Assembly (NCBI RefSeq): GCF_013122565.1
Contig: NZ_CP053258.1
Direction: 5' to 3' (one strand)
Source: Escherichia coli
Lineage (GTDB): Bacteria > Pseudomonadota > Gammaproteobacteria > Enterobacterales > Enterobacteriaceae
Length of the DNA stretch: 64,000 nucleotides
Part shown: in pieces, positions 1 to 64,000 of the stretch
How the letters are laid out: every line of letters begins with the position of its first letter
Position numbering within the stretch: the stretch's first letter is position 1
Notes under the pieces: generated by a model
Told to the model about the DNA's origin: nothing
What the model saw: only the letters and a program-made list of their open reading frames with translations
Database searches by the model: none
Position numbers and translations under genes: made by a program

Positions 1-1
1 T

Positions 2-709
<708 letters not shown>

Positions 710-739
710 TGTGTTTATTTATATGGAAAGAGTTTAACA

Positions 740-1564
740 ATGCAGCAGTTACAGAACATTATTGAGACCGCTTTTGAACGCCGTGCCGAGATCACGCCAG
801 CCAATGCAGACACCGTTACCCGCGAAGCGGTAAATCAGGTGATCGCCCTGCTGGATTCCGGCGCACTGCGTGTGGCGGAAAAAATTGACGGTCAGTGGGT
901 GACGCATCAGTGGTTGAAAAAAGCGGTGCTGCTCTCTTTCCGTATTAATGATAATCAAGTAATTGAAGGAGCAGAAAGCCGCTACTTCGATAAAGTGCCG
1001 ATGAAATTCGCTGATTACGACGAAGCACGTTTCCAGAAAGAAGGCTTCCGTGTTGTGCCACCAGCGGCGGTACGTCAGGGTGCGTTTATTGCCCGTAACA
1101 CCGTGCTGATGCCGTCTTACGTCAACATCGGCGCATATGTTGATGAAGGCACGATGGTTGATACCTGGGCCACTGTCGGTTCCTGTGCACAAATTGGTAA
1201 AAACGTCCACCTTTCCGGTGGCGTGGGTATCGGCGGCGTGCTGGAGCCGCTGCAGGCTAACCCGACCATTATTGAAGATAACTGCTTCATCGGCGCGCGC
1301 TCTGAAGTGGTTGAAGGGGTGATTGTCGAAGAAGGTTCCGTCATCTCTATGGGCGTATACATTGGTCAGAGCACCCGTATTTACGACCGTGAAACCGGCG
1401 AAATCCACTACGGTCGCGTTCCGGCGGGGTCTGTGGTTGTTTCAGGTAATCTGCCGTCGAAAGATGGCAAATACAGCCTCTACTGTGCGGTTATCGTTAA
1501 GAAAGTTGACGCGAAAACTCGCGGTAAAGTTGGTATTAACGAACTGCTGCGTACCATCGACTAA
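740..1564 (+). CDS. dapD: 2,3,4,5-tetrahydropyridine-2,6-dicarboxylate N-succinyltransferase
   Basis: 274-aa ORF; sequence [34 protein letters not shown]... recognised as DapD, with hexapeptide-repeat acyltransferase character in the C-terminal half. Confidence 0.95.
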
Positions 1565-1877
1565 AAGTATGCACACGGGCAGCACGACGCTGCCCGATTG
1601 CTTTCTGGTTCAGAATAATTCGTCCTACTCATTCTTCCTCCCCCTTTTTTAAATACTTCTTCATCTTGTTTCGGACTGTCATGTAATTCGCAAAACGAAG
1701 ATAAATGTGCTAATCCATCCCATGGAATATCGCCACAATAAAGCAGGTAATTTTTTGATTTTTACGCCATGATAGAAGTCTGGAAGAAAAAGGCTTTCTG
1801 CGATCACAGTCGAGCCGGGCGGGCCAGGCCAAATGCTAAAATAAGCACAATTTACTGACTCATTTTGAGGTAACGCT

Positions 1878-2264
1878 ATGTACGACAATCTGAAAAGTCT
1901 GGGTATTACCAATCCTGAAGAAATTGATCGTTACAGCCTCCGGCAGGAAGCCAACAACGATATTCTGAAAATCTATTTCCAGAAAGACAAAGGCGAGTTT
2001 TTCGCCAAGAGCGTGAAGTTTAAATATCCGCGTCAGCGTAAAACGGTCGTCGCTGATGGTGTGGGTCAGGGTTATAAAGAAGTCCAGGAAATCAGCCCGA
2101 ATCTACGGTATATCATTGATGAGCTTGATCAAATCTGCCAGCGTGACCGCAGCGAAGTTGATCTTAAGCGTAAGATCCTCGACGACTTACGTCACCTGGA
2201 GTCAGTCGTAACCAATAAGATCAGCGAGATTGAAGCCGATCTGGAAAAACTAACGCGTAAATAA
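1878..2264 (+). CDS. yaeH: UPF0325 family protein YaeH
   Basis: 128-aa [38 protein letters not shown]... recognised as YaeH; convergent with cdaR. Confidence 0.9.
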
Positions 2265-2288
2265 TCCCGAACTGACGGTTAACTCGGG

Positions 2289-2321
2289 CATTCCCCTCTC
2301 CCCTTCGGGCTGAGGGGAATG
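2289..2321. terminator. Bidirectional hairpin between convergent yaeH and cdaR
   Basis: cattcccctc-...ccc-ttc-ggg...-gaggggaatg extended GC-rich stem in the 88-bp gap between the two stop codons. Confidence 0.55.
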
Positions 2322-2352
2322 AGTCAGCGCCGCCTCAACCTTAACGCATAAC

Positions 2353-3510
2353 CTACCGCTCTTCATCCAGTTGTAACGCCACATACAGCAGCAACCTGTC
2401 ATCAAAATTGCCCAAATCAAGCCCGGTCAGTTCCGATATACGATTAAGCCGATACTCCAGAGTATTACGATGAATAAACAGCGCCTTTGACGTAGCCAGC
2501 GGTTGCACATTGTGGCGAAACCACGCCGCCAGCGTTCGTCGCAGCAAGCCGTTATTGTCCATCGCTTTCAGCCGCGCCAGCGGTCGCGCCAGTTCGTTGG
2601 CCTGCCAGTCGCCACGCAAACTGTCGAGTAACACAGGTAACATCAGATCCTGATAAAAATAGCAGCGACTTTCTGGCATCCGCTGTTTACCCACCACCAT
2701 CGTCGTTTTCGCCGTACGATAGGATCGGGCAATACTGCCAGGACCGGTAAAATAGTTGCCCAGCGAAACGCGAAAACGCAGCTGGCCGTACTCTTTCATG
2801 CGGGTAATCAGTTGTTCAACTCGCTTACGATGATCTTCTGCATCCCAGCGCCCAAAAGAGTTCAACGCCGGTTTCAACACCACCATTTCGGTCAGCGAAA
2901 CAATTGCCACCAGATTATTACGCTCGGGCGTAGTCAGCGCGTTTTGCAGTTGCTGTAACTCCGCCATTGCGCTGTCCACGCCAAGCTGACCGCTGTCGAC
3001 CTCAACAATAGCCACCACTCGCGGTTGATTGAGATCGATCCCCAGCCGTTGCGCCCATTCCGTAAGTGCGGGAGTATTTTCCTCAGCCTGAATCAGGTTC
3101 ATCACCAGTTCTTCCCGCAAACGGCTATCCTGCGCCAACAGGTGCATCAACCGCGACTGTTCCAGCATCATTTCAGCCGTCATGCAGACCAGTTCGCCAT
3201 ATTTACGCAGGTTCTCTGGTTCACCTGTCAGGCCAATTACGCCGACAATTTCACCTTCCAGCCGTAACGGTAGATTAATCCCCTGCCGCACACCGTGCAG
3301 ATGACGTGCCACCGCGTCATCAATATCGACGACTCGTCCCTGTGAAAGCACCAGCAATGCACCTTCGTGCAATTCACCAATACGCTCACGATCGCCGCTG
3401 CCGATAATTCGCCCGCGGGCATCCATTACGTTGATATTGGTATCGATGATGCGCATGGTTCGTGCCACGATATCCTGCGCCATTTTGGTATCAAGATGCC
3501 AGCCAGCCAT
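2353..3510 (-). CDS. cdaR: Carbohydrate diacid regulator CdaR (SdaR)
   Basis: Track ORF 2353..3528; the recognised N-terminus MAGWHLDTKMAQDIV begins at the second Met (3510); C-terminal helix-turn-helix region present. Confidence 0.88.
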   Translation of the reverse strand: MAGWHLDTKMAQDIVARTMRIIDTNINVMDARGRIIGSGDRERIGELHEGALLVLSQGRVVDIDDAVARHLHGVRQGINLPLRLEGEIVGVIGLTGEPENLRKYGELVCMTAEMMLEQSRLMHLLAQDSRLREELVMNLIQAEENTPALTEWAQRLGIDLNQPRVVAIVEVDSGQLGVDSAMAELQQLQNALTTPERNNLVAIVSLTEMVVLKPALNSFGRWDAEDHRKRVEQLITRMKEYGQLRFRVSLGNYFTGPGSIARSYRTAKTTMVVGKQRMPESRCYFYQDLMLPVLLDSLRGDWQANELARPLARLKAMDNNGLLRRTLAAWFRHNVQPLATSKALFIHRNTLEYRLNRISELTGLDLGNFDDRLLLYVALQLDEER

Positions 3511-3628
3511 AAGTCCTCCGTTATGCACGGCTTAGCATAAGGAAGTACGTAACGTACGGCATTGTGCAAATGCCCAAAGGATGATGAAGATGTATGGAGT
3601 TGTGGTGAAGTTCACAGATCGTAAGGAG

Positions 3629-3656
3629 AACCCCTTCCCGTTTTCAGGAAGGGGTT
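3629..3656 (-). terminator. Stable hairpin downstream of degP (putative terminator / insulator before the cdaR promoter)
   Basis: aaccccttcc-cgttttca-ggaaggggtt 10-bp stem about 10 nt 3' of the degP stop; no U-run. Confidence 0.4.
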
Positions 3657-3664
3657 GAGGGAGA

Positions 3665-5089
3665 TTACTGCATTAACAGGTAGATGGTGCTGTCGCCGCG
3701 CTGAATGTTCAGTGCCAGCACAGACGGTTTGCTGTCGAGAACTTTACGCAGTTCAGCGATGTTTTTCACTGCCTGCTGGTTCGCGCCAATAATCACATCA
3801 CCTTTCTTCAGGCCGATCTGCGCAGCCGGAGTGCCCGTTTTCACGTTGTTCACTACCACGCCCTGATCTTTGCCTTTGTTGCTCATCTCAGCGCCTTCAA
3901 TGCCGTTGAAGATGGAGCTGGAATCAACCTGATTCTGGCTGCTCTGCTGCAGTTCCAGGTTCACGTTAACCTGCTTACCGTCGCGCAGTAAGCCCAGAGT
4001 CAGTTTGCTACCCACCGGCATAGTACCCACCTGAGCACGCAGCGCGGCAAAGCTGCTGATCGGCTTACCGTTCAGTGAGGTGATCACATCACCCGCTTTA
4101 ATGCCCGCTTTTGCAGCGGAGGAATTAGGCAGAACCTGGCTTACGAAAGCACCGCGCTGGGCGTCAACTTTCATCGCTTTGGCCAGTTCGGAGTTCAGCT
4201 CAGTCCCCATAATACCCAGCTCACCGCGTTTCACCTGGCCGTATTCCACCATCTGCGAGGTCAGGTTTTTCACCATGTTACTCGGGATAGCAAAACCGAT
4301 ACCGATGTTGCCGCCGTCCGGTGCGAGGATCGCGGTGTTGATACCGATCAGTTCGCCGTTCAGGTTAACCAGCGCACCACCGGAGTTACCACGGTTGATC
4401 GCAGCATCGGTCTGGATGAAGTTTTCGTAGTTTTCGGCATTCAGGCCGCTACGCCCCAGCGCAGAGACAATCCCGGAAGTTACCGTCTCGCCCAGACCAA
4501 ATGGGTTACCAATCGCTACGGTGTAATCACCCACGCGCAGTGCATCAGAATCCGCCATCTTAATTGCGGTCAGGTTTTTTGGGTTCTGGATTTGGATCAG
4601 CGCGATATCAGAGCGCGGATCTTTGCCAACCATCTTCGCGTCGAACTTACGACCATCGCTCAGCTGGACTTTAATCACTGTCGCGTTATCAACAACGTGG
4701 TTGTTGGTGACGACATAGCCTTTATCGGCATCAATGATGACGCCGGAACCCAGCGCCATGAATTTTTGTTGCTGGCCGCCACCATTACCGCCCTGGCCCC
4801 CCTGGCAGAACGGAGAGCTCTGGAACGGAGAACCTTCCTGGCAGAACGGTGAATCATCACCGAAGAACTGCTGGAAATTACGCGGCATACGCGGCGTATT
4901 AACGGTTGTGCTACCTTCTACGTTAATGCTGACCACTGAAGGCATCACCTTTTCGAGCATCGGTGCAAGGCTTGGCATCTGCTGGGCTGTCGTTGCTGAA
5001 GATGTCTCAGCCGCCGTTGCAGAGAGCGGAGATAACGCCAAACCTAAACTCAGAGCCAGTGCACTCAGTGCTAATGTGGTTTTTTTCAT
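3665..5089 (-). CDS. degP: Periplasmic serine endoprotease DegP (HtrA)
   Basis: 474-aa ORF with signal peptide, trypsin-like protease core (GNSGGAL) and two PDZ-like C-terminal repeats; recognised as DegP. Confidence 0.96.
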   Translation of the reverse strand: MKKTTLALSALALSLGLALSPLSATAAETSSATTAQQMPSLAPMLEKVMPSVVSINVEGSTTVNTPRMPRNFQQFFGDDSPFCQEGSPFQSSPFCQGGQGGNGGGQQQKFMALGSGVIIDADKGYVVTNNHVVDNATVIKVQLSDGRKFDAKMVGKDPRSDIALIQIQNPKNLTAIKMADSDALRVGDYTVAIGNPFGLGETVTSGIVSALGRSGLNAENYENFIQTDAAINRGNSGGALVNLNGELIGINTAILAPDGGNIGIGFAIPSNMVKNLTSQMVEYGQVKRGELGIMGTELNSELAKAMKVDAQRGAFVSQVLPNSSAAKAGIKAGDVITSLNGKPISSFAALRAQVGTMPVGSKLTLGLLRDGKQVNVNLELQQSSQNQVDSSSIFNGIEGAEMSNKGKDQGVVVNNVKTGTPAAQIGLKKGDVIIGANQQAVKNIAELRKVLDSKPSVLALNIQRGDSTIYLLMQ

Positions 5090-5134
5090 GTATTTCAGTC
5101 TCGATTAACAGATAACGCAAAATTGCTGTGTTCT

Positions 5135-5162
5135 TCAGATTCGTTTTATAGCGCGAAGTTCC
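5135..5162 (-). promoter_or_regulatory. Candidate sigma-E (RpoE) promoter of degP
   Basis: Minus-strand GGAACTT (-35; plus coords 5156..5162), 16-nt spacer, TCTGA (-10; 5135..5139), about 45 nt upstream of the degP ATG; matches the sigma-E consensus. Confidence 0.6.
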
Positions 5163-5218
5163 GAACTAAAGTTTCTGCAAAAGGTAAAAATTTATTGTTC
5201 GTCTTTACAAAAGCCTGG

Positions 5219-6736
5219 TTATTGTTCTACGGCCATCAGACGTCGGTATTCATCCCACGCATAGAGGTCGGTCATACCGCTGATATAATCCTGCAGCAGG
5301 CGGCAACGGTAATAATATTCCCATAGCGGAAACTCAGGAGAATCTGACGGTAATTTACTGACAGCCTCGACATAGGCCAGCCGATGGCGCGTCGAGAGTT
5401 TGTGGAATAAGCGCGATTCAATAGGGAAACGTTTCACCCGTTCTTTTTCTACCAGTTCAGTAAAGTCTGATAACGACAGGCTTAATAAAGGACGATAAAT
5501 CTCTAATAATCCGCTAATGACCCGATAGCCCTGCAATTCAAGCTGCTCGACATCTGGATGGCTAAACACATGTTTTACAGCGACATTTTTATATAGCTTA
5601 AGAAGATCGCTGCATTCGCTGGCATCTTCCAATAATGCATGATTAAACGTTCCGGCGAAAATCGCAGGCAGATTATCAATAAATCGTTGTGCCGCATAGG
5701 GTACCAGTTTATTTAGGGTATTTACTCGTAAATACATAAAAAACTGATCTTCCGTACTGCGGCTTAAACTATTTGAGCGTGATTTTTCCCAGGCATTTTC
5801 AACCACCAGCGAAAAGAGCGAACCTTTCTCATGCTGGCCCCACGCTTCGTGCAAATGATGATAAAGCTGCTCAACGGTAAATATTCTTTTCTCTACCGCA
5901 TCTTCAAGGTCTGCCACACAATAGGAGATGTCGTCGGCAGCTTCCATAATCCACGTTAATGGAAAACGACTGTAAAGCGCCAAATTAAGTTCTTTACGCA
6001 ACCGGGCAATATAGGCTTCTTCAGAAAGATAATAACCCGGCTTTTTCATCAAATAGTGATGTGTCTCAGGCGTTTCACCACGCCACCACGCCGGACGAGT
6101 ATATTTTAAAATACCGCCAACCTGTGCCCAGGTGAGATTCATCCGCATCAATGTATGCACCAGACGAATGCCTTGTGCATTCCCCTCAAAATGACATAAG
6201 TCCTGACGAATCTTGCGCCGCAGCTCGTTAAGCGGTTCTTCCCCGTCCCGTAAACGTAGTGCCGCCACGCTGCAGCGATCGTCAGTCAGAGGCTGGCTTT
6301 CGGCATCTTCCGGGTGCAAACGTTGGCGAAACCAGTCATTTATCGCTGCTTCGCCAAAATGACCAAACGGCGGATTGCCGATATCGTGCATCAGGCATGA
6401 CATCTCAACAATGCTTTCAAAAGGTCCGGTCAGTTCATCCAGGCCGTATGCTTCCAGCAATTTAAGCTCTTTCAGACGGCTTAAAATTTCTTTGGCGATG
6501 TAGCGCCCCACCTGCTGGACTTCCATCGAGTGGGTAAGACGCGTGCGCACGGCGGCATTGCGCTCCAGTGGAAAAACCTGGGTCTTTTGTTGCAGACGAC
6601 GAATTGCCGGAGAGTTGATGATACGCCCGCGATCGCTCTCGAAGATCCGCAGGATCTCATGTTCGGTTTTAACGCCCTGCGGTGAACGGTAACGACGATG
6701 CCAGTTTATTTTTTTTCGGAAATCAATCTGTGCCAT
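5219..6736 (-). CDS. dgt: dGTP triphosphohydrolase
   Basis: 505-aa ORF with HD-domain motif ([12 protein letters not shown]); recognised as Dgt. Confidence 0.95.
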
Positions 6737-6819
6737 GTCCTCTCCCGCGTGAGAAATACGCTTCCCCGTAAGCGCATGGTAAACTATGCCTTCAAATCGG
6801 GCTTATCGCGAGTAAATCT

Positions 6820-7518
6820 ATGAAAATCGGCATCATTGGTGCAATGGAAGAAGAAGTTACGCTGCTGCGTGACAAAATCGAAAACCGTCAAACTATCAGT
6901 CTCGGCGGTTGCGAAATCTATACCGGCCAACTGAATGGAACCGAGGTTGCGCTTCTGAAATCGGGCATCGGTAAAGTCGCTGCGGCGCTGGGTGCCACTT
7001 TGCTGTTGGAACACTGCAAGCCAGATGTGATTATTAACACCGGTTCTGCCGGTGGCCTGGCACCAACGCTGAAAGTGGGCGATATCGTTGTCTCGGACGA
7101 AGCGCGTTATCACGACGCGGATGTCACGGCATTTGGTTATGAATACGGTCAGTTACCAGGCTGTCCGGCAGGCTTTAAAGCTGACGATAAACTGATCGCT
7201 GCCGCTGAGGCCTGCATTGCCGAACTGAATCTTAACGCTGTACGTGGCCTGATTGTTAGCGGCGACGCTTTCATCAACGGTTCTGTTGGTCTGGCGAAAA
7301 TCCGCCACAACTTCCCACAGGCCATTGCTGTAGAGATGGAAGCGACGGCAATCGCCCATGTCTGCCACAATTTCAACGTCCCGTTTGTTGTCGTACGCGC
7401 CATCTCCGACGTGGCCGATCAACAGTCTCATCTTAGCTTCGATGAGTTCCTGGCTGTTGCCGCTAAACAGTCCAGCCTGATGGTTGAGTCACTGGTGCAG
7501 AAACTGGCACATGGCTAA
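6820..7518 (+). CDS. mtnN: 5'-methylthioadenosine/S-adenosylhomocysteine nucleosidase
   Basis: 232-aa [27 protein letters not shown]... recognised as MtnN (Pfs). Confidence 0.96.
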
Positions 7519-8311
7519 ATCACTGTTCAGGGCGCTGGTCGCCCTGTCTTTTCTCGCGCCACTGTGGCTCAACGCCGCGCCGCGCGTCATCACGCTTTCT
7601 CCCGCCAACACTGAACTTGCCTTTGCCGCCGGGATCACGCCGGTTGGGGTCAGCAGCTATTCCGACTATCCTCCACAAGCGCAAAAGATTGAGCAGGTTT
7701 CCACCTGGCAGGGGATGAATCTGGAACGCATTGTGGCGCTGAAACCCGATCTGGTGATTGCCTGGCGTGGAGGTAATGCCGAGCGGCAGGTTGACCAGCT
7801 AGCTTCGCTGGGAATAAAAGTGATGTGGGTCGATGCGACAAGCATTGAACAAATTGCCAATGCGTTACGTCAACTGGCCCCCTGGAGTCCGCAACCAGAC
7901 AAGGCAGAACAAGCCGCGCAATCCCTGCTGGATCAGTACGCGCAATTGAAAGCGCAATATGCTGATAAACCTAAAAAACGTGTTTTTCTGCAATTCGGCA
8001 TTAATCCGCCATTTACCAGTGGAAAAGAGTCGATTCAGAACCAGGTACTCGAAGTTTGTGGCGGAGAAAACATCTTTAAAGACAGCCGGGTTCCCTGGCC
8101 GCAAGTTAGCCGCGAACAGGTGTTAGCACGCTCGCCACAGGCGATTGTCATTACAGGCGGACCGGACCAAATTCCTAAAATCAAACAATACTGGAGTGAA
8201 CAGCTCAAAATTCCCGTTATTCCTCTCACGAGTGACTGGTTTGAACGTGCAAGCCCACGTATTATCCTCGCTGCACAACAGCTCTGTAATGCGCTTTCAC
8301 AGGTAGATTAG
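7511..8311 (+). CDS. btuF: Vitamin B12 periplasmic binding protein BtuF
   Basis: Track ORF 7484..8311; recognised BtuF N-terminus [14 protein letters not shown] starts at the ATG at 7511, overlapping the mtnN stop by 8 nt; signal peptide present. Confidence 0.9.
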
Positions 8312-8348
8312 CGCCTGACCTTTTCAGGTGCTCAGTGGGGATTGAACA

Positions 8349-8972
8349 ATGCTCGTCTATTGGCTGGATATAGTCGGCACAGCGGTATTTGCCATCTCCG
8401 GCGTTTTGTTAGCCGGAAAATTGCGTATGGACCCTTTTGGTGTTCTGGTATTAGGCGTGGTTACCGCAGTAGGCGGCGGAACAATTCGCGACATGGCGCT
8501 GGATCACGGCCCGGTATTTTGGGTGAAAGATCCCACCGATCTGGTCGTTGCAATGGTCACCAGCATGCTGACCATCGTGCTGGTGCGCCAGCCAAGACGC
8601 TTACCAAAATGGATGTTGCCGGTGCTGGACGCCGTTGGTCTGGCGGTGTTTGTAGGCATTGGCGTGAATAAAGCCTTTAATGCGGAAGCCGGTCCGTTAA
8701 TCGCGGTTTGTATGGGCGTCATTACTGGCGTTGGCGGCGGGATCATTCGTGATGTTCTGGCCCGCGAAATCCCCATGATTTTACGTACAGAAATCTACGC
8801 AACAGCCTGTATTATCGGCGGTATTGTCCACGCTACGGCTTATTACACATTTTCCGTACCACTGGAAACAGCCAGTATGATGGGCATGGTCGTGACGCTA
8901 TTGATTCGGCTGGCGGCTATTCGTTGGCATCTTAAGCTACCGACGTTTGCGCTGGATGAGAATGGGCGTTGA
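8349..8972 (+). CDS. yadS: UPF0126 inner membrane protein YadS
   Basis: 207-aa hydrophobic ORF with duplicated GGGxIRD motif; recognised as YadS. Confidence 0.9.
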   Translation: MLVYWLDIVGTAVFAISGVLLAGKLRMDPFGVLVLGVVTAVGGGTIRDMALDHGPVFWVKDPTDLVVAMVTSMLTIVLVRQPRRLPKWMLPVLDAVGLAVFVGIGVNKAFNAEAGPLIAVCMGVITGVGGGIIRDVLAREIPMILRTEIYATACIIGGIVHATAYYTFSVPLETASMMGMVVTLLIRLAAIRWHLKLPTFALDENGR

Positions 8973-8981
8973 AGAGAGAAG

Positions 8982-9008
8982 ATGTGCCGGATAGTTTATC
9001 CGGCACAT
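8982..9008. terminator. Bidirectional hairpin between convergent yadS and erpA
   Basis: atgtgccggata-gtt-tatccggcacat perfect 12-bp palindrome in the 46-bp gap. Confidence 0.6.
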
Positions 9009-9018
9009 GAACAACAGA

Positions 9019-9363
9019 TTAGATGCTAAAGGAAGAACCGCAACCGCAGGTGCTTTTCGCGTTCGGGTTGGTCACGATGAAACGAGAACCTTCCAGTCCT
9101 TCGGTATAGTCAACGGAACCGCCGACCAGATATTGCAGGCTCATCGGATCAACCACCAGGCCAACGCCCTGTTTTTCGATGGTCATATCGCCTTCGTTCA
9201 CCTGATCATCAAAGGTGAAACCATACTGGAAGCCGCTGCAACCGCCACCGGTGATATACACGCGTAATTTCAGATTCGGGTTATCTTCGTCAGCGATCAG
9301 GCTTTTAACTTTGTTGGCTGCTGCGTCGGTAAACTCCAGCGGCAGTGCTACGTCATCACTCAT
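9019..9363 (-). CDS. erpA: Iron-sulfur cluster insertion protein ErpA (A-type carrier)
   Basis: Track ORF 9019..9396; recognised start [19 protein letters not shown] at 9363; C-terminal CGCGSSF motif. Confidence 0.92.
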
Positions 9364-9444
9364 ATTTTGCTCCAAACGACATCGGCAATTGGGCAAATTC
9401 TAACCCAATAATAATCGCCATTATCTAATACCCTGGTATTTCGT

Positions 9445-10884
<1,440 letters not shown>

Positions 10885-11090
10885 TCATACAAATAAGATG
10901 ACGGCATTTTACTCGCACGTTCCATGAAAATCCTTTGCAAAGCGTAATGTTTCAAATGCACAAAACTTTTATACTCTAAGAAATCAGGATTGCACCAGTA
11001 CAAGCAGCCTGATGTTTGACGAGTATTTAACTTGTTATGAATAACATAGAATAGCAGCCATTCACTTTTTCTACGAATCAGGAACCCTCC

Positions 11091-12371
11091 ATGAGTAAGT
11101 CTGAAAATCTTTACAGCGCAGCGCGCGAGCTGATCCCTGGCGGTGTGAACTCCCCTGTTCGCGCCTTTACTGGCGTGGGCGGCACTCCACTGTTTATCGA
11201 AAAAGCGGACGGCGCTTATCTGTACGATGTTGATGGCAAAGCCTATATCGATTATGTCGGTTCCTGGGGGCCGATGGTGCTGGGCCATAACCATCCGGCG
11301 ATCCGCAATGCCGTGATTGAAGCCGCCGAGCGTGGTTTAAGCTTTGGTGCACCAACCGAAATGGAAGTGAAAATGGCGCAACTGGTGACCGAACTGGTCC
11401 CGACCATGGATATGGTGCGCATGGTGAACTCCGGCACCGAGGCGACGATGAGCGCCATCCGTCTGGCCCGTGGTTTTACCGGTCGCGACAAAATTATTAA
11501 ATTTGAAGGATGCTACCACGGTCACGCTGACTGCCTGCTGGTGAAAGCCGGTTCTGGCGCACTCACGTTAGGTCAGCCAAACTCGCCGGGTGTTCCGGCA
11601 GATTTCGCCAAACATACCTTAACCTGTACTTATAACGATCTGGCTTCTGTACGCGCCGCGTTTGAGCAATACCCGCAAGAGATTGCCTGTATTATCGTCG
11701 AGCCGGTGGCAGGCAATATGAACTGTGTTCCGCCGCAGCCAGAGTTCCTGCCAGGTCTGCGTGCGCTGTGCGACGAATTTGGCGCGTTGCTGATCATCGA
11801 TGAAGTGATGACCGGCTTCCGCGTGGCACTGGCTGGCGCACAGGATTATTACGGCGTAGTGCCAGATTTAACCTGCCTCGGCAAAATCATCGGCGGTGGA
11901 ATGCCGGTAGGCGCATTCGGTGGTCGTCGTGATGTAATGGATGCGCTGGCCCCGACGGGTCCGGTCTATCAGGCGGGTACGCTTTCCGGTAACCCGATTG
12001 CGATGGCAGCGGGTTTCGCCTGTCTGAATGAAGTCGCGCAGCCGGGCGTTCACGAAACGCTGGATGAGCTGACAACACGTCTGGCAGAAGGTCTGCTGGA
12101 AGCGGCAGAAGAAGCCGGAATTCCGCTGGTCGTTAACCACGTTGGCGGCATGTTCGGTATTTTCTTTACCGACGCCGAGTCCGTGACGTGCTATCAGGAT
12201 GTGATGGCCTGTGACGTGGAACGCTTTAAGCGTTTCTTCCATATGATGCTGGACGAAGGTGTTTACCTGGCACCGTCAGCGTTTGAAGCGGGCTTTATGT
12301 CTGTGGCGCACAGCATGGAAGATATCAATAACACCATCGATGCTGCACGTCGGGTGTTTGCGAAGTTGTGA
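11091..12371 (+). CDS. hemL: Glutamate-1-semialdehyde 2,1-aminomutase
   Basis: 426-aa [29 protein letters not shown]...; aminotransferase class III; recognised as HemL. Confidence 0.96.
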
Positions 12372-12380
12372 TCCAGCATG

Positions 12381-12510
<130 letters not shown>

Positions 12511-12528
12511 GGCCGTTATATGGAAAAA

Positions 12529-14511
12529 TTAACGGCTCTGCTTTCTCAACAAATAGATAAAATATGGCGCGCCGATAAAGGTCGACAGCAGCCCCGCCGG
12601 GATCTGGAATGGAAACAGCACCATCCGTCCACACCAGTCAGCGAATACCAGCAGTAAACCACCCACCAGCGCCGAAATTACGATGTGTGGCATCGTCCGT
12701 CGAAAACCCATCATCCGCGCAATATGCGGTGCCATTAAACCAACAAAACTCAACGGTCCAATAGTCATCGTCGCGGTCGCCGTCAGGCAAGCCGCTAATA
12801 GCAGCAGCGCAATTCGCGTCGGCGTCAGCGCCATTCCTACGGCTCGTGCGGTATCACCACCCAGCGGTAAAATGGTCAGCCAGCGGCGGTACAGCGGGGT
12901 AATCGCCAGCAAAATCACCATCACAATTCCGGTACGCCAGACCTGCGCATCGGTCGCGTTGTAGGTCGAACCGGAAATCCAGGTCAGCACTTGCGCCATT
13001 CGCGGGTCACCGCTCGCCTGCAACATCATCAAAAGCATGGTGAATGCGGTACTTAACGCCATCCCCGCCAGTAACATACGGTGTGGGGAAAATCCACCGC
13101 GGCCGGCGGCGATCATAATGATCAACAGCGTCACCGCCGCCCCGATACTGCCCGCGGGTAACAGCCAGCCAAAGGCATTACCCGGCACCAGAAACAGCAT
13201 TAACACCACGCCAAACGCCGCGCCGGAGCTAATCCCCAGCACTTCCGGGCTTGCCATCGGGTTTCCGGTCAGCCGCTGAATAATACAGCCCACCACCGCC
13301 AGCATGACGCCCGCAAACAGCGCCGCCATAATTCGCGGCCAGCGCCAGGGCATCAAATCATCGAGCAACGCCCCGCTCGCCCACGTCCAGCCGTGCGCAT
13401 CACGACCAAACGACAGCGCCACCACCACAGCCATCAACAGCAGCACGCCGCCCGCGAGGGCAAACGCCAGCACATGTTGGCGTTCAGCCGCGACACGATC
13501 GTTGACCTTCATATCCGGCGCGCTAATGCTGCGTAAACGCGGCAGCAACCACAGTAGCAGCGGCGCACCGATCAACGCAGTGACCGAACCGGTGGACACT
13601 TCCATCCACACGCGAGTCAGCCAGAGGATGATTTGATCGGAAAGCCAGAGGATCAGCGCACCAATCAGCGACGCCAGCATCAACCGTGGCAGCAGACGCC
13701 GCGCCCCCAGCATTTTTGCCAGCAACGGCGCGAACAAACCGATAAAGCCGATAATCCCCACCGCGTTCACCAGCAGCGCACTGATGACAATAGCCAGCGA
13801 CAGCGCCGCCAGACGCGCGAGCGACAAGGCCAGCCCGAGATTGCGCGCCACGCCATCATCAAGCCCCATCAGGGTTAACGGACGAAGTAGCAATAACGTC
13901 AGCATCACGCCGCCCAGCAGCTGCGGCCATAAACGCTCAACGCCGCCCCAGTCGGTTTGCGTCAGCGTTCCGGTGCTCCACAGGAACATGCTTTGCAACT
14001 GGTCATGATGGAAGATAACCAGTAACTGATTGATTGCCCCACAATAAAGGCTCACTACCAGCCCCGCGAGAATCAGCGTTACCGGCGACAGCCGTTTCCC
14101 CCACGCGACGCCAAAGACAATTAAGCCAACAACGCAAGCCCCTGCCAGCGCAGCAAACTGGCTCGCCATAGCACCTGGGATCGCCCAGAGCGTAGTGACG
14201 GTAATCCCCAGTTGCGCGCCTGTAGCAACGCCAAGTGTCGTCGGTTCCGCCAGCGGGTTACGCAGCACTTGCTGAAACAGCACGCCCACCAGCCCCAGGC
14301 CCGCGCCCACCAGCAGCGAAATCGCCAGACGCGGCAACAAGCTGTAGTGAAAAATCATCTGCTCGATGACATCGATATCCGGCGACCAGGCGGCCTGCGC
14401 CCACTGGCTGCGCGGCAGCGCCTGTGAGAAGTTCATCCAGGTGAGCACCGTAGCGACAATCACCAATAGCGCCAGCAATAATGCCGGGAAAAGCGCAATT
14501 CGTTTACTCAC
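12529..14511 (-). CDS. fhuB: Ferric hydroxamate ABC transporter permease FhuB (fused double permease)
   Basis: 660-aa polytopic membrane ORF with two homologous halves; recognised as FhuB; start overlaps fhuD stop. Confidence 0.95.
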   Translation of the reverse strand: MSKRIALFPALLLALLVIVATVLTWMNFSQALPRSQWAQAAWSPDIDVIEQMIFHYSLLPRLAISLLVGAGLGLVGVLFQQVLRNPLAEPTTLGVATGAQLGITVTTLWAIPGAMASQFAALAGACVVGLIVFGVAWGKRLSPVTLILAGLVVSLYCGAINQLLVIFHHDQLQSMFLWSTGTLTQTDWGGVERLWPQLLGGVMLTLLLLRPLTLMGLDDGVARNLGLALSLARLAALSLAIVISALLVNAVGIIGFIGLFAPLLAKMLGARRLLPRLMLASLIGALILWLSDQIILWLTRVWMEVSTGSVTALIGAPLLLWLLPRLRSISAPDMKVNDRVAAERQHVLAFALAGGVLLLMAVVVALSFGRDAHGWTWASGALLDDLMPWRWPRIMAALFAGVMLAVVGCIIQRLTGNPMASPEVLGISSGAAFGVVLMLFLVPGNAFGWLLPAGSIGAAVTLLIIMIAAGRGGFSPHRMLLAGMALSTAFTMLLMMLQASGDPRMAQVLTWISGSTYNATDAQVWRTGIVMVILLAITPLYRRWLTILPLGGDTARAVGMALTPTRIALLLLAACLTATATMTIGPLSFVGLMAPHIARMMGFRRTMPHIVISALVGGLLLVFADWCGRMVLFPFQIPAGLLSTFIGAPYFIYLLRKQSR

Positions 14512-15398
14512 GCTTTACCTCCGATGGCGTTATCCAGAACGCGCACAAAGTGCATTGCCGAGAGCGTCGCACCATAAAACCAGACTGCGGGTACGCGCTG
14601 AAAGCGTCCGGCGCGGACAAACGGCATGGCCTGCCACAGCGGCGTTGCCATTAGCGCATCCATGTCTTTGCTGTTGTCGTGATCAAAACAGAGCACATCA
14701 ACGTCTTTATACGCTGCCAGACGATCGATGCTGACGGCGGTACTGCCCCAGAAGTTGGTTTCCCCTTGCCAGGCATTTGGGATGCCGTACTCATCAAGAA
14801 TTTCCTGGAACAAGCTGTTTGGACCGAAGACCAGCATATGGCGCGGATCGATAAGCGTCGTCAGCAATAACGGACGCGCACCACGCTTCACAAAGCGGGG
14901 TTTCATGCTGCGGATAAAGTCTTCATATTGCGCTAAATGCGTTTCTGCTGCGCTTTGCAGGTTAAGTAAATCCGCCATTTCCGTCAGCGATTTACGCGCC
15001 ATCGCCAGCGGCTGTTTGCCGTCACTGAAGTCAAATCCGCGACCCGGCGCAATACGTGCCAGCATTTCTGGTGAAGGGCCATATCCTGCCGACCAGACCA
15101 TAAACGACGGTTTCATTTCGGTCAGCAATTCAAGGTTAGGTTCTGTACGCAAACCGACGTCAATCACTGAGTCCGGCAATGGTGGTTCGCTGACCCACAG
15201 GCGATAGTTGATGGTGTCCGCCACGCCGTAAGGCACGATGCCGAGCGCCAGCAGTAATTCCACCGGCAACCACTCCAGCGCCACAATACGATTGGGGTCA
15301 ATAGCCGCCGCGTGGGCGGTATTCATCTGCCATAACAACGGAGAAAGCGCCATCGCCGTTAACAGTCGACGGCGCGAAATAAGAGGTAAGCCGCTCAT
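14508..15398 (-). CDS. fhuD: Ferric hydroxamate periplasmic binding protein FhuD
   Basis: Recognised N-terminus MSGLPLISRRRLLTAMALSPLLW (Tat-like RRR motif); ATG at 15398 overlaps the fhuC TGA (ATGA); the track ORF begins one codon earlier at a TTG. Confidence 0.93.
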   Translation of the reverse strand: MSGLPLISRRRLLTAMALSPLLWQMNTAHAAAIDPNRIVALEWLPVELLLALGIVPYGVADTINYRLWVSEPPLPDSVIDVGLRTEPNLELLTEMKPSFMVWSAGYGPSPEMLARIAPGRGFDFSDGKQPLAMARKSLTEMADLLNLQSAAETHLAQYEDFIRSMKPRFVKRGARPLLLTTLIDPRHMLVFGPNSLFQEILDEYGIPNAWQGETNFWGSTAVSIDRLAAYKDVDVLCFDHDNSKDMDALMATPLWQAMPFVRAGRFQRVPAVWFYGATLSAMHFVRVLDNAIGGKA

Positions 15399-16195
15399 CA
15401 ATAAACAAAACTCACAGGTGCAGCACCCGCCGGATGCGGCAAAATACCCATCGGGATGCCATAAATCATTTCGAGGGTTTCGCCGCGCATAATTTCCGCA
15501 GGCGTTCCCTGAGCAATCATTTCACCGCCGCGCAGGGCGACCAGATAATCACAGTAGCGTGCCGCCATATTGATATCGTGCAGCACGGCAATCACCGTCA
15601 GGCCACGTTCCTGACTTAAACGGTGCACCAGCGCCAGCACATCAACCTGGTGGGCGATATCCAACGCCGAAGTCGGTTCGTCGAGCAACAGACAACGGCT
15701 ATCCTGCGCCACCAGCATGGCGATCCACGCCCGCTGACGTTCGCCGCCAGAGAGACTATCGACCAGCCGATGCGCCAGCGGTTTTAAGCCAACCAGCGAG
15801 ATAGCTTCCTCGACCTTTTCGCGATCTGCCGCACCAAAGCGCCCTAGTGCGCCATGCCAAGGGTAACGACCAATCGCCACCAGTTCACGCACGGTCATCC
15901 CTTCTGCCGGAGGAAGCTGCTGCGGTAAATAAGCCACTTTGCGGGCAAACGCTTTGCTGCTCCAGCTTTCCAGCGGCTGGGCATCAAGAAGAATCTCACC
16001 TTCCGACGGTGGCTGATGACGGCCAAGCATTTTGAGCAGAGTGGATTTACCAGAACCGTTGTGACCAATCAGACCGGTCACTTTCCCGGCAGGAAAGGTT
16101 AACGACAGTGGATGCAAAAGCGTGCGCCCGGGCACACGAAAGGAGATATTACGCAGTGCAAAAGTGGTATCGGAATGATTCGTGTATTCCTGCAT
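15398..16195 (-). CDS. fhuC: Ferric hydroxamate ABC transporter ATP-binding protein FhuC
   Basis: Track ORF 15398..16237; recognised start MQEYTNHSDTTFALRNISF at 16195; Walker A GHNGSGKST and ABC signature LSGGERQR. Confidence 0.93.
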   Translation of the reverse strand: MQEYTNHSDTTFALRNISFRVPGRTLLHPLSLTFPAGKVTGLIGHNGSGKSTLLKMLGRHQPPSEGEILLDAQPLESWSSKAFARKVAYLPQQLPPAEGMTVRELVAIGRYPWHGALGRFGAADREKVEEAISLVGLKPLAHRLVDSLSGGERQRAWIAMLVAQDSRCLLLDEPTSALDIAHQVDVLALVHRLSQERGLTVIAVLHDINMAARYCDYLVALRGGEMIAQGTPAEIMRGETLEMIYGIPMGILPHPAGAAPVSFVY

Positions 16196-16246
16196 AACAG
16201 CCAACTTGTGAAACGGGCACGGAAATCCGTGCCCCAAAAGAGAAAA

Positions 16247-18490
16247 TTAGAAACGGAAGGTTGCGGTTGCAACGACCTGACGTTCTGCGCCCCAGAAACA
16301 GCCATAAGTGTTAAAGCAGCTGGCGACGTATTCACGATCGAACAGGTTGTTGACATGCAGCGCCACGTTGGAGCCCGCCATGCCGACTCGCGCCAGATCA
16401 TAACGCACTAACGCATCCACGACCGTATAACTTCCCACTTTAAAGGAGTTAGCCGGATCACCATAGCTGGAGCCAGTATAACGACCACCGGTGCCCAGCG
16501 TCAGACCTGAAAGTGGACCGTCAAAGAAGGTATAGTCAGCCCACAGCGAAGCCATGTGTTTTGGCACCTGTGCAGGCGTATTGCCTTTATAGGTAGTATC
16601 GGTGGTGTATTCCGCATCGGTGTAAGTATAAGAACCGACTACGTTAACACTCGCCGACAGCGCCGCTTTCGCTTCGATTTCTACGCCACGAGCGCGGATC
16701 TCACCACCTTCAACCGAGAAGAAGGAACCCTCAGGGTCCGCCATCAGGTTGTTGGTTTTAGTGAGATTATACACGGCACCAGTAACTACAATCGGACGAT
16801 CTTCCGGTACATATTTCACGCCGACTTCATACTGCTTACCTTTAGAGGGTGCAAAAATATTACCATCCTTCCCAACTTGCGAAGAAGGTTCAAACGATTC
16901 GCTATAGCTGAAGTAAGGTGTTACACCATTATCAAACAGGTAGTTAACACCACCACGCCAGGTAAACTGTTTGTCATCACGTTTATCGGTCGTTCCCGCT
17001 ACGCGGTTAAGAGATTCTTGATCTGCCCAGTCGTAACGCCCGCCCAGGGTGACCAGCACTTTATCCCACTGCGCCTGATCCTGAACATAAACGCCCGTTT
17101 GTTTCTGCTTATTCAGAATGCGGTAAGGACCGGAGTTTGCCGGATCTTTGGCATTGAAGTCGAAATCGGTATTCACCGGATTGTACAGATCGAGCAGCGG
17201 CACAGAGTCGTCGTAACCAAACCAGGCGTTGATGTCATTACGCATACGCATAAAGTCGACACCGGTCAGCAGGGTGTGGTCGATATCGCCAGTGGCAAAC
17301 TTGCTCTGCAACTGGGTATCAACGGAGAAGTTTTGCAGCTTCTCATCATCAACGACGTATTTACGTGCCAGATAATGGCCTTTATCCGCTGGCGCTAATG
17401 CCGCACACTGTTTGCTGTAAGCATTCGCCGGATCGGAGCAGACGCCGTAACCATAAACGCTGTTTTGCGAAGTTTTGTTTTCAGCAAAGCGCAGGTTCTG
17501 ACGCACAGTAAAGGTGTCGTTAAATTCGTGATCGAAGCTGTAGCCCACCATCTTCTCATTACGAGAATAGGTGTTGTTCTTCGCCCCTTCGTTAAAGTCT
17601 GTCGGCAGACGCTTACCGTTCGGCAGCGGCTCAACAGTTCCCTCTTTCGGCAACCAGCCGTAATAACCGGTTTCCGGCTCGTTCTGGAAGTAAGAAAGGA
17701 AGGTGAAATTGGTTTTATCGTCCGGACGCCAGGTAAACGCTGGCGCAATGGCATAACGCTGCTCTTCCGCGCCCTTTTGCTGGGCATTGGCAGAGCGCGC
17801 AAGACCGGTCAGACGATAAGAGTAAACGCCGTCATCATCCAGCGCATCGCTGAAGTCAAAACCGGTCTGGAAGAGGCTGTCAGTCCCGGCCTTAAACTGA
17901 ACTTCTTTCAACGGTTCAGTGGTCGGGCGCTTGCTGACCATATTCAACAGACCGCCAGGACTGCTTTTACCGTAAAGCACGGAAACCGGGCCACGCATAA
18001 TTTCAGCGCGTTCCAGCATATACGGGTCAATGACCGCATCGTTATAGAAGTTGCCCTGCAACTTCAGGCCATTCAGATAGTTATTCTGACTTTGGCCTTC
18101 TGCCGCAAAACCGCGAATGATCAGGTGGTCATAGGTGTTGGATGCGCCACGCGTACCAACAGAGACACCCGGCGTGTAGCTGAGCGCCTCTTTTACTGAC
18201 TTCGGCTGATGTAGCGCCATCTCTTCGGCGGTCACAACAGAAATAGACTGTGGCACTTTTTGAATCGGCGTATCGGTTTTAGTGCCGGTAGCAGACTGTC
18301 GCGCCGCAATAGTTGCAGCCGGCCCCCATGCGCTTTCTTGCGGCGCAGGTGCAGCGGTAACGGTGATAGTGTCTTCTTTCGGTTCAACCGCTGCCTGTGC
18401 ATAAACAGACATGCCGCTAACCGCTGTGGCTACTACAACTGCGATTTTACGCAGTGAGTGTTTTGGCTGAGCAGTTTTGGAACGCGCCAT
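16247..18490 (-). CDS. fhuA: Ferrichrome outer membrane transporter FhuA (TonB-dependent; phage T1/T5/phi80 receptor)
   Basis: 747-aa ORF with signal peptide, TonB box region and C-terminal FRF; recognised as FhuA. Confidence 0.96.
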   Translation of the reverse strand: MARSKTAQPKHSLRKIAVVVATAVSGMSVYAQAAVEPKEDTITVTAAPAPQESAWGPAATIAARQSATGTKTDTPIQKVPQSISVVTAEEMALHQPKSVKEALSYTPGVSVGTRGASNTYDHLIIRGFAAEGQSQNNYLNGLKLQGNFYNDAVIDPYMLERAEIMRGPVSVLYGKSSPGGLLNMVSKRPTTEPLKEVQFKAGTDSLFQTGFDFSDALDDDGVYSYRLTGLARSANAQQKGAEEQRYAIAPAFTWRPDDKTNFTFLSYFQNEPETGYYGWLPKEGTVEPLPNGKRLPTDFNEGAKNNTYSRNEKMVGYSFDHEFNDTFTVRQNLRFAENKTSQNSVYGYGVCSDPANAYSKQCAALAPADKGHYLARKYVVDDEKLQNFSVDTQLQSKFATGDIDHTLLTGVDFMRMRNDINAWFGYDDSVPLLDLYNPVNTDFDFNAKDPANSGPYRILNKQKQTGVYVQDQAQWDKVLVTLGGRYDWADQESLNRVAGTTDKRDDKQFTWRGGVNYLFDNGVTPYFSYSESFEPSSQVGKDGNIFAPSKGKQYEVGVKYVPEDRPIVVTGAVYNLTKTNNLMADPEGSFFSVEGGEIRARGVEIEAKAALSASVNVVGSYTYTDAEYTTDTTYKGNTPAQVPKHMASLWADYTFFDGPLSGLTLGTGGRYTGSSYGDPANSFKVGSYTVVDALVRYDLARVGMAGSNVALHVNNLFDREYVASCFNTYGCFWGAERQVVATATFRF

Positions 18491-18512
18491 TGGTATATCT
18501 CTGATGTAAAGT

Positions 18513-18545
18513 GAATGATAACGTAAACGAGAATGATTATTATAA
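18513..18545 (-). promoter_or_regulatory. Candidate Fur box in the fhuA promoter region
   Basis: Minus-strand reading aataatcattctcgtttacgttatcattc resembles the Fur consensus GATAATGATAATCATTATC and lies about 25-55 nt upstream of the fhuA start. Confidence 0.55.
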
Positions 18546-18679
18546 AGATAAGATAATATTCGAAACGCTGGCGGGTTCGCAAGCGGTACGCAATCTGAGC
18601 GTTCCTGAAGGGTTAATAAACAACCAGATGAAAAGAAAGGGTTAATACTTTAGGTGGGATGTTATTTTACCGGATGGCA

Positions 18680-18702
18680 ACTCGCCATCCGGTATTTCAC
18701 GC
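18680..18702 (-). terminator. Hairpin immediately downstream of mrcB (putative terminator)
   Basis: ccggatggc-aactc-gccatccgg perfect 9-bp stem just 3' of the mrcB stop; flanking sequence is A/T-rich but lacks a clean U-run. Confidence 0.4.
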
Positions 18703-18709
18703 TTAGATG

Positions 18710-21244
18710 TTAATTACTACCAAACATATCCTTAATCCAACCGGCTACACCGTCGCTATCTTTCTGCTCTTGCTGGGCAGGTTGCTGTTGCGGCTGTTGC
18801 TGCGGCTGTGAAGACTGATCAAACGGATTGCCTGACGGCTGCTGCTGCATCTCACTCTGCTGGCACAGCGATTGCGGATCGCTGGTCCAGACCGGCAAGA
18901 CACGCATGCCACCGCTGCAAACAAAGTTGCCGTCGTAGTCCACGCCCATATCTGCAATATCTTCTGGCGGAACAAGATTCAGCGGTGTTGGCGTCTGGTT
19001 AGCCAGATAACGCTGATAAATCGACATTGCCCCGCTGGCACCATACAGTTTGGTCGGCTGGTTGTTATCACGGCCTACCCAGGTGATGGTCACCGTGCTG
19101 CCGTCAATGCCCGCAAACCAGGTATCTACGTTATTGTTGGTAGTCCCTGTTTTCCCTGCCAGATGCAGGTTCGGGTATTTCGCCCCAAGCTGACGACCCG
19201 TACCGCGTTGTACCACCTGCTGCATGGTCCATAGTGTCAGATACGCCGCCTGCGCCGGAACAGCGCGTTCCGCCTGCGGGAAGCTCTGATACAGCACTTT
19301 GCCATCTTCCGCAATTACCGAACGCAGCGCAGAAAGCGGTGCACGGTTACCGCCGCTGGCGATAGTCTGGAATGCCTGCGCCACTTCGATTGGCGTTAAG
19401 TTCAACGCCCCCAGCAGCATCGCCGGAACCGGATGCAGCTGATCTTTCGGTACGCCCAGTTTAATCCAGGTCTCCGTAACCGCAGGCAGCCCCAGCGCCA
19501 TCCCCAGATTTACCGTCGGCACGTTCATCGAACGGGTCAACGCATCCACCAGCATCACTCTGCCGCTTTCGCTATAACGACGGTCATCGTTCTGCGGTGA
19601 CCAGACCTGGCCATTCGGCTGACGTAGCGCGATTGGCGCATCCGCAATCCACGTATTCAGACGATAGATTTTCGGCTGGCTTAAGGCCGTCAGATAAGTC
19701 GCTGGTTTTGCAAGAGAACCAATCGAACGACGCGCCTGCATCGCACGGTTGTAGCCCGCAAACTGCGGCTCAGAACCACCGACCATCGCACGAACTTCAC
19801 CACTAAAGCGGTCGACGACCACAATCGCAGTTTCAAGATCGCTCAGCTTACGCTGTTTCTTCAGTGCCGGAATGCCTTCCACGGCGGCTTTTTCTGCCGC
19901 GTCCTGTGCCACCGAGTCAAAGGTAGTGAAGATCTTCACGCCGGAGAGATCTTTTACCTTATCGCCCAGTTTTGCCTGCAACTCCTGACGCACCAGCTGC
20001 ATAAAGGCTGGCTGAGGAGAGATCACCCCACCGCGCGGCTGAACACCCAGCGGACGTGCACTCAACATGTCATAGAGTTCTTGATCAATAATCTGTTGCT
20101 GTTGCAGCAGACGCAGCACCAGATTACGTCGCTCCAGCGCCAGTTTTGGGTTACGCCACGGGTTGTAGATGGACGCCCCTTTCACCATGCCGACTAACAG
20201 CGCCTGCTGGTCGAGGCTTAGCTCTTCTACCGGGCGACCAAAGTAATACAAGCTCGCCAGCGGGAAGCCGCGGATTTCGTTGTCGCCGCTCTGACCGAGA
20301 TACACCTCGTTCATATACAGCTCAAGAATACGGTCTTTGCTGTAACGCGCGTCCATGATCAGCGCCATGTAAGCTTCGTTCGCTTTACGCCAGTAAGAGC
20401 GCTCGCTGGAGAGGAACAGGTTTTTCACCAGCTGTTGCGTCAGCGTACTCGCCCCCTGCACCGTGCGACCTGCGGTCAGGTTTGCCAGCACCGCACGTCC
20501 GATGGAGTAGAGACTGATTCCATCATGCTCGTAAAAATGACGGTCTTCTGTCGCCAGCAAAGTATCCACCAGCAAATCAGGGAAACCACTGCGCGGCACA
20601 AACAGACGCTGCTCACCGTTTGGCGAGGAGATCATGGTGATCAGGCGCGGATCAAGACGGAAGAAGCCGAACTGACGGTTGTTCTCCATATTGACGATGG
20701 TCGCCAGATGATCGCCATCAAAGGTCAGACGCGCACGCACCTGCCCTTCTTTACTGTCCGGGAAATCAAACGGACGGCGGATCATCTCAATGCTGTTGGC
20801 CTGCACGGTAAATTCGCCAGGACGGGTCATTTTCGACACCTGACGATACTGGGTAGCCTCCAGCAGCTTCACCATCTCGTTCTTGCTGATGGTCATATCT
20901 GGCTCAAGGTTGACCATTCGGCCATAAACTGCCGCAGGCAGTTGCCAGACCTTGCCATCAATACGGCTACGAATTTTTTGATCGAGATAAACACCGTAAA
21001 TGGCGATCAGCACGGCAAAAACGATAGCCAGTTTTAGCAGTAGCCATAGCCAGCCGCGTTTGCCACGAGGCTTACGCCCTTTGCCTTTGCCCTTACCTTT
21101 GCGCGGCATCGGTTCTTCATCCTCATAGTCATCATAATCGTCGTAATCATCGTCATCTTCGTAACGACGACGGCTTACCTTTTGTTTGACCGGACGCGTC
21201 GGTTTCCCTTTGCGTCCAATTGGCTCGCGGTCATTCCCGGCCAT
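18710..21244 (-). CDS. mrcB: Penicillin-binding protein 1B (bifunctional glycosyltransferase/transpeptidase)
   Basis: Track ORF 18710..21259; recognised start [19 protein letters not shown] at 21244; acidic then basic N-terminal tail, transmembrane anchor and transpeptidase motifs. Confidence 0.94.
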
Positions 21245-21337
21245 GCTTTTTCTCCGCAATATTCAGGCGCAAAAGCCCGATTTTCTGTTCTTCTGTTGCA
21301 AGACAGAAGAAGATATCTCTCAAATTTGCTTTGGTCT

Positions 21338-23767
21338 TCACGAATACTTTTTCGTCCGTCGCGTCGGTGCCGTGTTTGCCGGGTCATCCGGCCAGACGTG
21401 TTTGGGATAACGCCCTTTCATCTCCTTTTGCACCTCACGATACGCCCCTTTCCAGAAGGCCCCCAAATCACGCGTGATTTGCAGCGGCCTTTGGGCAGGG
21501 GAAAGCAACTCCAGCACCAGCGGCACGCGCCCCTGGGCGATCGTCGGATTGGTGGCCTCGCCAAACATCTCTTGCATTCTCACCGCCAGCGCGGGCGGGT
21601 TATCTTCATGATAACGAATGGCGATCCGGCTTCCCGTCGGCACAGTGTAATGCGCAGGCAATTCACTATCCAGACGTTGCTGCATTCCCCAATCAAGTAA
21701 TCCGCGTAGTGCCTGATAAATGTCGAGTGATTTCAGGCCGCGTAGTGAATGTACACCGGCCATATGTGGCAGCAGCCACGTTTCCAGCGTCGCCAATAAA
21801 CTTTCATCATCAACCGCTGGCCAGTCATATTCTGGCAACCACTTTGCGGCGCATAACAAACGCAAGCGTAGCTGTTCCGCTTCCGCCGTCCAGTTGAGCA
21901 CGCTTAAACCTTTATCACGAATGCCGTTAAGCATCGCCTGATGCAACTCGTCTTCTGACGGTTTCGCCAGTGGCTGCACTTTCACCGTCAACTGACCGAT
22001 TTGCAGCCGACGCCAGGCTTTCAGCGTACCTTGCGCGTCATCCCATTCCACGGTGTCAGATTGCTGCACCAGCTGCGGACAGCGTTGTACTAATTCATCA
22101 ATATCGACCGGTAGCGCCAGTAAAATCCGCGCATCCGGCGAGGCGCTGCCCTGCAATAATAACGGTGCGATCAACCATTCGTGGCGGCTTAGCGCGTCGT
22201 CGGCATCGAGCATCGCTCCCATGCCGTTTGCCAGTTGATAGCGTCCATCTTGCCCACGGCGACGAGCAATGCGATCGGCAAACGCCCCGGCAAGTAGCGG
22301 CGCGATAAGCGAACTGTCTGCCTCACCGCCGCGTACGTTTAAGTGTTTTAACAGTTGCTGACTACGTTGCTGCCAGGCTGGTTGATTGCGCGAAAACGCC
22401 ACGCCCAGGTCACTATTGCCCATCCGTGGCGGCTCTTCGAGAATGGCGGCAATTTTTGCCGCGGTAGCAGCTTCGTCGTCGCTCTTTGCGCTAACCAGCA
22501 TTGCCGCTAAACGCGGATCGTTACCCAGCGCTGCCATTTTTTGCCCTTGCGCACTAAGCCGTTCACCGTCCAGCGCCCCTAGCATCTTTAACAGGCGTTT
22601 CGCGGCCAGTAAATTCACTGCTGGCGGTTGATCCAGCCAGCTCATCTGCGCCGGATCGCTGCATCCCCATTGCAGTAATTCCATCAGCAAACCGGAAAGA
22701 TCGCTTTGTAAGATCTCCGGTTCACTTTGCGCGGCAGCGCGTTCTGCTTGTTCTTTGGCGATTAAATGTAGGCAGATACCCGGCTCCAGACGCCCGGCAC
22801 GCCCGGCACGCTGCGTCATCGACGCCTGACTGATTCGCTGAGTAATCAACCGCGTAAGCCCTGTTCGCGGATCAAAACGCGCCACCCTTTCCTGGGCACA
22901 ATCCACCACCAGACGAATACCTTCGATGGTTAAACTGGTTTCAGCAATATTGGTCGCCAGCACCACTTTGCGCATCCCTTGCGGTGCCGGGAGGATCGCT
23001 TTTCGCTGATCGTTTAGCGACAACGCGCCATACAGCGGGCAGAGCAACACATCACTGCCGATGCGCGAAGCCAGTTGTTCCTGCACACGCTGAATTTCTC
23101 CGACGCCAGGTAAAAATAACAGTAATGATCCACTTTCCTGACGCAGCATTTCGGCGGTGGCAACCGCGACGGCTTCGTCAAAACGCTGATGCGCGGGCAG
23201 CGGTAAATAACGGCGTTCAACCGGAAACGAGCGCCCTTCTGAGATGACGACGGGCGCTTCTGGCAGCATTTGCTGCAAGCGGTCGTTGTCCAGCGTAGCC
23301 GACATAATCAGCAGTTTAAGGTCATCACGCAGACCTTGTTGCACATCGAGTAACAACGCCAACGCCAAATCCGCCTGCAAGCTGCGCTCATGAAATTCAT
23401 CAAGGATCACCAATCCAACACCGCTCAGTTCCGGGTCACGCTGGATCATCCGCGTCAGCACGCCTTCGGTAACCACTTCCAGGCGGGTATTCGGCCCGAC
23501 GCAGTTTTGCGCACGCATCCGGTAGCCAACGGTATCGCCTGGCTTTTCGTTAAGCAGCTCCGCCAGCCGTTGCGCGACGTTACGCGCCGCCAGACGACGC
23601 GGCTCCAGCAGGATAATTTTCCCGTTAATGCCGGGATGCGCCAGCAGTTGCAGCGGCAGCCAGGTTGATTTCCCGGCCCCGGTCGGCGCACTTAATAACA
23701 CCTGCGGCGCACAATCGAGAGCGGTAAGTAATTCAGGTAAGACGGCAGCAACGGGCAACGACGACAC
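21338..23767 (-). CDS. hrpB: ATP-dependent RNA helicase HrpB (DEAH-box)
   Basis: Track ORF 21338..23812; the recognised N-terminus (V/M)SSLPVAAVLPELL corresponds to a GTG at 23767 preceded by GGAG; Walker A GAGKST and DEFH motifs. Confidence 0.9.
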   Translation of the reverse strand: MSSLPVAAVLPELLTALDCAPQVLLSAPTGAGKSTWLPLQLLAHPGINGKIILLEPRRLAARNVAQRLAELLNEKPGDTVGYRMRAQNCVGPNTRLEVVTEGVLTRMIQRDPELSGVGLVILDEFHERSLQADLALALLLDVQQGLRDDLKLLIMSATLDNDRLQQMLPEAPVVISEGRSFPVERRYLPLPAHQRFDEAVAVATAEMLRQESGSLLLFLPGVGEIQRVQEQLASRIGSDVLLCPLYGALSLNDQRKAILPAPQGMRKVVLATNIAETSLTIEGIRLVVDCAQERVARFDPRTGLTRLITQRISQASMTQRAGRAGRLEPGICLHLIAKEQAERAAAQSEPEILQSDLSGLLMELLQWGCSDPAQMSWLDQPPAVNLLAAKRLLKMLGALDGERLSAQGQKMAALGNDPRLAAMLVSAKSDDEAATAAKIAAILEEPPRMGNSDLGVAFSRNQPAWQQRSQQLLKHLNVRGGEADSSLIAPLLAGAFADRIARRRGQDGRYQLANGMGAMLDADDALSRHEWLIAPLLLQGSASPDARILLALPVDIDELVQRCPQLVQQSDTVEWDDAQGTLKAWRRLQIGQLTVKVQPLAKPSEDELHQAMLNGIRDKGLSVLNWTAEAEQLRLRLLCAAKWLPEYDWPAVDDESLLATLETWLLPHMAGVHSLRGLKSLDIYQALRGLLDWGMQQRLDSELPAHYTVPTGSRIAIRYHEDNPPALAVRMQEMFGEATNPTIAQGRVPLVLELLSPAQRPLQITRDLGAFWKGAYREVQKEMKGRYPKHVWPDDPANTAPTRRTKKYS

Positions 23768-23840
23768 AAAACGCTCCAGAGGGTTAACATTCTTCGCGCC
23801 ACATTGTAGCATCGCGGTAATTCATAACCGAGTGCCTCAC

Positions 23841-25090
<1,250 letters not shown>

Positions 25091-25267
25091 TAAAGTATGT
25101 AACTGGTTAATTTACATTCTGGTCGCGTGCGCAAATACGCTTTTCCTCACACAGTTGTCAAGTGTTACGTTTAGATAATTGCTATCCGGAAAAGCATCTG
25201 CTATTTATAGCGGCCTCATTTTTCCCCCGAACATGGGGATCGATAGTGCGTGTTAAGGAGAAGCAAC

Positions 25268-25723
25268 ATGCAAGAAGGGCAAAACCGTAAAACATCGTCC
25301 CTGAGTATTCTCGCCATCGCTGGGGTGGAGCCATATCAGGAGAAGCCGGGCGAAGAGTATATGAATGAAGCCCAGCTGGCGCACTTCCGTCGTATTCTGG
25401 AAGCATGGCGTAATCAACTCAGGGATGAAGTCGATCGCACCGTTACACATATGCAGGATGAAGCAGCCAACTTCCCGGACCCGGTAGACCGTGCAGCCCA
25501 GGAAGAAGAGTTCAGCCTCGAACTGCGTAACCGCGATCGCGAGCGTAAGCTGATCAAAAAGATCGAGAAGACGCTGAAAAAAGTGGAAGACGAAGATTTC
25601 GGCTACTGCGAATCCTGCGGTGTTGAAATTGGTATTCGCCGTCTGGAAGCGCGCCCGACAGCCGATCTGTGCATCGACTGCAAAACGCTGGCTGAAATTC
25701 GCGAAAAACAGATGGCTGGCTAA
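25268..25723 (+). CDS. dksA: RNA polymerase-binding transcription factor DksA
   Basis: 151-aa sequence [31 protein letters not shown]... with C4 zinc finger ([26 protein letters not shown]); recognised as DksA. Confidence 0.97.
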
Positions 25724-25751
25724 TTACAGCCGTTCCATCACGTTTACCACA

Positions 25752-25779
25752 GGCGGGAAATGCTCCCGCCTTATTTTTT
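25752..25779 (+). terminator. Rho-independent terminator downstream of dksA
   Basis: ggcggga-aatgc-tcccgcc stem-loop followed by ttatttttt; lies 28 nt after the dksA stop and 10 nt upstream of the gluQ ATG at 25790. Confidence 0.75.
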
Positions 25780-25789
25780 GTTCAAAGAG

Positions 25790-26686
25790 ATGACAGACAC
25801 ACACTATATTGGCCGCTTCGCCCCCTCTCCTTCCGGCGAGCTTCATTTTGGTTCTCTGATTGCTGCGCTTGGCAGCTATTTGCAGGCTCGCGCCCGGCAA
25901 GGTCGCTGGCTGGTACGCATTGAAGATATCGACCCGCCTCGTGAAGTTCCCGGTGCCGCAGAAACTATCCTGCGCCAGCTGGAACATTACGGTCTGCACT
26001 GGGACGGCGATGTTCTCTGGCAATCGCAACGTCACCACGCCTATCGCGAAGCACTCGCCTGGTTACATAAACAAGGACTAAGTTATTACTGCACCTGCAC
26101 GCGTGCGCGTATTCAAAGCATTGGTGGTATTTACGACGGTCATTGCCGGGAATTGCATCATGGACCAGATAACGCCGCAGTGCGTATCCGCCAGCAGCAT
26201 CCGGTCACCCAGTTTACTGACCAGCTGCGCGGCATTATTCACGCCGAAGAAAAACTGGCGAGGGAAGATTTTATTATTCATCGCCGTGATGGTTTGTTTG
26301 CCTATAACCTGGCGGTGGTGGTGGATGATCACTTCCAGGGCGTGAGCGAAATTGTCCGCGGGGCAGATTTGATCGAACCGACAGTGCGGCAAATCTCGCT
26401 GTACCAGCTTTTTGGCTGGCAAGTGCCAGATTACATTCATCTGCCGCTGGCGCTTAATCCACAAGGCGCTAAACTTTCCAAGCAGAATCATGCGCCTGCG
26501 TTGCCGAAAGGCGATCCACGCCCGGTACTAATCGCGGCACTTCAATTTCTGGGGCAGCAGGCAGAAGCACACTGGCAGGATTTCAGCGTCGAGCAAATCC
26601 TTCAGTCAGCCGTCAAAAACTGGATGCTGACCGCCGTGCCTGAGTCGGCAATTGTAAATTCAACATTCTCAAATGCGTCATGCTGA
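25790..26686 (+). CDS. gluQ: Glutamyl-Q tRNA(Asp) synthetase (GluQ-RS, YadB)
   Basis: Class I aminoacyl-tRNA synthetase-like ORF (HIGH-like motif [10 protein letters not shown]); start set at [10 protein letters not shown] (25790); the track ORF extends to an in-frame ATG at 25760, which would place the dksA terminator inside the ORF. Confidence 0.85.
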
Positions 26687-26745
26687 GCTATGATTAGCCG
26701 CTATTTTTTTGTCCTGAATGATGTTTGACACTACCGAGGTGTACT

Positions 26746-28143
26746 ATTTTTACCCGAGTCGCTAATTTTTGCCGCAAGGTGCTAAGCCGCGAGGAAAGCG
26801 AGGCTGAACAGGCAGTCGCCCGTCCACAGGTGACGGTGATCCCGCGTGAGCAGCATGCTATTTCCCGCAAAGATATCAGTGAAAATGCCCTGAAGGTAAT
26901 GTACAGGCTCAATAAAGCGGGATACGAAGCCTGGCTGGTTGGCGGCGGCGTGCGCGACCTGTTACTTGGCAAAAAGCCGAAAGATTTTGACGTAACCACT
27001 AACGCCACGCCTGAGCAGGTGCGCAAACTGTTCCGTAACTGCCGCCTGGTGGGTCGCCGTTTCCGTCTGGCTCATGTGATGTTTGGCCCGGAGATTATCG
27101 AAGTTGCGACCTTTCGTGGACACCACGAAGGTAACGTCAGCGACCGCACGACCTCCCAACGTGGGCAAAACGGCATGTTGCTGCGCGATAACATCTTCGG
27201 CTCCATCGAAGAAGACGCCCAGCGCCGCGATTTCACTATCAACAGCCTGTATTACAGCGTAGCGGATTTTACCGTCCGTGATTACGTTGGCGGCATGAAG
27301 GATCTGAAGGACGGCGTTATCCGTCTGATTGGTAACCCGGAAACGCGCTACCGTGAAGATCCGGTACGTATGCTGCGCGCAGTACGTTTTGCCGCCAAAT
27401 TGGGTATGCGCATCAGCCCGGAAACCGCAGAACCGATCCCTCGCCTCGCTACCCTGCTGAACGATATCCCACCGGCACGCCTGTTTGAAGAATCGCTTAA
27501 ACTGCTACAAGCGGGCTACGGTTACGAAACCTATAAGCTGCTGTGTGAATATCATCTGTTCCAGCCGCTGTTCCCGACCATTACCCGCTACTTCACGGAA
27601 AATGGCGACAGCCCGATGGAGCGGATCATTGAACAGGTGCTGAAGAATACCGATACGCGTATCCATAACGATATGCGCGTGAACCCGGCGTTCCTGTTTG
27701 CCGCCATGTTCTGGTACCCACTGCTGGAGACGGCACAGAAGATCGCCCAGGAAAGCGGCCTGACCTATCACGACGCTTTCGCGCTGGCGATGAACGACGT
27801 GCTGGACGAGGCCTGCCGTTCACTGGCAATCCCGAAACGTCTGACGACGTTAACCCGCGATATCTGGCAGTTGCAGTTGCGTATGTCCCGACGTCAGGGT
27901 AAACGCGCATGGAAACTGCTGGAGCATCCTAAGTTCCGTGCGGCTTATGACCTGTTGGCCTTGCGAGCTGAAGTTGAACGTAACGCTGAATTGCAGCGTC
28001 TGGTGAAATGGTGGGGTGAGTTCCAGGTTTCCGCGCCACCAGACCAAAAAGGGATGCTCAACGAGCTGGATGAAGAGCCGTCACCGCGTCGCCGTACTCG
28101 TCGTCCACGCAAACGCGCACCGCGTCGTGAGGGTACCGCATGA
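26746..28143 (+). CDS. pcnB: Poly(A) polymerase I
   Basis: Nucleotidyltransferase family ORF ([10 protein letters not shown]); track ORF starts 26725, but E. coli pcnB is reported to initiate at a non-canonical AUU codon, giving (M)[16 protein letters not shown] at 26746 (465 codons); stop overlaps folK start. Confidence 0.85.
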
Positions 28144-28619
28144 CATTGGCGTATATTGCCATAGGCAGCAATCTGGCCTCTCCGCTGGAGCAGGTCAATG
28201 CTGCCCTTAAAGCATTAGGCGATATCCCTGAAAGCCGCATTCTTGCCGTTTCTTCGTTTTACCGCACCCCACCGCTGGGGCCGCAAGATCAACCCGATTA
28301 CCTCAACGCCGCCGTGGCGCTTGAAACTTCGCTCGCCCCGGAAGAGTTACTCAACCATACACAGCGCATAGAACTGCAACAGGGTCGTGTTCGTAAAGCT
28401 GAACGCTGGGGACCACGCACGCTGGATCTCGACATCATGCTGTTTGGTAATGAAGTGATAAATACCGAACGCCTGACCGTTCCGCACTACGATATGAAGA
28501 ATCGTGGATTTATGCTATGGCCGCTGTTTGAGATTGCACCGGAGTTGGTGTTTCCTGATGGGGAGACGTTGGCGACAAGGCTCACCAATTTGAACGCCTT
28601 ATGCCCACAACGCTGGTGA
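28140..28619 (+). CDS. folK: 2-amino-4-hydroxy-6-hydroxymethyldihydropteridine pyrophosphokinase (HPPK)
   Basis: 159-aa [30 protein letters not shown]...; start overlaps pcnB stop (ATGA); the last ~17 residues ([19 protein letters not shown]) differ from the K-12 HPPK tail as I remember it. Confidence 0.93.
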
Positions 28620-29023
28620 ACTTGCTATAGCAAAGAGTAAATTCATTCAGCGTTTTCTTTACGTTTTTTTAATATTAATTCTTTCTCAAATCTAAGCATA
28701 ATATTTAATAAAACGCATTTCATAGCTTTCGTGTTTTTGTCTGTGCGCTAACTATTCCGACAATAGATTAGTTAAAAAGCCTTCACCACCTTATTGATAC
28801 ATTAAAAGAATAACAGATGTAAAAATACAGACTTTTAAACGCCCAATTAATAAAAACATCATTCAAACAAATAATTAAAGATTATAAATACACACAATGA
28901 ATATTATTTATTTTCTCGCCCCCTTACATTCACCAGATCTATTTTTATTCCATTTGCATAAGCTTTATAATTTGCTGAGGTGACTCTTCTCACCTCTCTA
29001 TTATTTTTATAAGGACATTAAAT
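28620..29023 (+). promoter_or_regulatory. AT-rich ~400-bp upstream region of the fimbrial operon (likely promoter, candidate H-NS-silenced)
   Basis: Long, strongly A+T-rich non-coding stretch with many A/T tracts directly upstream of the fimbrial major-subunit gene; no ORF. Confidence 0.5.
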
Positions 29024-29596
29024 ATGTTAAAGAAAAGCGCTATTGCTGCGGCATTAGTTATGTTTACCAGTTCGGCCTTCGCGCTGGATGGCGGCCAGCT
29101 GGATTTCGCAGGTTTGGTGAGTGACAACACGTGTATCCTGCACGTCAACGGTGGTGCACAGGATGGACAAATTAATCTTGCAACCGCCACAACGGCTGAA
29201 GTTACAGGTGCTGGCGTAGTCAATGCAGCCAGTGTCGGCGCGAAACCTGAACCGTTCTCTATTACAGTGGATTGCTCAGCAAACACGCCTGCCGCCGCTG
29301 AAGCCAATCTGAATATGAGCTCAGTTTTCTTCAGTAACAGCCAGGGCACCCTGAATAACGATATGTCCGTAAGCCAGGCGGCAAGCGGCGTCGCTATTGC
29401 CGTTCACTATGTACCAAGCGCCGGCACTTTCGAGCAGGTCAAAATCAATGACAGCACCGATATTAAAAACCTCACGTTAACCAACGGTAAAGGGACCTGG
29501 AACTTCCAGGCATCTTACGTTAAGCAGGCAGCGTCGATTCCTGTCGTTGCCGGGTTTGTGAAAACCAACGCGGCTTATACGATCACTTACCCGTAA
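29024..29596 (+). CDS. yadN: Fimbrial major subunit (chaperone-usher pathway), yadN-position
   Basis: 190-aa ORF with signal peptide and C-terminal aromatic donor-strand motif (YTITYP); first gene of a 7-gene operon in the yadN position next to folK; symbol assigned by position and architecture, sequence divergent from K-12. Confidence 0.8.
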   Translation: MLKKSAIAAALVMFTSSAFALDGGQLDFAGLVSDNTCILHVNGGAQDGQINLATATTAEVTGAGVVNAASVGAKPEPFSITVDCSANTPAAAEANLNMSSVFFSNSQGTLNNDMSVSQAASGVAIAVHYVPSAGTFEQVKINDSTDIKNLTLTNGKGTWNFQASYVKQAASIPVVAGFVKTNAAYTITYP

Positions 29597-29658
29597 TTCA
29601 GATACAGACCAGGCAGTCGATGTCGGGCTGCCTGTATGACTTTAATAAGGACATCATT

Positions 29659-30402
29659 ATGACCAGGACGCGTCAGTTACTCCTTGCTTCACTTTTCACC
29701 TGCGCAGGTGCATTAGCCAGCTTTTCCGCCTGTGCCGATATTGTGCTTTCCGGCACGCGTATTATTTACAACGCAAGTCAGAAAGAAGTCTCCCTGCGTA
29801 TGGAAAACAAAGGCAGCCGCCCGCTGCTGGTACAAACGTGGATCGATACCGGGAGTGAAAACGCGGATCCCAGCACCATCACCGTGCCTTTTACCGTCAC
29901 GCCACCGGTCTCTCGTGTGGACGGTAAACGTGGGCAGACGGTGAAAATCGCCTGGAATACCAGCCAAACGTTGCCCGCCGATCGCGAAAGTGTTTTCTGG
30001 TTCAATGCGCTGGAAGTCCCCCCCAAAATGAGCGAGACCGAGGCTCAGGGGAAAAATATCCTGCAACTGGCGTTCCGCACCCGCATCAAGCTGTTTTATC
30101 GCCCGGCTAACCTGGTCGGCAGCGCCCCGGACGCCCCCAAACAACTGACCTGGCATCTGCAATCCTCTGGCGGGAAAGTTGTGCTTCAGGCCACTAACCC
30201 AACGCCATTCCACGTCTCTTTTAGCGGTATTAGCCTGATTTCGGGCGGAAAAAAATACGCCGTCGACGCCACGATGGTCTCCCCGAAAAGCAGCGCTGAC
30301 ATGACGGTGAAAGGTCTGAGCACAGCGCCCGCTGGCGCGACGATTGACTATATCGCCATTAACGACTTCGGCGGCGCCATTGAAGGCAAAGTGAAGCTTT
30401 GA
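29659..30402 (+). CDS. yadV: Periplasmic fimbrial chaperone (PapD-like), yadV/ecpD-position
   Basis: Track ORF 29620..30402; start set at MTRTRQLLLASLF (29659) with AAGGA SD; PapD-like chaperone features. Confidence 0.82.
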   Translation: MTRTRQLLLASLFTCAGALASFSACADIVLSGTRIIYNASQKEVSLRMENKGSRPLLVQTWIDTGSENADPSTITVPFTVTPPVSRVDGKRGQTVKIAWNTSQTLPADRESVFWFNALEVPPKMSETEAQGKNILQLAFRTRIKLFYRPANLVGSAPDAPKQLTWHLQSSGGKVVLQATNPTPFHVSFSGISLISGGKKYAVDATMVSPKSSADMTVKGLSTAPAGATIDYIAINDFGGAIEGKVKL

Positions 30403-30432
30403 CGCGCTGAATAACCACGCAGGGATTGCACA

Positions 30433-33054
30433 ATGACGACGCCTTTCAACGGCACAAAATTTCCCCTCTCTCCACTCGCTTGTCTGGTGGCGTGCAGTCT
30501 GCTGCCCTGCGCGTACAGCGCCATGGCGGCAGAGGAAGCCGTTGAATTTGATAACACCTTCCTGATGGGGGCCGGTGCCAGGAATATCGACGTCAATCGC
30601 TACAGTGATGGCAACCCCGCGTTACCTGGTCGTCACGACGTTAGTGTGTTTATCAACAATAAGCCGACCAGCAATCTGTCCATCGAGTTTATTGAAATAG
30701 CGAATAGCCGTAGCGCCCAACCCTGTATTTCTGCCAGCACCCTGCTCCAGTTGCATATTCGCCTGCCGGATAATCTCGACGATACGGCGATTTTGCAGAA
30801 ACGGGACAGTACCGCGCAGGACTGTCTTAATCTTGAGGTCGCCATTCCCCAGTCCAGCCTCACCTATAACAGTAACGATCAGCGGCTGGACATTAATGTG
30901 CCTCAGCTGTGGTTGCAAAAAACTTACGCTAACTATGTGGATCCTTCCCTGTGGGACGAAGGGATCAACGCAGCCATGTTTTCTTACACGCTGAATGGCT
31001 GGCGCAGTGAGTCGCCCAATCAAACCGCAGAAAGTACCTATGCCGGGCTGATGGGCGGCTTTAATTTATGGGGATGGCACTTCCGGTCGCACGGCAACTA
31101 TTCATGGGACAAAGAGAGTGGCGGCAGTTTCGAGTTCCAGGACAAGTACCTGCAACGTGATATCGTCAAACTGCGGTCGCAGCTGGTTGTCGGTGAAACC
31201 AACACCACGGGGGAGACCTTTGATTCCGTTCGTATTCGCGGGGTTCGTCTCTACAGCGAAAGCCGCATGCTGCCACCGACGCTCGCCTCTTACGCGCCGG
31301 TGATCCGTGGGGTCGCAAACTCCAACGCCAAAGTAACGATTACCCAGAACGGCTACAAGATTTACGAAACGACGGTGCCGCCAGGCCCCTTTGCTATCGA
31401 TGACTTATCGCCAGCCGGATTTGGTGCCGATCTCGAAGTCACGGTCACCGAATCTGACGGCTCACAGCGAACATTCACCCAGGCCTATTCATCGGTGATC
31501 CAGATGATGCGCCCCGGCGTGGGCAAATGGGACATCAGCGCGGGTGAAGTCAAAAAGGATGAGCTAAAGGACAATCCCAACCTGATACAGGGAACGTACT
31601 ACTACGGGTTAAGCAATACGTTTACCGGCTATACCGGCCTGCAAATGACCGATAACGGCTACTGGGCCGGGTTGTTAGGGCTTGGGATGAACACCTCATT
31701 GGGGGCATTTTCCCTGGATGTGACGCAGTCGCACACCGAAATTCCCAACGATAAAACCTATGAGGGCCAGAGCTACCGTATTTCGTGGAACAAATATTTT
31801 GCACCGACCGAAACGTCACTCAACATTGCGGCCTATCGCTACTCGACAAAAAACTATCTCGGCCTGAACGATGCCTTAACGCTGATTAACTCCGCTAACC
31901 ATCCTTATGATGATGGCTACAAGGGAATCGTCTCCTATGGGCGTATGAAAAACCAGTTCAGCGTCAGCCTCAACCAGACGTTAAAAAATGGCGAGCGGGA
32001 TTATGGTTCCTTCTATCTGAATGGGACCTGGACGGACTACTGGGTTACGAATGAATCACAGAGTAGTTTTGCGTTTGGTTACAGCAACGGCTTTGACTGG
32101 GCCAGCTACAGCGTCAGCCTGCAACGAACCTATGATGAAGACAATAACAAAGATGACTCTATCTATCTCAGCTTGACCATCCCGCTGGACAAACTGTTTG
32201 GCCGCGATAGCCGCGAAGGGGGCTTCAGAACGCTCAATACCAGTGTCAACAGCGATATGAAAGGCAGCTCGCAATATAACGCTAACGCCACCGGCTACAG
32301 CCAGGACAACCGCTGGAACTACAGCGTCAACACCTCCTATAACGCAATGAAAGAGACGGAGAGCCTGAAAACCATCAGTGGTTTCACCAGCTATGAGTCC
32401 CCCTGGGGAACCCTTTCCGGTTCCGTCTCCGCCAGTAGCGACCACAGTCGTCAGTATGGCGTGAGTACCGATGGCGGCTTTGTGCTACATCGCCACGGGC
32501 TCACGTTTAGCAACGATAGTTTCACCGACTCAGACACGCTGGCGCTGGTCAATGCCCCCGGCGCGAAAGGGGCGCAAATCAACTTTGGCAGCAGTACCGT
32601 GGACCGATTTGGCTACGGGGTGACCAGTGCGCTTTCTCCGTATCACGAAAACACCGTCGCCCTCAACGTAGACAACCTGGATGAAGATGTAGAGCTAAAA
32701 AGCACCAGCACCGTTGCGATCCCACGCCAGGGTGCCGTTATCTTCAGCCATTTCGACACTGACACCGGGCGTTCCGCCATTCTTAACCTGCTGCGCAGTG
32801 ATAAACAGCCCGTACCGTTTGCTTCCGATGTCACGGACAGCCGTGGGCAGTCCATCGGCACGGTTGGGCAAGGGAGCCAGGCTTTCGTTCGCGGCATTGC
32901 CGACGAAGGGGATCTGGTGGTTTCCTGGTATGAAAAAAATAGCCAGAAACAGTGTCGCATTCACTACCAGATACCGCCCTCTCCCACCATGACGGGCAAA
33001 ACTATCGTATTAAACGCCGTGCCCTGCACCCTGCAATCACAGGAGAGGAAATGA
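30433..33054 (+). CDS. htrE: Fimbrial outer membrane usher (PapC/FimD family), htrE-position
   Basis: 873-aa ORF with signal peptide, conserved usher core (RLYSESRMLPPTLASYAPVIRGVANSNAKVTITQNGYKIYETTVPPGPF) and C-terminal Cys pair. Confidence 0.88.
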   Translation: MTTPFNGTKFPLSPLACLVACSLLPCAYSAMAAEEAVEFDNTFLMGAGARNIDVNRYSDGNPALPGRHDVSVFINNKPTSNLSIEFIEIANSRSAQPCISASTLLQLHIRLPDNLDDTAILQKRDSTAQDCLNLEVAIPQSSLTYNSNDQRLDINVPQLWLQKTYANYVDPSLWDEGINAAMFSYTLNGWRSESPNQTAESTYAGLMGGFNLWGWHFRSHGNYSWDKESGGSFEFQDKYLQRDIVKLRSQLVVGETNTTGETFDSVRIRGVRLYSESRMLPPTLASYAPVIRGVANSNAKVTITQNGYKIYETTVPPGPFAIDDLSPAGFGADLEVTVTESDGSQRTFTQAYSSVIQMMRPGVGKWDISAGEVKKDELKDNPNLIQGTYYYGLSNTFTGYTGLQMTDNGYWAGLLGLGMNTSLGAFSLDVTQSHTEIPNDKTYEGQSYRISWNKYFAPTETSLNIAAYRYSTKNYLGLNDALTLINSANHPYDDGYKGIVSYGRMKNQFSVSLNQTLKNGERDYGSFYLNGTWTDYWVTNESQSSFAFGYSNGFDWASYSVSLQRTYDEDNNKDDSIYLSLTIPLDKLFGRDSREGGFRTLNTSVNSDMKGSSQYNANATGYSQDNRWNYSVNTSYNAMKETESLKTISGFTSYESPWGTLSGSVSASSDHSRQYGVSTDGGFVLHRHGLTFSNDSFTDSDTLALVNAPGAKGAQINFGSSTVDRFGYGVTSALSPYHENTVALNVDNLDEDVELKSTSTVAIPRQGAVIFSHFDTDTGRSAILNLLRSDKQPVPFASDVTDSRGQSIGTVGQGSQAFVRGIADEGDLVVSWYEKNSQKQCRIHYQIPPSPTMTGKTIVLNAVPCTLQSQERK

Positions 33055-33623
33055 GATTCTTTTTACGGTTAATCCTGTTACTGACGACGCTGCTCAATGC
33101 CTCGTGGGCGTTGGCCGTCAATATTTCGGTTAACTTTACCGCGACGATCAAAGAGACCACCTGCGCCATGACGGTGAGCGCACTCAATGGCGCGAATCTT
33201 AGCGGTGACTCGGCATCAGAGAACTACTTTCTGGATTTACCCACAATGGGGGTTTCCGATATCACCAATAAAACGTCCAAAACCGAAGCCAGCTTTAAGC
33301 TATTACCGATTAACTGTAATAACTACATCTCCAGCATGTCGATGACCATTGGCGGTAAACACAGCGGTTATACCGACACGTTGCTGGTGAATGATTCCTC
33401 GGTTACAGGAGGAGCCAGTTACATTGGCGTGGGCTTTAAACGGCTTAATGACGATGACAGCCTGCGGTTTAAGGTGGATGGAACGACGTCAATTAACTGG
33501 ACACGCAATGACATTGCCAATGGATTTGATATTACTGGAATAGTTCGCCGGACAACGAGTTCTTACAACATGATACCCGGTCTGGTTCAGACAAAAGCGA
33601 TATTCGTTTTTACTTATAACTAA
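33051..33623 (+). CDS. yadM: Fimbrial minor subunit, yadM-position
   Basis: Start MRFFLRLILLLTTLL at ATG 33051 overlapping the usher stop (ATGA), AGGAGAGG SD; 190 aa; C-terminal FVFTYN. Confidence 0.78.
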   Translation: MRFFLRLILLLTTLLNASWALAVNISVNFTATIKETTCAMTVSALNGANLSGDSASENYFLDLPTMGVSDITNKTSKTEASFKLLPINCNNYISSMSMTIGGKHSGYTDTLLVNDSSVTGGASYIGVGFKRLNDDDSLRFKVDGTTSINWTRNDIANGFDITGIVRRTTSSYNMIPGLVQTKAIFVFTYN

Positions 33624-33635
33624 CAGGGATGGTGT

Positions 33636-34232
33636 ATGAATTATCAACGCATAATTGTAGCGCTATTGTTAATCATCGGAATAAATACGCAATGCCTGGC
33701 TGGCTCCAGTTCGTTGAACGTGACGGTGAGGACAACCGTTACCGCCAGTACCTGCACAGCAGAGCTTCACAATGCGCAGGACCTGCAAGCGACAACAATT
33801 GATATTGGTGATGTCTATCTGAACGAACTTGCAAATAAGACTAAATATCAGAATTTCAGCCTGGTGTTTTCAAATTGTGAAGGCTTAGCCAAAGATCAGG
33901 CGACCGTCACACTTTCTCCGCAAACAGGCTGCGATGGTGCATCCAGTACGGGTGGCGGATTTCGCAACGCACTGGCCTCCAGCGACAATGATGCGGCAAC
34001 CGGCGTATCGATTGAAGTATGGACGACCAATCAGCCGGAAGGTCAGGGAAGTGTGCAGCTAAACTGCAAGACAAAACCGACCAGTATTGTCGATCTGACG
34101 GGCGCGTCAGGTGCGAACGTTGTCCACTGGTGGTTAAGCTCCAGAATTGTCGTCGCCGCGGATAACACTATCGCCGATGTACGTGCAGGGCAGTTCTCCA
34201 CCAACGCTGTCTTTTCAGTAACCTATGAGTAA
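33636..34232 (+). CDS. yadL: Fimbrial minor subunit, yadL-position
   Basis: 198-aa ORF with signal peptide; C-terminal FSVTYE donor-strand-like motif. Confidence 0.78.
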   Translation: MNYQRIIVALLLIIGINTQCLAGSSSLNVTVRTTVTASTCTAELHNAQDLQATTIDIGDVYLNELANKTKYQNFSLVFSNCEGLAKDQATVTLSPQTGCDGASSTGGGFRNALASSDNDAATGVSIEVWTTNQPEGQGSVQLNCKTKPTSIVDLTGASGANVVHWWLSSRIVVAADNTIADVRAGQFSTNAVFSVTYE

Positions 34233-34238
34233 ACGACG

Positions 34239-34811
34239 ATGAAATCACGTTTTCGACTGTTCGTTTCCGGCTTATGGTTTATTACAGCGGCCTGTATTGC
34301 CAACACCAATATTAATATGACCGCCAACGTTGTCAGCACCAGTTGCAAAGTCACCCTCGACAATAGCGGCAGCATTGATTTAGGCACGGTTAATTACGAC
34401 TATCTGAACACGAATACTGCCGTGGATCGCGTTTATACCGGTGGTCAGGCGTTCTACATCACCGTCAGTGACTGCGCGCAGATGGCGGGTAAAAATCCTT
34501 CCCGTCTTACGGTGAGTTTTACGCCCGTCGGGGGTACCCTCGGCGCAACTAATCAACAGGTTTTTGCCAATCAGGCAGCCGATGGCGCTAAAAACGTCGG
34601 CATCGTAATTTTATCCACCCAGGATGCGCAAAGTATTTTCAATGTGCTGGATACCCACGGCCAATCGCAAAGTATTTACCCCGTGAGCGCGGATCAGCTA
34701 GCCAATGCCACCTACCATTTTTATGCACGGATGCAGAAGATCGACCTGGCGCAAGCCGCCACCAGCGGTGTAGTGCGGGCCAGTGTGTTTGTCGGTGTTT
34801 ATTATGAATAA
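34239..34811 (+). CDS. yadK: Fimbrial minor subunit, yadK-position
   Basis: 190-aa ORF with signal peptide; C-terminal VGVYYE. Confidence 0.78.
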   Translation: MKSRFRLFVSGLWFITAACIANTNINMTANVVSTSCKVTLDNSGSIDLGTVNYDYLNTNTAVDRVYTGGQAFYITVSDCAQMAGKNPSRLTVSFTPVGGTLGATNQQVFANQAADGAKNVGIVILSTQDAQSIFNVLDTHGQSQSIYPVSADQLANATYHFYARMQKIDLAQAATSGVVRASVFVGVYYE

Positions 34812-34837
34812 CGTTTTACGTTCTCAAGGATGATGAA

Positions 34838-44616: not shown

Positions 44617-44821
44617 ATCTCTAACCATATGATTTAAAAACAAATCACTTCGCACGGGCAGGTTTTGGCACCGCAACAAAGCGCAAGACACGCAGTATAC
44701 CAGTAAAACTATTCATTCGCGGAATCTGTTAATAAAGCTCGAATTGTGATGACGATCACACATGTTAAAACCTATAATTAATTGCTACTAAAATATTAAT
44801 GAATTGAAATGGTGTCTCTTT

Positions 44822-47212
44822 ATGGCAATTAACAATACAGGCTCGCGACGATTACTCGTCACGCTAACAGCCCTTTTTGCAGCGCTTTGCGGGCTGTATC
44901 TACTCATTGGCGGAGGCTGGCTGGTCGCGATTGGCGGCTCCTGGTACTACCCTATCGCTGGCCTTGTGATGCTCGGCGTCGCCTGGATGCTGTGGCGCAG
45001 TAAACGTGCCGCGCTTTGGCTATACGCCGCCCTGCTGCTCGGCACCATGATTTGGGGCGTCTGGGAAGTTGGTTTCGACTTCTGGGCGCTGACTCCGCGC
45101 AGCGATATTCTGGTCTTCTTCGGCATCTGGCTGATCCTGCCGTTTGTCTGGCGTCGCCTGGTCATTCCTGCCAGCGGCGCAGTTGCCGCACTGGTGGTGG
45201 CACTGCTGATTAGCGGTAGTATCCTGACCTGGGCCGGATTTAACGATCCGCAGGAAATCAACGGCACCTTAAGCGCCGATGCCACACCTGCGGAAGCTAT
45301 CTCACCCGTTGCCGATCAGGACTGGCCTGCCTATGGTCGCAATCAGGAAGGTCAACGCTTTTCACCTCTGAAACAAATTAACGCCGATAACGTCCATAAT
45401 CTGAAAGAAGCCTGGGTGTTCCGTACTGGCGATGTGAAGCAGCCGAACGATCCGGGCGAAATCACCAATGAAGTGACGCCGATTAAAGTGGGCGACACCC
45501 TTTACCTGTGTACCGCTCACCAGCGCCTGTTTGCGCTCGATGCCGCCAGCGGCAAAGAGAAATGGCATTACGATCCTGAGCTGAAAACTAACGAGTCTTT
45601 CCAGCACGTAACCTGCCGTGGCGTCTCTTATCATGAAGCCAAAGCAGAAACGGCTTCGCCGGAAGTGATGGCGGATTGCCCGCGTCGTATCATTCTTCCA
45701 GTCAATGATGGTCGACTGATTGCGATTAACGCTGAAAACGGCAAACTGTGCGAAACCTTCGCCAATAAAGGCGTGCTCAATCTGCAAAGCAATATGCCAG
45801 ACACCAAACCGGGTCTGTATGAACCGACTTCGCCACCGATTATCACCGATAAAACCATCGTGATGGCAGGTTCAGTTACCGATAACTTCTCAACCCGCGA
45901 AACGTCTGGCGTGATCCGTGGTTTTGATGTCAACACCGGGGAGCTGCTGTGGGCTTTTGATCCGGGCGCGAAAGATCCGAACGCAATCCCGTCTGACGAA
46001 CACACCTTTACCTTTAACTCGCCAAACTCGTGGGCACCAGCGGCCTATGACGCGAAGCTGGATCTGGTGTATCTGCCGATGGGCGTGACCACGCCGGATA
46101 TCTGGGGTGGTAACCGCACACCGGAACAGGAACGTTATGCCAGCTCGATTCTGGCGCTGAATGCCACAACCGGGAAATTGGCGTGGAGCTACCAGACCGT
46201 TCACCACGACCTGTGGGATATGGATCTTCCGGCACAGCCGACGCTGGCGGACATCACCGTTAATGGTCAGAAAGTGCCAGTTATTTACGCTCCGGCGAAA
46301 ACCGGCAACATTTTTGTGCTCGATCGTCGTAATGGCGAACTGGTGGTTCCGGCACCGGAAAAACCGGTTCCCCAAGGTGCTGCCAAAGGCGATTACGTTA
46401 CCCCTACTCAACCATTCTCGGAACTGAGCTTCCGTCCGACGAAAGATTTGAGCGGTGCGGATATGTGGGGAGCCACCATGTTTGACCAACTGGTGTGCCG
46501 CGTGATGTTCCACCAGATGCGCTATGAAGGCATTTTCACGCCGCCATCTGAACAGGGCACGCTGGTCTTCCCGGGTAACCTGGGAATGTTTGAATGGGGC
46601 GGGATTTCCGTTGATCCAAATCGTGAAGTGGCAATTGCCAACCCAATGGCACTGCCGTTTGTTTCGAAACTGATCCCACGCGGTCCGGGTAACCCGATGG
46701 AGCAGCCGAAAGATGCCAAAGGCACGGGTACGGAATCCGGCATTCAGCCACAGTACGGTGTACCGTATGGTGTCACGCTCAACCCGTTCCTCTCACCATT
46801 TGGTCTGCCATGTAAACAGCCAGCATGGGGTTATATCTCGGCGCTGGATCTGAAAACTAATGAAGTGGTGTGGAAGAAACGTATTGGTACGCCGCAGGAC
46901 AGCATGCCGTTCCCGATGCCTGTACCGGTGCCGTTCAATATGGGTATGCCGATGCTGGGCGGGCCAATCTCCACGGCGGGTAACGTGCTGTTTATCGCCG
47001 CTACGGCAGATAACTACCTGCGCGCTTACAACATGAGCAACGGTGAAAAACTGTGGCAGGGTCGTTTACCAGCGGGTGGTCAGGCGACGCCAATGACCTA
47101 TGAAGTGAATGGTAAGCAGTATGTGGTGATCTCCGCAGGCGGTCACGGTTCATTTGGTACGAAGATGGGCGACTATATTGTGGCTTATGCGCTGCCGGAT
47201 GATGTGAAGTAA
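44822..47212 (+). CDS. gcd: Quinoprotein (PQQ-dependent) glucose dehydrogenase, membrane-bound
   Basis: Recognised start MAINNTGSRRLLVTLTALFA at ATG 44822 (796 aa); N-terminal transmembrane segments and PQQ beta-propeller. Confidence 0.95.
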   Translation: MAINNTGSRRLLVTLTALFAALCGLYLLIGGGWLVAIGGSWYYPIAGLVMLGVAWMLWRSKRAALWLYAALLLGTMIWGVWEVGFDFWALTPRSDILVFFGIWLILPFVWRRLVIPASGAVAALVVALLISGSILTWAGFNDPQEINGTLSADATPAEAISPVADQDWPAYGRNQEGQRFSPLKQINADNVHNLKEAWVFRTGDVKQPNDPGEITNEVTPIKVGDTLYLCTAHQRLFALDAASGKEKWHYDPELKTNESFQHVTCRGVSYHEAKAETASPEVMADCPRRIILPVNDGRLIAINAENGKLCETFANKGVLNLQSNMPDTKPGLYEPTSPPIITDKTIVMAGSVTDNFSTRETSGVIRGFDVNTGELLWAFDPGAKDPNAIPSDEHTFTFNSPNSWAPAAYDAKLDLVYLPMGVTTPDIWGGNRTPEQERYASSILALNATTGKLAWSYQTVHHDLWDMDLPAQPTLADITVNGQKVPVIYAPAKTGNIFVLDRRNGELVVPAPEKPVPQGAAKGDYVTPTQPFSELSFRPTKDLSGADMWGATMFDQLVCRVMFHQMRYEGIFTPPSEQGTLVFPGNLGMFEWGGISVDPNREVAIANPMALPFVSKLIPRGPGNPMEQPKDAKGTGTESGIQPQYGVPYGVTLNPFLSPFGLPCKQPAWGYISALDLKTNEVVWKKRIGTPQDSMPFPMPVPVPFNMGMPMLGGPISTAGNVLFIAATADNYLRAYNMSNGEKLWQGRLPAGGQATPMTYEVNGKQYVVISAGGHGSFGTKMGDYIVAYALPDDVK

Positions 47213-47250
47213 GACTTGCTCAGATTGCTGACAACGTGCGCGTTGTTCAT

Positions 47251-47349
47251 GCCGGATGCGGCGTGAACGCCTTATCCAGCCTACAAAATTGTGCAAAATC
47301 AATGGATTGCACAGGTAACGTAGGCCTGATAAGCGTAGCGCATCAGGCA
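47251..47349. repeat. BIME / RIP-type element (REP - IHF-like core - REP) between gcd and cueO
   Basis: gccggatgcggcgtgaacgccttatccagcctac and inverted gtaggcctgataagcgtagcgcatcaggc flank a central aatcaatggattg matching the IHF consensus WATCAANNNNTTR. Confidence 0.75.
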
Positions 47350-47372
47350 GATTTGCGTTTGTCATCAGTTTA

Positions 47373-47394
47373 ATGCCCGGAGAGATCCGGGCAT
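47373..47394. terminator. Hairpin downstream of cueO (putative terminator)
   Basis: atgcccgg-agagat-ccgggcat stem-loop about 20 nt 3' of the cueO stop; no clean U-run. Confidence 0.4.
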
Positions 47395-47413
47395 ATTCCC
47401 GAATACGGTCTTT

Positions 47414-48964
47414 TTATACCGTAAACCCTAACATCATCCCCGTATCTTCATGCTCCAGCAGATGGCAGTGCGCCATATAAGCATGTTCTTTCGGTGCGTC
47501 GTGATTAAACTTCACCAGCACTTCACTGACATTGCCTTCTACCTTAACGGTATCTTTCCAGCCCGCGCGATGAGCCGCTGGCGGTTTGCCATTTTCTGAC
47601 AAGATACGGAACTGCGTGCCGTGAATATGGAACGGATGCAGCATCATGTCGCCCACGCCAGAGATAACCCAACGTTCGTACTGCCCTTTCGCCGCCGCAA
47701 ACATCGGCTTATTCATATCAAACGCCTGACCGTTGATTTTATTGGCATGGTGGAAATCGAACTTCCCGCCGTGGTTCATATGATTCATATTGCCGTGCCC
47801 CATATGGCCCATCATCTGGCTGTGATCCATTCCGGCCATCGCCTGATCGCCATATTTCTCCATTAGCATCTGCATCCCCATCATATCGAGCATCGGGTCC
47901 ATAGAAAGTTGCAGCTTGCGTACCGTCAGCCCTTCCAGCGAAGGTAACGCAGGCAGGCTACTTAATGTGTCTGGCAAAGCACCGGAGGCACTAATAGCAA
48001 TCGGCTGAATCCGCATTACCGGATGCGGCTTGTCAAACGGTGCAATCGCCATCCCCATCTGGCTGACCGGCAGCGTCACCAGGTCAAATGGTTTGTTGTC
48101 GTTAACCTCCACCAGCACTTCAAAACGCTCGCCCATCAGCACCGGCAGTTCGCTCACCTTCACCGGTTCAGGTAGCAGACCACCGTCGCTGGCAATCACA
48201 TAAAGCGGGCGATTGTCGCTGGTGGCGAAATTGAGCGAGCGGGCATTACAGCCATTGAGCAAACGCAGGCGCAGCCAACCACGCGGGGCAGCGTGTTGCG
48301 GGTAGATTGCACCGTTGGTCAGCAACGTATCGCCAAACCAGCCCACGGCGGCGGTCATCACATCCAGTTGATAATCAATCTGCCCGTCGGCGCTAAATTT
48401 CTTATCCTGAACGATCACCGGAACATCATCGATACCCCACTGTTTTGGCAGCATTAATTTCAGGATCTCGTCATCTTCAATTACCACCAGCCCAGCCAGC
48501 CCCATCGCCACCTGTCGCCCGGTCTTGCCATGTTGATGTGGATGGAACCAGCAGGTAGCGGCAGGTTGATCAACGTTCAACGTCACCGAGCGCTTGCCAC
48601 CTGGCGGAATAATTCCCTGTGGGCCGCCGTCGACTTCACCCGGTACTTCCAGCCCGTGCCAGTGCAACGTCGTCTCTTCCGTCAGTTGGTTATAGATATC
48701 AACCGTTACCGCTTTGCCGCGCTGTAATTTCACCGCCGGCCCCAGCAGATTGCCGTTATAGCCCCAGGTAGTTGCAGTTTTCTCGCCAAAGGTAGACTGA
48801 CCTGCGCCAATAGTTAACTGAATGCGATTACGGGCATCGGTCGTGAGCAAATCAGGGATCGGTAACGTTGGGCGTTCCGCCGCAAAGACTGCACGGCTCC
48901 ACAGTGGCAAGGCTGAAGCCACACCCAGTGCGACGGAATATTTCAAGAAATCACGACGTTGCAT
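47414..48964 (-). CDS. cueO: Multicopper oxidase CueO (periplasmic cuprous oxidase)
   Basis: Track ORF to 49003; recognised start [22 protein letters not shown] (Tat RR motif) at 48964; Met-rich insert and copper-ligand motifs ([17 protein letters not shown]). Confidence 0.95.
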
Positions 48965-49017
48965 AGTTATTTCCTTATTTTTAAGCAGGCGAAACAAAAT
49001 CAAACGTTGAGCATAGT

Positions 49018-49036
49018 CCTTCCCCTTACGGGAAGG
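49018..49036. promoter_or_regulatory. Candidate CueR (MerR-family) operator in the cueO/yacC divergent region
   Basis: Perfect dyad CCTTCC-N7-GGAAGG located about 55 nt upstream of the cueO start. Confidence 0.6.
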
Positions 49037-49129
49037 TCAAGCCGCAGACACAATTTAATCGACAATAATGGTCGTCGCCTCGCTCGCAGTGTGCTAACGT
49101 TTATCTTCTTTAAGCCCCTGGTAGAAGCA

Positions 49130-49477
49130 ATGAAGACGTTTTTCAGAACAGTGTTATTCGGCAGCCTGATGGCCGTTTGCGCAAACAGTTACGCGCTCAG
49201 CGAGTCTGAAGCCGAAGATATGGCCGATTTAACGGCAGTTTTTGTCTTTCTGAAGAACGATTGTGGTTACCAGAACTTACCTAACGGGCAAATTCGTCGC
49301 GCACTGGTCTTTTTCGCCCAGCAAAACCAGTGGGATCTCAGTAACTACGACACCTTCGACATGAAAGCCCTCGGTGAAGACAGCTACCGCGATCTCAGCG
49401 GCATTGGCATTCCCGTCGCTAAAAAATGCAAAGCCCTGGCCCGCGATTCCTTAAGCCTGCTTGCCTACGTCAAATAA
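49130..49477 (+). CDS. yacC: Uncharacterized periplasmic protein YacC
   Basis: Track ORF 48959..49477; recognised start MKTFFRTVLFGSLMAVCANSYA at ATG 49130 (115 aa, signal peptide). Confidence 0.88.
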   Translation: MKTFFRTVLFGSLMAVCANSYALSESEAEDMADLTAVFVFLKNDCGYQNLPNGQIRRALVFFAQQNQWDLSNYDTFDMKALGEDSYRDLSGIGIPVAKKCKALARDSLSLLAYVK

Positions 49478-49582
49478 TCCCTGATACCTTTTTGTAGAAA
49501 TATTGACCGTGCATCCGCGGTCAATGTTAGCTATTATGTTGCGCCCTTTTTTTACGGGTGTTAACAAAGGAGGTATCAACCC

Positions 49583-50449
49583 ATGGCCGAAAAAAAACAG
49601 TGGCATGAAACGCTACACGACCAGTTTGGGCAGTACTTTGCGGTAGATAACGTTCTGTATCATGAAAAGACCGATCACCAGGATCTGATCATTTTTGAGA
49701 ACGCTGCATTTGGTCGCGTAATGGCGCTGGATGGCGTAGTACAAACCACCGAGCGCGACGAGTTTATCTATCATGAGATGATGACCCATGTTCCGCTACT
49801 GGCCCACGGTCACGCGAAACATGTGCTGATTATCGGCGGCGGCGACGGTGCCATGCTGCGTGAAGTAACCCGACATAAAAACGTTGAGTCAATCACGATG
49901 GTGGAAATCGATGCGGGTGTCGTATCGTTCTGCCGTCAGTATCTACCCAACCATAACGCCGGTAGCTACGACGATCCGCGCTTTAAGCTGGTGATCGATG
50001 ATGGCGTCAATTTCGTTAATCAAACCAGCCAGACCTTTGATGTCATTATCTCCGACTGCACCGATCCTATCGGTCCCGGCGAAAGCCTTTTCACTTCGGC
50101 ATTTTATGAAGGCTGCAAACGTTGCCTGAATCCTGGCGGTATCTTCGTCGCACAAAACGGCGTCTGCTTTTTACAGCAGGAAGAAGCCATCGACAGCCAT
50201 CGCAAACTCAGCCATTACTTCAGCGACGTTGGCTTTTATCAGGCGGCGATCCCGACCTATTACGGCGGTATCATGACTTTTGCATGGGCGACAGATAACG
50301 ACGCCTTACGCCATCTCTCAACCGAAATTATTCAGGCGCGTTTTCTCGCCTCTGGCCTGAAATGCCGTTATTACAATCCGGCAATCCATACGGCAGCTTT
50401 TGCCTTACCTCAGTATCTGCAAGACGCACTGGCTTCACAGCCGTCCTAA
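49583..50449 (+). CDS. speE: Spermidine synthase
   Basis: 288-aa [41 protein letters not shown] with GGGDG motif. Confidence 0.96.
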
Positions 50450-50464
50450 GGAGAAGATAAGAAA

Positions 50465-51259
50465 TTGAAAAAACTGAAACTGCATGGCTTTAATAATCTG
50501 ACCAAAAGTCTGAGTTTTTGTATTTACGATATCTGCTACGCCAAAACTGCCGAAGAGCGCGACGGTTATATTGCTTATATCGATGAACTCTATAATGCCA
50601 ACCGTCTGACCGAAATCCTGTCAGAAACCTGTTCCATTATCGGGGCCAATATTCTTAACATCGCCCGCCAGGATTACGAACCACAGGGTGCCAGCGTCAC
50701 TATTCTGGTGAGTGAAGAACCGGTCGACCCGAAACTCATCGACAAAACAGAACACCCCGGCCCACTGCCAGAAACGGTCGTTGCCCATCTCGATAAAAGT
50801 CATATTTGCGTACATACCTACCCGGAAAGTCATCCTGAAGGCGGTTTATGTACCTTCCGCGCCGATATTGAAGTCTCTACCTGCGGCGTGATTTCTCCGC
50901 TGAAGGCGCTGAATTACCTGATCCACCAGCTTGAGTCCGATATCGTAACCATTGATTATCGCGTGCGCGGTTTTACCCGCGACATTAACGGTATGAAGCA
51001 CTTTATCGACCATGAGATTAATTCGATTCAGAACTTTATGTCTGACGATATGAAGGCGCTGTATGACATGGTGGATGTGAACGTCTATCAGGAAAATATC
51101 TTCCATACCAAGATGTTGCTTAAAGAGTTCGACCTTAAGCACTACATGTTCCACACCAAACCGGAAGACTTAACCGACAGCGAGCGCCAGGAAATTACCG
51201 CTGCGCTGTGGAAAGAAATGCGCGAGATTTATTACGGGCGCAATATGCCAGCTGTTTAA
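50465..51259 (+). CDS. speD: S-adenosylmethionine decarboxylase proenzyme
   Basis: 264-aa ORF (M)[26 protein letters not shown]; first codon in the track is TTG at 50465. Confidence 0.93.
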
Positions 51260-51264
51260 CGGCT

Positions 51265-51298
51265 CTGGCGGAGCTCCCAGGCTCCGCCAGATTTATTT
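51265..51298. terminator. Bidirectional terminator between convergent speD and yacL
   Basis: ctggcggagc-tcccag-gctccgccag 10-bp stem followed by atttattt; abuts the yacL stop. Confidence 0.7.
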
Positions 51299-51659
51299 AC
51301 TTCTGCTGCACGAAATTGCGGTAAGCCGCCACGACCTGCAGAAAATCCTCAACGCCGCATAGCGACAGGCTTTCTTCGTCGTAGTAGTTCATCCCCTCTT
51401 CCATTTCATCGCCAGCGAATTCCAGTTGATTGGCGCGAACCATCACCTCTTCACCGTCCATCCACAGGGTGTATTCATGCCCTGCCCGTTGCCAGGACCG
51501 TTCGCTACCTTTCAGTGCGTGCGCTGCTTGTTCCACTTCATCAAGCAAGGCCAGGTTTTCTTTCACCTCTTCATTAAACCAGTGCCCGACCACTTCATGC
51601 CCCATGGACATACGCACCTTTACCACTCCGGTAATATCGCGCAGAAATTCGTAATCCAT
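51297..51659 (-). CDS. yacL: UPF0231 protein YacL
   Basis: Track ORF to 51707; recognised start [23 protein letters not shown] at 51659 (120 aa). Confidence 0.9.
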
Positions 51660-51765
51660 AGTGTGTTCCTCTGCTCCCGGCAATGCACCGAAATCGCATT
51701 GCGCCATTGATGTAATTATCGCAGCCTTACCGGAGAAAAACAGCGGAACGGCGATGGTTTAGAAA

Positions 51766-51799
51766 TAAAAAAATGCCCGGGAATCTCATTCACCGGGCA
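51766..51799 (-). terminator. Rho-independent terminator of acnB
   Basis: On the minus strand atgcccgg-(loop)-ccgggcat followed by ttttttt, about 40 nt after the acnB stop. Confidence 0.75.
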
Positions 51800-51834
51800 T
51801 TGTGTCGTTTATGCGCAGCGCGTGCGCTGACTTT

Positions 51835-54432
51835 TTAAACCGCAGTCTGGAAAATCACCCCATCGGCTTTCTCGGTGTACTGAGAAAGCTGGTTGAAGTT
51901 CAGATAACGGTAAGTATCAACGGCTGTTTTATCTACCTGCGCCACGTAGGTCTGGTACTCTTCCGGCGTCGGCAGTTTGCCAATCAGCGCCGCAACAGCA
52001 GCCAGTTCCGCAGAAGCCAGGAAGACATTCGCGCCAGTACCCAGACGGTTCGGGAAGTTACGGGTAGAGGTGGAAACCACCGTTGCACCGTCCGCCACAC
52101 GCGCCTGGTTACCCATACACAGGGAACAGCCAGGGATCTCGATACGCGCACCACTCTTACCGAAGACGCTGTAGTAGCCTTCTTCAGTCAACTGTGCGGC
52201 GTCCATACGGGTTGGCGGTGCCACCCACAGGCGGGTCGGCAACTGGCCTTTATGCGCATCCAGCAGTTTACCCGCAGCACGGAAGTGACCGATGTTGGTC
52301 ATGCAGGAACCGATAAACACTTCGTCGATCTTCTCACCCTGTACCGCAGACAGCGGACGCGCGTCATCCGGGTCGTTCGGAGCACACAGGATTGGCTCTT
52401 TAATATCCGCCAGATCGATGTCGATCACTGCCGCGTATTCCGCATCTGCATCGGCTTCCAGCAGCTCAGGATTCGCCAGCCATTTTTCCATGCCCTGAAT
52501 ACGACGTTCCAGGGTACGACGATCGCCGTAACCTTCCGCGATCATCCACTTCAGCAGGACGATGTTAGAATTCAGGTATTCGATGATCGGCTCTTTGTTC
52601 AGCTTGATGGTACAACCGGCAGCAGAACGCTCGGCGGACGCATCGGTCAGTTCAAATGCCTGCTCAACTTTCAGATCCGGCAGACCTTCAATTTCCAGAA
52701 TGCGACCAGAGAAGATGTTTTTCTTGCCTTTCTTCTCAACGGTCAGCAGACCTTGTTTGATCGCATACAGCGGAATGGCGTGTACCAGATCGCGCAGGGT
52801 GATGCCCGGCTGCATTTTGCCTTTGAAGCGCACCAGAACGGATTCCGGCATATCCAGCGGCATTACGCCTGTTGCGGCTGCAAATGCCACCAGACCAGAA
52901 CCCGCCGGGAAAGAGATACCGATCGGGAAACGGGTATGGGAGTCACCACCGGTACCGACGGTATCCGGCAGCAGCATACGGTTCAGCCAGGAGTGGATTA
53001 CGCCGTCACCCGGACGCAGCGACACACCGCCACGGTTCATAATGAAGTCCGGCAGCGTGTGGTGCGTGTTCACGTCAACTGGCTTCGGATACGCCGCGGT
53101 GTGGCAGAAAGACTGCATCACCAGGTCAGCCGAGAAGCCCAGGCACGCCAGGTCTTTCAGTTCATCACGGGTCATCGGGCCTGTGGTGTCCTGAGAGCCT
53201 ACAGAAGTCATTTTCGGTTCACAGTACGCGCCCGGACGAATGCCTTTCACGCCACAGGCACGGCCTACCATTTTTTGCGCCAGCGAGAAGCCGCGATCGC
53301 TCTCAGCGACATCTTTCGCCTGACGGAACACATCACTGTGCGGCAGACCAAGTGCTTCACGCGCTTTGGTGGTCAGGCCACGCCCGATAATCAGCGGAAT
53401 ACGGCCGCCAGCACGCACTTCATCAATCAGCACGTCGGTTTTCAGTTCGAAGGTCGCCAGCAGTTCGCCTGTTTCGTGGTTACGCACTTCACCTTTGTAC
53501 GGGTAAACGTCAATCACGTCGCCCATGTTCAGGTTAGAGACGTCGACTTCGATTGGCAGTGCACCCGCGTCTTCCATCGTGTTAAAGAAGATGGGTGCAA
53601 TTTTACCGCCGAGGCACAAACCACCGCCGCGTTTGTTCGGCACATGTGGAATATCATCGCCCATAAACCACAGAACGGAGTTCGTGGCGGATTTACGCGA
53701 TGAACCCGTACCCACAACGTCACCGACGTACGCCAGCGGGAAACCTTTCTGTTGCAGAGCTTCAATCTGTTTGATCGGGCCAACAACACCTGGCTGGTCT
53801 GGCTCAATACCTTCACGGGCGTTTTTCAGCATCGCCAGCGCGTGCAGTGGGATATCCGGGCGCGACCACGCATCCGGTGCCGGAGAAAGGTCATCGGTGT
53901 TGGTTTCGCCAGTGACTTTGAAGACGGTAACGGTCAGTTTTTCAGCCAGCGCCGGGCGATTCAGGAACCATTCGGCATCCGCCCAGGACTGCATTACCTG
54001 CTTCGCATATTCGTTGCCTGCTTTCGCTTTCTCTTCTACGTCATAGAAGTTATCGAACATCAGCAGTGTGTGAGAAAGTGCTTTGGCAGCGATCGGTGCC
54101 AGTTTGGCATCATCCAGCGCGTCGATCAGCGGATGAATGTTGTAACCACCCTGCATGGTACCCAGCAGTTCGATGGCTTTTTCCGGAGTCAGCAGAGGGG
54201 ATTTGGCTTCGCCTTTAGCGATAGCAGCCAGGAAGCCTGCTTTGACATAGGCGGCTTCATCGACGCCAGGGGGAACACGGTTGGTTAATAGATCTAACAG
54301 GAATTCTTCTTCGCCCGCGGGCGGGTTTTTCAGCAGCTCTACAAGTGCGGCCATTTGGTTTGCATCCAGGGGTTTGGGCGCAATCCCCTCAGCGGCACGC
54401 TCAGCTACGTGCTTACGGTATTCTTCTAGCAC
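51835..54432 (-). CDS. acnB: Aconitate hydratase B (bifunctional aconitase / 2-methylisocitrate dehydratase)
   Basis: Track ORF to 54585; the recognised N-terminus (M)[21 protein letters not shown] corresponds to a GTG at 54432 preceded by AGGAGA (865 codons). Confidence 0.93.
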
Positions 54433-54786
54433 GACGGTTCTCCTCGCTCTCATTGTCATAGTGCGGCAGGCGATTCTCTTCACGCTCCTGTGAGACAGCA
54501 GTTTGTAGGGTAAATGCCCAGTACCGCAACGGGCAGAATAGCAGGATTTTGACGACGTGTTAATCTGTTTACAAAAAAGCAACATAAAAAAGTGGCTGAA
54601 TCGTTAAGGATGGTCTAGAGATTGTTTCCCTCCGTAAAAACTTCGTTAATTCGCATGGTGATAATCACCTTTCTCAACGAATCCCAAGATTAGTCAAAAT
54701 TTAAACTACCGCCTCTTTATACTCGGATTCACAGCACCTGCGGGTGGCAGTTCGCCGACCATTGCGATTTCCTTGAGATCCGAATT

Positions 54787-64000: not shown

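Follow-up and report, generated by a model that had tools for sequence, protein, structure and literature searches.

The interval between dapD and yaeH occurs in Escherichia coli in two alternative states, and the short state, which lacks the gene yaeI, is the more frequent of the two. We describe it here from a 64-kb stretch of E. coli DNA, referred to below as the window. The short allele is very probably the scar of a deletion, left over from an old polymorphism that comprised yaeI and a neighbouring gene, designated orfX. The initial annotation of this DNA had left two possibilities for the missing gene, namely that it was deleted here or that it was inserted in K-12. This question proved to be answerable from sequence alone: a deletion here, relative to an Escherichia ancestor, is favoured, but it was not a clean one, as about 102 bp of unrelated filler DNA lie at the junction.

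The first 7 kb of the window comprise the glnD–dapD–yaeH–cdaR–degP–dgt region, in which our gene assignments match the annotation of complete E. coli genomes. The left flank of the polymorphic site is formed by dapD (tetrahydrodipicolinate N-succinyltransferase; positions 740–1564, plus strand, an ORF of 274 aa) and the right flank by yaeH (DUF3461; 1878–2264, plus strand, 128 aa), the two being annotated as dapD and as yaeH or DUF3461 in the matching E. coli records. Further on, cdaR is located on the minus strand (2353–3528). The gap between dapD and yaeH spans 1565–1877. Its longest ORF, 77 aa on the minus strand, begins with TTG and overlaps the start of yaeH; the others are 40, 29, 23 and 21 aa long, and none of them matches an NCBIfam family. 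The coordinates and this list of ORFs bear out the earlier description of the gap as 313 bp of DNA without a credible ORF.

Sensitive searches for yaeI itself gave the same picture. In tblastn with K-12 YaeI (word size 2, E up to 1000) the best E value was 0.5 in the gap and 0.68 in the whole 64-kb window, and blastn with a word size of 7, applied to the gap and to the window, aligned only the two shared flanks, with no remnant of yaeI. No ORF or pseudogene fragment in the interval matches the YaeI family (NF008460) or the Metallophos domain (PF00149); K-12 YaeI itself reached 531 bits with NF008460 and was also recognized by PF00149. The layout and both kinds of search thus confirm the absence of yaeI between dapD and yaeH, and YaeI remnants, which the initial annotation had named as evidence against its own claim, were found neither in the gap nor in the window. 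The accompanying remark that no obvious remnant exists stands for yaeI, but not for its neighbour orfX, of which a 3′ fragment is present at 1708–1758.

K-12 does carry a gene of about 270 codons at this place, as the initial annotation stated. On a K-12-type chromosome (L001), dapD is followed by a spacer of 53 bp, yaeI (813 bp, 270 aa), a spacer of 161 bp and yaeH, so that the gap amounts to 1,027 bp. The arrangement dapD–yaeI–yaeH (b0166–b0164–b0163) shares with the window its flanking genes, their order and orientation, and an identical hairpin after dapD. Alignment with K-12 and other strains therefore places yaeI in K-12, and the short interval is not the K-12 state. The difference consists of an 837-bp segment with yaeI in K-12, where the window has approximately 123 bp (1605–1727); these can be divided into 102 bp of unrelated filler and 21 nt of additional orfX tail.

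Outside this segment the alleles correspond to each other. The left segment common to yaeI-bearing alleles (1565–1604, plus strand) was delimited by blastn with the K-12 gap, whose positions 1–40 align at 95%, and the left junction falls within 1599–1604, inside the T-tract after the hairpin. The right common segment (1728–1877, plus strand) consists of the tail of orfX and then the upstream region of yaeH. Over 150 bp it matches K-12 at 98.7% identity, and it hardly varies among E. coli strains and Escherichia sp. E1V33. Homologous sequence separates orfX from yaeH in Enterobacter sp. kpr-6 (74%) and Pseudocitrobacter cyperus (64%). In alignments, both flanks are homologous to those of the long allele and colinear with them, and this applies equally to the long alleles of E. 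albertii, E. whittamii and MOD1-EC7003 (Escherichia sp., L014).

We determined how frequent the two states are among 5,426 complete E. coli genomes, in 5,424 of which the dapD–yaeH region was found. The filler of the short allele is present in 3,338 genomes (61.5%) and hence marks the majority state, while yaeI was detected in 2,084 genomes by megablast and in 2,085 by sensitive blastn. Genomes with yaeI (2,085) and genomes with the short allele (3,338) sum to 5,423. The filler is found once per genome; for yaeI, the median number of places per genome is one and the maximum two. The short allele is one side of a near-perfect, species-wide dimorphism, an ordinary presence/absence polymorphism. 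The allele of O157:H7, Nissle 1917, PE164 and other strains is the same as that of the window. It measures 309–314 bp, with 93.6–99.3% identity to the window over a 141-bp filler probe and 93–99.5% over an 851-bp dapD–yaeH query, PE164 being the closest (99.5%). The differences are limited to point changes and to the length of a C/T tract; the exact sequence of the window is absent from the collection. An error of sequencing or assembly as the source of the missing gene can be dismissed altogether, because the same interval of 309–314 bp recurs in 3,338 complete genomes, those of O157:H7 and Nissle 1917 included.

In RefSeq, the short allele is an unannotated intergenic region, in which gene callers place no gene. 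Published work already counts yaeI among the accessory genes and finds it enriched in phylogroup A (PMC5422975). In substance, the state without yaeI is already known, and the details of orfX and of the filler are minor curiosities. As for the relationship of the window to the sampled strains, its positions 1–12000 reach at most 98.4% identity (over 12 kb) with any of the 5,426 complete E. coli genomes, all of which fall between 95 and 99%. The source lineage is therefore missing from this collection; Shigella or a rare Escherichia lineage would be our guess.

The same counts bear on the idea that yaeI was not lost from the source genome and merely moved to another place in it. The source sequence on hand represents 64 kb of that genome, which gives the idea some room, but the window holds no YaeI-like sequence (best tblastn E value 0.68), and across the species the yaeI-positive and short-allele genomes add up to 5,423 of 5,426. 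In all 70 records listed, the yaeI match lies under a feature annotated as yaeI, and in all five yaeI-positive E. coli loci fetched (L001, L084, L091, L092 and L093) the gene directly follows dapD. Since sensitive blastn adds a single genome, the short-allele genomes hide no diverged yaeI elsewhere. We regard a relocation of the gene as next to negligible in probability.

The key to the origin of the short allele is orfX, an ORF of 236 aa located between yaeI and yaeH in Escherichia sp. MOD1-EC7003 (L014 3172–3882) and E. coli GF43 (L084 2513–3223). Further copies are situated at 3501–4208 in L104–L106, 3501–4235 in L107 and 3501–4238 in L108. The order dapD–yaeI–orfX–yaeH is also present in E. 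albertii strains and in Pseudocitrobacter cyperus, and Enterobacter sp. kpr-6 has dapD–orfX–yaeH, that is, orfX without yaeI. Thus orfX is always directly upstream of yaeH and usually right after yaeI. The co-occurrence of the two genes suggests that the orfX product works in a functional pair with YaeI, a Tat-exported phosphodiesterase. This product has no match in Pfam or NCBIfam and belongs to an uncharacterised family of Cys/His-rich proteins of 235–245 aa. Protein searches yielded full-length homologues with 34–61% identity, in which the motifs TCSxCxN, FHxxHCH and EPVPW are invariant. Close homologues, including full-length ones from other genera, all end with EPVPWGIA[KR]IKQVIF.

It is this end of the gene that the short allele retains. 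The last 15 codons and the stop codon of orfX, with an in-frame stop before them, are found at 1708–1758 on the plus strand and read C-stop-SIPWNIATIKQVIF-stop, compared with CEPVPWGIARIKQVIF-stop in MOD1-EC7003. When orfX was searched by tblastn against the whole window, this remnant was the top match (E = 0.006). In a fixed register, positions 1707–1727 are identical to orfX at 14 of 21 sites (p ~7e-5). This stretch is missing from K-12-type alleles, so that the window keeps about 21 nt more of orfX. Compared with the full yaeI–orfX cassette of MOD1-EC7003, GF43, some E. albertii and P. cyperus, the window has a homologous hairpin on the left and a homologous orfX tail and yaeH upstream region on the right, and between the two, yaeI and 221 of the 236 codons of orfX are missing and filler is found instead. 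A truncated 3′ end of orfX, with a C-terminus that is conserved in other genera, argues for an ancestor of the short allele that carried the cassette. As it includes about 21 nt more of orfX than the K-12-type allele does, it would represent an independent deletion and not a derivative of K-12.

To place these alleles in a wider context, the locus was retrieved with a YaeH query from 80 species-level genomes, E. fergusonii and Salmonella not being among them, and the dapD–yaeH interval was measured. Outside Escherichia, 71 of the 73 enterobacterial loci with both genes have a spacer of 106–122 bp and no yaeI. The other two, both from Enterobacter, contain unrelated inserts, and one further locus (L074) matched dapD only partially. 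At this deeper level, as judged from the spacers, the entire cassette represents an insertion when compared with most Enterobacteriaceae. The canonical spacer of Citrobacter, Klebsiella, Enterobacter, Raoultella and other genera resembles the short allele in being free of genes and in having a terminator hairpin after dapD, but it is unrelated to the window in sequence except for the ribosome binding site of yaeH, GGTAcCGCTATG. Its hairpin is GCGGG…CCCGC followed by T7, and it has its own yaeH upstream sequence, both of which differ from those of the window. An ancestral empty site has thus not been preserved in the window. Since both flanks are common to the short and the long allele, and unlike the canonical spacer, the two alleles would descend from the same cassette-bearing locus.

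Within Escherichia, yaeI is located at the same site in E. albertii (L004, L104–L106), E. whittamii (L007), 'E. coli' SCPM-O-B-8794 (L005), whose dapD has a dS of 0.36 from K-12, and Escherichia sp. MOD1-EC7003 (L014). On the species tree, E. albertii lies outside the group formed by E. coli and the cryptic clades. YaeI of these lineages is 82–89% identical to the K-12 protein, with a dN/dS of 0.10–0.16. The full range of dN/dS for yaeI against K-12 is 0.10–0.24; against other species its dS is 0.5–0.9, which exceeds the values for dapD or yaeH in the same species pairs by a factor of roughly 1.3–2.7. By the pattern of its substitutions, yaeI behaves as a functional gene.

These comparisons weigh on the opposite polarity, according to which the short allele would be ancestral in Escherichia and yaeI, together with orfX, would have been inserted later in the K-12 lineage and some others. 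The absence of yaeI from the site in most non-Escherichia Enterobacteriaceae speaks in favour of such an order, as does the patchy distribution of the gene with its enrichment in phylogroup A; the unusual divergence of yaeI within E. coli, from 100% down to 87%, could reflect repeated import. We nevertheless consider it very unlikely that the short allele came first. The window carries the cassette-type hairpin and yaeH upstream region and not the enterobacterial spacer of about 110 bp, the T-tract, complete in the long alleles, is clipped in the short allele, and yaeI also occupies this position in E. albertii, E. whittamii and further lineages. An insertion into an 'empty' site could not create the 3′ remnant of orfX found there, which largely refutes this polarity. 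The C-terminal codons of orfX might be taken for read-through into an older spacer, but the conservation of these codons among homologues argues against this.

For the deletion that we favour, we infer the following course of events. The Escherichia ancestor would have had, between dapD and yaeH, a cassette composed of the terminator hairpin, yaeI, orfX and a cassette-specific yaeH upstream region. One or more deletions would have eliminated yaeI completely and orfX except for its last 15 codons. The site would then have been left with the dapD hairpin and its clipped T-tract, about 102 bp of filler, the orfX tail and the intact promoter region of yaeH. K-12-type alleles would have arisen by a separate, smaller deletion that affected orfX only. 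The gene order of K-12 is not the species norm at this locus, and K-12 itself would be a deletion derivative without orfX. The T-run, broken at the left junction of the short allele and present as T7 in long alleles, agrees with deletion. Two observations complicate this course. None of the cassette alleles examined contains anything that corresponds to the filler, so that the junction is not explained by a simple deletion in one step. Furthermore, Escherichia sp. E1V33, which is not E. coli, has the short allele too, at 94% identity, more than would be expected from neutral divergence (dapD dS 0.36); this closeness points to the involvement of recombination between lineages, and the age and place of the deletion therefore cannot be fixed.

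The filler specific to the short allele (1605–1706, 102 bp) is pyrimidine-rich on the plus strand, with an indel-prone C/T tract at about 1633–1650. Local alignment of both strands with shuffle controls was performed against the yaeI/orfX alleles of six lineages, the Citrobacter spacer and the two Enterobacter inserts, and all scores were at or below shuffle expectation. No homology was found either in a colinear test restricted to the 3′ region of orfX or in blastn against the fetched cassette loci. A distant blastn search of the plasmid collection gave seven hits, all from E. coli and without an annotated feature under the match; four of these records exceed 4.7 Mb and are chromosome-sized. 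The same search of the phage collection gave no meaningful matches. An insertion or excision site of a mobile element (IS or integrative) was also considered and rejected: no direct repeats occur within 1500–1950, inverted repeats are limited to the hairpin after dapD, and the window contains a single copy of the filler. Its core, 1660–1696 (TTCATCTTGTTTCGGACTGTCATGTAATTCGCAAAAC), is invariant in nine of ten aligned short alleles, the tenth, E1V33, having one substitution, and the core is retained in the otherwise rearranged E. coli BS-04. The latter strain (L083 1066–1362) has a rare and strongly diverged short allele of 297 bp between ordinary E. coli flanking genes. The left part of its filler is rewritten, and the allele also shows a 13-bp insertion, a 28-bp deletion and loss of the start codon of the small ORF described below.

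This small ORF, Cys-rich and 23 aa long, lies on the minus strand at 1561–1632 and runs through the dapD hairpin; a tract resembling a Shine-Dalgarno sequence, GGGGGAGG, is located 5 nt before its ATG. It is open in nine of 11 allele types, and its first nine bases (ATGAGTAGG) are not found in BS-04 or L096. Changes across the 11 allele types are mostly non-synonymous (T4S, Y6K, N12I/K, S16L, C17R, C20Y, A21T/M and F23S), and the Shine-Dalgarno-like tract, part of an indel-prone homopolymer region, varies in length. The ORF has no NCBIfam match and is unannotated in all matching records. The substitution pattern and its lack in two allele types lead us to reject it as a gene; it is probably fortuitous. 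A scan of 1400–2400 with Rfam 15 at a permissive E-value returned only sroE over the hairpin, whose 21 bits (E = 0.042) fall short of the gathering score of 51.

It could still be asked whether the short allele is a functional replacement, its filler encoding either the 23-aa Cys-rich peptide or a cis-antisense RNA that modulates 3′-end formation of dapD or expression of yaeH. The dimorphism would then be a swap of functions and not a loss. A strong Shine-Dalgarno-like tract before the ATG, an ORF kept open in most allele types, including that of Escherichia sp. E1V33, and a nearly invariant core that persists even in BS-04 would fit such a role, and a 100-nt fold of the minus strand has z = −3.9. 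However, this fold score is dominated by the dapD hairpin, the tract is an indel-prone homopolymer, and the ORF accumulates mostly non-synonymous substitutions, with its start lost in BS-04 and its first nine bases absent in L096. No Rfam family, protein family or consensus promoter is associated with the filler, and the ORF is never annotated. A function of this kind is in our view highly improbable, and we continue to treat the short allele as a deletion scar.

At its left end, this scar retains the probable terminator hairpin of dapD (1576–1596, plus strand), with a GC-rich stem of 8 bp, 7 of them G-C pairs (CGGGCAGC/GCTGCCCG), and the 5-nt loop ACGAC. The hairpin that had been noticed at 1577–1595 is thus real, its stem being longer by one pair. 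The 61-nt fold has a minimum free energy of −23 kcal/mol (z = −3.45), and none of 200 shuffled sequences was as stable; in a scan of 1450–2000, this was the sole terminator-like site. The stem is invariant in ten short alleles, with variation confined to the loop. Across genera it is kept by compensatory changes (GGGCAGC/GCTGCCC, GGGTGAC/GTCACCC, GGGCGAC/GTCGCCC), which supports a role as the terminator of dapD. In the yaeI-bearing alleles of K-12, L014 and L105, the hairpin is followed by an intact T-tract, ATTTTTTT (T7). In the window, the tract is interrupted, ATTGCTTTCT (five T in eight positions, passing a loose scan), the junction being ATT/GCTTTCT. Termination of dapD transcription may therefore be somewhat weaker in the short allele, and owing to the poorer U-tract after the hairpin some read-through into yaeH is possible.

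On the right side, 150 of the 161 bp of the K-12 yaeI–yaeH spacer are retained in the window. A site for RpoD holoenzyme has been reported in this K-12 spacer by genomic SELEX (PMC3946193). Upstream of yaeH, our reading of the sequence revealed a candidate extended −10-like element, TGCTAAAAT, at about 1832–1840, presumably a σ70 promoter, as well as a ribosome binding site; a consensus promoter scan of 1450–2000 found no full −35/−10 combination. The transcription start of yaeH is predicted near 1846–1850. The yaeH gene would keep its own promoter and ribosome binding site, and the strain would be devoid of the YaeI phosphodiesterase. YaeI is a metallophosphoesterase with a Tat signal and a sub-threshold similarity to LpxG (122 bits, cut-off 350). 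As a dispensable, non-essential accessory gene whose absence is the majority state of E. coli, yaeI lends its loss little wider biological weight.

In Enterobacteriaceae, genes have repeatedly been gained and lost between dapD and yaeH. Altered spacers are located at 1411–4000 in L055, 3352–4000 in L063 and 3035–5534 in L093, and in NZ_CP059288.1 (H41). In Enterobacter wuhouensis the spacer contains a minus-strand ORF of 762 aa, and in Enterobacter sp. BIGb0383 a lipoprotein-like ORF of 57 aa. In E. coli EC0026B, a truncated yaeI precedes genes that encode an integrase-domain protein and a protein with DUF3644, and in E. coli 1506 the yaeI match is in two pieces around an annotated IS1-family transposase.

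Sequence divergence at the locus varies as well. Within E. coli, yaeI alleles are 100, 98–99, 94 and 87% identical to that of K-12. The dS of dapD between the window (740–1564) and K-12 (L001) is 0.15. The deep allelic divergence of the locus within E. coli suggests introgression between Escherichia lineages around the cassette. In E. coli D10 (L091 1501–2857), yaeH has a dS of 0.66 from K-12, which is higher than that of E. albertii (0.43).

Follow-up and report, generated by a model that had tools for sequence, protein, structure and literature searches.

The window analysed here, a 64-kb stretch of DNA taken at its full length, is a segment of the Escherichia coli chromosome with the gene order mtn, dgt, degP, cdaR. 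The promoter described below drives degP (htrA), whose coding sequence occupies positions 3665..5089 on the minus strand and matched the NCBIfam model for serine endoprotease DegP over its full length (NF008189; 935 bits, cutoff 720). Directly upstream of the degP promoter lies dgt, the coding sequence for a dGTPase (5219..6736, minus strand; NCBIfam NF003429, 896 bits). Flanking this pair are the ORFs for CdaR (cdaR; 2353..3528, minus strand) and for the MTA/SAH nucleosidase Mtn (mtn; 6820..7518, plus strand). We observed a sigma-E-type motif inside the 129-bp dgt-degP intergenic region, where the dgt stop codon (5219-5221) falls 90 nt before the degP transcription start site. When 341 bp around the motif were used as a query, 5424 of 5426 complete E. 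coli genomes had a match with at least 95% identity, and the RefSeq annotation under these matches was dgt and degP.

The core of the promoter can be read directly from the minus strand. It consists of a −35 element, GGAACTT, at 5162-5156 (−33 to −27 from the mapped start), a 16-nt spacer, CGCGCTATAAAACGAA, at 5155-5140, and a −10 element, TCTGA, at 5139-5135 (−10 to −6). The original prediction had placed GGAACTT-N16-TCTGA on the minus strand at 5135..5162, and the motif is present at exactly those positions. TCTGA is the original, older sigma-E −10 consensus, derived from degP and rpoH P3.

We searched both strands of the window for this pattern and found GGAACTT-N16-TCTGA only once. Upon dinucleotide-preserving shuffling, the mean chance expectation was 0.01, with a match in 1 of 100 shuffles. 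The looser pattern GAACTT-N15-17-TCNNA was not rare (3 observed, 1.22 expected in the window); specificity therefore comes from the match to the full GGAACTT-N16-TCTGA pattern and from its position. Loose sigma-E-like matches were also seen at two other places on the plus strand, at chance frequency. One (25037-25064) lies at the 3' end of the ORF 24380-25090, ~186 nt upstream of the ORF 25250-25723, and the other (33825-33852) lies within the ORF 33636-34232.

We compared the elements with the sigma-E motifs derived from 28 mapped promoters, GGAACTTTT for the −35 and (T/C)GGTCAAAA for the −10 (Rhodius et al. 2006, PMC1312014). The degP −35 matched the consensus core GGAACTT at 7 of 7 positions, and the two T's that extend the consensus GGAACTTTT were missing in the window (GGAACTTCG). 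TCTGA matched the TCAAA core of the 28 promoters at only 3 of 5 positions, with the TC..A frame shared. In the same set, a 16-nt spacer was "strongly preferred", the discriminator was 5 or 6 nt long and the distance from the −35 element to +1 was 25-28 nt (PMC1312014). The degP spacer of 16 nt has the preferred length within the sigma-E range of 15-19 nt.

The transcription start of degP has been mapped in K-12. In the supplement of Kim et al. 2012 (PLoS Genet, PMC3415461), a genome-wide map of E. coli transcription starts lists a single degP start, which lies at NC_000913 position 180844 and gives a 5' UTR of 40 nt. The upstream sequence given for this start is TGCAGAAACTTTAGTTCGGAACTTCAGGCTATAAAACGAATCTGAAGAACA, ending ...TCTGAAGAACA (PMC3415461). 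Because the degP start at 180884 in MG1655 corresponds to 5089 in the window, the mapped transcription start corresponds to 5129, an A on the minus strand 40 nt before the ATG. This start, transferred from the K-12 map, is the sixth nucleotide after TCTGA, leaving a discriminator of 5 nt, and lies 26 nt from the end of GGAACTT, which is within the spacing seen at sigma-E promoters. A start about 7 nt downstream of TCTGA had been anticipated, and the K-12 start at 6 nt agrees with this. Position 1 of the Rfam HtrA thermometer model also aligns at 5129. Its coincidence with the mapped start points independently to 5129 as the 5' end of the transcript.

To place the strain among other E. coli, we aligned the stretch that runs from the dgt 3' end into degP. 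The window was identical to E. coli SK1144 across this region, and the sole difference from K-12 MG1655 was two adjacent bases in the spacer (5154-5153, minus strand), which read GC in the window and AG in K-12. The K-12 promoter occupies the same locus with the same −35, −10 and 16-nt spacing. Its identity to the window extends downstream from −26 as far as the ATG and upstream from the −35 as far as the dgt stop, with only 5154-5153 differing. With the promoter at the centre of a 60-bp comparison, 100% identity to the window was seen in 4023 of 5422 complete E. coli genomes (~74%); the window thus carries the commoner (GC) allele.

We then assessed conservation beyond Escherichia. The degP loci were fetched from 80 species-representative Enterobacteriaceae genomes, the upstream regions were aligned, and identity to the window was computed among 76 distinct non-Escherichia sequences. 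Identity was 96.6% for the −35 GGAACTT, 94.2% for the −10 TCTGA and 100% for the +1 base. The 16-nt spacer length was kept in 73 of the 76 related sequences. Upstream, two pentamers were invariant (GTAAA at 5208-5204 and TTTAC at 5188-5184, both 100%), and the ACAAT between them (5198-5194) was 91% identical. The surroundings were far less conserved: identity was 48% in the discriminator, 62% in the stretch 5183-5163, and 55% in the first 10 nt past the dgt stop; at third codon positions it was 46% for the end of dgt and 63% for the start of degP. The variants seen in the core were conservative, namely GGAACTA (Enterobacter group) and TGAACTT in the −35, and TCTTA and TCTCA in the −10 of a few genera. 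Given the high identity of the motifs compared to the low identity around them, constraint acts on the promoter and on both outer pentamers and not on the surrounding non-coding bases.

The invariant pentamers belong to a group of CpxR-type boxes at −79 to −55, upstream of and near a promoter that is regulated by Cpx. The founding papers on the regulation of degP by sigma-E and Cpx include those of Danese in 1995 and Pogliano in 1997; Pogliano in 1997 and De Wulf in 2002 reportedly obtained a CpxR footprint. The stretch 5163..5215 contained 2 exact GTAAA pentamers in 53 bp, compared to 2.8 per kb across the window. GTAAA motifs in this stretch had been placed on the minus strand as possible CpxR half-sites. 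Exactly one is there (5208-5204); the other exact copy is on the plus strand (5184-5188, −59 to −55) and reads TTTAC on the degP strand. On the degP strand the arrangement is GTAAA-N5-ACAAT-N5-TTTAC, with pentamer centres 10 bp apart and the outer pentamers inverted relative to each other.

The half-site suggestion itself is supported by the literature for one box. The proximal box, GTAAAGACGAACAAT (5208-5194, minus strand; −79 to −65), is a published CpxR site, "degP1". Table S1 of PMC9600279 lists GTAAAGACGAACAAT and GTAAATTACCGTCAG as "known" degP CpxR sites and cites De Wulf et al. 2002. Compared to the CpxR consensus of tandem GTAAA pentamers 5 (4-8) nt apart, the first pentamer of GTAAA-GACGA-ACAAT is perfect and the second matches GTAAA at 2 of 5 positions. 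Phosphorylated CpxR sites with a GTAAA-N5-GTAAA direct repeat, such as those of the cpxP and ppiA promoters, likewise present a perfect GTAAA (at −79 to −75 in degP) followed by a second pentamer after 5 nt. In degP, however, this second pentamer is degenerate (ACAAT) and the next perfect GTAAA is inverted, so there is no clean repeat. The inverted GTAAA (5184-5188, plus strand) may also contact CpxR. The distal listed site, GTAAATTACCGTCAG or "degP2" (5358-5344, minus strand; −229 to −215), lies within the dgt coding sequence. It was 54% conserved, no better than the coding background, and we did not retain it as a supported element.

Published measurements show strong Cpx induction of degP, 26.6-fold in cpxA24 and 32.4-fold with NlpE overproduction (PMC9600279). 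Overproducing CpxR by itself left degP uninduced in one study (PMC2731931).

We also assessed the degP leader. An Rfam scan of the whole window returned two matches above the gathering score, among them the HtrA 5' UTR thermometer (RF02700; 5129-5084, minus strand), which was matched over the full model (positions 1-46) at 77 bits in cmscan compared to a gathering score of 52. The window also contains a full-length match to the tp2 sRNA (Rfam RF02030, 103 bits) at 62916-63029 on the plus strand. In the minimum-energy fold of the degP leader, the hairpin that pairs UUUU with the Shine-Dalgarno sequence was present but reached only −3 kcal/mol, no better than shuffled sequences (z = +0.99). Its lower stem contains an A-C mismatch, with C at UTR position 32 where the RF02700 consensus has U (A-U). 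We observed no covariation in the hairpin across 51 distinct leaders, and the share of cells that pair, 74.7%, was the same as the mean of the shuffles. As neither energy nor covariation supports the hairpin, it is sequence similarity to the Salmonella element that underlies the thermometer assignment. At the level of sequence, then, we class the E. coli degP leader as a member of the HtrA thermometer family.

The Salmonella element has been characterized in detail. Choi et al. 2017 (PMC5602114) used reporter assays and SHAPE to demonstrate that its 40-nt htrA leader is a fourU thermometer with temperature-dependent translation. The corresponding Salmonella enterica promoter, htrAp3, likewise has GGAACTT-N16-TCTGA, and its 40-nt 5' UTR starts ACAGCAAUUUUGCG. 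Compared to this thermometer, whose function has been demonstrated, the E. coli leader carries the A-C mismatch and its hairpin is predicted to be even weaker.

Like rpoH P3, the promoter of degP counts among the founding sigma-E promoters, and it is a standard reporter of envelope stress. Two further founding papers, Lipinska in 1988 and Erickson and Gross in 1989, reportedly mapped the degP start and found sigma-E dependence in vitro. In Bury-Mone et al. 2009 (PMC2731931), no gene was induced more strongly by sigma-E than degP, at 56.3-fold. Its promoter is part of a cloned library of 60 sigma-E promoters (Rhodius et al. 2012, PMC3326320) and is among those active at basal sigma-E levels (PMC3326320). 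In Salmonella, degP mRNA serves as a sensitive marker of sigma-E (PMC1804206). From these published data, degP is a canonical member of the sigma-E regulon.

Overall, our data suggest, with a probability of about 97%, that the element is the stress-inducible sigma-E promoter of degP/htrA, assisted by CpxR and followed by a thermometer-like leader. The prediction of a sigma-E promoter for degP is borne out by the sequence identity among E. coli, the geometry of the transcription start, the rarity of the motif and its conservation. Misfolded outer-membrane proteins trigger proteolysis of the anti-sigma factor RseA, which makes sigma-E available. RNA polymerase carrying this ECF sigma factor (RpoE) would then recognise GGAACTT (−35) and TCTGA (−10), 16 nt apart, and would start at the A at 5129 to give an mRNA with a 40-nt leader. 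Between about −79 and −55, phosphorylated CpxR would bind the conserved boxes of the GTAAA type and raise output under envelope stress sensed by Cpx. The leader may in addition fold into a weak fourU hairpin that covers the Shine-Dalgarno sequence, the structure that acts as a thermometer in Salmonella.

An alternative explanation is that much of degP transcription, and the Cpx effect with it, comes from an overlapping housekeeping (sigma-70) promoter instead of the sigma-E elements. In this layout, the spacer sequence TATAAA (5150-5145, minus strand) would act as the −10, CpxR at −79 to −55 would take the place of a −35, and the transcript would begin ~7 nt before 5129. Across genera, TATAAA is conserved at 90%; these genera are closely related, however, and share good conservation over the entire spacer, not in TATAAA alone. 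Start mapping in related species also speaks for this alternative. Three htrA starts have been mapped in Salmonella, with UTRs of 40 nt (seen only under stress in the first study), 47 nt, and 215 or 449 nt, the last inside dgt (PMC5602114). The start with the 47-nt UTR thus precedes the one with the 40-nt UTR by 7 nt (PMC5602114), as the sigma-70 layout would have it. Klebsiella degP also keeps GGAACTT-N16-TCTGA, with a mapped start downstream (PMC3415461); there, a start at the G of TCTG was represented by 25 reads, compared to 11 for a start 9 nt further downstream (PMC3415461).

In contrast to the two additional upstream starts of Salmonella htrA, the E. coli map lists none, and its only degP start is 180844 (PMC3415461). 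No sigma-70-like −35/−10 pair passed a consensus scan of 4900-5500. The 56-fold induction of degP by sigma-E (PMC2731931) also counts against a sigma-70 promoter as the main source of transcription. We therefore regard this explanation as unlikely; a sigma-70-type promoter would at most be additional to the sigma-E promoter and would not replace it. Neither a plain sigma-70 promoter nor a dgt terminator was supported, as the consensus scan of 4900-5500 was empty for both. The scan revealed no intrinsic terminator-like site between the dgt stop and the degP promoter. In the absence of such a structure, transcription may read through from dgt into the degP region.

A further variant combines the two arrangements. 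Here, two interleaved promoters with starts ~7 nt apart, one recognised by sigma-E and one of the sigma-70 type (TATAAA), would share the region, the latter driven by CpxR on GTAAA-N5-ACAAT-N5-TTTAC, and the GC/AG polymorphism in the spacer might tune the balance between them. We consider this arrangement speculative and rather improbable.

A mere coincidence of sequence, lacking any role as a promoter, has a negligible probability. Short degenerate sigma-E-like patterns do arise by chance (GAACTT-N15-17-TCNNA, 3 compared to 1.2 expected), but the full GGAACTT-N16-TCTGA pattern is expected only 0.01 times, and the gene that follows it immediately belongs to the canonical sigma-E regulon and has its mapped start at a suitable spacing. 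The pattern is also 94-97% conserved compared to 46-63% at neutral sites, and the mapped start and the conservation effectively refute this reading.

The sigma-E promoter thus remains the preferred reading, and the element is the already known degP sigma-E promoter with upstream CpxR boxes. What is new is trivial, namely the window coordinates and the finding that this strain has the majority GC spacer allele compared to AG in K-12. The result has little discovery value and serves as a positive control, in which a reading of raw sequence hit an experimentally mapped promoter to the base. Promoter, start site, CpxR boxes and leader now each have precise coordinates in the window, and the degP promoter elements are expected to work identically in this particular strain.

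Follow-up and report, generated by a model that had tools for sequence, protein, structure and literature searches.

The window analysed here is a 64,000-nucleotide segment of an E. coli-type chromosome that extends from glnD' to pdhR and belongs to one of the best-annotated regions of all genomes. A 10-kb query (positions 6500-16500) found matches covering 80% or more of its length in 5421 of 5426 complete RefSeq E. coli genomes, with a top identity of 98.5%. As no genome exceeded this value, the strain from which the window derives is not one of the 5426, and it may represent an Escherichia/Shigella lineage that has been sampled less. To obtain a gene map, we placed the RefSeq CDSs of strain XYEH3934 on the window, which gave the order glnD'-dapD-yaeH-cdaR-degP-dgt-mtnN-btuF-yadS-erpA-yadW-clcA-hemL-fhuBDCA-mrcB-hrpB-thpR-sfsA-dksA-gluQRS-pcnB-folK in the first half and, after folK, (fimbrial operon)-panBC-rpnC-panD-yadEIHG-can-hpt-gcd-cueO-yacC-speED-yacL-acnB-yacH-lpdA-aceFE-pdhR.

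Several features of this segment were recorded alongside the gene map. The yaeI gene is missing, with the dapD-yaeH interval measuring 128 nt (1600..1727) compared to 842 nt including yaeI in XYEH3934 and K-12 NCM3722. The hrpB-mrcB spacer (21328..21340) is ~101 nt shorter than in XYEH3934, possibly because XYEH3934 has a repeat element there that the window lacks. Rfam matches above the gathering score were obtained for the tp2 sRNA (62916..63029, plus strand), which occupies the aceE-pdhR interval on the opposite strand, and for the HtrA 5' UTR thermometer (5084..5129, minus strand), which lies upstream of degP. The RefSeq start of pcnB is a non-canonical ATT at 26746..26748, a start codon known for E. 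coli pcnB, and the first pcnB ORF call based on ATG, GTG, or TTG (26725, TTG) differs from this annotated start.

The fimbrial operon downstream of folK (28572..36100) encodes a major subunit, a chaperone, an 873-aa usher, three minor subunits, and an adhesin. This operon represents a diverged allele of the yad cluster, with only 66-71% DNA identity to the K-12-type yadV/htrE. Of the 5426 complete E. coli genomes, just 11 contain 80% or more of it, with identity never above 93.9%. Divergence from K-12 starts in the last ~48 nt of folK, such that the C-terminus of FolK differs after residue ~146. Strain ET201 bears the same rare allele, and its annotated usher/minor subunit overlap is also 4 nt.

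A first-pass annotation of the window had drawn attention to six junctions at which the stop codon of one gene overlaps the start codon of the next. We read each junction directly off the window sequence and compared it with the RefSeq (PGAP) gene ends of close E. coli genomes. All six overlaps were present, and a seventh, between yadW and erpA, had been left out of that list. Seven junctions thus join co-directional ORFs by a stop/start overlap of 1, 4, or 8 nt:

7511..7518, plus strand: mtnN stop/btuF start, ATGGCTAA, 8-nt overlap, with the btuF ATG at 7511-7513 and the mtnN TAA at 7516-7518
9356..9363, minus strand: yadW stop/erpA start, ATGAGTGA, 8-nt overlap
14508..14511, minus strand: fhuD stop/fhuB start, GTGA, 4-nt overlap with a GTG start
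15398, minus strand: fhuC stop/fhuD start, TTGATGAGC, TGATG, 1-nt overlap, with TGA at 15400..15398 and ATG at 15398..15396
28140..28143, plus strand: pcnB stop/folK start, ATGA, 4-nt overlap
33051..33054, plus strand: fimbrial usher stop/minor fimbrial subunit start in the divergent yad-like operon, ATGA, 4-nt overlap
42342..42345, minus strand: yadG stop/yadH start, ATGA followed by a second ATG (ATGATG, 42345..42340), 4-nt overlap

The RefSeq gene ends in the close E. coli genomes coincided exactly with the junctions as read, including the mtnN 3' end (...GCA CAT GGC TAA). Five of these junctions had been grouped as 4-nt ATGA overlaps; this description holds for pcnB/folK, usher/minor subunit, and yadG/yadH but not for fhuC/fhuD, which is TGATG, or for fhuD/fhuB, which is GTGA. 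The operons concerned are mtnN-btuF-yadS, fhuACDB, pcnB-folK, the yad-type fimbrial operon, yadGH, and yadW-erpA. The junctions are ordinary features of E. coli operons, all of them in RefSeq, and as such were already known.

The fhuC/fhuD and yadW/erpA junctions each raised an additional question of assignment. A TTG at 15401 could serve as an alternative fhuD start and would convert the fhuC/fhuD junction into a 4-nt TTGA overlap. This start was disfavoured because RefSeq and cross-species conservation both prefer the ATG: just a few species have a TTG that would allow the 4-nt overlap, whereas the ATG at -1 occurs generally. The yadW gene is a 21-aa small gene (9356..9421, minus strand) that ends within the erpA start, and its product has been detected by epitope tagging (VanOrsdel et al. 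2018, PMC6001520); the YadW peptide encoded in the window is identical to the protein tagged in that study. We considered yadW/erpA as a conserved coupled pair and rejected this assignment, since the full 21-codon yadW ORF was kept in a mere handful of 68 Enterobacterales loci. The yadW overlap looks incidental to the conserved MSD start of erpA (ATGAGTGA).

To place the number of overlaps in context, we compared it with published figures for E. coli. Seven of the 37 co-directional adjacent pairs in the window overlap (19%), and eight of the 37 fall in the -8..+6 range. In E. coli, ~15% of ORF pairs overlap (PMC5318159), 707 of 2987 unidirectional pairs lie within -8..+6, and the three commonest distances between unidirectional pairs are -4, -1, and -8 (PMC10666635). 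The window's 19% matches the ~15-24% background range given by these figures, and no enrichment was detected for overlaps relative to the ~15% rate (binomial p = 0.49) or for the -8..+6 range relative to 707/2987 (binomial p = 1.0). The "multiple overlaps" that had been remarked upon are therefore present at normal density.

By chance, 12 of the 48 gene ends in the window that lack an overlapping downstream gene also carry a start-like triplet in the -1, -4, or -8 register. Because such triplets are found at these other gene ends, the motif alone is weak evidence; the seven overlaps are instead validated by the long homologous ORF that starts in the overlapping frame. The background-level count and the chance triplets are what would be expected if the overlaps were by-products of genome compaction and of start and stop codon turnover, with each downstream gene initiating independently and without coupling. 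We regard this neutral explanation as distinctly unlikely for reasons that emerge from the conservation of the junctions, from their Shine-Dalgarno (SD) sequences, and from assays of other native E. coli pairs, each of which is considered below.

The proposal that the overlaps support the chosen start codons was borne out by several observations, namely the RefSeq starts, the conserved geometry, the lack of an alternative start in btuF, and the N-terminus of HPPK. Codons 2-30 of btuF, which encode the signal peptide, contain no in-frame ATG, GTG, or TTG. The first residue in native E. coli HPPK structures (158-residue chains, e.g. 1HKA and 1DY3) is residue 2 of the FolK ORF, which agrees with initiation at the ATG at 28140 followed by removal of the methionine. 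The N-terminal signal sequence of FhuD, which contains RRR, starts at the overlapping ATG. These observations bear on the opposite possibility that the overlaps are annotation artefacts and that the real starts lie further downstream, leaving the genes non-overlapping. Nearby alternatives do exist, such as the second ATG right after the yadH start, a TTG at folK codon 3, and a TTG at fhuB codon 12. However, the start-free signal peptide stretch of btuF, the first residue of the PDB HPPK chains, the position of the fhuD signal sequence, and the finding that the overlapping start is the sole candidate in many species all oppose such a shift, and we give the artefact explanation almost no credence.

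We then assessed how far the overlaps are conserved for mtnN/btuF, fhuC/fhuD, and fhuD/fhuB, using one HemL-centred locus from each of 80 species that ranged from Citrobacter to Providencia; orthologues in these loci were identified by tblastn. Starts outside E. coli were assigned heuristically as the start codon closest to the position that corresponds by homology to the E. coli N-terminus. The register was conserved in orthologous pairs at all three junctions. The mtnN/btuF overlap was -8 in 40 of the 69 species in which the genes are adjacent (30 with GTG and 10 with ATG), spanning Enterobacteriaceae and Erwiniaceae; most loci of Serratia, Yersinia, Rahnella, Ewingella, and Pectobacterium had short distances between -14 and +3, and a few were called at +17 to +59. 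The fhuC/fhuD overlap was -1 in 33 of 55 species, the stop codon being TGA in some and TAA in others, and the remainder were mostly at +1 to +19 nt with a few larger heuristic calls. The fhuD/fhuB overlap was -4 in 43 of 55 species (34 with ATG and 9 with GTG) and -1 in 6.

The alternation between start codons at mtnN/btuF follows from a single base in the upstream gene. In Escherichia, Citrobacter, and some Pantoea, the penultimate Mtn codon (7510..7512) reads CAT (His), which makes the btuF start ATG; most other Enterobacteriaceae and Erwiniaceae have CGT (Arg) at this position, which makes it GTG. Exact -8, -1, and -4 registers that span many genera despite changes in the neighbouring bases and in the start and stop codons themselves are difficult to reconcile with neutral turnover. 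On the other hand, the geometry is not universal, as neutral turnover would predict: mtn and btuF are separated by spacers of 60-205 nt in Photorhabdus, Proteus, Providencia, and Moellerella and of 28 nt in Xenorhabdus, fhuC and fhuD lie +3 to +19 nt apart in Erwinia, Pantoea, and Pectobacterium, and htrE and yadM are separated by a 16-nt gap in the common K-12-type fimbrial allele, at the place where the window has ATGA.

Since initiation at an overlapping start could depend on local ribosome binding signals, the 20 nt 5' of each start were evaluated for duplex formation with the 16S 3' end. The fhuB start is preceded by GGAGG 6 nt upstream, within fhuD (duplex energy -10.8 kcal/mol), yadH by AAGGAG within yadG (-8.5 kcal/mol), and folK by GAGG within pcnB (-6.2 kcal/mol). 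The SDs of the minor fimbrial subunit (-7.4 kcal/mol) and of erpA (-5.6 kcal/mol) are likewise embedded in the upstream ORF. In contrast with these five genes, no SD was found in the 20 nt upstream of btuF (-2.8 kcal/mol) or fhuD (-2.2 kcal/mol). The predicted energy required to open the -18..+12 region was highest for folK (18.5 kcal/mol) and fhuB (14.1 kcal/mol), compared to a mean of 8.4 kcal/mol for the other genes of the window. Overlapping starts as a group were not significantly more structured than the others (11.0 vs 8.4 kcal/mol; Mann-Whitney p = 0.096, n = 7 vs 45), and Rfam returned no RNA element at any junction.

The SD results point in both directions with respect to independent initiation. 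An SD of its own in five of the seven downstream genes is compatible with the neutral explanation, as is the finding that bioBF initiates de novo despite its ATGA overlap (PMC6728339). In contrast, independent initiation would be weak at btuF and fhuD, which have no recognisable SD, and strict coupling was observed in four of the five native E. coli ATGA pairs assayed in the same study, such that downstream translation was lost after an early stop in the upstream gene.

By analogy with these four strictly coupled ATGA pairs, it is plausible that the pairs in the window are translationally coupled. The interpretation that we favour, and consider quite probable, is that the junctions are ordinary annotated cistron junctions at which downstream translation depends partly on upstream translation, with a ratio specific to each pair rather than equal output. 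Two processes could contribute to such dependence. A ribosome terminating on the upstream ORF may re-initiate a few bases away, and an elongating upstream ribosome may unwind structure around the downstream start. Because they lack an SD, btuF and fhuD would be fed mainly by re-initiation 1-8 nt from the stop codon. At fhuB, folK, yadH, the minor subunit gene, and erpA, the SD within the upstream ORF would also permit de novo initiation, and at the first four of these the gene's own SD probably acts in combination with ribosome-assisted opening of structure. The high predicted structure at folK and fhuB suggests that access to these two starts depends on upstream ribosomes. Each junction would thereby set its own, non-equimolar output ratio. 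The overlap itself leaves no space in which a terminator could lie. A literature search found no coupling work on mtn/btuF or fhuCDB, and none on the remaining pairs of the window.

A stronger claim had also been made for these junctions, namely that they imply tight stoichiometric coupling, in which the overlap forces a fixed, near-equimolar output of the downstream relative to the upstream gene. FhuB, FhuC, and FhuD form one ABC importer, and YadG and YadH are a predicted ABC pair, while the stoichiometry of usher and minor pilin is not fixed. No complex is known to contain Mtn together with BtuF or PcnB together with FolK, and the biochemical roles within each of these two pairs are unrelated, which argues against a stoichiometric function for their overlaps. 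Heteromeric-complex subunits are 4.5-fold enriched among short-distance E. coli pairs, as the stoichiometric proposal would have it, although the products of 69.6% of such pairs are not complex partners (PMC10666635).

To compare the output of the genes at these junctions, we used the ribosome-profiling synthesis rates of Li et al. 2014 as carried by the portion of Dataset EV6 of Mori et al. 2021 available to us, in which the value divided by molecular weight gives an integer number of molecules per generation. In these entries, Mtn is synthesized at 1802 and BtuF at 38 molecules per generation, a ratio of 47:1 that places BtuF at ~2% of the Mtn rate (38/1802 = 0.021). FhuC, FhuD, and FhuB are listed at 54, 27, and 11 molecules per generation (4.9:2.5:1), FolK at 172, and ErpA at 4534. 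By mass spectrometry, BtuF is also undetected in all samples, with Mtn at a mass fraction of ~3-5e-4. Unequal mtn and btuF mRNA levels could partly contribute to the 47:1 ratio, so the difference is perhaps not all translational.

Footprint densities were also taken from the NCM3722 ribosome profiling in the accessible part of Mori Dataset EV10, for which we inferred the old locus tag as the RefSeq tag minus 5, a mapping that fits the expression pattern of aceE, aceF, lpdA, and acnB in that dataset. With this inferred mapping, the densities were 39.3, 33.1, and 13.1 rpkm for fhuC, fhuD, and fhuB, respectively, and 44.1 and 43.4 rpkm for yadG and yadH. Thus, given the inferred mapping, yadG/yadH looks like the sole pair near 1:1 in the entries available. 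In a broader comparison, Burkhardt et al. 2017 (PMC5318159) found that relative translation varies alike in 73 overlapping and 253 non-overlapping ORF pairs; the supplements of that study list a TE of 0.50 for pcnB and hold no entry for folK, btuF, fhuB, fhuD, or yadH.

These measurements leave the claim of tight stoichiometric coupling contradicted, at least by the rates carried in the parts of the datasets used. The near-equal densities of yadG and yadH, which encode the ATPase and the permease of one predicted ABC transporter, agree with it under the inferred tag mapping, and the listed FhuC:FhuB rates of 54:11 differ in the direction consistent with a 2:1 complex. However, the 47:1 ratio of Mtn to BtuF and the unequal FhuC:FhuD:FhuB rates in these same entries, the mass spectrometry result for BtuF, and relative translation that is as variable in overlapping as in non-overlapping pairs, all weigh against it, and we judge equimolar output enforced by overlap to be very improbable. 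In the rates listed, synthesis in the proportions of a complex is not a general property of the junctions. A stop/start overlap would accordingly be read as a possible dependence of the downstream gene on upstream translation and not as equimolar output; since Mtn and BtuF synthesis differs 47-fold, overlaps should not be taken to indicate stoichiometry or a physical association of the two proteins.

The favoured reading, partial dependence with pair-specific ratios, leaves room for a more specific suggestion at mtnN/btuF, where the 8-nt overlap has a conserved -8 register and no SD. This junction might act as a fixed-ratio divider, with BtuF arising almost solely from ribosomes that, after termination on mtnN, move back by 5-8 nt. 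We put this suggestion forward tentatively and think it unlikely on balance. If true, it would tie BtuF, the periplasmic B12-binding protein, to a small constant fraction (~2%) of Mtn synthesis and would link B12 uptake, for MetH, to the SAM/SAH recycling enzyme Mtn of the same methyl cycle. The overall significance of the seven overlaps is small: they corroborate the starts of genes in a region of E. coli that was already well annotated, and they exemplify a textbook operon feature.

Among known systems, the junctions most resemble the ATGA/TGATG overlaps of termination-reinitiation (TeRe) coupling described for E. coli and Haloferax (Huber et al. 2019, PMC6728339; Huber et al. 2023, PMC10666635). 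They share the -4, -1, and -8 geometries and the arrangement of co-directional operon genes, and in most cases an SD lies within the 3' part of the upstream ORF. The junctions differ in that the window pairs are not among the five E. coli pairs assayed (hyfHI, astDB, ydbH/ynbE, menDH, and bioBF; PMC6728339) and in that btuF and fhuD lack the SD common to most such pairs. The overlapping or abutting stop and start codons also recall the classical coupled operons (trpB-trpA, trpE-trpD, galT-galK, atpHA, and rplJL), as these are cited in PMC6728339 and PMC5318159; according to those citations, coupling in the classical operons was demonstrated by polar nonsense mutations, whereas we infer it for the window pairs.

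The model of Tian and Salis 2015 (PMC4538824) combines a small re-initiation yield with coupling via ribosome-assisted unfolding and thus bears on both processes considered here. The re-initiation slope in their designed operons was at most 0.022, and the BtuF/Mtn ratio of 0.021 from the Dataset EV6 entries is of the same order; the slope derives from synthetic reporters, and we infer its extension to the native junctions of the window. For one junction, the published precedent is the same locus: pcnB-folK is transcribed as a dicistronic mRNA with an ATGA overlap (Mohanty and Kushner 2006, PMC1636475), and the junction described there is identical to that at 28140..28143 of the window.

What the first reader, a model, noticed from the sequence alone, without database searches (positions are those of the whole stretch)
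18513..18545. Fur-box-like sequence in the fhuA promoter
aataatcattctcgtttacgttatcattc (minus strand) resembles the Fur consensus, consistent with iron-repressed ferrichrome uptake.
Basis: partly seen in the sequence, partly recalled or inferred. Interest (0 to 1): 0.15.

Follow-up and report, generated by a model that had tools for sequence, protein, structure and literature searches.

The report
Known Fur operator at fhuA promoter
This is the already documented binding site of the iron-sensing repressor Fur in front of the E. coli ferrichrome receptor gene fhuA; its downstream half is also a published binding site for the hypochlorite-sensing regulator HypT, so the finding is correct but ordinary.

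Summary
The quoted string is real. It lies at 18541..18513 on the minus strand, 23-51 bases upstream of the fhuA start codon (18490) in an E. coli fhuACDB locus.

The best Fur matches are CTTTATAATAATCATTCTC (18547..18529, 14/19) and TAATAAT-C-ATTCTCG (18542..18528, 11/14). Its centre, 18535, maps exactly to K-12 coordinate 167439. That is the strongest Fur site of the fhuA cluster in Chen et al. 2007, where it was positive in a gel shift.

One 14/19 match is no better than chance, at about one per 64 kb. Three matches in 6-bp phase are rare: 1% of 64-kb simulations and 0.08% of intergenic simulations.

The element is conserved in 86 Enterobacterales species, just downstream of a conserved TTGnnn-18-TAnnnT promoter. 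Published fhuA-lacZ and RT-qPCR data show derepression without Fur.

Refinement: the downstream half, TTACGTTATCATTCA (18526..18512), is identical to a DNase-footprinted HypT site in Salmonella. It is conserved only within Enterobacteriaceae, whereas the Fur core is conserved more widely.

The transcription start is not mapped in any source I could read.

Verdict: already known, interpretation supported, low interest.

The parts
16247..18490 (-). fhuA coding sequence (ferrichrome outer-membrane receptor), first gene of fhuACDB
   Evidence: The ORF is listed. NCBIfam NF007465 scores 1473.5 bits against a cutoff of 803. RefSeq annotates fhuA, fhuC, fhuD and fhuB in the identical E. coli ET350 locus.
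18498..18504 (-). Conserved TCAGAGA block, probable ribosome-binding site of fhuA
   Evidence: High per-column conservation across 86 species, 8-14 nt upstream of the ATG. Its function is inferred.
18529..18547 (-). Fur box core: CTTTATAATAATCATTCTC (14/19 to GATAATGATWATCATTATC). It contains the 7-1-7 site TAATAAT-C-ATTCTCG at 18542..18528, centred on 18535.
   Evidence: Scores are. Window 18535 equals K-12 167439, the strongest site (19.5 bits) of the fhuA cluster in Chen et al. 2007, which was positive in a gel shift. The 7-1-7 score is at least 11/14 in 81 of 86 species.
18523..18553 (-). Cluster of three overlapping Fur 19-mers in 6-bp phase (12/19, 14/19 and 13/19), 31 bp in all
   Evidence: The number of sites and the size match the '3 walkers, 31 bp' reported for fhuA in Table 4 of Chen et al. 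2007. That paper gives only the centre of the strongest site, so its exact boundaries are unknown.
18512..18526 (-). TTACGTTATCATTCA: the proximal HypT operator as footprinted in Salmonella, and possibly also a weak extension of the Fur array
   Evidence: 15/15 identical to the DNase I footprint sequence in PMC6397515. At most 1 mismatch in 68 of 86 species, but 3-6 mismatches in Mixta, Erwinia, Serratia, Ewingella and Hafnia. The hand-counted 7-1-7 Fur score here is only 7-8/14.
18577..18582 (-). -35 hexamer TTGCGA of the conserved sigma-70 promoter
   Evidence: Found by the promoter scan. CTTGC is among the most conserved columns. TTGnnn is present in 79 of 86 species at a fixed 18-bp spacing from the -10.
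18553..18558 (-). -10 hexamer TATTAT of the conserved promoter; the predicted start is about 18546, at the upstream edge of the Fur core
   Evidence: The variants among species all keep TAnnnT: TATTAT 65, TAATAT 6, TAAAAT 4, TATCAT 4. The start site is inferred, not mapped.
18539..18544 (-). Perfect TATAAT inside the Fur core; this is the -10 implied by the computationally predicted start (18532) used in the HypT paper
   Evidence: Read directly from the sequence. The start at 18532 was back-calculated from the two footprint positions, +7..+21 and -111..-97, in PMC6397515. That paper's source for the start is Huerta & Collado-Vides 2003, cited there as ref 32. I know that work as a computational promoter analysis but did not read it. 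No acceptable -35 lies 16-18 bp upstream.
18629..18643 (-). AACCCTTTCTTTTCA: counterpart of the distal HypT footprint of Salmonella (AACCCTTCCTTTTCA)
   Evidence: 14/15 identical. It lies 102 nt upstream of the proximal site, the same gap as published.

Best explanation
The sequence is the Fur operator of the fhuACDB promoter.

When iron is sufficient, Fe2+-Fur dimers bind a core site centred at 18535 (TAATAAT-C-ATTCTCG). They probably also occupy the overlapping 6-bp-phased sites from 18553 to 18523, and perhaps extend weakly towards 18512. This array begins 5-10 nt downstream of the conserved -10 hexamer TATTAT (18558..18553). It covers the predicted start point and also contains an alternative TATAAT. 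Bound Fur therefore sits inside the RNA polymerase footprint and blocks initiation. When iron is scarce, Fur leaves the DNA and ferrichrome uptake genes are transcribed.

The downstream 15 nt (18526..18512) also serves as the promoter-proximal operator of the hypochlorite sensor HypT. HypT would pair this site with a distal site at 18643..18629.

Shown by published experiment:
- Fur binds this DNA in vitro.
- fhuA is repressed by Fur in vivo.
- HypT footprints the identical sequence in Salmonella.

Shown here:
- exact coordinates and motif scores;
- rarity of the phased cluster;
- conservation across 86 species;
- the fixed promoter geometry.

Inferred:
- the transcription start;
- the extent of Fur occupancy;
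- HypT binding in E. coli.
For: - The string and gene context are verified.
- Motif scores are 14/19, 13/19 and 12/19 in 6-bp phase, 11/14 for 7-1-7 and 11/13 for the ChIP-exo motif.
- The phased cluster is reached in 1% of 64-kb and 0.08% of intergenic simulations.
- Coordinate mapping: K-12 167414..167466 equals window 18560..18508. Chen et al.'s strongest fhuA site, 167439 (19.5 bits, 3 walkers, 31 bp, gel shift positive, -45 from the ATG), therefore falls on window 18535.
- fhuA promoter-lacZ is Fur-repressed.
- fhuA mRNA and fhuA::lacZ are derepressed in a fur deletion.
- fhuA belongs to a Fur iModulon, and fhuB, fhuC and fhuD appear in a companion gene table of the same paper.
- Conservation: the block 18544..18511 is among the most conserved stretches of the 230-nt upstream region in 86 species of about 29 genera. 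The Fur core scores at least 11/14 in 81 of 86.
- The promoter TTGnnn-18-TAnnnT is found in 79 of 86 species, with an invariant spacer length.
- Within E. coli, the 53 bp are identical in 4182 of 5415 genomes. In the three variant genomes examined, the changes lie outside the Fur core.
- The HypT footprint sequence is identical, and the distal partner lies at the published distance.
Against: - The match to the classical 19-bp consensus is only 14/19. That is chance level for a single site in 64 kb, and a 3-mismatch search misses it.
- No DNase I footprint of Fur on fhuA was found in the literature I could read. The direct binding evidence is a gel shift on an oligonucleotide.
- The transcription start is not mapped in any source I could read. 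The one in use is taken from a 2003 promoter-prediction paper. Whether Fur sits on the -10 or just downstream of it is therefore undecided.
- The downstream half matches Fur motifs poorly, so its strong conservation may owe nothing to Fur.
Confidence: 0.95

Rival explanations
1. Composite operator. Only the upstream part (about 18553..18523) is a Fur site. The downstream part of the reader's string (18526..18512) is a separate operator for the LysR-type regulator HypT, which represses fhuA under hypochlorite stress by looping to a distal site. This refines the Fur reading and does not exclude it.
For: - TTACGTTATCATTCA is 15/15 identical to the HypT DNase I footprint in Salmonella. The distal site is 14/15 identical and lies at the same 102-nt gap.
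- This half scores only 7-8/14 against the Fur 7-1-7 motif (hand count).
- The two halves have different conservation ranges. The Fur core is kept in Mixta, Erwinia, Serratia, Ewingella and Hafnia, while the HypT 15-mer has 3-6 mismatches there.
Against: - HypT binding was shown only for the Salmonella protein, in a single study, and the effect on transcription was about twofold.
- Fur often protects extended regions by adding dimers in 6-bp phase. The half contains GTTATCA, 6/7 of a Fur half-site, in phase with the core.
- The presence of hypT in the species that keep the 15-mer was not tested.
Confidence: 0.5
2. Chance resemblance. The stretch is simply an AT-rich promoter (-10-like TATAAT/TATTAT repeats) that looks like the AT-rich Fur consensus, and iron control of fhuA is exerted elsewhere or indirectly.
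For: A single 14/19 match is expected about once per 64 kb. Other 14-16/19 matches in the window lie in coding repeats or non-promoter DNA. A perfect TATAAT lies inside the core.
Against: - The phased cluster is rare in simulations.
- The oligonucleotide carrying this site is shifted by 150 nM Fur.
- Fur dependence of the promoter fusion has been shown.
- The block is conserved across 86 species well beyond what a -10 hexamer needs, while the neighbouring spacer and leader positions vary.
Confidence: 0.02
3. The conserved block acts at the RNA level, as a structured or sRNA-targeted element of the fhuA 5' leader, and not as a protein operator on DNA.
For: If transcription starts near 18546, the whole block is transcribed. 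It is conserved as strongly as the ribosome-binding site.
Against: - The predicted fold of 18547..18470 is weaker than that of shuffled sequences (-4.6 kcal/mol, z = +0.9).
- No Rfam family matches.
- The block is nearly invariant, so there is no covariation to support pairing.
- DNA-binding proteins have been shown experimentally to bind it.
Confidence: 0.03

Closest known systems
E. coli K-12 fhuA Fur-binding cluster (Chen et al. 2007, Nucleic Acids Res 35:6762, Table 4: strongest site at 167439, 19.5 bits, 3 walkers, 31 bp, gel shift)
   Same: It is the same locus and the same sequence. The 53 bp at 18508-18560 are 100% identical to K-12 167414..167466, and the strongest site falls on window 18535.
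   Different: Nothing substantive differs. The window comes from another E. coli strain (100% identical to ET350 over the 381 bp at 18380-18760), with differences from K-12 only outside the operator.
Classical Fur boxes of siderophore-uptake promoters (19-bp GATAATGATWATCATTATC; 7-1-7 TGATAATnATTATCA; ChIP-exo TGAnAATnATTcTCA)
   Same: AT-rich inverted-repeat core, overlapping sites in 6-bp phase, position within the RNA polymerase footprint of an iron-uptake operon, and repression when iron is replete.
   Different: It departs from the 19-bp consensus at 5 positions. The best half-site is ATTCTCG, closer to the ChIP-exo variant (ATTcTCA) than to ATTATCA. In the conserved-promoter reading, the array starts downstream of the -10 and does not span the -35 and -10.
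Salmonella Typhimurium fhuA promoter HypT operators (Jo et al. 2019, PNAS 116:3740)
   Same: The proximal site TTACGTTATCATTCA is identical. The distal site is 14/15 identical, with the same 102-nt gap. The Fur box lies between them.
   Different: HypT binding has not been tested for E. coli DNA or protein. Position numbering in that paper rests on a start site taken from a 2003 promoter-prediction paper.

Membership tests
Fur box (Fe2+-Fur operator of Enterobacteria) | Sequence match to the Fur motif (19-bp consensus, 7-1-7 or hexamer array), usually as overlapping sites spaced by 6 bp | tested here: met
   Scores are 14/19, 13/19 and 12/19 in 6-bp phase, 11/14 for 7-1-7 and 11/13 for the ChIP-exo motif. 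The phased cluster is reached in 1% of 64-kb and 0.08% of intergenic simulations. A single site alone is at chance level.
Fur box (Fe2+-Fur operator of Enterobacteria) | Position overlapping the promoter or start region of the regulated gene | tested here: met
   The array starts 5 nt after the conserved -10 TATTAT (18558..18553) and contains an alternative TATAAT. The start site itself is predicted, not mapped.
Fur box (Fe2+-Fur operator of Enterobacteria) | Direct binding of Fur protein to the DNA | not testable with these tools
   From the literature: an oligonucleotide carrying the fhuA site is shifted by 150 nM Fur (PMC2189734). No Fur DNase footprint of fhuA was found in the papers I could read.
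Fur box (Fe2+-Fur operator of Enterobacteria) | Fur- and iron-dependent repression of the downstream gene in vivo | not testable with these tools
   From the literature: fhuA promoter-lacZ is repressed by Fur (PMC4676285). fhuA mRNA and fhuA::lacZ are derepressed in a fur deletion (PMC7315122).
Fur box (Fe2+-Fur operator of Enterobacteria) | Conservation of the site in orthologous promoters | tested here: met
   The Fur core scores at least 11/14 in 81 of 86 species from about 29 genera. The block 18544..18511 is among the most conserved parts of the upstream region.
HypT (YjiE) operator pair of the fhu promoter | Sequence of the footprinted proximal site, TTACGTTATCATTCA | tested here: met
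   15/15 identical at 18526..18512.
HypT (YjiE) operator pair of the fhu promoter | Distal partner site about 100 bp upstream | tested here: met
   AACCCTTTCTTTTCA at 18643..18629 is 14/15 identical, with a 102-nt gap as published.
HypT (YjiE) operator pair of the fhu promoter | Binding of HypT and HOCl-dependent repression in this organism | not testable with these tools
   This has been shown only for Salmonella HypT. hypT does not lie in this window.

The most novel reading that the evidence does not exclude
The working fhuA promoter may be the deeply conserved TTGCGA-18-TATTAT (start near 18546), not the computationally predicted TATAAT promoter (start 18532) that the HypT paper adopts from a 2003 prediction. 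In that case the Fur array occupies about -7 to +24 and the HypT proximal site about +21 to +35. In addition, the downstream half of the operator would be a separate module confined to Enterobacteriaceae that was added to an older Fur core.
Probability: 0.45. Interest if true: 0.15.

Novelty: already known. Interest (0 to 1): 0.07.

Why it matters
It matters little beyond annotation. Fur repression of fhuA is textbook knowledge, and this exact site is in the literature.

The useful by-products are practical:
- Exact coordinates for the Fur core, the HypT operator and the conserved promoter in this window.
- A demonstration that resemblance to the Fur consensus alone is at chance level here. 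The window's best consensus matches are codon repeats inside genes.
- A comparative footprint showing that the start site used in the HypT paper, which comes from a 2003 promoter-prediction paper, may be about 14 nt off.

Tried and rejected
- A search for the 19-bp consensus with up to 3 mismatches found only 55729-55747, not the fhuA site. That hit and its neighbours are a GAT/CAT codon run encoding DDDDHDHHHHDDDDYHHHD inside ORF 54787..56640, so I rejected them as promoter elements. The mrcB N-terminal acidic run at 21118-21150 is the same kind of artefact.
- The 14/19 match at 38162-38180 lies between convergent ORFs and was not pursued.
- Literature that could not be read:
  - Seo et al. 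2014 (Fur ChIP-exo, PMC4167408) and the id I recalled for Coulton et al. 1986 (PMC214387) are not held.
  - No supplements are held for Chen 2007 or Beauchene 2015. The exact gel-shift oligonucleotide and the ChIP peak coordinates therefore could not be checked.
- No experimentally mapped fhuA start site was found.
- PMC3621691 concerns the Vibrio cholerae fhuA promoter, not E. coli.
- The RNA-element idea was tested and rejected: the fold has z = +0.9 and no Rfam family matches.
- Several paper-search calls failed on term syntax.

Full report
**1. What is at the coordinates**

On the minus strand, the window reads ...ttgcgaacccgccagcgtttcgaatattatcttatctttataataatcattctcgtttacgttatcattcactttacatcagagatataccaATG. 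The stated interval 18513-18545 adds four bases.

The ATG at 18490 opens a 747-aa ORF (16247..18490). This ORF is FhuA: NCBIfam equivalog NF007465 scores 1473.5 bits against a cutoff of 803. A 381-bp query across the region is 100% identical to E. coli ET350 and is present in 5421 of 5426 complete E. coli genomes. RefSeq annotates hrpB, mrcB, fhuA, fhuC, fhuD, fhuB and hemL around it. The observation and the gene assignment are therefore correct.

**2. Is the resemblance more than chance?**

Motif scores:
- Against GATAATGATWATCATTATC, the best local 19-mer is CTTTATAATAATCATTCTC (18547..18529, 14/19).
- Neighbours shifted by 6 bp score 13/19 (18541..18523) and 12/19 (18553..18535).
- The 7-1-7 motif TGATAATnATTATCA scores 11/14 at 18542..18528 (TAATAAT-C-ATTCTCG).
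- The ChIP-exo motif TGAnAATnATTcTCA, quoted in PMC10164565, scores 11/13 at the same place, tied for best in the window.

A single 14/19 match is not remarkable. Markov-1 simulations give about one such position per 64 kb, and the window has eight positions in five loci. A search limited to 3 mismatches misses the fhuA site.

What is rare is the phased triple. The summed score of 39/57 is reached in 1% of 64-kb simulations, in 0.08% of 219-bp simulations with the composition of this intergenic region, and in none of 5000 shuffles of the proximal 100 bp.

The only other places in the window with comparable phased scores are GAT/CAT codon repeats inside genes. One is 55696-55748, encoding DDDDHDHHHHDDDDYHHHD. 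The other is 21118-21150 in the acidic N-terminus of mrcB, which scores slightly lower. Their 3-nt periodicity produces 6-bp phasing automatically.

**3. Identity with a published site**

The 53 bp at 18508-18560 are 100% identical to K-12 167414..167466. The conversion is therefore K-12 coordinate = 185974 minus window position.

Table 4 of Chen et al. 2007 (PMC2189734) lists for fhuA:
- a strongest site of 19.5 bits at coordinate 167439, which is 45 nt before the start codon;
- three walkers, spanning a cluster of 31 bp;
- 'G' for a positive gel shift with 150 nM Fur.

Coordinate 167439 is window 18535, the central C of TAATAAT-C-ATTCTCG. My three phased 19-mers also span 31 bp. The element is therefore a published, experimentally bound Fur site.

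In vivo evidence:
- Beauchene et al. 2015 (PMC4676285) showed Fur-dependent repression of a fhuA promoter-lacZ fusion.
- Gerken et al. 2020 (PMC7315122) showed strong derepression of fhuA mRNA and fhuA::lacZ in a fur deletion.
- Gao et al. 2023 list fhuA in a Fur iModulon, and fhuB, fhuC and fhuD in a companion gene table.

**4. Comparative footprint**

I scanned the species-level genome collection for a back-translated FhuA peptide (YYGWLPKEG). The scan returned 106 loci. For 86 of them, the start codon and 230 nt upstream could be extracted. They cover about 29 genera:
- Enterobacteriaceae: Escherichia, Salmonella, Citrobacter, Enterobacter, Kosakonia, Leclercia, Lelliottia, Buttiauxella, Kluyvera and others;
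- outside that family: Hafnia, Serratia, Ewingella, Erwinia and Mixta.

Per-column information content shows four conserved blocks separated by variable DNA:
- CTTGC(T/G)A at 18584..18577;
- CGTTTCG-ATATTAT at 18567..18553;
- the operator at 18544..18511;
- TCAGAGA at 18504..18498, before the ATG.

In 79 of 86 species a TTGnnn hexamer lies exactly 18 bp from a TAnnnT hexamer. The -10 variants are TATTAT 65, TAATAT 6, TAAAAT 4 and TATCAT 4, and all keep the positions that sigma-70 needs. This is strong comparative evidence that TTGCGA (18582..18577) -18- TATTAT (18558..18553), also found by the promoter scan, is a working promoter. Its predicted start is about 18546, at the upstream edge of the Fur core.

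The Fur core scores at least 11/14 in 81 of 86 species.

Within E. coli, the 53 bp are identical in 4182 of 5415 genomes. In three sampled variants, the changes fall in the spacer between the -10 and the core or in the leader, not in the operator.

**5. The downstream half is also a HypT site**

Jo et al. 2019 (PMC6397515) footprinted Salmonella HypT on the fhuA promoter. They found two sites: TTACGTTATCATTCA (+7..+21) and AACCCTTCCTTTTCA (-111..-97), with the Fur box between them.

The second is 14/15 identical at 18643..18629, with the same 102-nt gap.

This half matches the Fur motifs poorly, at 7-8/14 by hand count, although GTTATCA is a good half-site in phase with the core.

Its conservation range also differs from that of the core. 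It has at most 1 mismatch in 68 of 86 species, but 3-6 mismatches in Mixta, Erwinia, Serratia, Ewingella, Hafnia and Tenebrionibacter, all of which keep the Fur core.

HypT binding in E. coli is an inference from sequence identity.

**6. Where is the start?**

The two HypT positions imply a start at 18532, with the perfect TATAAT (18544..18539) as the -10. That start is taken from Huerta & Collado-Vides 2003. I know that work as a computational promoter analysis, but I did not read it. No acceptable -35 lies 16-18 bp upstream of that TATAAT.

I found no mapped start in the literature I could read. Seo 2014 and the id I recalled for Coulton 1986 are not held.

In either reading the Fur array lies inside the RNA polymerase footprint, so the mechanism is the same: blocking of initiation. 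Chen et al. also report that the strong Fur clusters, except those of three other genes, overlap a strong predicted sigma-70 site.

**7. Rivals**

- Chance resemblance is excluded by the gel shift, the in vivo data, the phased-cluster statistics and the conservation.
- An RNA-level role for the conserved leader finds no support. The fold of 18547..18470 is weaker than shuffles (z = +0.9), and no Rfam family matches.

**8. Verdict**

The element is already known, so interest is low. The open points are small: the exact start site, and whether the downstream half is bound by Fur, by HypT or by both in E. coli.

Noticed in passing
window 55696-55748 (+ strand ORF 54787..56640): The window's best match to the Fur consensus (16/19, GGTGATGATAATCATCATC, with phased neighbours) lies inside a 617-aa ORF, in the codon run for DDDDHDHHHHDDDDYHHHD. 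It is most likely a codon-repeat artefact, although Chen et al. 2007 did find that some intragenic predicted sites bind Fur in vitro.
   Followed up: partly
window 21118-21150 (- strand, mrcB N-terminus): GAT/GAC/TAT codon run ([17 protein letters not shown]) that also gives a high phased Fur-like score (36/57). It has the same cause as the repeat at 55696-55748.
   Followed up: partly
window 18669-18693 (- strand): Perfect 10-bp hairpin ACCGGATGGC-GAGTT-GCCATCCGGT, 17 nt after the mrcB stop codon. In the mrcB sense it is followed by AAAATAAC, not a T run, and the scan did not flag it as terminator-like on either strand.
   Followed up: no
window 18606-18645 (- strand): Moderately conserved block (…TTTTCATCTGGTTnTTTnTTAAnCCCTCA) 25-60 nt upstream of the -35 across many genera. 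Its upstream end includes the counterpart of the distal HypT footprint (18643..18629). The rest is unexplained.
   Followed up: partly
window 18561-18567 (- strand): CGTTTCG inside the 18-bp spacer of the conserved promoter is almost as conserved as the hexamers. Promoter spacers are not normally constrained like this. It could be the -35 of an overlapping promoter or another protein site.
   Followed up: no
L110 (E. coli EC05, NZ_CM169495.1) aligned to window 18546-18555: This strain lacks one copy of the tandem TTATC-TTATC between the -10 and the Fur core, which shortens that gap by 5 bp. Its fhuA is annotated as an incomplete pseudogene.
   Followed up: partly
L015, L016, L023, L026, L031, L035, L054, L062, L066, L070, L072, L095, L100 and others (fhuA upstream): In about 15 species an in-frame ATG lies roughly 90 nt upstream of the real start. 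The fhuA reading frame then runs through its own Fur box (peptide …HNNNSRLRYHSL…), so gene callers could extend the start wrongly.
   Followed up: no
window 38162-38180 and 37428-37442: Two further Fur-like matches: GATAATTGTTATTGTTAAC (14/19) and TGAAAATCTTTTTCA (11/13 to the ChIP-exo motif). The first lies between two convergent ORFs and the second inside an ORF, so neither is in a promoter position.
   Followed up: partly

Follow-up and report, generated by a model that had tools for sequence, protein, structure and literature searches.

A partly leaky rho-independent terminator inside the Escherichia coli dksA-gluQ operon, with gluQ expressed by read-through and started at the downstream ATG

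How is gluQ expressed when a transcription terminator stands directly in front of it, and at which codon does its translation begin? Both questions are raised by a 64,000-nt stretch of E. coli DNA (hereafter the window, to whose positions all coordinates refer unless another sequence is named), in which dksA and gluQ follow each other on the + strand. A preliminary description of this DNA had noted a GC-rich stem with a T-run ending 10 nt before an ATG at 25790, and a longest in-frame open reading frame (ORF) that starts earlier, at 25760, so that the terminator could lie either upstream of gluQ or inside it. In its view, gluQ expression seemed to rest either on read-through of the terminator or on translation from 25790 behind a weak Shine-Dalgarno (SD) sequence. 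The evidence assembled here leads us to conclude, with a probability of about 0.9, that the element is a rho-independent terminator within the dksA-gluQ operon and is partly leaky, that gluQ is reached by read-through and that its translation starts at 25790. The features of the junction are the following.

25268-25723, + strand: dksA coding sequence, 151 aa (NCBIfam NF008045 and PGAP); the operon is driven by the dksA promoters
25724-25750, + strand: 27-nt spacer from the dksA stop codon to the hairpin, read from the sequence
25751-25771, + strand: terminator hairpin (5' arm 25751-25758, loop AATGC 25759-25763, 3' arm 25764-25771)
25760-25762, + strand: ATG in the hairpin loop, which opens the longest in-frame ORF (308 aa) and is the K-12 reference start
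25772-25779, + strand: terminator T-run TATTTTTT, directly 3' of the stem
25780-25789, + strand: 10-nt leader GTTCAAAGAG between the T-run and ATG 25790, without a functional SD
25790-26686, + strand: gluQ (gluQRS, yadB) coding sequence, 298 aa, tRNA glutamyl-Q(34) synthetase

The identity of both genes was established by profile and structure matches. The dksA product hit the DksA equivalog NCBIfam NF008045 with 346 bits (cut-off 289), and the gluQ product hit the GluQRS profiles NCBIfam NF004312 with 622 bits (cut-off 453) and TIGR03838 with 380 bits (cut-off 277). Both YadB structures in the PDB (1NZJ/4A91, E = 7e-202) derive from the 298-aa protein and match the long ORF from residue 11 to residue 308. 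In the best-matching genome, PGAP annotates dksA at 25268-25723, gluQRS at 25790-26686 and pcnB from 26746 (window coordinates).

The dksA gene ends with a TAA at 25721-25723. The hairpin that follows it pairs the arms AGGCGGGA and TCCCGCCT around the 5-nt loop AATGC through eight base pairs, six of them G-C, with a predicted energy of -14.5 kcal/mol (ViennaRNA). Intrinsic terminators consist of a G+C-rich stem of ~5-14 bp with a short loop and a U-run of ~7-9 nt placed no more than 2 nt from the stem, and they lie on the coding strand shortly past a stop codon. The dksA-gluQ hairpin has such a stem and loop, the T-run TATTTTTT (25772-25779) abuts it, and the whole element stands on the + strand, 27 nt after the dksA TAA. 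The position given in the preliminary description for the GC stem and T-run, 10 nt 5' of the gluQ ATG, was correct in all its coordinates, and the longest in-frame ORF does run from 25760 for 308 aa, its ATG being inside the hairpin loop. In the minimum-free-energy fold, a weak helix between the U-run and AAAGAGAUG (25772-25792) also covers the gluQ start codon; we do not regard it as significant, since its A-U and G-U pairs contribute no more than a few kcal/mol and other genera have a different leader, and it is probably without meaning.

We then asked how often such an element would be met in this DNA. A strict scan of both strands of the 64-kb window, requiring a hairpin of -12 kcal/mol or lower and at least six T in eight positions, returned 7 sites, whereas 20 mononucleotide shuffles averaged 1.0, and the expectation of finding one on the right strand of the 66-nt dksA-gluQ gap is ~5e-4. 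A strict-scan site in this gap, on the correct strand and right past the stop codon, is not there by chance. A looser terminator scan of a 3-kb region showed no enrichment (5 found, 3.4 expected), with the dksA-gluQ site as its strongest match, and the stricter scan of the whole window was therefore used. The other strict-scan sites lie at 51264-51291 (+), 51801-51772 (-), 59928-59956 (+) and 32736-32707 (-), and a further one, at 58316-58335, was picked up in both orientations and may be a bidirectional terminator.

Within the species the locus is nearly universal. The 1.55-kb segment 25200-26750 found a match in 5424 of the 5426 complete E. coli genomes, where the genes around the junction keep the order sfsA-dksA-gluQ-pcnB, and the 101-nt junction itself is at least 99% identical in 4954 of these 5424. 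Over the segment 25200-26750, only 7 of the 5424 complete genomes reach 99% identity and most lie between 95 and 99%; judged by this comparison, the window comes from an uncommon and somewhat divergent E. coli lineage at the dksA-gluQ locus. Its GluQ carries H at residue 5 of the 298-aa form, where K-12 has Q, and several further substitutions. The most divergent E. coli of the collection, AF16 (NZ_OZ547176.1, 151-236), has a junction 93% identical to that of the window. It shares the stem, the T-run, the leader and the 25790 ATG with the window unchanged; the first bases past the dksA stop differ, and its loop reads AATTAC instead of AAATGC and so contains no ATG. AF16, labelled E. coli, may belong to a cryptic Escherichia clade.

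The same junction has been studied experimentally in Shigella flexneri by Caballero et al. (2012, BMC Microbiol 12:226; PMC3542578). The terminator of S. flexneri 2457T occupies the same locus and forms the same hairpin with an AUG in its loop; another AUG follows 27 nt further on, an SD is lacking, and the published stem energy of -14.7 kcal/mol compares with -14.5 kcal/mol in the window. The S. flexneri intergenic sequence is identical to that of K-12, and the window differs from S. flexneri in nothing of substance, one residue of the N-terminal region being changed (TDTH in the window, TDTQ in S. flexneri). RT-PCR detected a dksA-gluQ-rs co-transcript in S. flexneri (PMC3542578). The lacZ fusion pVCDT, which extends from dksA +58 to gluQ-rs codon 5 and lacks the dksA promoters, stayed at baseline activity, including when the pH was altered or glutamate supplied, and gluQ-rs therefore has no promoter of its own (PMC3542578). 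A fusion ending at the dksA stop codon produced 10-fold more lacZ activity than one that included the intergenic region, and mutations that disrupted the stem raised downstream lacZ expression more than 2-fold (PMC3542578). These measurements were made with reporters on multicopy plasmids, in a strain different from that of the window. Single-nucleotide RNA-seq of E. coli K-12 revealed a dksA-specific transcription unit that ends at an internal terminator and sits within a ligT-sfsA-dksA-yadB-pcnB-folK operon (Conway et al. 2014, mBio 5:e01442-14, PMC4161252).

To evaluate ribosome binding, the 20 nt upstream of each start were paired with the 3' end of 16S rRNA. The duplex energy was -9.2 kcal/mol for dksA, which has the strong SD AAGGAG, -6.3 kcal/mol for the loop ATG at 25760 and -1.7 kcal/mol for the gluQ ATG at 25790, a value that 64% of all + strand ATGs in the window equal or better. 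The bases AAGAG directly abut ATG 25790, which is not a canonical SD-led start, and the region from -20 to +20 around it folds weakly (-4.1 kcal/mol). The SD-like AGGCGGG of the loop ATG is the 5' arm of the stem. The same calculation across 78 species gave a median of +0.4 kcal/mol for gluQ starts, with 4% at -4.4 kcal/mol or lower, versus a median of -8.8 kcal/mol for dksA starts, all 69 of which scored -7.3 kcal/mol or lower; the -20 to +20 region had a mean folding energy of -3.0 kcal/mol at gluQ versus -6.2 kcal/mol at dksA. On these predicted energies, the absence of an SD at gluQ is a family-wide feature. Its extension to 78 species adds a little to what had been published for a single one, S. 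flexneri, whose gluQ-rs was described as having 'no obvious Shine-Dalgarno' (PMC3542578).

Translational coupling, for which a stop codon is expected within a few nt of the start, is unlikely between dksA and gluQ because the dksA stop lies 66 nt upstream. Coupling through an out-of-frame ORF, 25620-25793, whose TGA overlaps ATG 25790, was also considered. This ORF, as listed, has just a GTG within dksA (25620) as its start and runs in another reading frame, and the candidate was rejected because the ATGA overlap is not conserved, the second codon of gluQ varying among species (TCT, CCT, TCA, ACA and others).

Direct evidence on the N-terminus points to the downstream ATG. Edman sequencing of S. 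flexneri GluQ-rs, produced by T7 overexpression, yielded TDTQYIGRFAP, which corresponds to the second ATG, position 25790 of the window (PMC3542578). In native E. coli K-12, Table S1 of the TRAINSPOTTER N-terminomics study (Nucleic Acids Res 2026, PMC13245402) lists the peptide MTDTQYIGR for b0144 as an alternative initiation site with an 'N-terminal truncation (10aa)'. The peptide comprises residues 11-19 of the 308-aa UniProt entry, and the start inferred in that table, NC_000913 160082-160080, is 25790-25792 of the window (PMC13245402). The ribosome-profiling columns of this row are blank, and the Table S1 rows listed include none for b0144 at the annotated 308-aa start, which is weak evidence (PMC13245402). 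Beyond PMC3542578, PMC4161252 and PMC13245402, our literature search found no follow-up on the dksA-gluQ terminator and no Term-seq report naming gluQ.

These data settle the points that the preliminary description had raised. The terminator lies upstream of the real gluQ start, as placed at 25790 by Edman sequencing and N-terminomics. Reliance on read-through is upheld by the missing promoter between dksA +58 and codon 5 and by the ~10-fold rise seen without the terminator, and a start at 25790 with a weak SD is upheld by both N-terminal determinations and by the anti-SD energy of -1.7 kcal/mol, so that the two possibilities, posed as alternatives, are true together. The transcript mapping and N-terminal proteomics that it had called for exist in published RNA-seq (PMC4161252) and, for the b0144 peptide of Table S1, in published N-terminomics (PMC13245402), and both agree with it. 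An independent gluQ promoter and initiation at 25760 have each been sought experimentally, and neither was found.

To place the junction in its family, a pattern scan for the conserved C-terminus of dksA was carried out, which recovered 120 loci from different species. The comparison set comprised the 91 Enterobacterales loci with the gluQ N-terminal motif RFAPSPSG less than 700 nt past dksA plus the window, 92 in total. In 78 of these 92 loci the RFAPSP motif is preceded by an ATG at a distance of 6-10 codons, and in 55 of the 92 that ATG is exactly at -8, as in the window. In the other 14 loci (Photorhabdus, Xenorhabdus, Pectobacterium, some Yersinia, Edwardsiella), the starts are further upstream and the intergenic regions are unrelated. 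The hairpin GGCGGGA-loop-TCCCGCC was found in 35 loci, those of the window and 34 species, and among these a loop ATG is present in the window (E. coli) and in E. albertii only. The 33 hairpin species from other genera, all Enterobacteriaceae and representing at least 15 genera, have loops such as GTTTC, GTCTC, GCGAT or TTAGC and no loop ATG. Five of these 33 species carry an in-frame stop at positions -10 to -19, past the point where the hairpin begins, and no long form is therefore possible there. E. fergusonii has also been reported to keep the terminator and to lack the first methionine (PMC3542578). Since the loop ATG is restricted to E. coli and E. albertii, and is absent from AF16, five species have in-frame stops, and the structures contain the 298-aa protein, we conclude that it is an accident of the Escherichia lineage and is not used.

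A hairpin of -8 kcal/mol or lower with a T-rich tail, of whatever sequence, is present in 53 of 78 Enterobacterales; elsewhere in the order there are unrelated hairpins at this position or none, and conservation of the 27-nt spacer is confined to Escherichia and Citrobacter. The set of related hairpins had been picked with a regular expression for the GGCGGGA/TCCCGCC core, so that the constancy of the core results in part from this choice and carries no weight as proof. In this selected set, 87.6% of the cells are paired, versus 51-57% when the partner is slid. Among 31 distinct hairpins, six core pairs never vary and four pairs (three outer and one inner, 13-20) change on both sides, and the covariation score of this regular-expression-selected set was reached by 21 of 500 shuffles. 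Because the core is invariant, the signal comes from the outer pairs and the selection is partly circular, no covariation support is claimed for the hairpin.

Two other accounts of gluQ expression deserve consideration. It is highly improbable that the cell really produces the 308-aa form from ATG 25760 as a minor or conditional proteoform, made when a ribosome or high temperature melts the hairpin and AGGCGGG serves as its SD. This sequence does pair with the anti-SD at -6.3 kcal/mol and at a reasonable spacing, the 308-aa ORF is open, and 308 aa is the length given both by the K-12 reference annotation (b0144, NC_000913.3 segment 1187-2113, window 25760-26686; 927 nt) and by UniProt P27305. 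However, the SD-like bases and the ATG are both inside a -14.5 kcal/mol hairpin, Edman sequencing and N-terminomics detected the short N-terminus only, the crystallized protein had 298 aa and PGAP calls the short form. Moreover, 33 of the 34 other hairpin species, and also E. coli AF16, have no loop ATG, and five species have the in-frame stops described above. Experiment and comparison thus agree that the 10-residue extension is not made, and the 308-aa form of the K-12 reference annotation is an artefact. The NF004312 profile covers residues 5-308 of the long form, a match that would favour that form, and part of the spurious extension is thus inside the model. A similar case in the window is thpR, whose longest ORF (23628-24371, 247 aa) overshoots the real start, the annotated gene having 531 nt (~23841-24371; best-match segment 142-672). 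It is likewise very unlikely that gluQ possesses its own promoter, for example one for a stress sigma factor, which would act in conditions beyond those tried and make read-through only one source of gluQ mRNA. Caballero et al. cited a sigma-24 site predicted for gluQ-rs in RegulonDB and did not exclude other conditions (PMC3542578), and a sigma-70-like match, TTCAAA-18-TATATT, is found at 25781-25810. Against such a promoter stand the baseline activity of pVCDT in every condition named above and the position of the sigma-70-like site, which ends past the start codon, so that its transcript would begin beyond ATG 25790 and therefore could not encode GluQ; we rejected it as a gluQ promoter for this reason. 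It scores 9/12, in a region without an excess of such matches (3 found, 2.6 expected).

A further account accepts the terminator and takes it to be conditional, with read-through regulated in such a way that GluQ is switched on in stationary phase or under stress. The candidate regulators would be a protein bound to the GGCGGGA/TCCCGCC stem, NusA, DksA or ppGpp acting on the elongating polymerase, or a ligand-sensing RNA. In S. flexneri, the dksA/gluQ-rs junction amplicon increased 20-fold in stationary phase, compared to 1.3-fold for each gene's own amplicon, and the authors left a riboswitch-like circuit or a binding protein possible (PMC3542578). Such a change hints at regulation rather than constitutive leakiness, but a 20-fold difference is poorly supported when it is measured by semi-quantitative end-point RT-PCR. 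A core of the same 7 bp was met in 33 further species belonging to at least 15 genera, though its flanks cannot be aligned and its invariance is partly an ascertainment effect of the way the hairpins were selected, and in other Enterobacterales the position holds unrelated hairpins or none. Neither a conserved sensor nor an antiterminator fold was found upstream of the hairpin, where the 27-nt spacer is too short and too poorly conserved for an aptamer or antiterminator; no ORF lies in this spacer, and a leader peptide is absent. An Rfam scan of 24900-26900 at E-values up to 1 gave no family match at the junction, its sole match being a chance snoRNA inside dksA, and the authors' own riboswitch search was negative (PMC3542578). 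We therefore consider regulated read-through unlikely. The narrower proposal, that a factor reads the invariant core or that the core is unusually sensitive to DksA/ppGpp-modified RNA polymerase, making the terminator regulated and not merely leaky, is more doubtful still. If regulation were real, stationary phase or osmotic stress would turn on read-through and, as a consequence, the glutamyl-queuosine modification of tRNA-Asp, and dksA would thereby adjust the gene downstream of it through termination.

Under the preferred reading of a partly leaky internal terminator, transcription would begin at the dksA promoters and most RNA polymerases would stop at the hairpin (25751-25771) and U-run (25772-25779), leaving an abundant dksA-only mRNA. 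A minority, roughly one in ten by the published reporter data, would read through and produce the gluQ mRNA, gluQ having no promoter of its own. On this read-through mRNA, the 298-aa GluQ would be translated from AUG 25790 without a usable SD, in a weakly structured U- and A-rich leader of which the T-run forms part, and AUG 25760 would go unused, its SD-like bases being locked in the stem. A leaky terminator combined with a poor ribosome-binding site would thus hold GluQ far below DksA. Published experiments together with the present comparison establish the structure, the co-transcription, the absence of a promoter, the effect of the terminator and the N-terminus. We infer that initiation at 25790 is SD-independent, for example with ribosomal protein S1 acting on the unstructured leader, and the low GluQ output may well be a selected outcome.

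Arrangements of this kind have precedents. Caballero et al. drew parallels to rpsU-dnaG-rpoD, with a terminator before dnaG and an unusual SD, and to recA-recX, with ~10% read-through (PMC3542578). Leaky operon terminators and dksA-gluQ share an intrinsic terminator between co-transcribed genes, a downstream gene without a promoter and with a poor ribosome-binding site, and a downstream product that is a small fraction of the upstream one. Apart from the genes involved, dksA-gluQ differs from rpsU-dnaG-rpoD and recA-recX in that its terminator is only 10 nt from the start codon, so the U-run joins the translation-initiation region. As in the preQ1 riboswitches of queuosine genes, the terminator hairpin lies immediately 5' of a queuosine-pathway gene; unlike riboswitch and attenuator platforms, dksA-gluQ has no aptamer, no antiterminator pairing and no leader peptide.

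The next gene of the operon was also inspected. PGAP (position 3047 of the best-match segment) starts pcnB at an ATT, 26746-26748. A non-canonical AUU start of pcnB is a known means of limiting the synthesis of poly(A) polymerase I. A promoter-like sequence, TTCTCA-17-TATGAT at 26666-26694, overlaps the gluQ stop codon, and its predicted start at ~26701, which is K-12 position 159171, matches the pcnB-folK promoter 'S-159171' of Conway et al. 2014 (PMC4161252).

All in all, the reading of a leaky dksA terminator ahead of gluQ is correct but ordinary, having already been published in Shigella and E. coli, and its significance reaches little beyond housekeeping. Its practical side is one of annotation: a 10-residue N-terminal extension persists in b0144 and P27305, while PGAP records already give 298 aa. 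For the cell, the arrangement explains how much DksA and very little GluQRS are obtained from a single set of promoters, and it ties the wobble modification of tRNA-Asp to the expression of a stringent-response gene.

Follow-up and report, generated by a model that had tools for sequence, protein, structure and literature searches.

The AUU start codon of pcnB in Escherichia coli and its conservation across Enterobacteriaceae

The poly(A) polymerase I (PAP I) gene pcnB, in a 64,000-nucleotide stretch of Escherichia coli DNA (hereafter the window), is very probably translated from an AUU codon at position 26746, as indicated by the sequence, curated annotation, a comparison across 80 Enterobacteriaceae species, and the literature on strain K-12. 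This start is already known: its experimental demonstration is reported from 2002, and standard annotation includes it. Read directly, the upstream frame runs TGA(26719) TGT TTG(26725) ACA CTA CCG AGG TGT ACT ATT(26746), and downstream of the ATT it continues as TTT ACC CGA GTC GCT AAT TTT TGC CGC AAG GTG, encoding the expected N-terminal peptide, and stays open to the stop codon at the end of the gene (Table 1). A preliminary description of this DNA had placed the PcnB N-terminus at the ATT, and the reading bears this out. The same description had located the nearest in-frame ATG seven codons upstream, at 26725, and here it was mistaken: that codon is TTG, and an in-frame TGA closes the frame behind it. 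Because of this TGA, no in-frame ATG lies upstream of the pcnB ATT; the two ATGs near the start (26718-26720 and 26721-26723) are both out of frame.

Table 1. Features of pcnB and its flanks, with positions in the window
Feature	Position	Strand	Remarks
TAAACT, reported -10 element of sigma-S promoter pS2	26470..26475	+	
Predicted sigma-70 promoter, TTCTCA / 17-base spacer / TATGAT	26666..26694	+	spans the gluQ stop codon
In-frame TGA closing the pcnB frame upstream	26719..26721	+	direct read
In-frame TTG, seven codons upstream of ATT	26725..26727	+	rival start; first triplet of a TTGACA hexamer; misread as ATG in the preliminary description
Shine-Dalgarno (SD) sequence GAGGTG, four bases before ATT	26736..26741	+	invariant in 80/80 species
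ATT (AUU) start codon of pcnB	26746..26748	+	direct read, RefSeq, NF008634 position 1, 80/80 species
pcnB coding sequence (PAP I)	26746..28143	+	465 codons plus stop; stop codon at 28141-28143
Codons 2-9 (TTT ACC CGA GTC GCT AAT TTT TGC)	26749..26772	+	near-invariant, including synonymous sites
GTG, codon 12	26779..26781	+	matches the start of 454-aa database entries (MLSREES...)
ATG, codon 52	26899..26901	+	first in-frame ATG downstream of ATT
ATGA overlap of pcnB stop codon and folK start codon	28140..28143	+	

In RefSeq, the pcnB coding sequence begins at this ATT (position 1747 of locus L001), and its product, WP_010723084.1, has 465 amino acids. A profile search matched PcnB to the NCBIfam equivalog NF008634 with 997 bits (cut-off, 702) over profile positions 1 to 468 of 469, and position 1 of the profile aligned to the residue encoded by the ATT. 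Pfam domains PF01743, PF12627, and PF12626 are listed for P0002, a database protein identical to PcnB. Residues 28 to 442 are identical to PDB entries 3AQK-3AQN, which span only those residues and are therefore uninformative on the N-terminus. The crystallised construct starts one residue before codon 29 (26830-26832), which is GTG (Val) in E. coli and ATG (Met) in 73 of the 80 species. The gene order in the window is sfsA, dksA, gluQRS (gluQ), pcnB, folK, and the conserved context formed by dksA, gluQ, pcnB, and folK is thus present; the same four-gene order was found in a more distant locus (L084), and folK directly follows pcnB in loci L085 to L089. The GluQ protein of the window presumably differs from that of K-12 at some amino acid positions.

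Among complete E. coli genomes, 5424 of 5426 matched the pcnB region; three of the 5424 matches sit on plasmid-labelled records. The 70-mer at 26711-26780 was found exactly in 5415 of these 5424 genomes, including BL21 and the K-12 derivative BW25113, and the single variant inspected was changed only at -2, in the spacer. No complete E. coli genome held an exact match to the same 70-mer with ATG replacing ATT. Since the 70-mer is identical in K-12 derivatives, experiments carried out in K-12 are applicable to the sequence of the window.

The 80 species compared (pcnB plus flanks, 86 to 100% protein identity) all had ATT at the codon aligned to 26746. GAGGTG at -10 to -5 was likewise invariant in all 80, the 4-base spacer that follows it was variable, and the sequence beyond -11 varied freely and carried indels. 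Each of the 13 other invariant Ile columns in the gene mixes ATT with ATC, and some include ATA as well; the start column, alone of the 14, shows neither alternative. Because an ordinary Ile codon would alternate with ATC, the start column, fixed as ATT, is unlike an ordinary Ile codon.

These patterns bear directly on whether translation might begin instead at the UUG at 26725, yielding a 472-residue protein (MTLPRCTIF...) in which the ATT would be read like any other internal Ile codon. The UUG is in frame and is one of the canonical start codons, the list of open reading frames gives a TTG-started frame at 26725-28143 (472 aa), and 472-aa PcnB entries are numerous in databases. The introduction of one paper (PMC3561954) even names UUG as the pcnB start, but the paper is inconsistent, its discussion naming AUU, and other papers on the pcnB start also say AUU. 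Across the species compared, TTG occupied the -7 codon in just 26 of 80, ATG occupied it in 2 (Salmonella), some other upstream candidate was present in 9, and in 43 the stretch from the upstream in-frame stop to the ATT held no ATG, GTG, or TTG. Furthermore, the 16 bases before the TTG hold no SD-like sequence, the seven residues that it would add fall outside the NF008634 profile, the sequence upstream of -11 carries indels, and, going by the 13 other Ile columns, an internal codon at this position should be ATC in some species. We therefore consider initiation at the UUG in place of the AUU very improbable, while minor use of this codon beside the AUU may occur.

A start downstream of the ATT, at the GTG of codon 12, would turn the conserved upstream sequence into an untranslated leader. 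This GTG is invariant in all 80 species, and 454-aa proteins starting MLSREES are common in databases; its only SD-like bases, however, are an AAGG that abuts it without a spacer. The 11 residues before it are invariant, and changes within the first 12 codons across the 80 species are few and all synonymous at the third position. Distant homologs also carry, at their N-terminus, the motif encoded upstream of the GTG, and the NF008634 profile covers the residues in question, so that a start at codon 12 is exceedingly improbable.

A different proposal keeps the AUU start and adds to it a shorter isoform, initiated at the ATG of codon 52 (26899) on transcripts that would arise, under special conditions, from pS1, a sigma-S promoter inside the gene. 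Going by the predicted protein size, that ATG is probably the start proposed in 1989. In vitro, pS1 is an active promoter, whereas its activity in vivo is confined to non-growing cells that lack ppGpp; two PAP I bands have been seen on western blots, and a downstream ATG was described (PMC2939334). The authors of that paper nonetheless termed the shorter isoform uncertain. Codon 52 is Met in only 23 of the 80 species and Leu in the other 57, a start there would drop a conserved N-terminal segment that includes an invariant His, and the SD-like AAGG lies just 2 to 3 bases away. On balance, we regard the additional isoform as unlikely.

Database entries for orthologous PcnB proteins show at least four N-termini (465 aa from the ATT, 472 aa from the -7 codon, 454 aa from GTG codon 12, and about 447 aa; P0002, P0013, P0014, and P0105). 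Gene callers that ignore ATT would account for this divergence. In Salmonella (L021 and L022, around 1480-1503), ATG occupies the -7 codon, and P0013, the common Salmonella enterica entry, has 472 aa and begins MTLPRCAIF; since the SD and the ATT are unchanged there, the annotated 472-aa start is doubtful. The upstream in-frame ATG reported earlier for the window would be true for Salmonella. The practical point is one of annotation: the correct pcnB start is recoverable from conservation alone.

The layout around the AUU start extends beyond these species. A first protein search returned only sequences of at least 86% identity, and more distant relatives were taken from a search of representatives. 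In “Candidatus Erwinia haradaeae,” GAGGTG-TCCT-ATT is followed by TTT ACC CGA, and the protein is annotated from the ATT. In Thorsellia kenyensis (L087, 1147-1203), GAGGTG-TATT-ATT lies in frame 15 codons upstream of the annotated GTG start; judged by this sequence, the true N-terminus is probably missing from the protein as annotated. A 67%-identical homolog (CP043324.1, locus L084) has GAGGTG-TACC-ATT, and the GAGGTG-N4-ATT motif with its spacing recurs in L084, L085, and L087. In CP043324.1, pcnB is called as two open reading frames of 316 and 150 aa (L084, 1501-2998), pointing to a frameshift, a pseudogene, or an error in the assembly. At 55% identity, a homolog has an ATT aligned to that of E. 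coli, placed behind GAGGAT-AGAGTT and not GAGGTG-N4; at 45% identity, another has an ATG directly preceding the same N-terminal motif. When N-termini were aligned, the canonical starts called for distant homologs fell 0 to 4 residues from the ATT column, immediately ahead of an amphipathic motif that the homologs share. The SD and ATT layout in the wider relatives agrees with a statement, attributed to Binns & Masters in PMC3561954, that AUU may also be the start of homologs in many Proteobacteria.

Conservation at the start is not limited to the ATT and the SD. Across the 80 species, synonymous codon entropy in codons 1-9 was 0.05 bits, compared with a gene mean of 0.95, making this the lowest 9-codon window in pcnB. 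Codon 4, the rare Arg codon CGA, was fixed in all 80. Among 276 invariant columns encoding neither Met nor Trp, 13 used a single codon in all 80 species, and 7 of these 13 fell within codons 1-12 (Fisher p = 5e-8; the test takes no account of linkage between sites or of how closely the species are related). At the same loci, the opening nine codons of gluQ and folK had no similar synonymous constraint, and no description of frozen synonymous sites in pcnB codons 1-9 was found in the available literature. Together with the strong SD, the frozen codons suggest, at the level of sequence, that the whole initiation region is finely tuned and not the start codon alone, which would fit the emphasis that PMC5499595 places on the context of rare start codons. 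More tentatively, the block from -11 to +27 (CGAGGTG, the variable 4-base spacer, and the nine codons from ATT to TGC) could be a dedicated cis-element under nucleotide-level selection that includes the CGA. If it were, AUU initiation might rely critically on the sequence downstream, or PAP I levels might be set by an RNA or protein regulator bound to the block.

A second stretch of low synonymous variation was seen at codons ~35-48 (26848-26889), with a single-codon run, CGC AAA GAT, at codons 41-43. This stretch may correspond to pS1, the internal sigma-S promoter of PMC2939334, the text of which gives no coordinates for pS1. The promoter was also considered as a cause of the frozen codons 1-9, but by our reading it more likely lies near codons 35-45.

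The pcnB SD was predicted to form a duplex of -9.8 kcal/mol with the 3' end of 16S rRNA, the fourth strongest among 46 neighbouring genes. By this predicted complementarity it is a strong SD and not a poor one, at odds with two papers (one of them PMC3561954) that term the pcnB ribosome binding site poor. The gene has what marks the AUU-initiated class, an ATT at the required start position and an SD at working distance. GAGGTG-N4-ATT occurs once in the window, and at least one copy was present in 27 of 100 shuffled sequences, so the motif by itself is within chance. What goes beyond chance is the pattern across species; an ATT before a conserved peptide proves nothing alone.

A hairpin given by RNAalifold, in which the SD (CG-GGUG) pairs with codons 3-4 (UACC-CG) and the AUU sits in the loop, was rejected. 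It is weak (-4.7 kcal/mol; z = -0.26 against shuffles), and compensatory changes are lacking, since all paired columns are either invariant or changed on one side only. The same pairing is missing in Thorsellia and imperfect in L084. The pcnB start region was in fact less structured than shuffled sequence (z of +1.2 to +1.4), and Rfam returned no match over it up to E = 1. Matches above the gathering score elsewhere in the window were a tp2 sRNA (62916-63029, + strand) and the HtrA 5' UTR thermometer upstream of degP (5084-5129, - strand).

Upstream of the gene, the predicted sigma-70 promoter was the sole promoter-like site between 26300 and 27000 and is probably the published pB, described as the major pcnB promoter (PMC2939334). 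Many genera share a conserved block at 26681-26710, GAGCTATGATTAGCCGCTATTTTTT, which extends across the gluQ stop codon and carries the TATGAT -10 element followed by a G+C-rich stretch; this block is probably the core of pB. In E. coli YD786 (L083, 1189-2397), an IS4-like ISVsa5 transposase gene lies between gluQRS and pcnB, and the match to the window breaks at about 26678, within the predicted promoter. For the sigma-S promoter pS2, PMC2939334 gives TAAACT as the -10 element and locates the start sites at -263 to -265 relative to the ATT. These sites map to 26481-26483, 6 to 8 bases past the TAAACT of the window, and this agreement in distance identifies the ATT of that paper with 26746.

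PAP I marks RNAs for degradation and governs plasmid copy number. The AUU is reported to limit it to about 30 to 50 molecules per cell, and an excess is toxic (PMC2939334 and PMC3561954). In the mechanism that we propose, the invariant strong SD (GAGGUG, four bases upstream) would position the 30S subunit at the AUU, which the initiator tRNA would read as fMet. As a near-cognate start, the AUU would have a few percent of AUG activity, in keeping with reporters in which AUU gave ~1-3% of AUG (bioRxiv 10.1101/063800). By analogy with infC and from the general behaviour of the factor, IF3 would discriminate against the pcnB AUU, and PAP I output would thereby be kept low, which is important given the toxicity of an excess.

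Six texts (PMC2939334, PMC3561954, PMC5499595, PMC4447247, PMC9764084, and bioRxiv 10.1101/063800) cite Binns & Masters 2002 for AUU initiation as a limit on PAP I synthesis, the demonstration of AUU initiation being credited to that work in K-12. No start-site ribosome-profiling (retapamulin) evidence on pcnB was found in the literature. The further claim of the preliminary description, that the AUU start limits poly(A) polymerase, draws support from the RefSeq annotation, the NF008634 profile, the sequence identity with K-12, these citing papers, and the invariance of ATT and SD in 80 species. The weak AUU start is an established part of how the cell keeps PAP I scarce.

The closest known system is pcnB of E. 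coli K-12 itself (Binns & Masters 2002, Mol Microbiol 44:1287), with the same gene, codon, and RefSeq start and 70 identical bases. No substantive difference from it was found; the window strain is not K-12 and has a different fimbrial operon downstream. The other AUU-initiated gene of E. coli is infC, which encodes IF3, and there the AUU limits expression via discrimination against non-canonical starts, as it would for pcnB. Unlike pcnB, infC is autoregulated, because its product is the discriminator itself. To our knowledge, PAP I has no role in start codon selection, and pcnB would thus be a passive client of IF3 levels. A further parallel is ebpA of Enterococcus faecalis (PMC4447247), in which a rare ATT start attenuates expression and automatic annotation misplaced the start, as for pcnB; it differs in being an unrelated gene of an unrelated organism, the product of which is a pilus tip protein.

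Follow-up and report, generated by a model that had tools for sequence, protein, structure and literature searches.

The window analysed here is a stretch of 64,000 nucleotides from Escherichia coli (contig NZ_CP053258.1) in which the genes follow the order fhuA-mrcB-hrpB-thpR-sfsA-dksA-gluQRS-pcnB-folK, seven fimbrial genes and panB-panC-rpnC-panD, as in E. coli. Since the gene order is that of E. coli, the acnB-lpdA segment, far from folK in the window, shares 99.5% identity with E. coli genomes and an independent Logan assembly (SRR11451224) matched the window with 100% identity across 20,480 bp, the window is genuine E. coli DNA. The operon between folK and panB occupies the same site as yadN-yadV-htrE-yadMLKC in K-12, and synteny with K-12, C7, ST131 and others places it at the location of the Yad locus. 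All seven open reading frames from 29024 to 36058 are co-oriented and gave Pfam matches above the gathering score, as in a chaperone-usher operon. The features are as follows.

28140..28619, + strand: folK (HPPK), 159 aa plus stop codon; an open reading frame with HPPK matches in the PDB, PF01288 on its homologues and folK annotated at the same position in E. coli.
28140..28562, + strand: conserved core of folK, codons 1-141, alignable with all E. coli and with other genera.
28551..28571, + strand: putative crossover interval, TTTCCTGATGGGGAGACGTTG, F138-L144, from informative sites, a breakpoint scan and difference lists.
28563..28619, + strand: variable FolK C-terminal tail, 18 residues plus stop codon, from tail comparison, entropy and GC.
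28620..29023, + strand: intergenic region 5' of the fimbrial operon, AT-rich (15-40% GC) in the composition profile.
29024..29596, + strand: major fimbrial subunit (YadN position), by PF00419 and synteny with annotated loci.
29620..30402, + strand: periplasmic chaperone (YadV position), by PapD_N and PapD_C.
30433..33054, + strand: outer-membrane usher of 873 aa, class II, by Pfam Usher, PapC_N and PapC_C.
33051..34811, + strand: three minor fimbrial subunits (33051-33623, 33636-34232 and 34239-34811), each with PF00419 and matching the XJ5.2 annotation.
34838..36058, + strand: two-domain tip adhesin (YadC position) of 406 aa, by PF00419 in its C-terminal half, position and size.
36059..36175, + strand: allele-specific spacer with a terminator-like hairpin (CCGGCAG...CTGCCGGTTTT) and the panB upstream region, from alignment.
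36176..36400, + strand: right-hand mosaic edge, the first ~225 bp of panB, from differences per 75 bp and third-position differences.

The intergenic region 28620..29023 is allele-specific and did not align to the other allele classes. An Rfam scan of 28000-29300 gave no family match, a terminator scan found none directly 3' of folK, and a promoter scan of the same side returned weak promoter-like sites only, with one hairpin at 28977-28996. The chaperone reading frame is 260 aa long from its first ATG. Since the relatives are annotated at 244-247 aa, the true start is probably an internal ATG.

The first-pass annotation had described FolK as an E. coli HPPK that departs from the known protein at its end. 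When the window protein was compared with K-12, the core (residues 1-141) was identical at 138 of 141 positions (98%) and the tail (residues 142-159) at 4 of 18. The K-12 ending given in that annotation was confirmed by translating folK of a K-12 genome, the product of which ends with GEMLRQILHTRAFDKLNKW and has the same length (159 aa) and the same terminal Trp; the K-12 tail does differ from that of the window. In the window, 28560-28619 reads GGG GAG ACG TTG GCG ACA AGG CTC ACC AAT TTG AAC GCC TTA TGC CCA CAA CGC TGG TGA.

The window reading frame was searched against the PDB with phmmer and matched E. coli HPPK chains with E = 5e-92, and PF01288 was present on all FolK homologues. Residues D96, D98, R83, R93, H116, Y117, R122 and F124 (Met1 numbering), which we take to have the HPPK catalytic-core roles of the Mg-binding Asp pair and of loop residues, were invariant in a 51-sequence alignment that included the window protein. 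To our knowledge, all ligand-contacting residues of HPPK are located before residue 125. No solved structure with a window-type tail was identified from the HMMER alignments to the E. coli chains, which stop at query residue 146. The AlphaFold2 model, with a pLDDT of 72.9 and low values in the catalytic loops, was used for the secondary structure of the tail only. It predicted a helix over residues 144-151 and, at the end, a short strand. The HPPK structures of S. aureus and E. coli likewise deviate from each other in the C-terminal region (PMC3261883).

Core genes that flank hypervariable surface-antigen cassettes are known to hitch-hike with them, as gnd does beside the rfb O-antigen cluster and as is seen at the fim region. 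For folK, a recombination junction of the variable fimbrial region had been proposed within the last ~50 bp of the gene, and nucleotide alignments of folK and the downstream region with K-12 and other strains agree with this position. Alignability collapsed at 28561-28562 against the ST131 and 2020CK types and at 28570-28572 against the K-12, C7 and O157 types, at a distance of 48-59 bp from the last base of the stop codon. The alignments support that the left edge of the variable fimbrial region falls inside folK.

The breakpoints were then mapped in a handful of genomes. In the window, the core of folK is C7-like up to 28550, and from 28551 onward the sequence matches the XJ5.2-type cassette exactly. 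Since the last difference from XJ5.2 lies at 28550 and the first tail difference from C7 at 28572, the crossover of the window is bracketed to 28551-28571, the last stretch that is common to the C7-like core and the XJ5.2-type cassette. Within it, the TTTCCTGATGG block was invariant in 7 of 7 aligned alleles. At 12 consecutive sites between 28302 and 28391 the window agrees with C7 and not with XJ5.2, although its tail is that of XJ5.2. C7 itself carries a K-12-type tail and XJ5.2 a K-12-like core. The C7-type and the K-12-like cores each occur with both tail types, and therefore all four combinations of core haplotype (28302-28391) and tail exist. ET201 showed no difference from K-12 from 27137 to 28531 (1,395 bp) and none from XJ5.2 from 28518 onward, which places its crossover in 28518-28531. 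An identical window-type tail was found on at least three folK core haplotypes, and in E. whittamii a K-12-like 3' half of folK (97.2%) is joined to a class III tail. The junction is not one fixed site. The incongruence expected of an rfb/gnd-like locus was thus found as a four-gamete pattern with crossovers at 28518-28531 in ET201 and at 28551-28571 in the window.

A separate patch was seen inside gluQRS at 26241-26390. Of its 150 sites, 23 distinguish the window from K-12 and C7, 3 distinguish it from O157 and none from XJ5.2, which suggests a further recombination tract ~2 kb upstream of the folK edge.

Both flanks of the operon showed a gradient of divergence. The nucleotide diversity per 150 bp was 0.02-0.06 in pcnB and 0.075-0.104 in folK. 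Third-position differences were 0.01-0.08 from hrpB to pcnB, 0.10 in folK codons 1-70 and 0.23 (maximum 0.35) in codons 71-141, so that synonymous divergence climbs toward the 3' end of the folK core. On the other side they were 0.226 in panB codons 1-132 and 0.10 in codons 133-264. Over its first ~225 bp, panB shows 12-19% divergence from other E. coli, and the values then return to background, with the right edge at ~36400 (9-14 differences per 75 bp before it and 0-5 after it, against other E. coli). Ungapped pcnB comparisons with Pseudocitrobacter, Citrobacter and E. fergusonii, and the panB columns beyond 36626 of E. whittamii and Pseudocitrobacter, were excluded since indels put them out of register. 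The synonymous diversity is raised in both flanks and decays with distance, as at rfb/gnd-like loci.

The spacer 36059..36175 is ~90% like that of Pseudocitrobacter and unlike that of K-12. Over 36059-36250, which adds the first panB codons (…SLLNKYKQ…), the window is nearly identical to Pseudocitrobacter, and among the E. coli compared this segment was shared by GCA_052983875.1 only. Because it is unlike the other E. coli compared, the promoter region of panB is allele-specific too. Further downstream, between panC and rpnC, a short variable segment was observed at 37838-38200, where the E. coli alignments fall to 80-86% or break.

To see how common the window-type tail is, complete E. coli genomes were searched by megablast with 28140-29030. 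Matches were found in 5,424 of 5,426 genomes, and only 8 covered at least 80% of the query. The alignment extends beyond the tail in these 8 only; it breaks off at query 422-439, corresponding to 28561-28578, in the 39 other rows sampled. The window tail was read directly in 4 of the 8 (XJ5.2, ET201, wlxctx60 and 6EVA). When the whole cassette (28555-36180) was used, the same 8 genomes matched with 93.5-93.9% identity, 13 further genomes with ~76-77% over 55-89% of the query, and two more only in short stretches adjoining panB. The tail-plus-intergenic region is of the K-12/C7 type in 2,947 genomes, of the ST131/B2 type in 1,020 and of the O157 type in about 400, and roughly 900 genomes have further types. 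K-12/C7-type tail regions thus make up ~54% of the complete genomes, and the K-12 subtype (at least 99% identity) ~23%. The FolK tails in E. coli and its close relatives include GEMLRQILHTRAFDKLNKW, GETLREVLHTRAFDKLSKW, GTILENLLRKNKFHELNKW, GTGLDNLLRINKFAELNKW and GETLREILTSLAVLQPAIWY, and further GEMLQNRLTILNTSQPVIW, GETLQSLLTSNASCPLPRW, GETLQILLARNDFESLSYW and GETLQARLTTFPPSPQHW. The last of these belongs to strain N96, where the tail is one residue shorter. N96 (1551-9555 of its locus) carries a second E. coli sub-type of the class II cassette with ~77% nucleotide identity to the window and an usher of 868 aa.

The tails were also compared for their pattern and composition. The named tails from outside Escherichia (Pseudocitrobacter, Citrobacter, Salmonella and others) follow the pattern x-x-L-x-x-x-L…P-x-x-W, which the window tail fits and the K-12 tail does not. 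The GC content of the tail-coding part was 54-57% in the window, XJ5.2, N96, Pseudocitrobacter and Citrobacter (56% in the window, with the folK core at 51-57%), 39% in C7, 33% in K-12, 28% in 2020CK, 24% in E. fergusonii and 17% in ST131. The low values are near those of the fimbrial promoter region downstream (22-33%). The composition of the window changes at the folK stop codon and not at 28560. Since the K-12 tail is off the pattern and AT-rich, while the window tail fits the family pattern and has a core-like GC content, these comparisons argue that the window tail is the family-consensus, ancestral-like type and that the AT-rich C-terminus of K-12 is derived.

The conservation of FolK was analysed in 107 enterobacterial sequences. 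The column entropy was 0.02-0.8 bits per residue at positions 1-140 and 1.9-2.2 at 141-159. Only L144 (99%), L148 (97%) and W159 (98%) are conserved in the tail, and P156 occurs in 57%. Between the window and Pseudocitrobacter, the protein identity was 94% in the core and 67% in the tail, and the nucleotide alignment of the two stops at 28568. Judged by these alignments, the edge would owe part of its sharpness to a stepwise drop in selective constraint at G141-L144, which also appears between genera. Because conservation steps down there, the folK edge would be the place where homology, and hence the chance of homologous recombination, ends. The tails of K-12 and C7 differ at 4 sites, all of them non-synonymous. 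Since length, L144, L148 and W159 are kept, the tails are homologous variants rather than unrelated sequence.

Natural variants in which the tail is disrupted were found as well. In strain 23CRST024 (NZ_AP045783.1; locus 2077-3256) an IS1 lies within the last codons of folK and FolK runs from …FDKL into VMTPTY (162 aa). Strain LB858871 (NZ_CM142823.1; locus 2077-3301) also has an IS1 within the last codons, and its FolK runs from …LAVLQ into TCR (158 aa). In both strains the fimbrial operon is mostly or wholly deleted. In the ST131 strain 2019_APHA (locus 12001-12468), a 1-bp deletion in an A-run leads to a FolK of 155 aa that ends with …LRKINFMN and is without the Trp, whereas other ST131-type genomes have the intact end …LRKNKFHELNKW. 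The natural IS1 insertions and the frameshift argue that the end of the tail is dispensable, and the IS1-altered ends that essential FolK tolerates the loss of its terminal Trp. We infer that the tail is probably weakly constrained, rather than under diversifying selection, which may explain its variability.

The fimbrial cassettes were grouped by their ushers. Class I comprises K-12, C7 and ST131, which share 98%, together with 2020CK and E. fergusonii, which are 88% identical to K-12 and 99% to each other. The window and XJ5.2 (98%) belong to class II, as does Pseudocitrobacter at 84%. Class III contains O157, GCA_003784605, E. whittamii and Salmonella (67-81%), and class IV the two loci L019 and L020 (68%). 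The protein identity between classes is 53-62%, and at least four classes occur among Escherichia genomes with HrpB identities of 94-99%. The window usher is 98% identical to XJ5.2, 84% to Pseudocitrobacter, 60% to HtrE of K-12 and 53% to O157. Among the E. coli compared, the HrpB identities are 97-99%; they fall to 94-97% against the 2020CK, L019, L020, E. fergusonii and E. whittamii loci and to 82-84% against Salmonella and Pseudocitrobacter. Several deeply diverged alleles at one conserved position within the species were therefore found, as at rfb/gnd.

The operons themselves are mosaic. The K-12 and ST131 ushers are alike (98% in protein and 92-100% in nucleotide identity), whereas the tail-plus-intergenic blocks share 45-65% of their nucleotides, and therefore the tail is carried by a tail-plus-promoter block that forms a sub-module of the mosaic operon. 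Tail and usher identities were uncorrelated across all pairs (Spearman -0.10). The idea of one tail type per usher class was dropped, since this correlation was not significant and the operon is itself a mosaic.

Two other observations concern the history of the locus. The E. coli-labelled 2020CK-00188 and E. fergusonii CP057104.1 share 98.8% in the usher, 99.3% in the first 300 nt of panB and 96.9% in HrpB, which looks like a recent cassette exchange between species. In a Citrobacter MAG contig (10001-11392), folK is followed directly by panB and there is no fimbrial operon. This is consistent with the fimbrial operon being an insertion into an older folK-panB pair; the clustering of folK and panB is widespread (PMC4814558) and the Citrobacter arrangement agrees with it.

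We consider it likely that the folK tail belongs to a yad-type allelic cassette that is exchanged through homologous recombination in its conserved flanks. The yad-type operon between folK and panB exists as several deeply diverged allelic cassettes, which strains would swap by crossovers in these flanks, and the last 18 codons of folK would be on the cassette side of the exchange. The tail, predicted as a short surface helix with a terminal Trp, is presumably weakly constrained (only L144, L148 and W159 being conserved) and for that reason may have diverged jointly with the adjacent promoter region. Recombination could then resolve only upstream of the tail, in the conserved F138-P-D-G-(E-T-L) stretch and further 5', and repeated exchange would have eroded linkage up to the folK edge. 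Such exchange would have left the sharp loss of alignability at 28561-28572, the gradient of synonymous divergence back through folK that is mirrored in the first ~225 bp of panB, and the mosaic genomes in which the core and the tail of folK have different relatives. The polymorphism of the cassettes, we infer, is kept by selection on the fimbriae.

This exchange has to be weighed against explanations that do without it. A FolK tail free of constraint could have evolved fast and drifted by lineage, with no recombination junction at all, and the tail does vary between genera, including Citrobacter with no fimbrial operon beside folK, while the K-12 and C7 tails differ by non-synonymous changes only. 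However, E. coli tails are 17-28% identical, which is below the identity of the window tail to other genera, despite housekeeping proteins at 97-99%. Moreover, all four core/tail combinations exist and ET201 switches from K-12 identity to XJ5.2 identity within 14 bp. Since drift on a clonal tree cannot produce such mosaics, divergence in situ is refuted as the sole explanation and is very improbable. We judge equally slight the chance that an island integrated once at the 3' end of folK, by a site-specific or illegitimate event, and replaced the C-terminus with unrelated sequence. Homology is lost abruptly, and the class I tails of K-12, ST131 and E. fergusonii have 17-39% GC like the AT-rich DNA downstream. 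Against a single integration, the edge varies with the allele pair (28561 or 28572) and so do the mapped crossovers, the tails keep the same length together with L144, L148 and W159, and the window tail has a core-like GC (56%) with the compositional break at the stop codon. The 8.1-kb region contained no integrase, IS, tRNA or flanking direct repeats; the Pfam scan found no integrase or transposase among the seven operon reading frames (29024-36058), and the repeat search no att-like direct repeats bracketing the cassette. An error of sequencing or assembly, or a frameshifted K-12 tail, has a negligible probability, since the reading frame is in frame and as long as folK of K-12, the tail nucleotides are unrelated to those of K-12 and not shifted, and the identical sequence is present in an independent assembly and the tail in eight complete genomes.

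A recent import of the cassette from another genus, including the folK tail and the 5' end of panB and with its left crossover in folK, would also leave a junction of this kind. The nucleotide identity of the window operon is higher with Pseudocitrobacter (74.7%, with the usher at 84%) than with K-12 yad, where it is ~66% in patches and the usher is at 60%; the tail shares 67% of its residues with Pseudocitrobacter and 22% with K-12, and the first 75 bp of panB with the preceding spacer are closest to Pseudocitrobacter and E. whittamii. The 2020CK/E. fergusonii pair (usher 98.8%, panB 99.3%) adds what appears to be a clear exchange between species elsewhere at this locus. However, a search of 5.8 billion proteins found no usher with more than 84% identity outside the window's own E. 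coli cluster; the nearest matches were from Escherichia sp. 94.0001, E. albertii and [Enterobacter] lignolyticus. Relative to Pseudocitrobacter, the operon and the flanking housekeeping genes (77.5%) have similarly low identities, so that any transfer would be ancient or from an unsampled donor, and the class II cassettes of E. coli are ~6% diverged among themselves. A recent import therefore appears improbable, and one from a known species was given up as unsupported, the usher search having found no close donor.

Exchange of allelic cassettes within the species leaves room for an extended reading, which we put forward tentatively and regard as rather unlikely. The tail and the yad-promoter block might be part of a long-lived, possibly trans-species balanced polymorphism, in which the last ~15 residues of K-12 FolK would be dictated by the composition of the fimbrial promoter and not by the function of the enzyme. 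E. coli would then harbour at least four coexisting cassette classes, each of them also present in other genera: Pseudocitrobacter, E. albertii and [Enterobacter] lignolyticus have class II, and Salmonella and E. whittamii have class III. In class I alleles, including that of K-12, AT-rich regulatory DNA from the operon, presumably bound by H-NS, would have extended into the folK coding sequence.

The folK edge is an apparently undescribed instance of a familiar phenomenon, the hitch-hiking and the mosaic edges beside a hypervariable surface-structure cassette; no description of a left boundary inside folK and of a linked FolK tail polymorphism was found in the literature on folK and yad fimbriae. 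Current understanding is not overturned by these findings. They define the exact cut-and-paste limits of a common E. coli adhesin locus, from inside folK to ~225 bp inside panB, and folK and panB should be masked in core-genome phylogenies. Screens for yad by HtrE identity miss whole classes of alleles. The K-12 enzyme, on which all crystallographic and inhibitor studies of E. coli HPPK are based, appears to have an atypical, derived C-terminus, and the natural variants provide evidence that the last residues of essential FolK, including the terminal Trp, can be lost.

Compared with the E. coli HPPK structures (1HKA, 1Q0N and others), the core of the window protein is 98% identical with all invariant catalytic-core residues present, and the model predicts the same alpha-beta-alpha arrangement, whereas from residue 145 to 159 the window sequence bears no relation to that of the crystallised K-12 protein.

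Yad in Escherichia and Sta in Salmonella are found at one locus (Wurpel et al. 2013, PMC3559732), and allelic variation and recombination of YadC are already part of the Yad/Sta literature (PMC3559732; PMC13245861). With the core-associated Yad locus (yadN-yadV-htrE-yadMLKC; Sta in Salmonella) the window shares the folK-panB position, the Pfam content and the same order of seven genes, i.e. major subunit, chaperone, usher, three minor subunits and adhesin. Scoring as Yad-positive needs more than 80% identity to HtrE (PMC13245861), and with an usher 60% identical to HtrE the window would be 'Yad-negative'. Since its usher is 59-60% identical to those of K-12, C7 and ST131, below the 80% of an HtrE type, the window operon is a positional allele of a different class and not an HtrE-type Yad.

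Both rfb and fim are listed as recombination-hot in E. coli (PMC4866539). The folK-panB locus shares with rfb/gnd-type cassettes the deep allelic classes at a fixed position, the homologous exchange in conserved flanks, the raised synonymous diversity of the flanks that decays with distance, and the mosaic flanks. It differs from them in that one edge of the cassette lies inside the coding sequence of an essential enzyme and the other ~225 bp into panB. Because the cassette edge is within the folK coding sequence, the FolK enzyme has alternative C-termini.

Follow-up and report, generated by a model that had tools for sequence, protein, structure and literature searches.

The closest described counterpart of the region analyzed here is the promoter region of yadN in Escherichia coli. 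Based on usher phylogeny and chromosomal position, the Yad fimbriae of E. coli correspond to the Sta fimbriae of Salmonella and form an ancestral, core-associated group, and position itself serves as a criterion for the assignment of fimbrial families (PMC3559732). Yad fimbriae have been linked to colonization of the bloodstream and the urinary tract and are silenced by H-NS (PMC13245861). For example, a reporter driven by ~200 bp of DNA upstream of yadN in CFT073 was up >100-fold when hns was deleted; Yad, which is described as non-phase-variable, is modulated by ArcA, temperature, and serum cues (PMC13245861). In K-12, the yadN/folK spacer is a listed 'promoter island' that is associated with H-NS (PMC3661553), and yadN was bound by H-NS in three ChIP data sets and up upon over-production of the anti-silencer SlyA (PMC5797941). 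The common yad allele, which occupies the same position as the operon described below, is both bound and repressed by H-NS (PMC13245861, PMC5797941, PMC3661553).

We analyzed a 64,000-nucleotide stretch of the E. coli contig NZ_CP053258.1 (hereafter, the window), in which the gene order is gluQ-pcnB-folK-spacer-subunit-chaperone-usher-three minor subunits-adhesin-panB-panC, with dksA also located upstream. A fimbrial operon between folK and panB is common to the window, ET201, K-12, DH1, and ABU 83972, and the locus is identified as yad because the folK-panB gene order and the operon architecture agree. The operon is a Yad/Sta-family chaperone-usher locus with the seven-gene architecture of this family and a usher related to HtrE. 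The encoded proteins are, however, only 34–60% identical to the K-12 Yad proteins (usher vs. HtrE: 60%), whereas the pcnB and panB products are 99–100% identical. At 60%, the usher falls below the 80% threshold used to call strains Yad-positive (PMC13245861), and the operon therefore represents a divergent subtype.

For the chaperone gene, 29659 (after AATAAGGACATCATT) is a more probable start than 29620, where a longer ORF begins. Between the major-subunit and chaperone genes, where fimbrial operons usually carry an intercistronic attenuator or stabilizer, there is a GC-rich stem-loop of nine pairs (29610-29634); the 69-nt stretch around it has a minimum free energy (MFE) of -16.9 kcal/mol and a z-score of -1.45, which is not significant. 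In the adhesin gene, the N-terminal (lectin) half (34800-35400) shows 70–80% DNA identity between the window and ET201, compared to 94–100% elsewhere in the operon. This most divergent part of the operon agrees with the lectin-domain diversification that has been reported for YadC.

The spacer between folK and the fimbrial operon covers 404 bp (28620-29023), from the folK stop codon (TGA, 28617-28619) to the first fimbrial ATG, and its features are listed in Table 1. Its GC-content is 27.7%, compared to 52.3% in the whole window, and no other 400-bp stretch of the 64 kb comes close to the minimum of 27.0% reached in this spacer (next lowest: 40.0%; mean: 52.4%, sd: 4.2%). On a crude ORF map of the window, it is the most AT-rich of the intergenic gaps and the third in length. 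There is no ORF longer than 29 aa, with 7–13 stop codons per frame, and the 28-aa ORF at 28897, the only small ORF open to such a comparison, is frameshifted in other E. coli copies. A tblastn comparison with 91 homologues returned nothing meaningful that would point to a decayed subunit gene in the spacer. These values agree with the first-pass annotation, which had described ~400 bp of AT-rich, non-coding DNA ahead of the major-subunit gene.

The same annotation had pointed to numerous A/T tracts. The tracts are present (12 of at least 4 nt, 3.7x the density in the remaining window), although nothing in them goes beyond base composition: shuffled spacers contain 8.7 ± 2.5 tracts, with a count of 12 reached in 14% of them, and the AA/TT dinucleotides are not helically phased. 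Hexamers resembling a -10 element occur at 5.4x the window-average density, a property shared with H-NS-covered 'promoter islands'. A scan of the spacer for consensus promoters and terminators gave no enrichment over shuffles, and a scan for ArcA direct repeats gave one match with two mismatches, which is the chance level. On the sense strand, the spacer has a skewed composition, with 73 C vs. 39 G.

Table 1 Features of the folK-fimbrial spacer and the adjoining genes in the window (promoter, terminator, and silencing elements are predictions).
Feature	Coordinates	Strand	Description
folK (HPPK)	28140..28619	+	closes the upstream pcnB-folK unit
Candidate intrinsic terminator of folK	28610..28670	+	stem-loop 28610-28653 overlapping the stop codon, then T-rich tail 28654-28670
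AT-rich imperfect palindrome	28662..28715	.	22-nt arms, 73% complementary; contains TAAGCATAA
Distal AT-rich spacer	28716..28926	.	putative H-NS nucleation and silencing platform
CATTCACC box	28927..28934	+	conserved; ~-47 relative to the predicted start of transcription
Single GATC of the spacer	28936..28939	.	not conserved in relatives
T-rich box TATTTTTATT	28940..28949	+	conserved; covers the -35 region
Predicted -10 hexamer TATAAT	28966..28971	+	no other perfect -10 hexamer on the spacer's + strand
Stem-loop/palindrome GAGGTGA-CTCTTC-TCACCTC	28977..28996	+	core stem GGTGA/TCACC
Ribosome-binding region ATAAGGACATT	29009..29023	+	Shine-Dalgarno AAGGA 29011-29015; family-conserved
First fimbrial subunit gene	29024..29596	+	YadN-like major pilin, 190 aa; Pfam Fimbrial
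Remaining operon	29659..36058	+	PapD-type chaperone, usher, three minor subunits, two-domain adhesin; neither recombinase nor regulator gene

This allele is rare in E. coli, being present in 8 of 5426 complete genomes; in most of the remaining genomes, similarity to the window ends inside folK, at ~28578. The last 17 codons of folK are unlike the K-12 type, and the left breakpoint of the allelic replacement can therefore be placed inside this gene (28578-28619). The 24 kb downstream of the locus are 99.2% identical to E. coli chromosomes. The window and Pseudocitrobacter corydidari (L011) share 94.9% DNA identity over a segment that runs from 28964 into the usher gene, at least through its first part. 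Because this identity is found despite a folK gene that is only 80% identical to that of P. corydidari, and because the distribution in E. coli is patchy, the allele appears to have been imported through homologous replacement, with a Pseudocitrobacter-like lineage as the donor, or both lineages may have drawn on a shared pool. The operon coding region (29024-36058) has a GC-content of 51.7%, compared to 42.4% in the K-12 yad operon (L003 9590-16758) and 50–54% in the flanks; we found no atypically low GC in the operon coding DNA, and only the spacer is AT-rich. The term 'xenogeneic', previously applied to this promoter region, is thus apt for the history of the allele (likeness to P. corydidari and presence in 8/5426 genomes), but not for the position of the locus, which is ancestral, or for its coding GC-content, which is ordinary.

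Differences between the window and the eight complete genomes cluster at 28770-28925, a patch of ~150 bp that is ~14% divergent, whereas the segments on both sides (28620-28769 and 28926-29023) differ by ~1%. The spacer is a mosaic.

To place the spacer among its relatives, we compared 17 loci in which the subunit gene has a relative; their sources are E. coli, E. albertii, Salmonella, Citrobacter, three Pseudocitrobacter species, [Enterobacter] lignolyticus, and metagenomes. In every case, the fimbrial locus lies directly downstream of folK, with spacers of 363–702 bp and 21–38% GC. When the last 110 bp were removed, the distal parts of 16 spacers fell into at least 10 groups that could not be aligned with each other. 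For the distal ~300 bp of the window, no homologue was found in the related loci outside the eight E. coli genomes (only AT-rich, 50-nt matches at chance level), and a plasmid collection gave no match to the distal 311 bp. What persists is thus length and composition, not sequence, which fits a silencer that reads composition. The excess of C over G on the sense strand is also shared: it was present in all 14 folK-fimbrial spacers examined (C/G 1.4–2.7), even though their distal sequences are unrelated. This skew resembles a Rho-loading (rut) signature, and one possibility is that the spacer loads Rho on read-through transcripts. The literature searched contained nothing that connects Rho with yadN, and Rho loading would be less necessary given the candidate intrinsic terminator described below.

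At the folK-proximal end, folding of 28610-28730 gave an MFE of -21.2 kcal/mol (z-score: -2.75), and only 1 of 200 shuffled sequences was equally stable. The predicted stem-loop is followed by TTTCTTTACGTTTTTTT, and the simple scan overlooked this candidate terminator because of its long loop. Based on this folding model, the first ~50 bp of the spacer probably terminate pcnB-folK transcription. In strain VE-T9 (L015 2152-3332), an IS1 element is inserted in the adjoining palindrome with a 9-bp target duplication (TAAGCATAA, 28693-28701), and ~320 bp upstream of the fimbrial ATG are intact despite this insertion.

The last ~100 bp are the only conserved part of the spacer and could be aligned in 12 sequences. 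The -10 hexamer is kept as TATAAT, TATACT, or TATGAT in 11 of these 12 sequences (TAAAAT in L023), with TTTATAAT as its context across the alignment. The predicted -35 element is weak (TTTATT, three of six matches, 16-nt spacer), which is why the consensus scan missed the conserved TATAAT. The conserved CATTCACC box may serve as an upstream promoter element or bind an activator. The core stem of the downstream stem-loop begins exactly 7 nt past the -10 hexamer, and this spacing is fixed across the sequences that carry the module. All five core pairs form in 12/12 sequences, including one G-C to A-U double change, whereas the outer stem pair varies (A-U, G-U, or U-A) and the loop is variable. 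The ribosome-binding consensus of the aligned relatives is ATAAGGAYATT, followed by ATG.

Because the conserved TATAAT is located 52 nt ahead of the ATG, transcription probably starts near 28978 and produces a 5' UTR of ~46 nt with the stem-loop at its 5' end, a prediction drawn from the alignment. A stem-loop at the 5' terminus of an mRNA is a classical stabilizing arrangement. The spacer had been called an unusually long leader, and this part of the first-pass annotation has to be revised: the conserved TATAAT suggests that probably only ~46 nt are transcribed as leader, the greater share of the 404 bp being DNA upstream of the promoter, and the first ~50 bp resemble a terminator of folK.

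The pentamer TCACC/GGTGA, which forms the core stem, occurs four times in the spacer (28783, 28930, 28979 on the minus strand, and 28991), compared to 0.35 expected, although this is a post-hoc count. Relatives of the subfamily contain 2–5 copies, with the extra distal ones located in otherwise unrelated sequence, and the K-12, ABU 83972, and Salmonella spacers contain none.

Given this anatomy, the 404 bp are likely to be the control region of a Yad/Sta-type operon that combines a terminator, H-NS-nucleating distal DNA, and a conserved promoter module, and silencing of the proximal sigma-70 promoter by H-NS is the best-supported reading in our analysis, by analogy with the common yad allele and from the pattern across related loci. 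In the proposed arrangement, the first ~50 bp would terminate pcnB-folK transcription, and the next ~260–300 bp (~27% GC, sequence-unconstrained) would nucleate H-NS filaments that occlude the promoter, so that the operon would stay cryptic until repression is lifted by an environmental cue or an anti-silencer. The promoter itself would consist of the CATTCACC box, a T-rich -35 region, and the TATAAT at 28966-71, with a start near 28978, and the ~46-nt 5' UTR would open with a 7-bp stem-loop and close with the AAGGA Shine-Dalgarno sequence. With 27.7% GC over 404 bp, the spacer lies well within the range that we used to define an AT-rich promoter region (≥200 bp at ~35% GC or below). The high-affinity H-NS nucleation 10-mer, TCGATAAATT, is not enriched in the spacer, where the scan gave one match with two mismatches (28794), a chance-level result; this motif is not required for H-NS to bind AT-rich DNA. 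The coding DNA, at 51.7% GC, offers little AT-rich DNA into which a filament could spread, so that silencing may be weaker than at the common allele or limited to the spacer. H-NS silencing of the imported allele, if it occurs, must rest on the spacer alone.

Other types of fimbrial control were weighed against H-NS silencing. The fimS element of type 1 fimbriae is likewise non-coding, a few hundred bp long, and directly upstream of the major-subunit gene, and the spacer has a size (~300–400 bp) and position that would suit an invertible promoter switch. However, the longest perfect inverted repeat with arms 150–620 bp apart comprises 9 nt of pure A/T, a length that is reached or exceeded in 28 of 60 composition-matched shuffles. 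Pfam searches of the seven operon proteins gave fimbrial, chaperone, and usher domains only and identified no recombinase gene in the operon. None is annotated between mrcB and panC in ET201, where all genes are housekeeping or fimbrial genes and the region beyond panC contains a transposase gene and rpnC (recombination-promoting nuclease) and no fimB/fimE-type recombinase. Seven complete genomes are collinear with the window in one piece, the eighth is broken only by IS1, and none is inverted; the proximal module also has the same orientation in all relatives. A fimS-type switch, which we rejected on these grounds, is extremely improbable. The pap region resembles the spacer in being long, AT-rich, upstream of a fimbrial operon, and subject to H-NS, and the single GATC of the spacer does fall within the conserved promoter-proximal module. 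A pap-type Dam methylation/Lrp switch, however, needs two GATC sites ~100 bp apart together with PapI-/PapB-type regulators. The GATC of the window is unconserved (most related spacers carry none, the others one), no papI-/papB-like ORFs or domains were found in the operon, and Yad is reported to be non-phase-variable (PMC13245861). This type of epigenetic switch was also rejected, with hardly any probability left to it. The first-pass annotation had argued against both switches from the absence of flanking inverted repeats and from the single GATC; the systematic repeat search and the locus comparison lead to the same conclusion, and its overall reading of an H-NS-type, AT-rich fimbrial promoter region is largely right.

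The remaining alternatives concern the function of individual parts of the spacer. A truly long transcribed leader (300–400 nt) with an RNA regulator acting in cis (e.g., riboswitch, attenuator, or Rho-dependent leader) would be in line with the rut-like C-over-G skew of the related spacers and with a weaker promoter-like site at 28847-28875, but we consider it very unlikely: a search of 28300-29300 on both strands gave no Rfam match even at E ≤ 1, the distal 300 bp are unconserved between lineages, the sole conserved promoter-like element is the one 52 nt from the ATG, and ~200 bp were enough for regulated promoter activity in CFT073 (PMC13245861). It is also unlikely, if less so, that the spacer is functionless beyond its proximal ~100 bp and represents a recombination scar, or drift after allelic replacement. 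The lack of a distal homologue outside the eight E. coli genomes, the clustering of substitutions at 28770-28925, and the tolerated IS1 insertion in VE-T9 all favor this explanation. On the other hand, length, low GC, and C>G skew recur at this position in ≥10 groups of unrelated sequence from five genera, which neutral drift in genomes of 50–55% GC does not predict, and no remnant of a subunit gene was detected.

The palindrome at 28977-28996 could also act as DNA or as an attenuator rather than as a stabilizing RNA structure. Its half-sites, GGTGA and TCACC, match the GTGA-N6-TCAC core of the CRP consensus; both are themselves conserved, most sequences keep 6 nt between them, and the simple scan flagged the same palindrome as terminator-like. 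We regard an operator (e.g., a CRP-like site at the start point) or an intrinsic terminator/attenuator as somewhat unlikely. The loop length varies (4 nt in L023 and longer in [E.] lignolyticus), the symmetric G-C to A-U double change alters both half-sites without loss of pairing, and a protein bound at +1 to +20 could only repress. Owing to this variable loop and the symmetric double change, a CRP-like operator at +1 is possible but would fit less well than an RNA stem-loop. An intrinsic terminator was rejected here, given that the T-tract is interrupted in the window and absent in relatives.

Returning to H-NS control, we tentatively propose a broader model, which is less certain than the control-region assignment itself. 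The distal spacer may be a 'silencing cassette' that is selected for composition (by H-NS, possibly also by Rho) and can be swapped independently of the operon, combined with a subfamily-specific promoter module of ~100 bp, whose GGTGA-N6-TCACC at the predicted +1 would be either an mRNA-stabilizing stem-loop or an operator for a regulator that reads TCACC boxes.

Comparison with P. corydidari, whose locus also lies downstream of folK, shows how the two parts of the spacer are distributed. The P. corydidari locus contains the same proximal promoter and stem-loop module as the window, whereas the distal 300 bp of the window were not found there. Pseudocitrobacter differs in having an extra tandem paralogue of the major-subunit gene with its own AT-rich spacer of 508 bp, while the window allele has one subunit gene; the module shared with the window sits between the two paralogues. 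The upstream paralogue has a well-formed predicted promoter (TTTACA-N17-TATAAC), which is also present in a Salmonella sta-type locus. Two tandem major-subunit paralogues were observed in the Pseudocitrobacter-type loci L011 (3001-4350), L012, L005, and L025, and the subunit gene of the window shows 92% DNA identity to the first gene of L011 over its 3' 524 nt and ~95% to the second.

Compared to the common yad allele, the window spacer has no detectable DNA similarity to those of K-12 and CFT073, and the K-12, ABU 83972, and Salmonella spacers lack the CATTCACC/TATAAT/GGTGA-N6-TCACC module. E. coli thus rarely carries a quite different allele at the yad locus, with its own upstream region, and screens that call Yad-positive genomes at an 80% identity threshold will miss it. 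Current understanding of fimbrial regulation is unchanged by this locus, and the main value of the analysis is a correct annotation, together with a small conserved promoter and stem-loop module now identified in a Yad/Sta subfamily and a natural example of sequence turnover in regulatory DNA with retained length and composition. The yadN promoter regions of K-12, CFT073, and EC958 share position and operon architecture with the window and likewise have no invertible element and no Dam switch, and the K-12 spacer is similar in length (369 vs. 404 bp) and GC-content (26.6 vs. 27.7%). The spacer is most likely an ordinary example of the known H-NS-type fimbrial control region, in which the composition-only conservation and the promoter module go modestly beyond what would be expected.

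Follow-up and report, generated by a model that had tools for sequence, protein, structure and literature searches.

A BIME-1 repeat with a predicted IHF site in the spacer between the convergent genes gcd and cueO of Escherichia coli

The BIME-1 class of composite repeats was described in the early 1990s and, in K-12, BIME-1 was described as a single-copy element. RIB is said to be the name introduced by Boccard and Prentki in 1993 and RIP that of Oppenheim et al. in 1993, and BIME-1 reportedly belongs to the nomenclature of Gilson and Bachellier. BIME-2, a gyrase-binding element, is composed of Y and Z2 REPs with short linkers, arranged in tandem. The published definition of BIME-1 is that of a single-copy unit in which a y REP and an inversely oriented z1 REP are separated by a long conserved linker, L, that often contains an IHF site (PMC3333891, citing Boccard and Prentki 1993), and Nunvar et al. 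give a matching definition (PMC2817692). Boccard and Prentki, as cited in these two papers, placed such elements at the 3' ends of transcription units. Variation in BIMEs between strains has already been published (PMC3333891) and is reportedly also the topic of Bachellier 1997. REPs and BIMEs have been linked with Rho-dependent termination (PMC2817692), a link reportedly also made by Espeli et al. 2001.

The window analyzed here is a stretch of 64,000 nucleotides of E. coli DNA (NZ_CP053258.1), and all positions are those of the window unless otherwise noted. The gcd open reading frame (44804-47212, plus strand) ends with a TAA stop codon at 47210-47212, while the cueO reading frame (47414-49003, minus strand) ends with a stop codon at 47414-47416 and a C-terminus reading ...MMLGFTV*. 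BLAST matched the two to genes annotated as gcd, quinoprotein glucose dehydrogenase, and cueO, respectively. The genes are convergent, with 201 nt between the stop codons, and the spacer contains one Y-L-Z unit that is extragenic and situated at the 3' ends of both genes. Here the window hardly differs from E. coli O157:H7, and strain PV15-279 is 100% identical to it over 47185-47425. The first REP begins 37 nt past the gcd stop codon, a gap that lies beyond the approximately 15 nt over which translation-coupled REP effects are reported to extend. Two small open reading frames, 47236-47373 on the plus strand and 47150-47365 on the minus strand, were considered as genes and rejected, 1) they are made of repeat sequence, 2) they are missing in half of the genomes and 3) they are unannotated in every record examined.

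The unit consists of a Y-type REP, TGCCGGATGCGGCGTGAACGCCTTATCCAGCCTAC, at 47250-47284 on the plus strand, an L linker of 34-35 nt at 47285-47318 (+) and a short-Z REP, GCCTGATGCGCTACGCTTATCAGGCCTACG, at 47319-47349 on the minus strand. When compared with the Y and short-Z consensus sequences given in Durrant 2024 (PMC11208160), the Y REP matched 33 of the 35 positions of TGCCGGATGCGGCGTAAACGCCTTATCCGGCCTAC, with its CTAC end toward the linker, and the Z REP matched 30 of 30 (47319-47348), with GTAG toward the linker. The two REPs are on opposite strands and inverted, and the inverted arms, 47271-84/47320-33 and 47250-60/47339-49, were recovered independently of the consensus. Only three REP-consensus matches were found in the whole 64 kb, two of which were this pair. 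We take the short-Z form to be the one named z1, partly from the nomenclature and partly from its association with L.

Within the linker, at 47297-47309 (+), AATCAATGGATTG agrees at every position with the IHF core consensus, WATCAANNNNTTR, and is a predicted IHF site; the linker also has a 7-bp palindrome, TGTGCAA/TTGCACA, at 47290-96/47307-13. The IHF core alone is not rare, with five matches in 64 kb compared to 2.1 expected, a value that by simple arithmetic corresponds to about 8e-4 matches expected within the linker itself. Outside the REPs are a left flanking motif, TCAGATTGCTGACAACGTGCGCGTTGTTCA, at 47220-47249 (+) and a right flanking motif, GATTTGCGTTTGTCATCAGTTTA, at 47350-47372 (+), the latter common to the satP-mog, fepA-entD, ybiA-rhlE and msrA-paeA spacers. 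Each flank is an imperfect inverted copy of the other (pair 47226-34/47359-67), and the two presumably represent the outer motifs of BIMEs as first described. The Y REP alone folded with an energy of -15.1 kcal/mol on the plus strand and -18.7 kcal/mol on the minus strand, and the short-Z REP alone with approximately -13 kcal/mol. As a single strand, the entire spacer folded into one long imperfect hairpin on both strands, with energies of -87.3 and -82.0 kcal/mol, and the z-scores for the 221-nt spacer as folded were -6.1 (+) and -6.3 (-).

The Y and z1 REPs in inverted orientation, the long conserved L linker and the IHF consensus within it are all present, and the region from about 47220 to 47372 is, to judge from its sequence, an ordinary BIME-1 copy, with a Y REP, an L linker carrying an IHF core and an inverted short-Z REP. 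The orientation of the REPs, the GTAG and CTAC ends directed toward the long linker with its IHF core and the single, extragenic occurrence are the same as in other BIME-1 elements, and nothing essential differs, the core here being perfect and that of six other linkers having one mismatch. An earlier note on this DNA had placed a composite REP-IHF-REP element of a class known in E. coli, with two inverted REPs around an IHF core match, between the convergent genes gcd and cueO. The reading frames and stop codons (47210-12 and 47414-16), the 33/35 and 30/30 REP matches, the perfect core and the full set of BIME-1 sequence features bear this out. The extent that the note had given, 47251-47349, falls short of the full repeat, as similarity to the paralogs runs from about 47220 to 47372.

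Like BIME-2, the element is composed of REPs that belong to the same superfamily and alternate in orientation. However, BIME-2 has Y and Z2 REPs with a short S linker in tandem, whereas the gcd-cueO element has a short Z, a 34-35 nt linker and a single unit; moreover, its Z REP gave no match to the long-Z consensus within the 6-error limit. Elsewhere in the window, at 12382-12470, there is a BIME-2-like pair in which a linker of 16 nt separates a Y-like REP from an inverted REP of the long-Z (Z2) type; the pair has no IHF core and is followed by another degenerate REP-like stretch. The gcd-cueO element is thus named as an already-known kind of repeat, and this copy has almost certainly been catalogued in the K-12 repeat listing. 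The RefSeq K-12 record, NC_000913.3, which has no repeat features at 138.3-139.2 kb or over its first 50 kb, is uninformative on cataloguing.

In genomes that have no copy between gcd and cueO, the best BLAST matches to the spacer were in the satP-mog, fepA-entD and ybiA-rhlE spacers, and a search with the linker sequence added copies at msrA-paeA, at yidB-gyrB and in the spacer beside pgm. All six other loci align with the gcd-cueO copy across Y-L-Z, and the identity in the three paralogs measured was 86-90% over approximately 150 nt. The linker is homologous to those of the six other loci, in each of which the equivalent of the IHF core is ATTCAATATATTG, with one mismatch. The flanking motifs are common to five of the seven loci, partial at pgm and missing at yidB-gyrB. 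Linker-like sequences (E ≤ 1) numbered from 7 to 40 per E. coli genome, with a median of 25. The repeat is also adjoined by a GC-rich hairpin at the ybiA-rhlE, pgm and yidB-gyrB loci. The satP-mog spacer is a second site of presence or absence. In K-12 this spacer is 34 nt long and has only a terminator hairpin; in strains AF6 and VTB96815v the repeat lies directly against the hairpin, and the hairpin recurs in degenerate form on the other side of the repeat.

The earlier note had also described a separate hairpin after the element, and the analysis agrees. The hairpin, ATGCCCGGA-gaga-TCCGGGCAT, at 47373-47394, pairs perfectly over a 9-bp stem around a 4-nt loop, is specific to this locus and has an energy of -17.4 kcal/mol on the plus strand (z = -4.8) and -16.0 kcal/mol on the minus strand (z = -4.0). 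Its sequence, ATGCCCGGAGAGATCCGGGCAT, was kept in every E. coli allele examined, including those free of the repeat and the 46-nt 'empty' spacer, and the hairpin was also found in two divergent Escherichia genomes (L013 and L016). Since it is present in all alleles examined, with or without the repeat, the hairpin belongs to the locus and not to the repeat. No T-run follows it on either strand, as an intrinsic (Rho-independent) terminator would require, and no promoter-like or terminator-like sites were called in 47100-47520. The hairpin is probably the native end-of-transcript structure serving both gcd and cueO.

The distribution of the element was determined in 5,426 complete E. coli genomes, a genome being scored as carrying it when at least 80% of a 241-nt query was matched. 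The spacer with the element was found in 2,740 genomes, among them K-12, W3110, HB101 and O157:H7. Nearly as many (2,372/5,426), including JJ1887 and an O111:H8 strain, have an empty junction in which the gcd stop codon is followed directly by the hairpin (TAA-CCATA-hairpin, 46-nt spacer). In 95 of the 5,426 genomes, represented by Nissle 1917, ATCC 25922 and 83972, only the left flank is present, fused to the hairpin through an ATGCC that both have. A less frequent allele has an additional unit, composed of the left flank and the Y REP, with a different linker. The unclassified remainder, about 219 of 5,426, may for the most part be an allele disrupted by IS621. Because only about half of E. 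coli genomes have the copy, it is dispensable for gcd and cueO function.

IS621 is an IS110-family element with a bridge-RNA recombinase. Its natural 11-mer target, ATCAGGCCTAC (PMC11208160), is present at 47320-47330 on the minus strand, inside the Z REP, which would act as an IS621 landing site. In strain ETEC4091 (NZ_CP122617.1; L010, 3320-4600) IS621 interrupts the Z REP at exactly this target, with GTAG on one side and GCCTGAT on the other. A rank-based junction query indicated that roughly 190-219 of the 5,426 genomes appear to carry IS621 in the gcd-cueO Z REP, a count that can be given only as a range since it is confounded by IS621 copies in other BIME-1 elements. IS621 was also seen beside BIME-1 linkers at other loci; 1,317 genomes have at least one place that matches, and the median in these is 9 per genome.

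The spacer has also been carried onto plasmids. The 98.5-kb IncY plasmid pE6474.2 (NZ_CP116983.1; L026, 1500-7117) has the complete 160-nt spacer with the element, at 98.8% identity and of the K-12-type allele. Here the spacer and an intact cueO lie between two copies of ISVsa5, an IS4-family element, and the segment looks like a composite transposon that has captured a copper oxidase gene. In all, 37 plasmid records carry at least 80% of the spacer, some of them from E. fergusonii.

When outgroups were sought with the Gcd C-terminus, back-translated into a degenerate pattern, 14 genomes were found, none of them labelled E. albertii, E. fergusonii or E. marmotae. The sequence could be followed as far as the neighboring gene in 13 of these, and gcd and cueO were convergent in every one. 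Three of the 14 are divergent Escherichia, with gcd 93-95% identical to that of the window. One divergent Escherichia (L013) carries one diverged copy in the equivalent position, with locus-specific bases in common with the window copy, and another (L016) has an empty spacer. In Escherichia sp. MOD1-EC7003 (L022, 2667-3524) there is an array of 8.0 tandem Y-L-Z units with a period of 107 nt and 96% matches, and the flanking motifs are found only at the outer ends of the array. The gcd-cueO alleles thus listed form a series: empty, left flank only, single unit, extra flank plus Y, eight tandem units in the divergent lineage and disrupted by IS621.

Outside Escherichia, the spacer in six genomes of Pseudocitrobacter, Yokenella and other Enterobacteriaceae (L011, L012, L019, L020, L023 and L024) is filled with palindromic repeats of the type CCCTCTCCC...GGGAGAGGG. 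Lelliottia, Silvania and Pluralibacter have REP types of their own in the spacer, and in Trabulsiella there is nothing but a plain hairpin with a T-run after it. Since other lineages fill it with unrelated repeats or a plain hairpin, the gcd-cueO spacer is, on this comparison, a tolerated landing or retention site for repeats.

The linker corresponds to the IHF site of the family, so that, by analogy with what has been described for other members, IHF would bind and bend the DNA here. A stronger proposal is that the element is a dedicated IHF-dependent architectural or regulatory site that shapes topology at, or regulates, gcd and cueO, with the REPs secondary. Several observations could be taken in its favor, 1) the core is perfect here and has one mismatch in the six paralogous linkers, 2) the genes are convergent and 3) gcd is among the 55 IHF targets listed by EcoCyc (PMC1636352), although the EcoCyc 'gcd' site may differ from this element. 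However, in the ChIP-chip study of Grainger 2006 on growing MG1655, gcd was one of the four EcoCyc targets that had no IHF peak (PMC1636352), with the same reservation that the site may not be the element. Moreover, the core is simply the linker motif of the BIME-1 family, other genera carry unrelated repeats or a plain hairpin in the spacer, and the whole element is missing at the locus in at least 2,467 of the 5,426 E. coli genomes. The absence of the element from so many genomes, together with the negative ChIP-chip result, makes a dedicated site very improbable, and the IHF core is better regarded as part of an ordinary BIME-1 copy.

REP stem-loops are known to shield the mRNA upstream of them from 3' exonucleases. 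In the transcript of gcd, the element would be located in the 3' untranslated region, upstream of the hairpin, where the REP stem-loops would impede 3'-5' exonucleases and would accompany Rho-dependent termination farther downstream. Transcripts of cueO would meet the hairpin first, and those ending there would exclude the element. The curated Term-seq dataset of Adams et al. 2021 lists no 3' ends in the spacer, the REPs included (PMC7815308). The same study reported a region of Rho termination at K-12 position 138442, on the gcd strand and antisense in cueO, with a Rho score of 3.44 (p = 5.4e-6) (PMC7815308). This region maps to approximately 47605, indicating that at least part of the transcription of the gcd strand continues through the repeat and then the hairpin until Rho terminates it, a few hundred nucleotides farther on. 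A Rho region at this position fits the published association of REPs and BIMEs with Rho-dependent termination (PMC2817692).

The linker might alternatively be supposed to encode a small RNA of its own, of the ES036/CssrF type. The Rfam model RF02751 matches 47285-47327 at full length (E about 2-4e-6), with all 43 positions aligned and the same hairpin as ES036 (CssrF), and a CssrF band was seen on Northern blots from the Shigella dacB-yhbZ spacer (PMC3071730). However, the score, 37.2 bits, misses the gathering score of 37.6 by 0.4 bits, the Shigella band is about 290 nt rather than 43 nt (PMC3071730), and the gcd-cueO locus gave no sign of an independent transcript, either in the promoter scan, which found no promoter-like site in 47100-47520, or in the 3'-end tables, in which no end is catalogued in the spacer (Adams 2021). 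The model is itself composed of the BIME-1 linker and the first bases of the Z REP, and the match consequently follows from membership in the repeat family. A small RNA encoded by the linker is therefore even less credible than a dedicated IHF site.

At the gathering threshold, Rfam reported nothing at the gcd-cueO locus. A half-match of naRNA4 (RF02564) to the Y REP (47245-47281, minus strand; 34.8 bits compared to a gathering score of 59.5) reflects the Y REP that the element has in common with REP325 and not an naRNA gene. Two other places in the window had matches above the gathering score, the tp2 sRNA at 62916-63029 (+), with 103 bits, and the HtrA 5' UTR thermometer at 5084-5129 (-), with 77 bits.

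The notion that these are chance palindromes, or a compound transcription terminator unrelated to any repeat family, has only GC-rich stems in its favor and practically no probability in view of the 30/30 REP consensus match, the paralogs at six other loci that align across Y-L-Z (86-90% identical in the three measured) and the lack of any called terminator-like site, the consensus matches and the paralog alignment together excluding a chance origin.

It is very probable, then, that the BIME-1 copy between gcd and cueO is a non-autonomous selfish or neutral repeat situated beside a hairpin that resembles a terminator, and that its influence on the 3' end of the gcd mRNA and on local DNA bending is modest at most. 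In several respects it resembles the REPIN/RAYT systems. An inverted REP doublet with a conserved GTAG is the form of substrate described for TnpA_REP (PMC3333891), and the gcd-cueO locus shows strain-variable presence and, in a related lineage, tandem amplification. By analogy with the family, the REPs would serve as substrates of the REP-associated Y1 transposase. There is no RAYT gene near the element within the 64-kb window, a stretch outside the K-12 tnpA_REP region, and no target-site duplication was visible in the gcd-cueO or satP-mog alleles compared.

The copy matters little in itself, and its practical use is in annotation. The 45-aa and 71-aa reading frames that cross the element should not be annotated as genes, the near-match to ES036 is accounted for and the Z REP is a predictable landing site for IS621. 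The allelic series provides a natural experiment on the effects of BIME-1 and its IHF site on mRNA 3' ends or on local topology. We also entertain, as a doubtful possibility, that BIME-1 with its flanks may act as a mobile or recombinogenic unit of approximately 150 nt that comes to lie directly against the hairpins of terminators and has remained active in Escherichia. If true, this would contradict the textbook picture of BIME-1 as a static, single-copy element.

Follow-up and report, generated by a model that had tools for sequence, protein, structure and literature searches.

A perfect CCTTCC-N7-GGAAGG dyad in the cueO promoter of Escherichia coli: promoter geometry and conservation of a known CueR site

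CueR operators and related systems

CueR is a Cu(I)-sensing regulator of the MerR family, and its site in the cueO promoter of E. coli has already been published (2000-2006); the first demonstration of this regulation was reportedly that of Outten et al. 2000 (J Biol Chem 275:31024). CueR recognises the core sequence CCTTCC-N7-GGAAGG and acts on copA and cueO (PMC8169799, citing Yamamoto & Ishihama 2005); the promoters of these genes, PcopA and PcueO, are described as its sole two targets in E. coli (PMC9396075). A spacer of 19 bp is stated as a requirement (PMC1526738, PMC8169799), and a shift of the dyad by 1 bp in PcopA weakened or abolished activation (PMC8169799), so that the register of the dyad matters. 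The mechanism by which distortion of the DNA turns the repressor into an activator has been reviewed (PMC9909328). As regards cueO itself, PcueO-lacZ reporters were activated on metal supplementation and a deletion of PcueO has been described (PMC9396075), PcueO has also been deleted as a CueR operator site (PMC4507017), and the locus, called the 'yacC-yacK divergon', has been presented as carrying a CueR site together with a promoter whose spacer is 19 nt long (PMC1526738). In a table of 2006 the entry for E. coli yacK, as cueO was formerly called, gives ACCTTCCC-(5)-gGGAAGGa as the site, at -74, and TTGACc-(19)-TATgcT as the promoter, at -77 (PMC1526738 Additional file 1).

Other described systems stand at different distances from this promoter. 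PcopA of E. coli, the CueR-dependent promoter of the crystal and cryo-EM structures (PMC8169799), is compared with PcueO below. The promoters of Salmonella cueO (cuiD) and Yersinia yacK are orthologous, with TTGACc-(19)-TAagcT and a CueR-like dyad (PMC1526738 supplement), in agreement with our own survey, but they differ from the E. coli promoter in a degenerate right arm (gGcAgGGT, aGGAgGGT). The MerR operator merO of Tn21/Tn501 and the ZntR-zntA system likewise have a dyad in an over-long spacer and are activated by DNA distortion (PMC9909328, PMC1526738); however, their half-sites are different from those of cueO (TCCGTAC-(4)-GTACGGA for MerR, CTGGAGTCGACTCCAG for ZntR), the spacer of the ZntR promoter is 20 nt long as against 19 nt in cueO, and the effector metals of MerR and ZntR also differ.

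Geometry of the cueO promoter

We searched a window of 64 kb (the whole stretch of E. coli chromosomal DNA analysed here, 64,000 nt) by sequence reading and pattern search. An exact match to CCTTCC-N7-GGAAGG occurs once, as CCTTCCCCTTACGGGAAGG at 49018..49036, which bears out the perfect dyad that a preliminary description of the window had claimed for this position. The same pattern appeared in 0 of 100 dinucleotide-preserving shuffles of the window, and by arithmetic its chance expectation is 64000 x 4^-12, or about 0.004 per window. The arms of the dyad reach 7 bp (CCTTCCC/GGGAAGG) around a centre of 5 nt. The features of the locus are as follows, each with its basis in brackets.

49018..49036, no strand: predicted CueR operator core (published CueR core, PMC8169799, and published yacK site, PMC1526738 supplement)
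49035..49040, minus strand: -35 hexamer TTGACC of the cueO promoter (scan with spacers of 15-21 nt)
49016..49034, minus strand: spacer of 19 nt between the -35 and -10 hexamers (scan with spacers of 15-21 nt)
49010..49015, minus strand: -10 hexamer TATGCT of the cueO promoter (scan and published table, PMC1526738)
49001..49005, minus strand: predicted cueO transcription start (from the usual sigma-70 geometry, 5-9 nt downstream of the -10 hexamer)
48965..49000, minus strand: 5' leader of cueO (direct sequence reading)
47414..48964, minus strand: cueO, multicopper oxidase with the Tat signal MQRRDFLK (NCBIfam and RefSeq annotation)
49130..49477, plus strand: yacC, YacC family pilotin-like protein, the divergent neighbour (NCBIfam and RefSeq annotation)

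The identity of both genes is well supported, with the NCBIfam equivalogs for CueO (NF008205; cut-off 525 bits) and YacC (cut-off 80 bits) scoring 983.5 and 196.8 bits respectively. The downstream gene, cueO, belongs to copper homeostasis. The two genes are transcribed divergently, with their start codons 165 nt apart, and the dyad lies between them, in the divergent region to which the preliminary description had assigned it. A Shine-Dalgarno sequence, TAAGGAA, is found at 48977..48971 on the minus strand, 7 nt ahead of the cueO ATG; the open reading frame of 529 amino acids that had been listed from a TTG at 49003 is merely a mechanical upstream extension of cueO.

Our own promoter scan covered 48940..49140 on both strands and allowed spacers of 15-21 nt. 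On the cueO strand the promoter reads ...GCGGC TTGACC TTCCCGTAAGGGGAAGGAC TATGCT CAACG..., and the combination of TTGACC, 19 nt and TATGCT matches 9 of the 12 consensus positions. The last two bases of TTGACC are at the same time the first two bases of the dyad, which fills the promoter spacer; judged by these hexamers, on the cueO strand and 19 nt apart, the expected position of the dyad within the spacer of the promoter is confirmed. The spacer exceeds the optimum by 2 nt, and an over-long spacer of this kind is typical of MerR-type promoters. A generic promoter scan reported no promoter at the dyad because it allowed only spacers of 16-18 nt, a result that is expected of a MerR-type promoter.

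The published E. coli yacK/cueO box and the dyad described here are the same object, since the sequence and the distances in the window agree with those of the table; there is no difference of substance, the strain of the window not being K-12. For the comparison with the second target of CueR we used a 41-nt query taken to be the E. coli PcopA sequence. It matched 5417 E. coli genomes, with 5357 records identical, and the match sits 30 nt upstream of the annotated copA. From the -35 to the -10 hexamer PcueO and PcopA align as CTTGACCTTCCC-...-GGAAGG-NN-TA..CT without gaps, and the dyad is therefore in identical register in the two promoters. They share the core CCTTCC-N7-GGAAGG, the -35 hexamer TTGACC overlapping the dyad, and the 19-nt spacer. 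On the other hand, the central 7 nt are CCTTGCT in PcopA and CGTAAGG in PcueO, the -10 hexamer is TAACCT in PcopA and TATGCT in PcueO, the dyad of copA is extended by an A...T pair (ACCTTCC...GGAAGGT) whereas that of E. coli cueO ends in GGAAGGA, and the leader of cueO exceeds that of copA by about 12 nt.

Conservation of the promoter module

We surveyed 80 cueO loci, one per species, with a protein identity of 74-98%, from Escherichia, Citrobacter, Enterobacter, Salmonella, Klebsiella, Raoultella, Kosakonia, Kluyvera and other genera. In 79 of the 80 species a module of the form CTTGACCTTCC...GG[A/G]AGG..TA[T/A]GCT is located 60-72 nt upstream of the cueO ATG. The 64 distinct orthologous segments of 42 nt could be aligned without any gap, and the 19-nt spacer and the register of the dyad are thus invariant. 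TTGAC was found in all 64 distinct promoters, and the -10 hexamer is either TATGCT (36) or TAAGCT (34+2). The mean information content amounts to 1.95 bits for the -35 hexamer, 1.46 bits for the spacer and 1.72 bits for the -10 hexamer, compared with 0.50 bits upstream and 0.71 bits downstream, so the flanks are poorly conserved relative to the module. yacC is the divergent neighbour of cueO in 78 of the 80 loci.

The perfect dyad itself is the exception. Both arms of 6 bp are complete in only 12 of the 80 loci, all belonging to Escherichia, some Citrobacter or some Klebsiella/Raoultella; the right arm is mostly GGGAGG, and a perfect dyad is accordingly dispensable. Within the alignment, columns C10, T13 and C15 of the left arm and G23, A25, G27 and G28 of the right arm are invariant and C11 is nearly so, while columns 12/26 and 14/24 (window 49034/49020 and 49032/49022) vary. 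The conserved positions of the half-sites therefore alternate (CC.T.C / G.A.GG) and the positions between them drift. In 47 of the 64 sequences column 12 is T and column 26 is G, which breaks the perfect dyad at this position in duplex DNA. Some pairs of arms (CCTTAC/GTAGGG, CCTTGC/GCAGGG) seemed to indicate a symmetric covariation of the half-sites, but this was rejected, as it did not rise above shuffles: for the 64 distinct orthologues the covariation score was reached by 170 of 500 shuffles, the paired cells by 110 of 500, and the number of cells changed on both sides of the dyad by 137 of 500. The symmetry of the dyad is kept by invariance and not by covariation, as is expected of a protein-binding site and not of a base-paired stem.

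Within E. coli, a 301-nt query that includes the dyad has matches in 5424 of the 5426 complete genomes (5417 of them over at least 80% of the query), and the features beneath these matches are annotated as cueO and yacC; in a record identical over the 301 nt the gene order is gcd, cueO (minus strand), yacC (plus strand), speE, speD, yacL and acnB. Of 5422 E. coli records, 5259 have an identical 45-nt promoter core, whereas the surrounding 301 nt are at least 99% identical in only 880 records. The gene for the regulator, cueR, lies outside this window and is annotated in an E. coli chromosome beside glsA-ybaT and copA.

The single species without the module is Intestinirhabdus alba (L075:1-1500), which has no box within 300 nt upstream of cueO; a search of its whole locus with up to 2 mismatches allowed also found no CueR box. 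The upstream region of this locus is rearranged, with yacC absent and a methyl-accepting-chemotaxis-like open reading frame and G+C-rich sequence in its place, and it is the sole cueO orthologue of the 80 that lacks both the CueR box and an upstream yacC. The arrangement of the locus suggests that cueO in I. alba may have lost its control by CueR.

The dyad as an operator, alternative readings and other features of the window

The sequence, the promoter geometry, the register shared with PcopA and the evolutionary conservation come from this analysis; CueR binding, copper induction and the DNA-distortion mechanism (solved on PcopA) are taken from the literature. Together they make it very probable that CueR has its operator in this dyad, within the sigma-70 promoter that drives cueO, and no observation speaks against it. 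The MerR-family architecture of a CueR operator, as proposed in the preliminary description, is upheld by the 19-nt spacer, the PcopA register, the conservation in 79 of the 80 loci, and the agreement with the core known from the literature and with the published yacK site. According to the mechanism, the -35 hexamer TTGACC and the -10 hexamer TATGCT would be 2 nt too far apart at a distance of 19 nt, and RNA polymerase alone would for that reason use the cueO promoter poorly. A dimer of CueR would bind the dyad on the face of the DNA opposite the polymerase; in its metal-free form it would keep the DNA in an inactive shape, with weak repression as the consequence, and once it has bound Cu(I), Ag(I) or Au(I), it would kink and under-twist the spacer. 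The distorted spacer would set the hexamers at the distance, and in the phase, that they have in a 17-nt promoter and would switch cueO on, and the CueO product would then oxidise periplasmic Cu(I).

As a discovery this has little weight, because it concerns a well-documented site of the E. coli copper regulon that has since been used in reporter and structural work. Its value is that of a positive control: a MerR-type operator, its gene context and the appropriate test can be recognised from raw sequence, and all points of the preliminary description that sequence can check were confirmed. The survey adds small quantities to what is known, namely the invariant register and 19-nt spacer, the alternation of fixed positions, and the finding that the perfect dyad is the exception.

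A CueR site in a divergent intergenic region might also, or instead, control the other gene, in this case yacC, and a palindromic dyad could act in either direction. The dyad is indeed located within the 165-nt region shared by cueO and yacC, 93 nt upstream of the yacC ATG, the divergence is conserved in 78 of 80 species, and the locus has even been named for both genes, as the 'yacC-yacK divergon' (PMC1526738). However, MerR-type activation needs hexamers on both sides of the dyad, and the bases that flank it on the plus strand (GCATAG and TCAAGC) are not promoter-like; the scan of 48940..49140 with spacers of 15-21 nt gave no promoter candidate on the plus strand, and none of the papers searched links yacC to copper beyond the name of the locus. 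We therefore regard control of yacC by this site as very unlikely. Only a little less doubtful is a combined proposal, in which the bent operator with CueR bound would also modulate the divergent yacC promoter and the perfect dyad would represent a lineage-specific tuning of CueR occupancy; the latter part was suggested by the degenerate right arm GGGAGG that most Enterobacteriaceae carry. If the former part were true, the pilotin-like YacC would be the product of a copper-responsive gene.

The inverted repeat could alternatively be read as a nucleic-acid hairpin (a terminator, an RNA stem-loop or a cruciform) and not as a protein site. Folding of the single strand does give a hairpin whose stem is 7 bp and whose loop is 5 nt (-6.9 to -7.4 kcal/mol; compared with shuffles, z = -2.0 to -2.5), but such folding is common to any palindrome. 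The stem is not followed by a T-run, and a scan of 48850..49250 detected no terminator-like site; moreover, the dyad lies upstream of both cueO and yacC, which leaves no incoming transcript to terminate, and its position in the promoter spacer, upstream of the expected start, places it outside the cueO mRNA. Across the 64 distinct orthologues pairing showed no compensatory change above shuffles, the perfect dyad is broken at columns 12/26 (T, G) in 47 of them, and the matches in the window that reach the Rfam gathering threshold are all elsewhere than the dyad. A hairpin is for these reasons highly improbable. Equally improbable is the binding of a different MerR-family regulator with a CueR-like box, of the GolS or HmrR type; GolS is not known outside Salmonella, which counts against the former. 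The boxes of the CueR, HmrR and GolS types are nearly identical and similar boxes occur at Salmonella paralogue loci (PMC1526738), but papers on E. coli report that CueR regulates cueO and that PcopA and PcueO are its only two targets (PMC8169799, PMC9396075). Finally, that the dyad is a chance palindrome without function has nothing in its favour beyond the fact that short palindromes do occur, and it is practically ruled out by the chance expectation and the shuffles given above, by the exact CueR/PcopA register, and by the conservation in 79 of 80 species despite diverging flanks.

Apart from the operator, the window contains six matches to the dyad pattern with 2 mismatches (7 matches in all with the exact one, against 1.85 expected). 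Five of them are at 16707, 16867, 19266, 30557 and 47931; annotated genes account for four near-matches (fhuA for two, mrcB and cueO for one each), and that at 30557 falls in a fimbrial region that could not be mapped to an annotated record. No promoter hexamers were found beside any of the six, and in the absence of promoter flanks they were rejected as CueR sites; the surplus of such matches probably reflects coding composition. One near-match belongs to a perfect inverted repeat with a stem of 10 bp, aaccCCTTCC-cgttttca-GGAAGGggtt, at 3624..3657 between the stop codon of degP and the start codon of cdaR; it has neither TTGAC nor -10 flanks nor a T-run, and may be a 3' stem-loop of degP.

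The window also has full-length Rfam matches to two RNAs. The HtrA 5' UTR RNA thermometer, at 5084..5129 on the minus strand, scores 77 bits (gathering score 52) and overlaps the start codon of degP/htrA at about 5088. The tp2 sRNA, at 62916..63029 on the plus strand, scores 103 bits; it is situated between aceE and pdhR and runs antisense to the pdhR-aceEF-lpdA operon. A segment of about 7.6 kb adjoining folK (about 28565..36175) gave no megablast alignment to the reference strain, which carries a chaperone-usher fimbrial operon at this folK-adjacent place, while elsewhere the window shares 97-99% identity with this strain; to judge from these alignments, the segment looks like a strain-variable fimbrial allele. 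Inside aceF, at 59352..60214, internal tandem repeats about 300 nt apart show about 80% identity; they represent the lipoyl domains, which are repeated in the E2 subunit.
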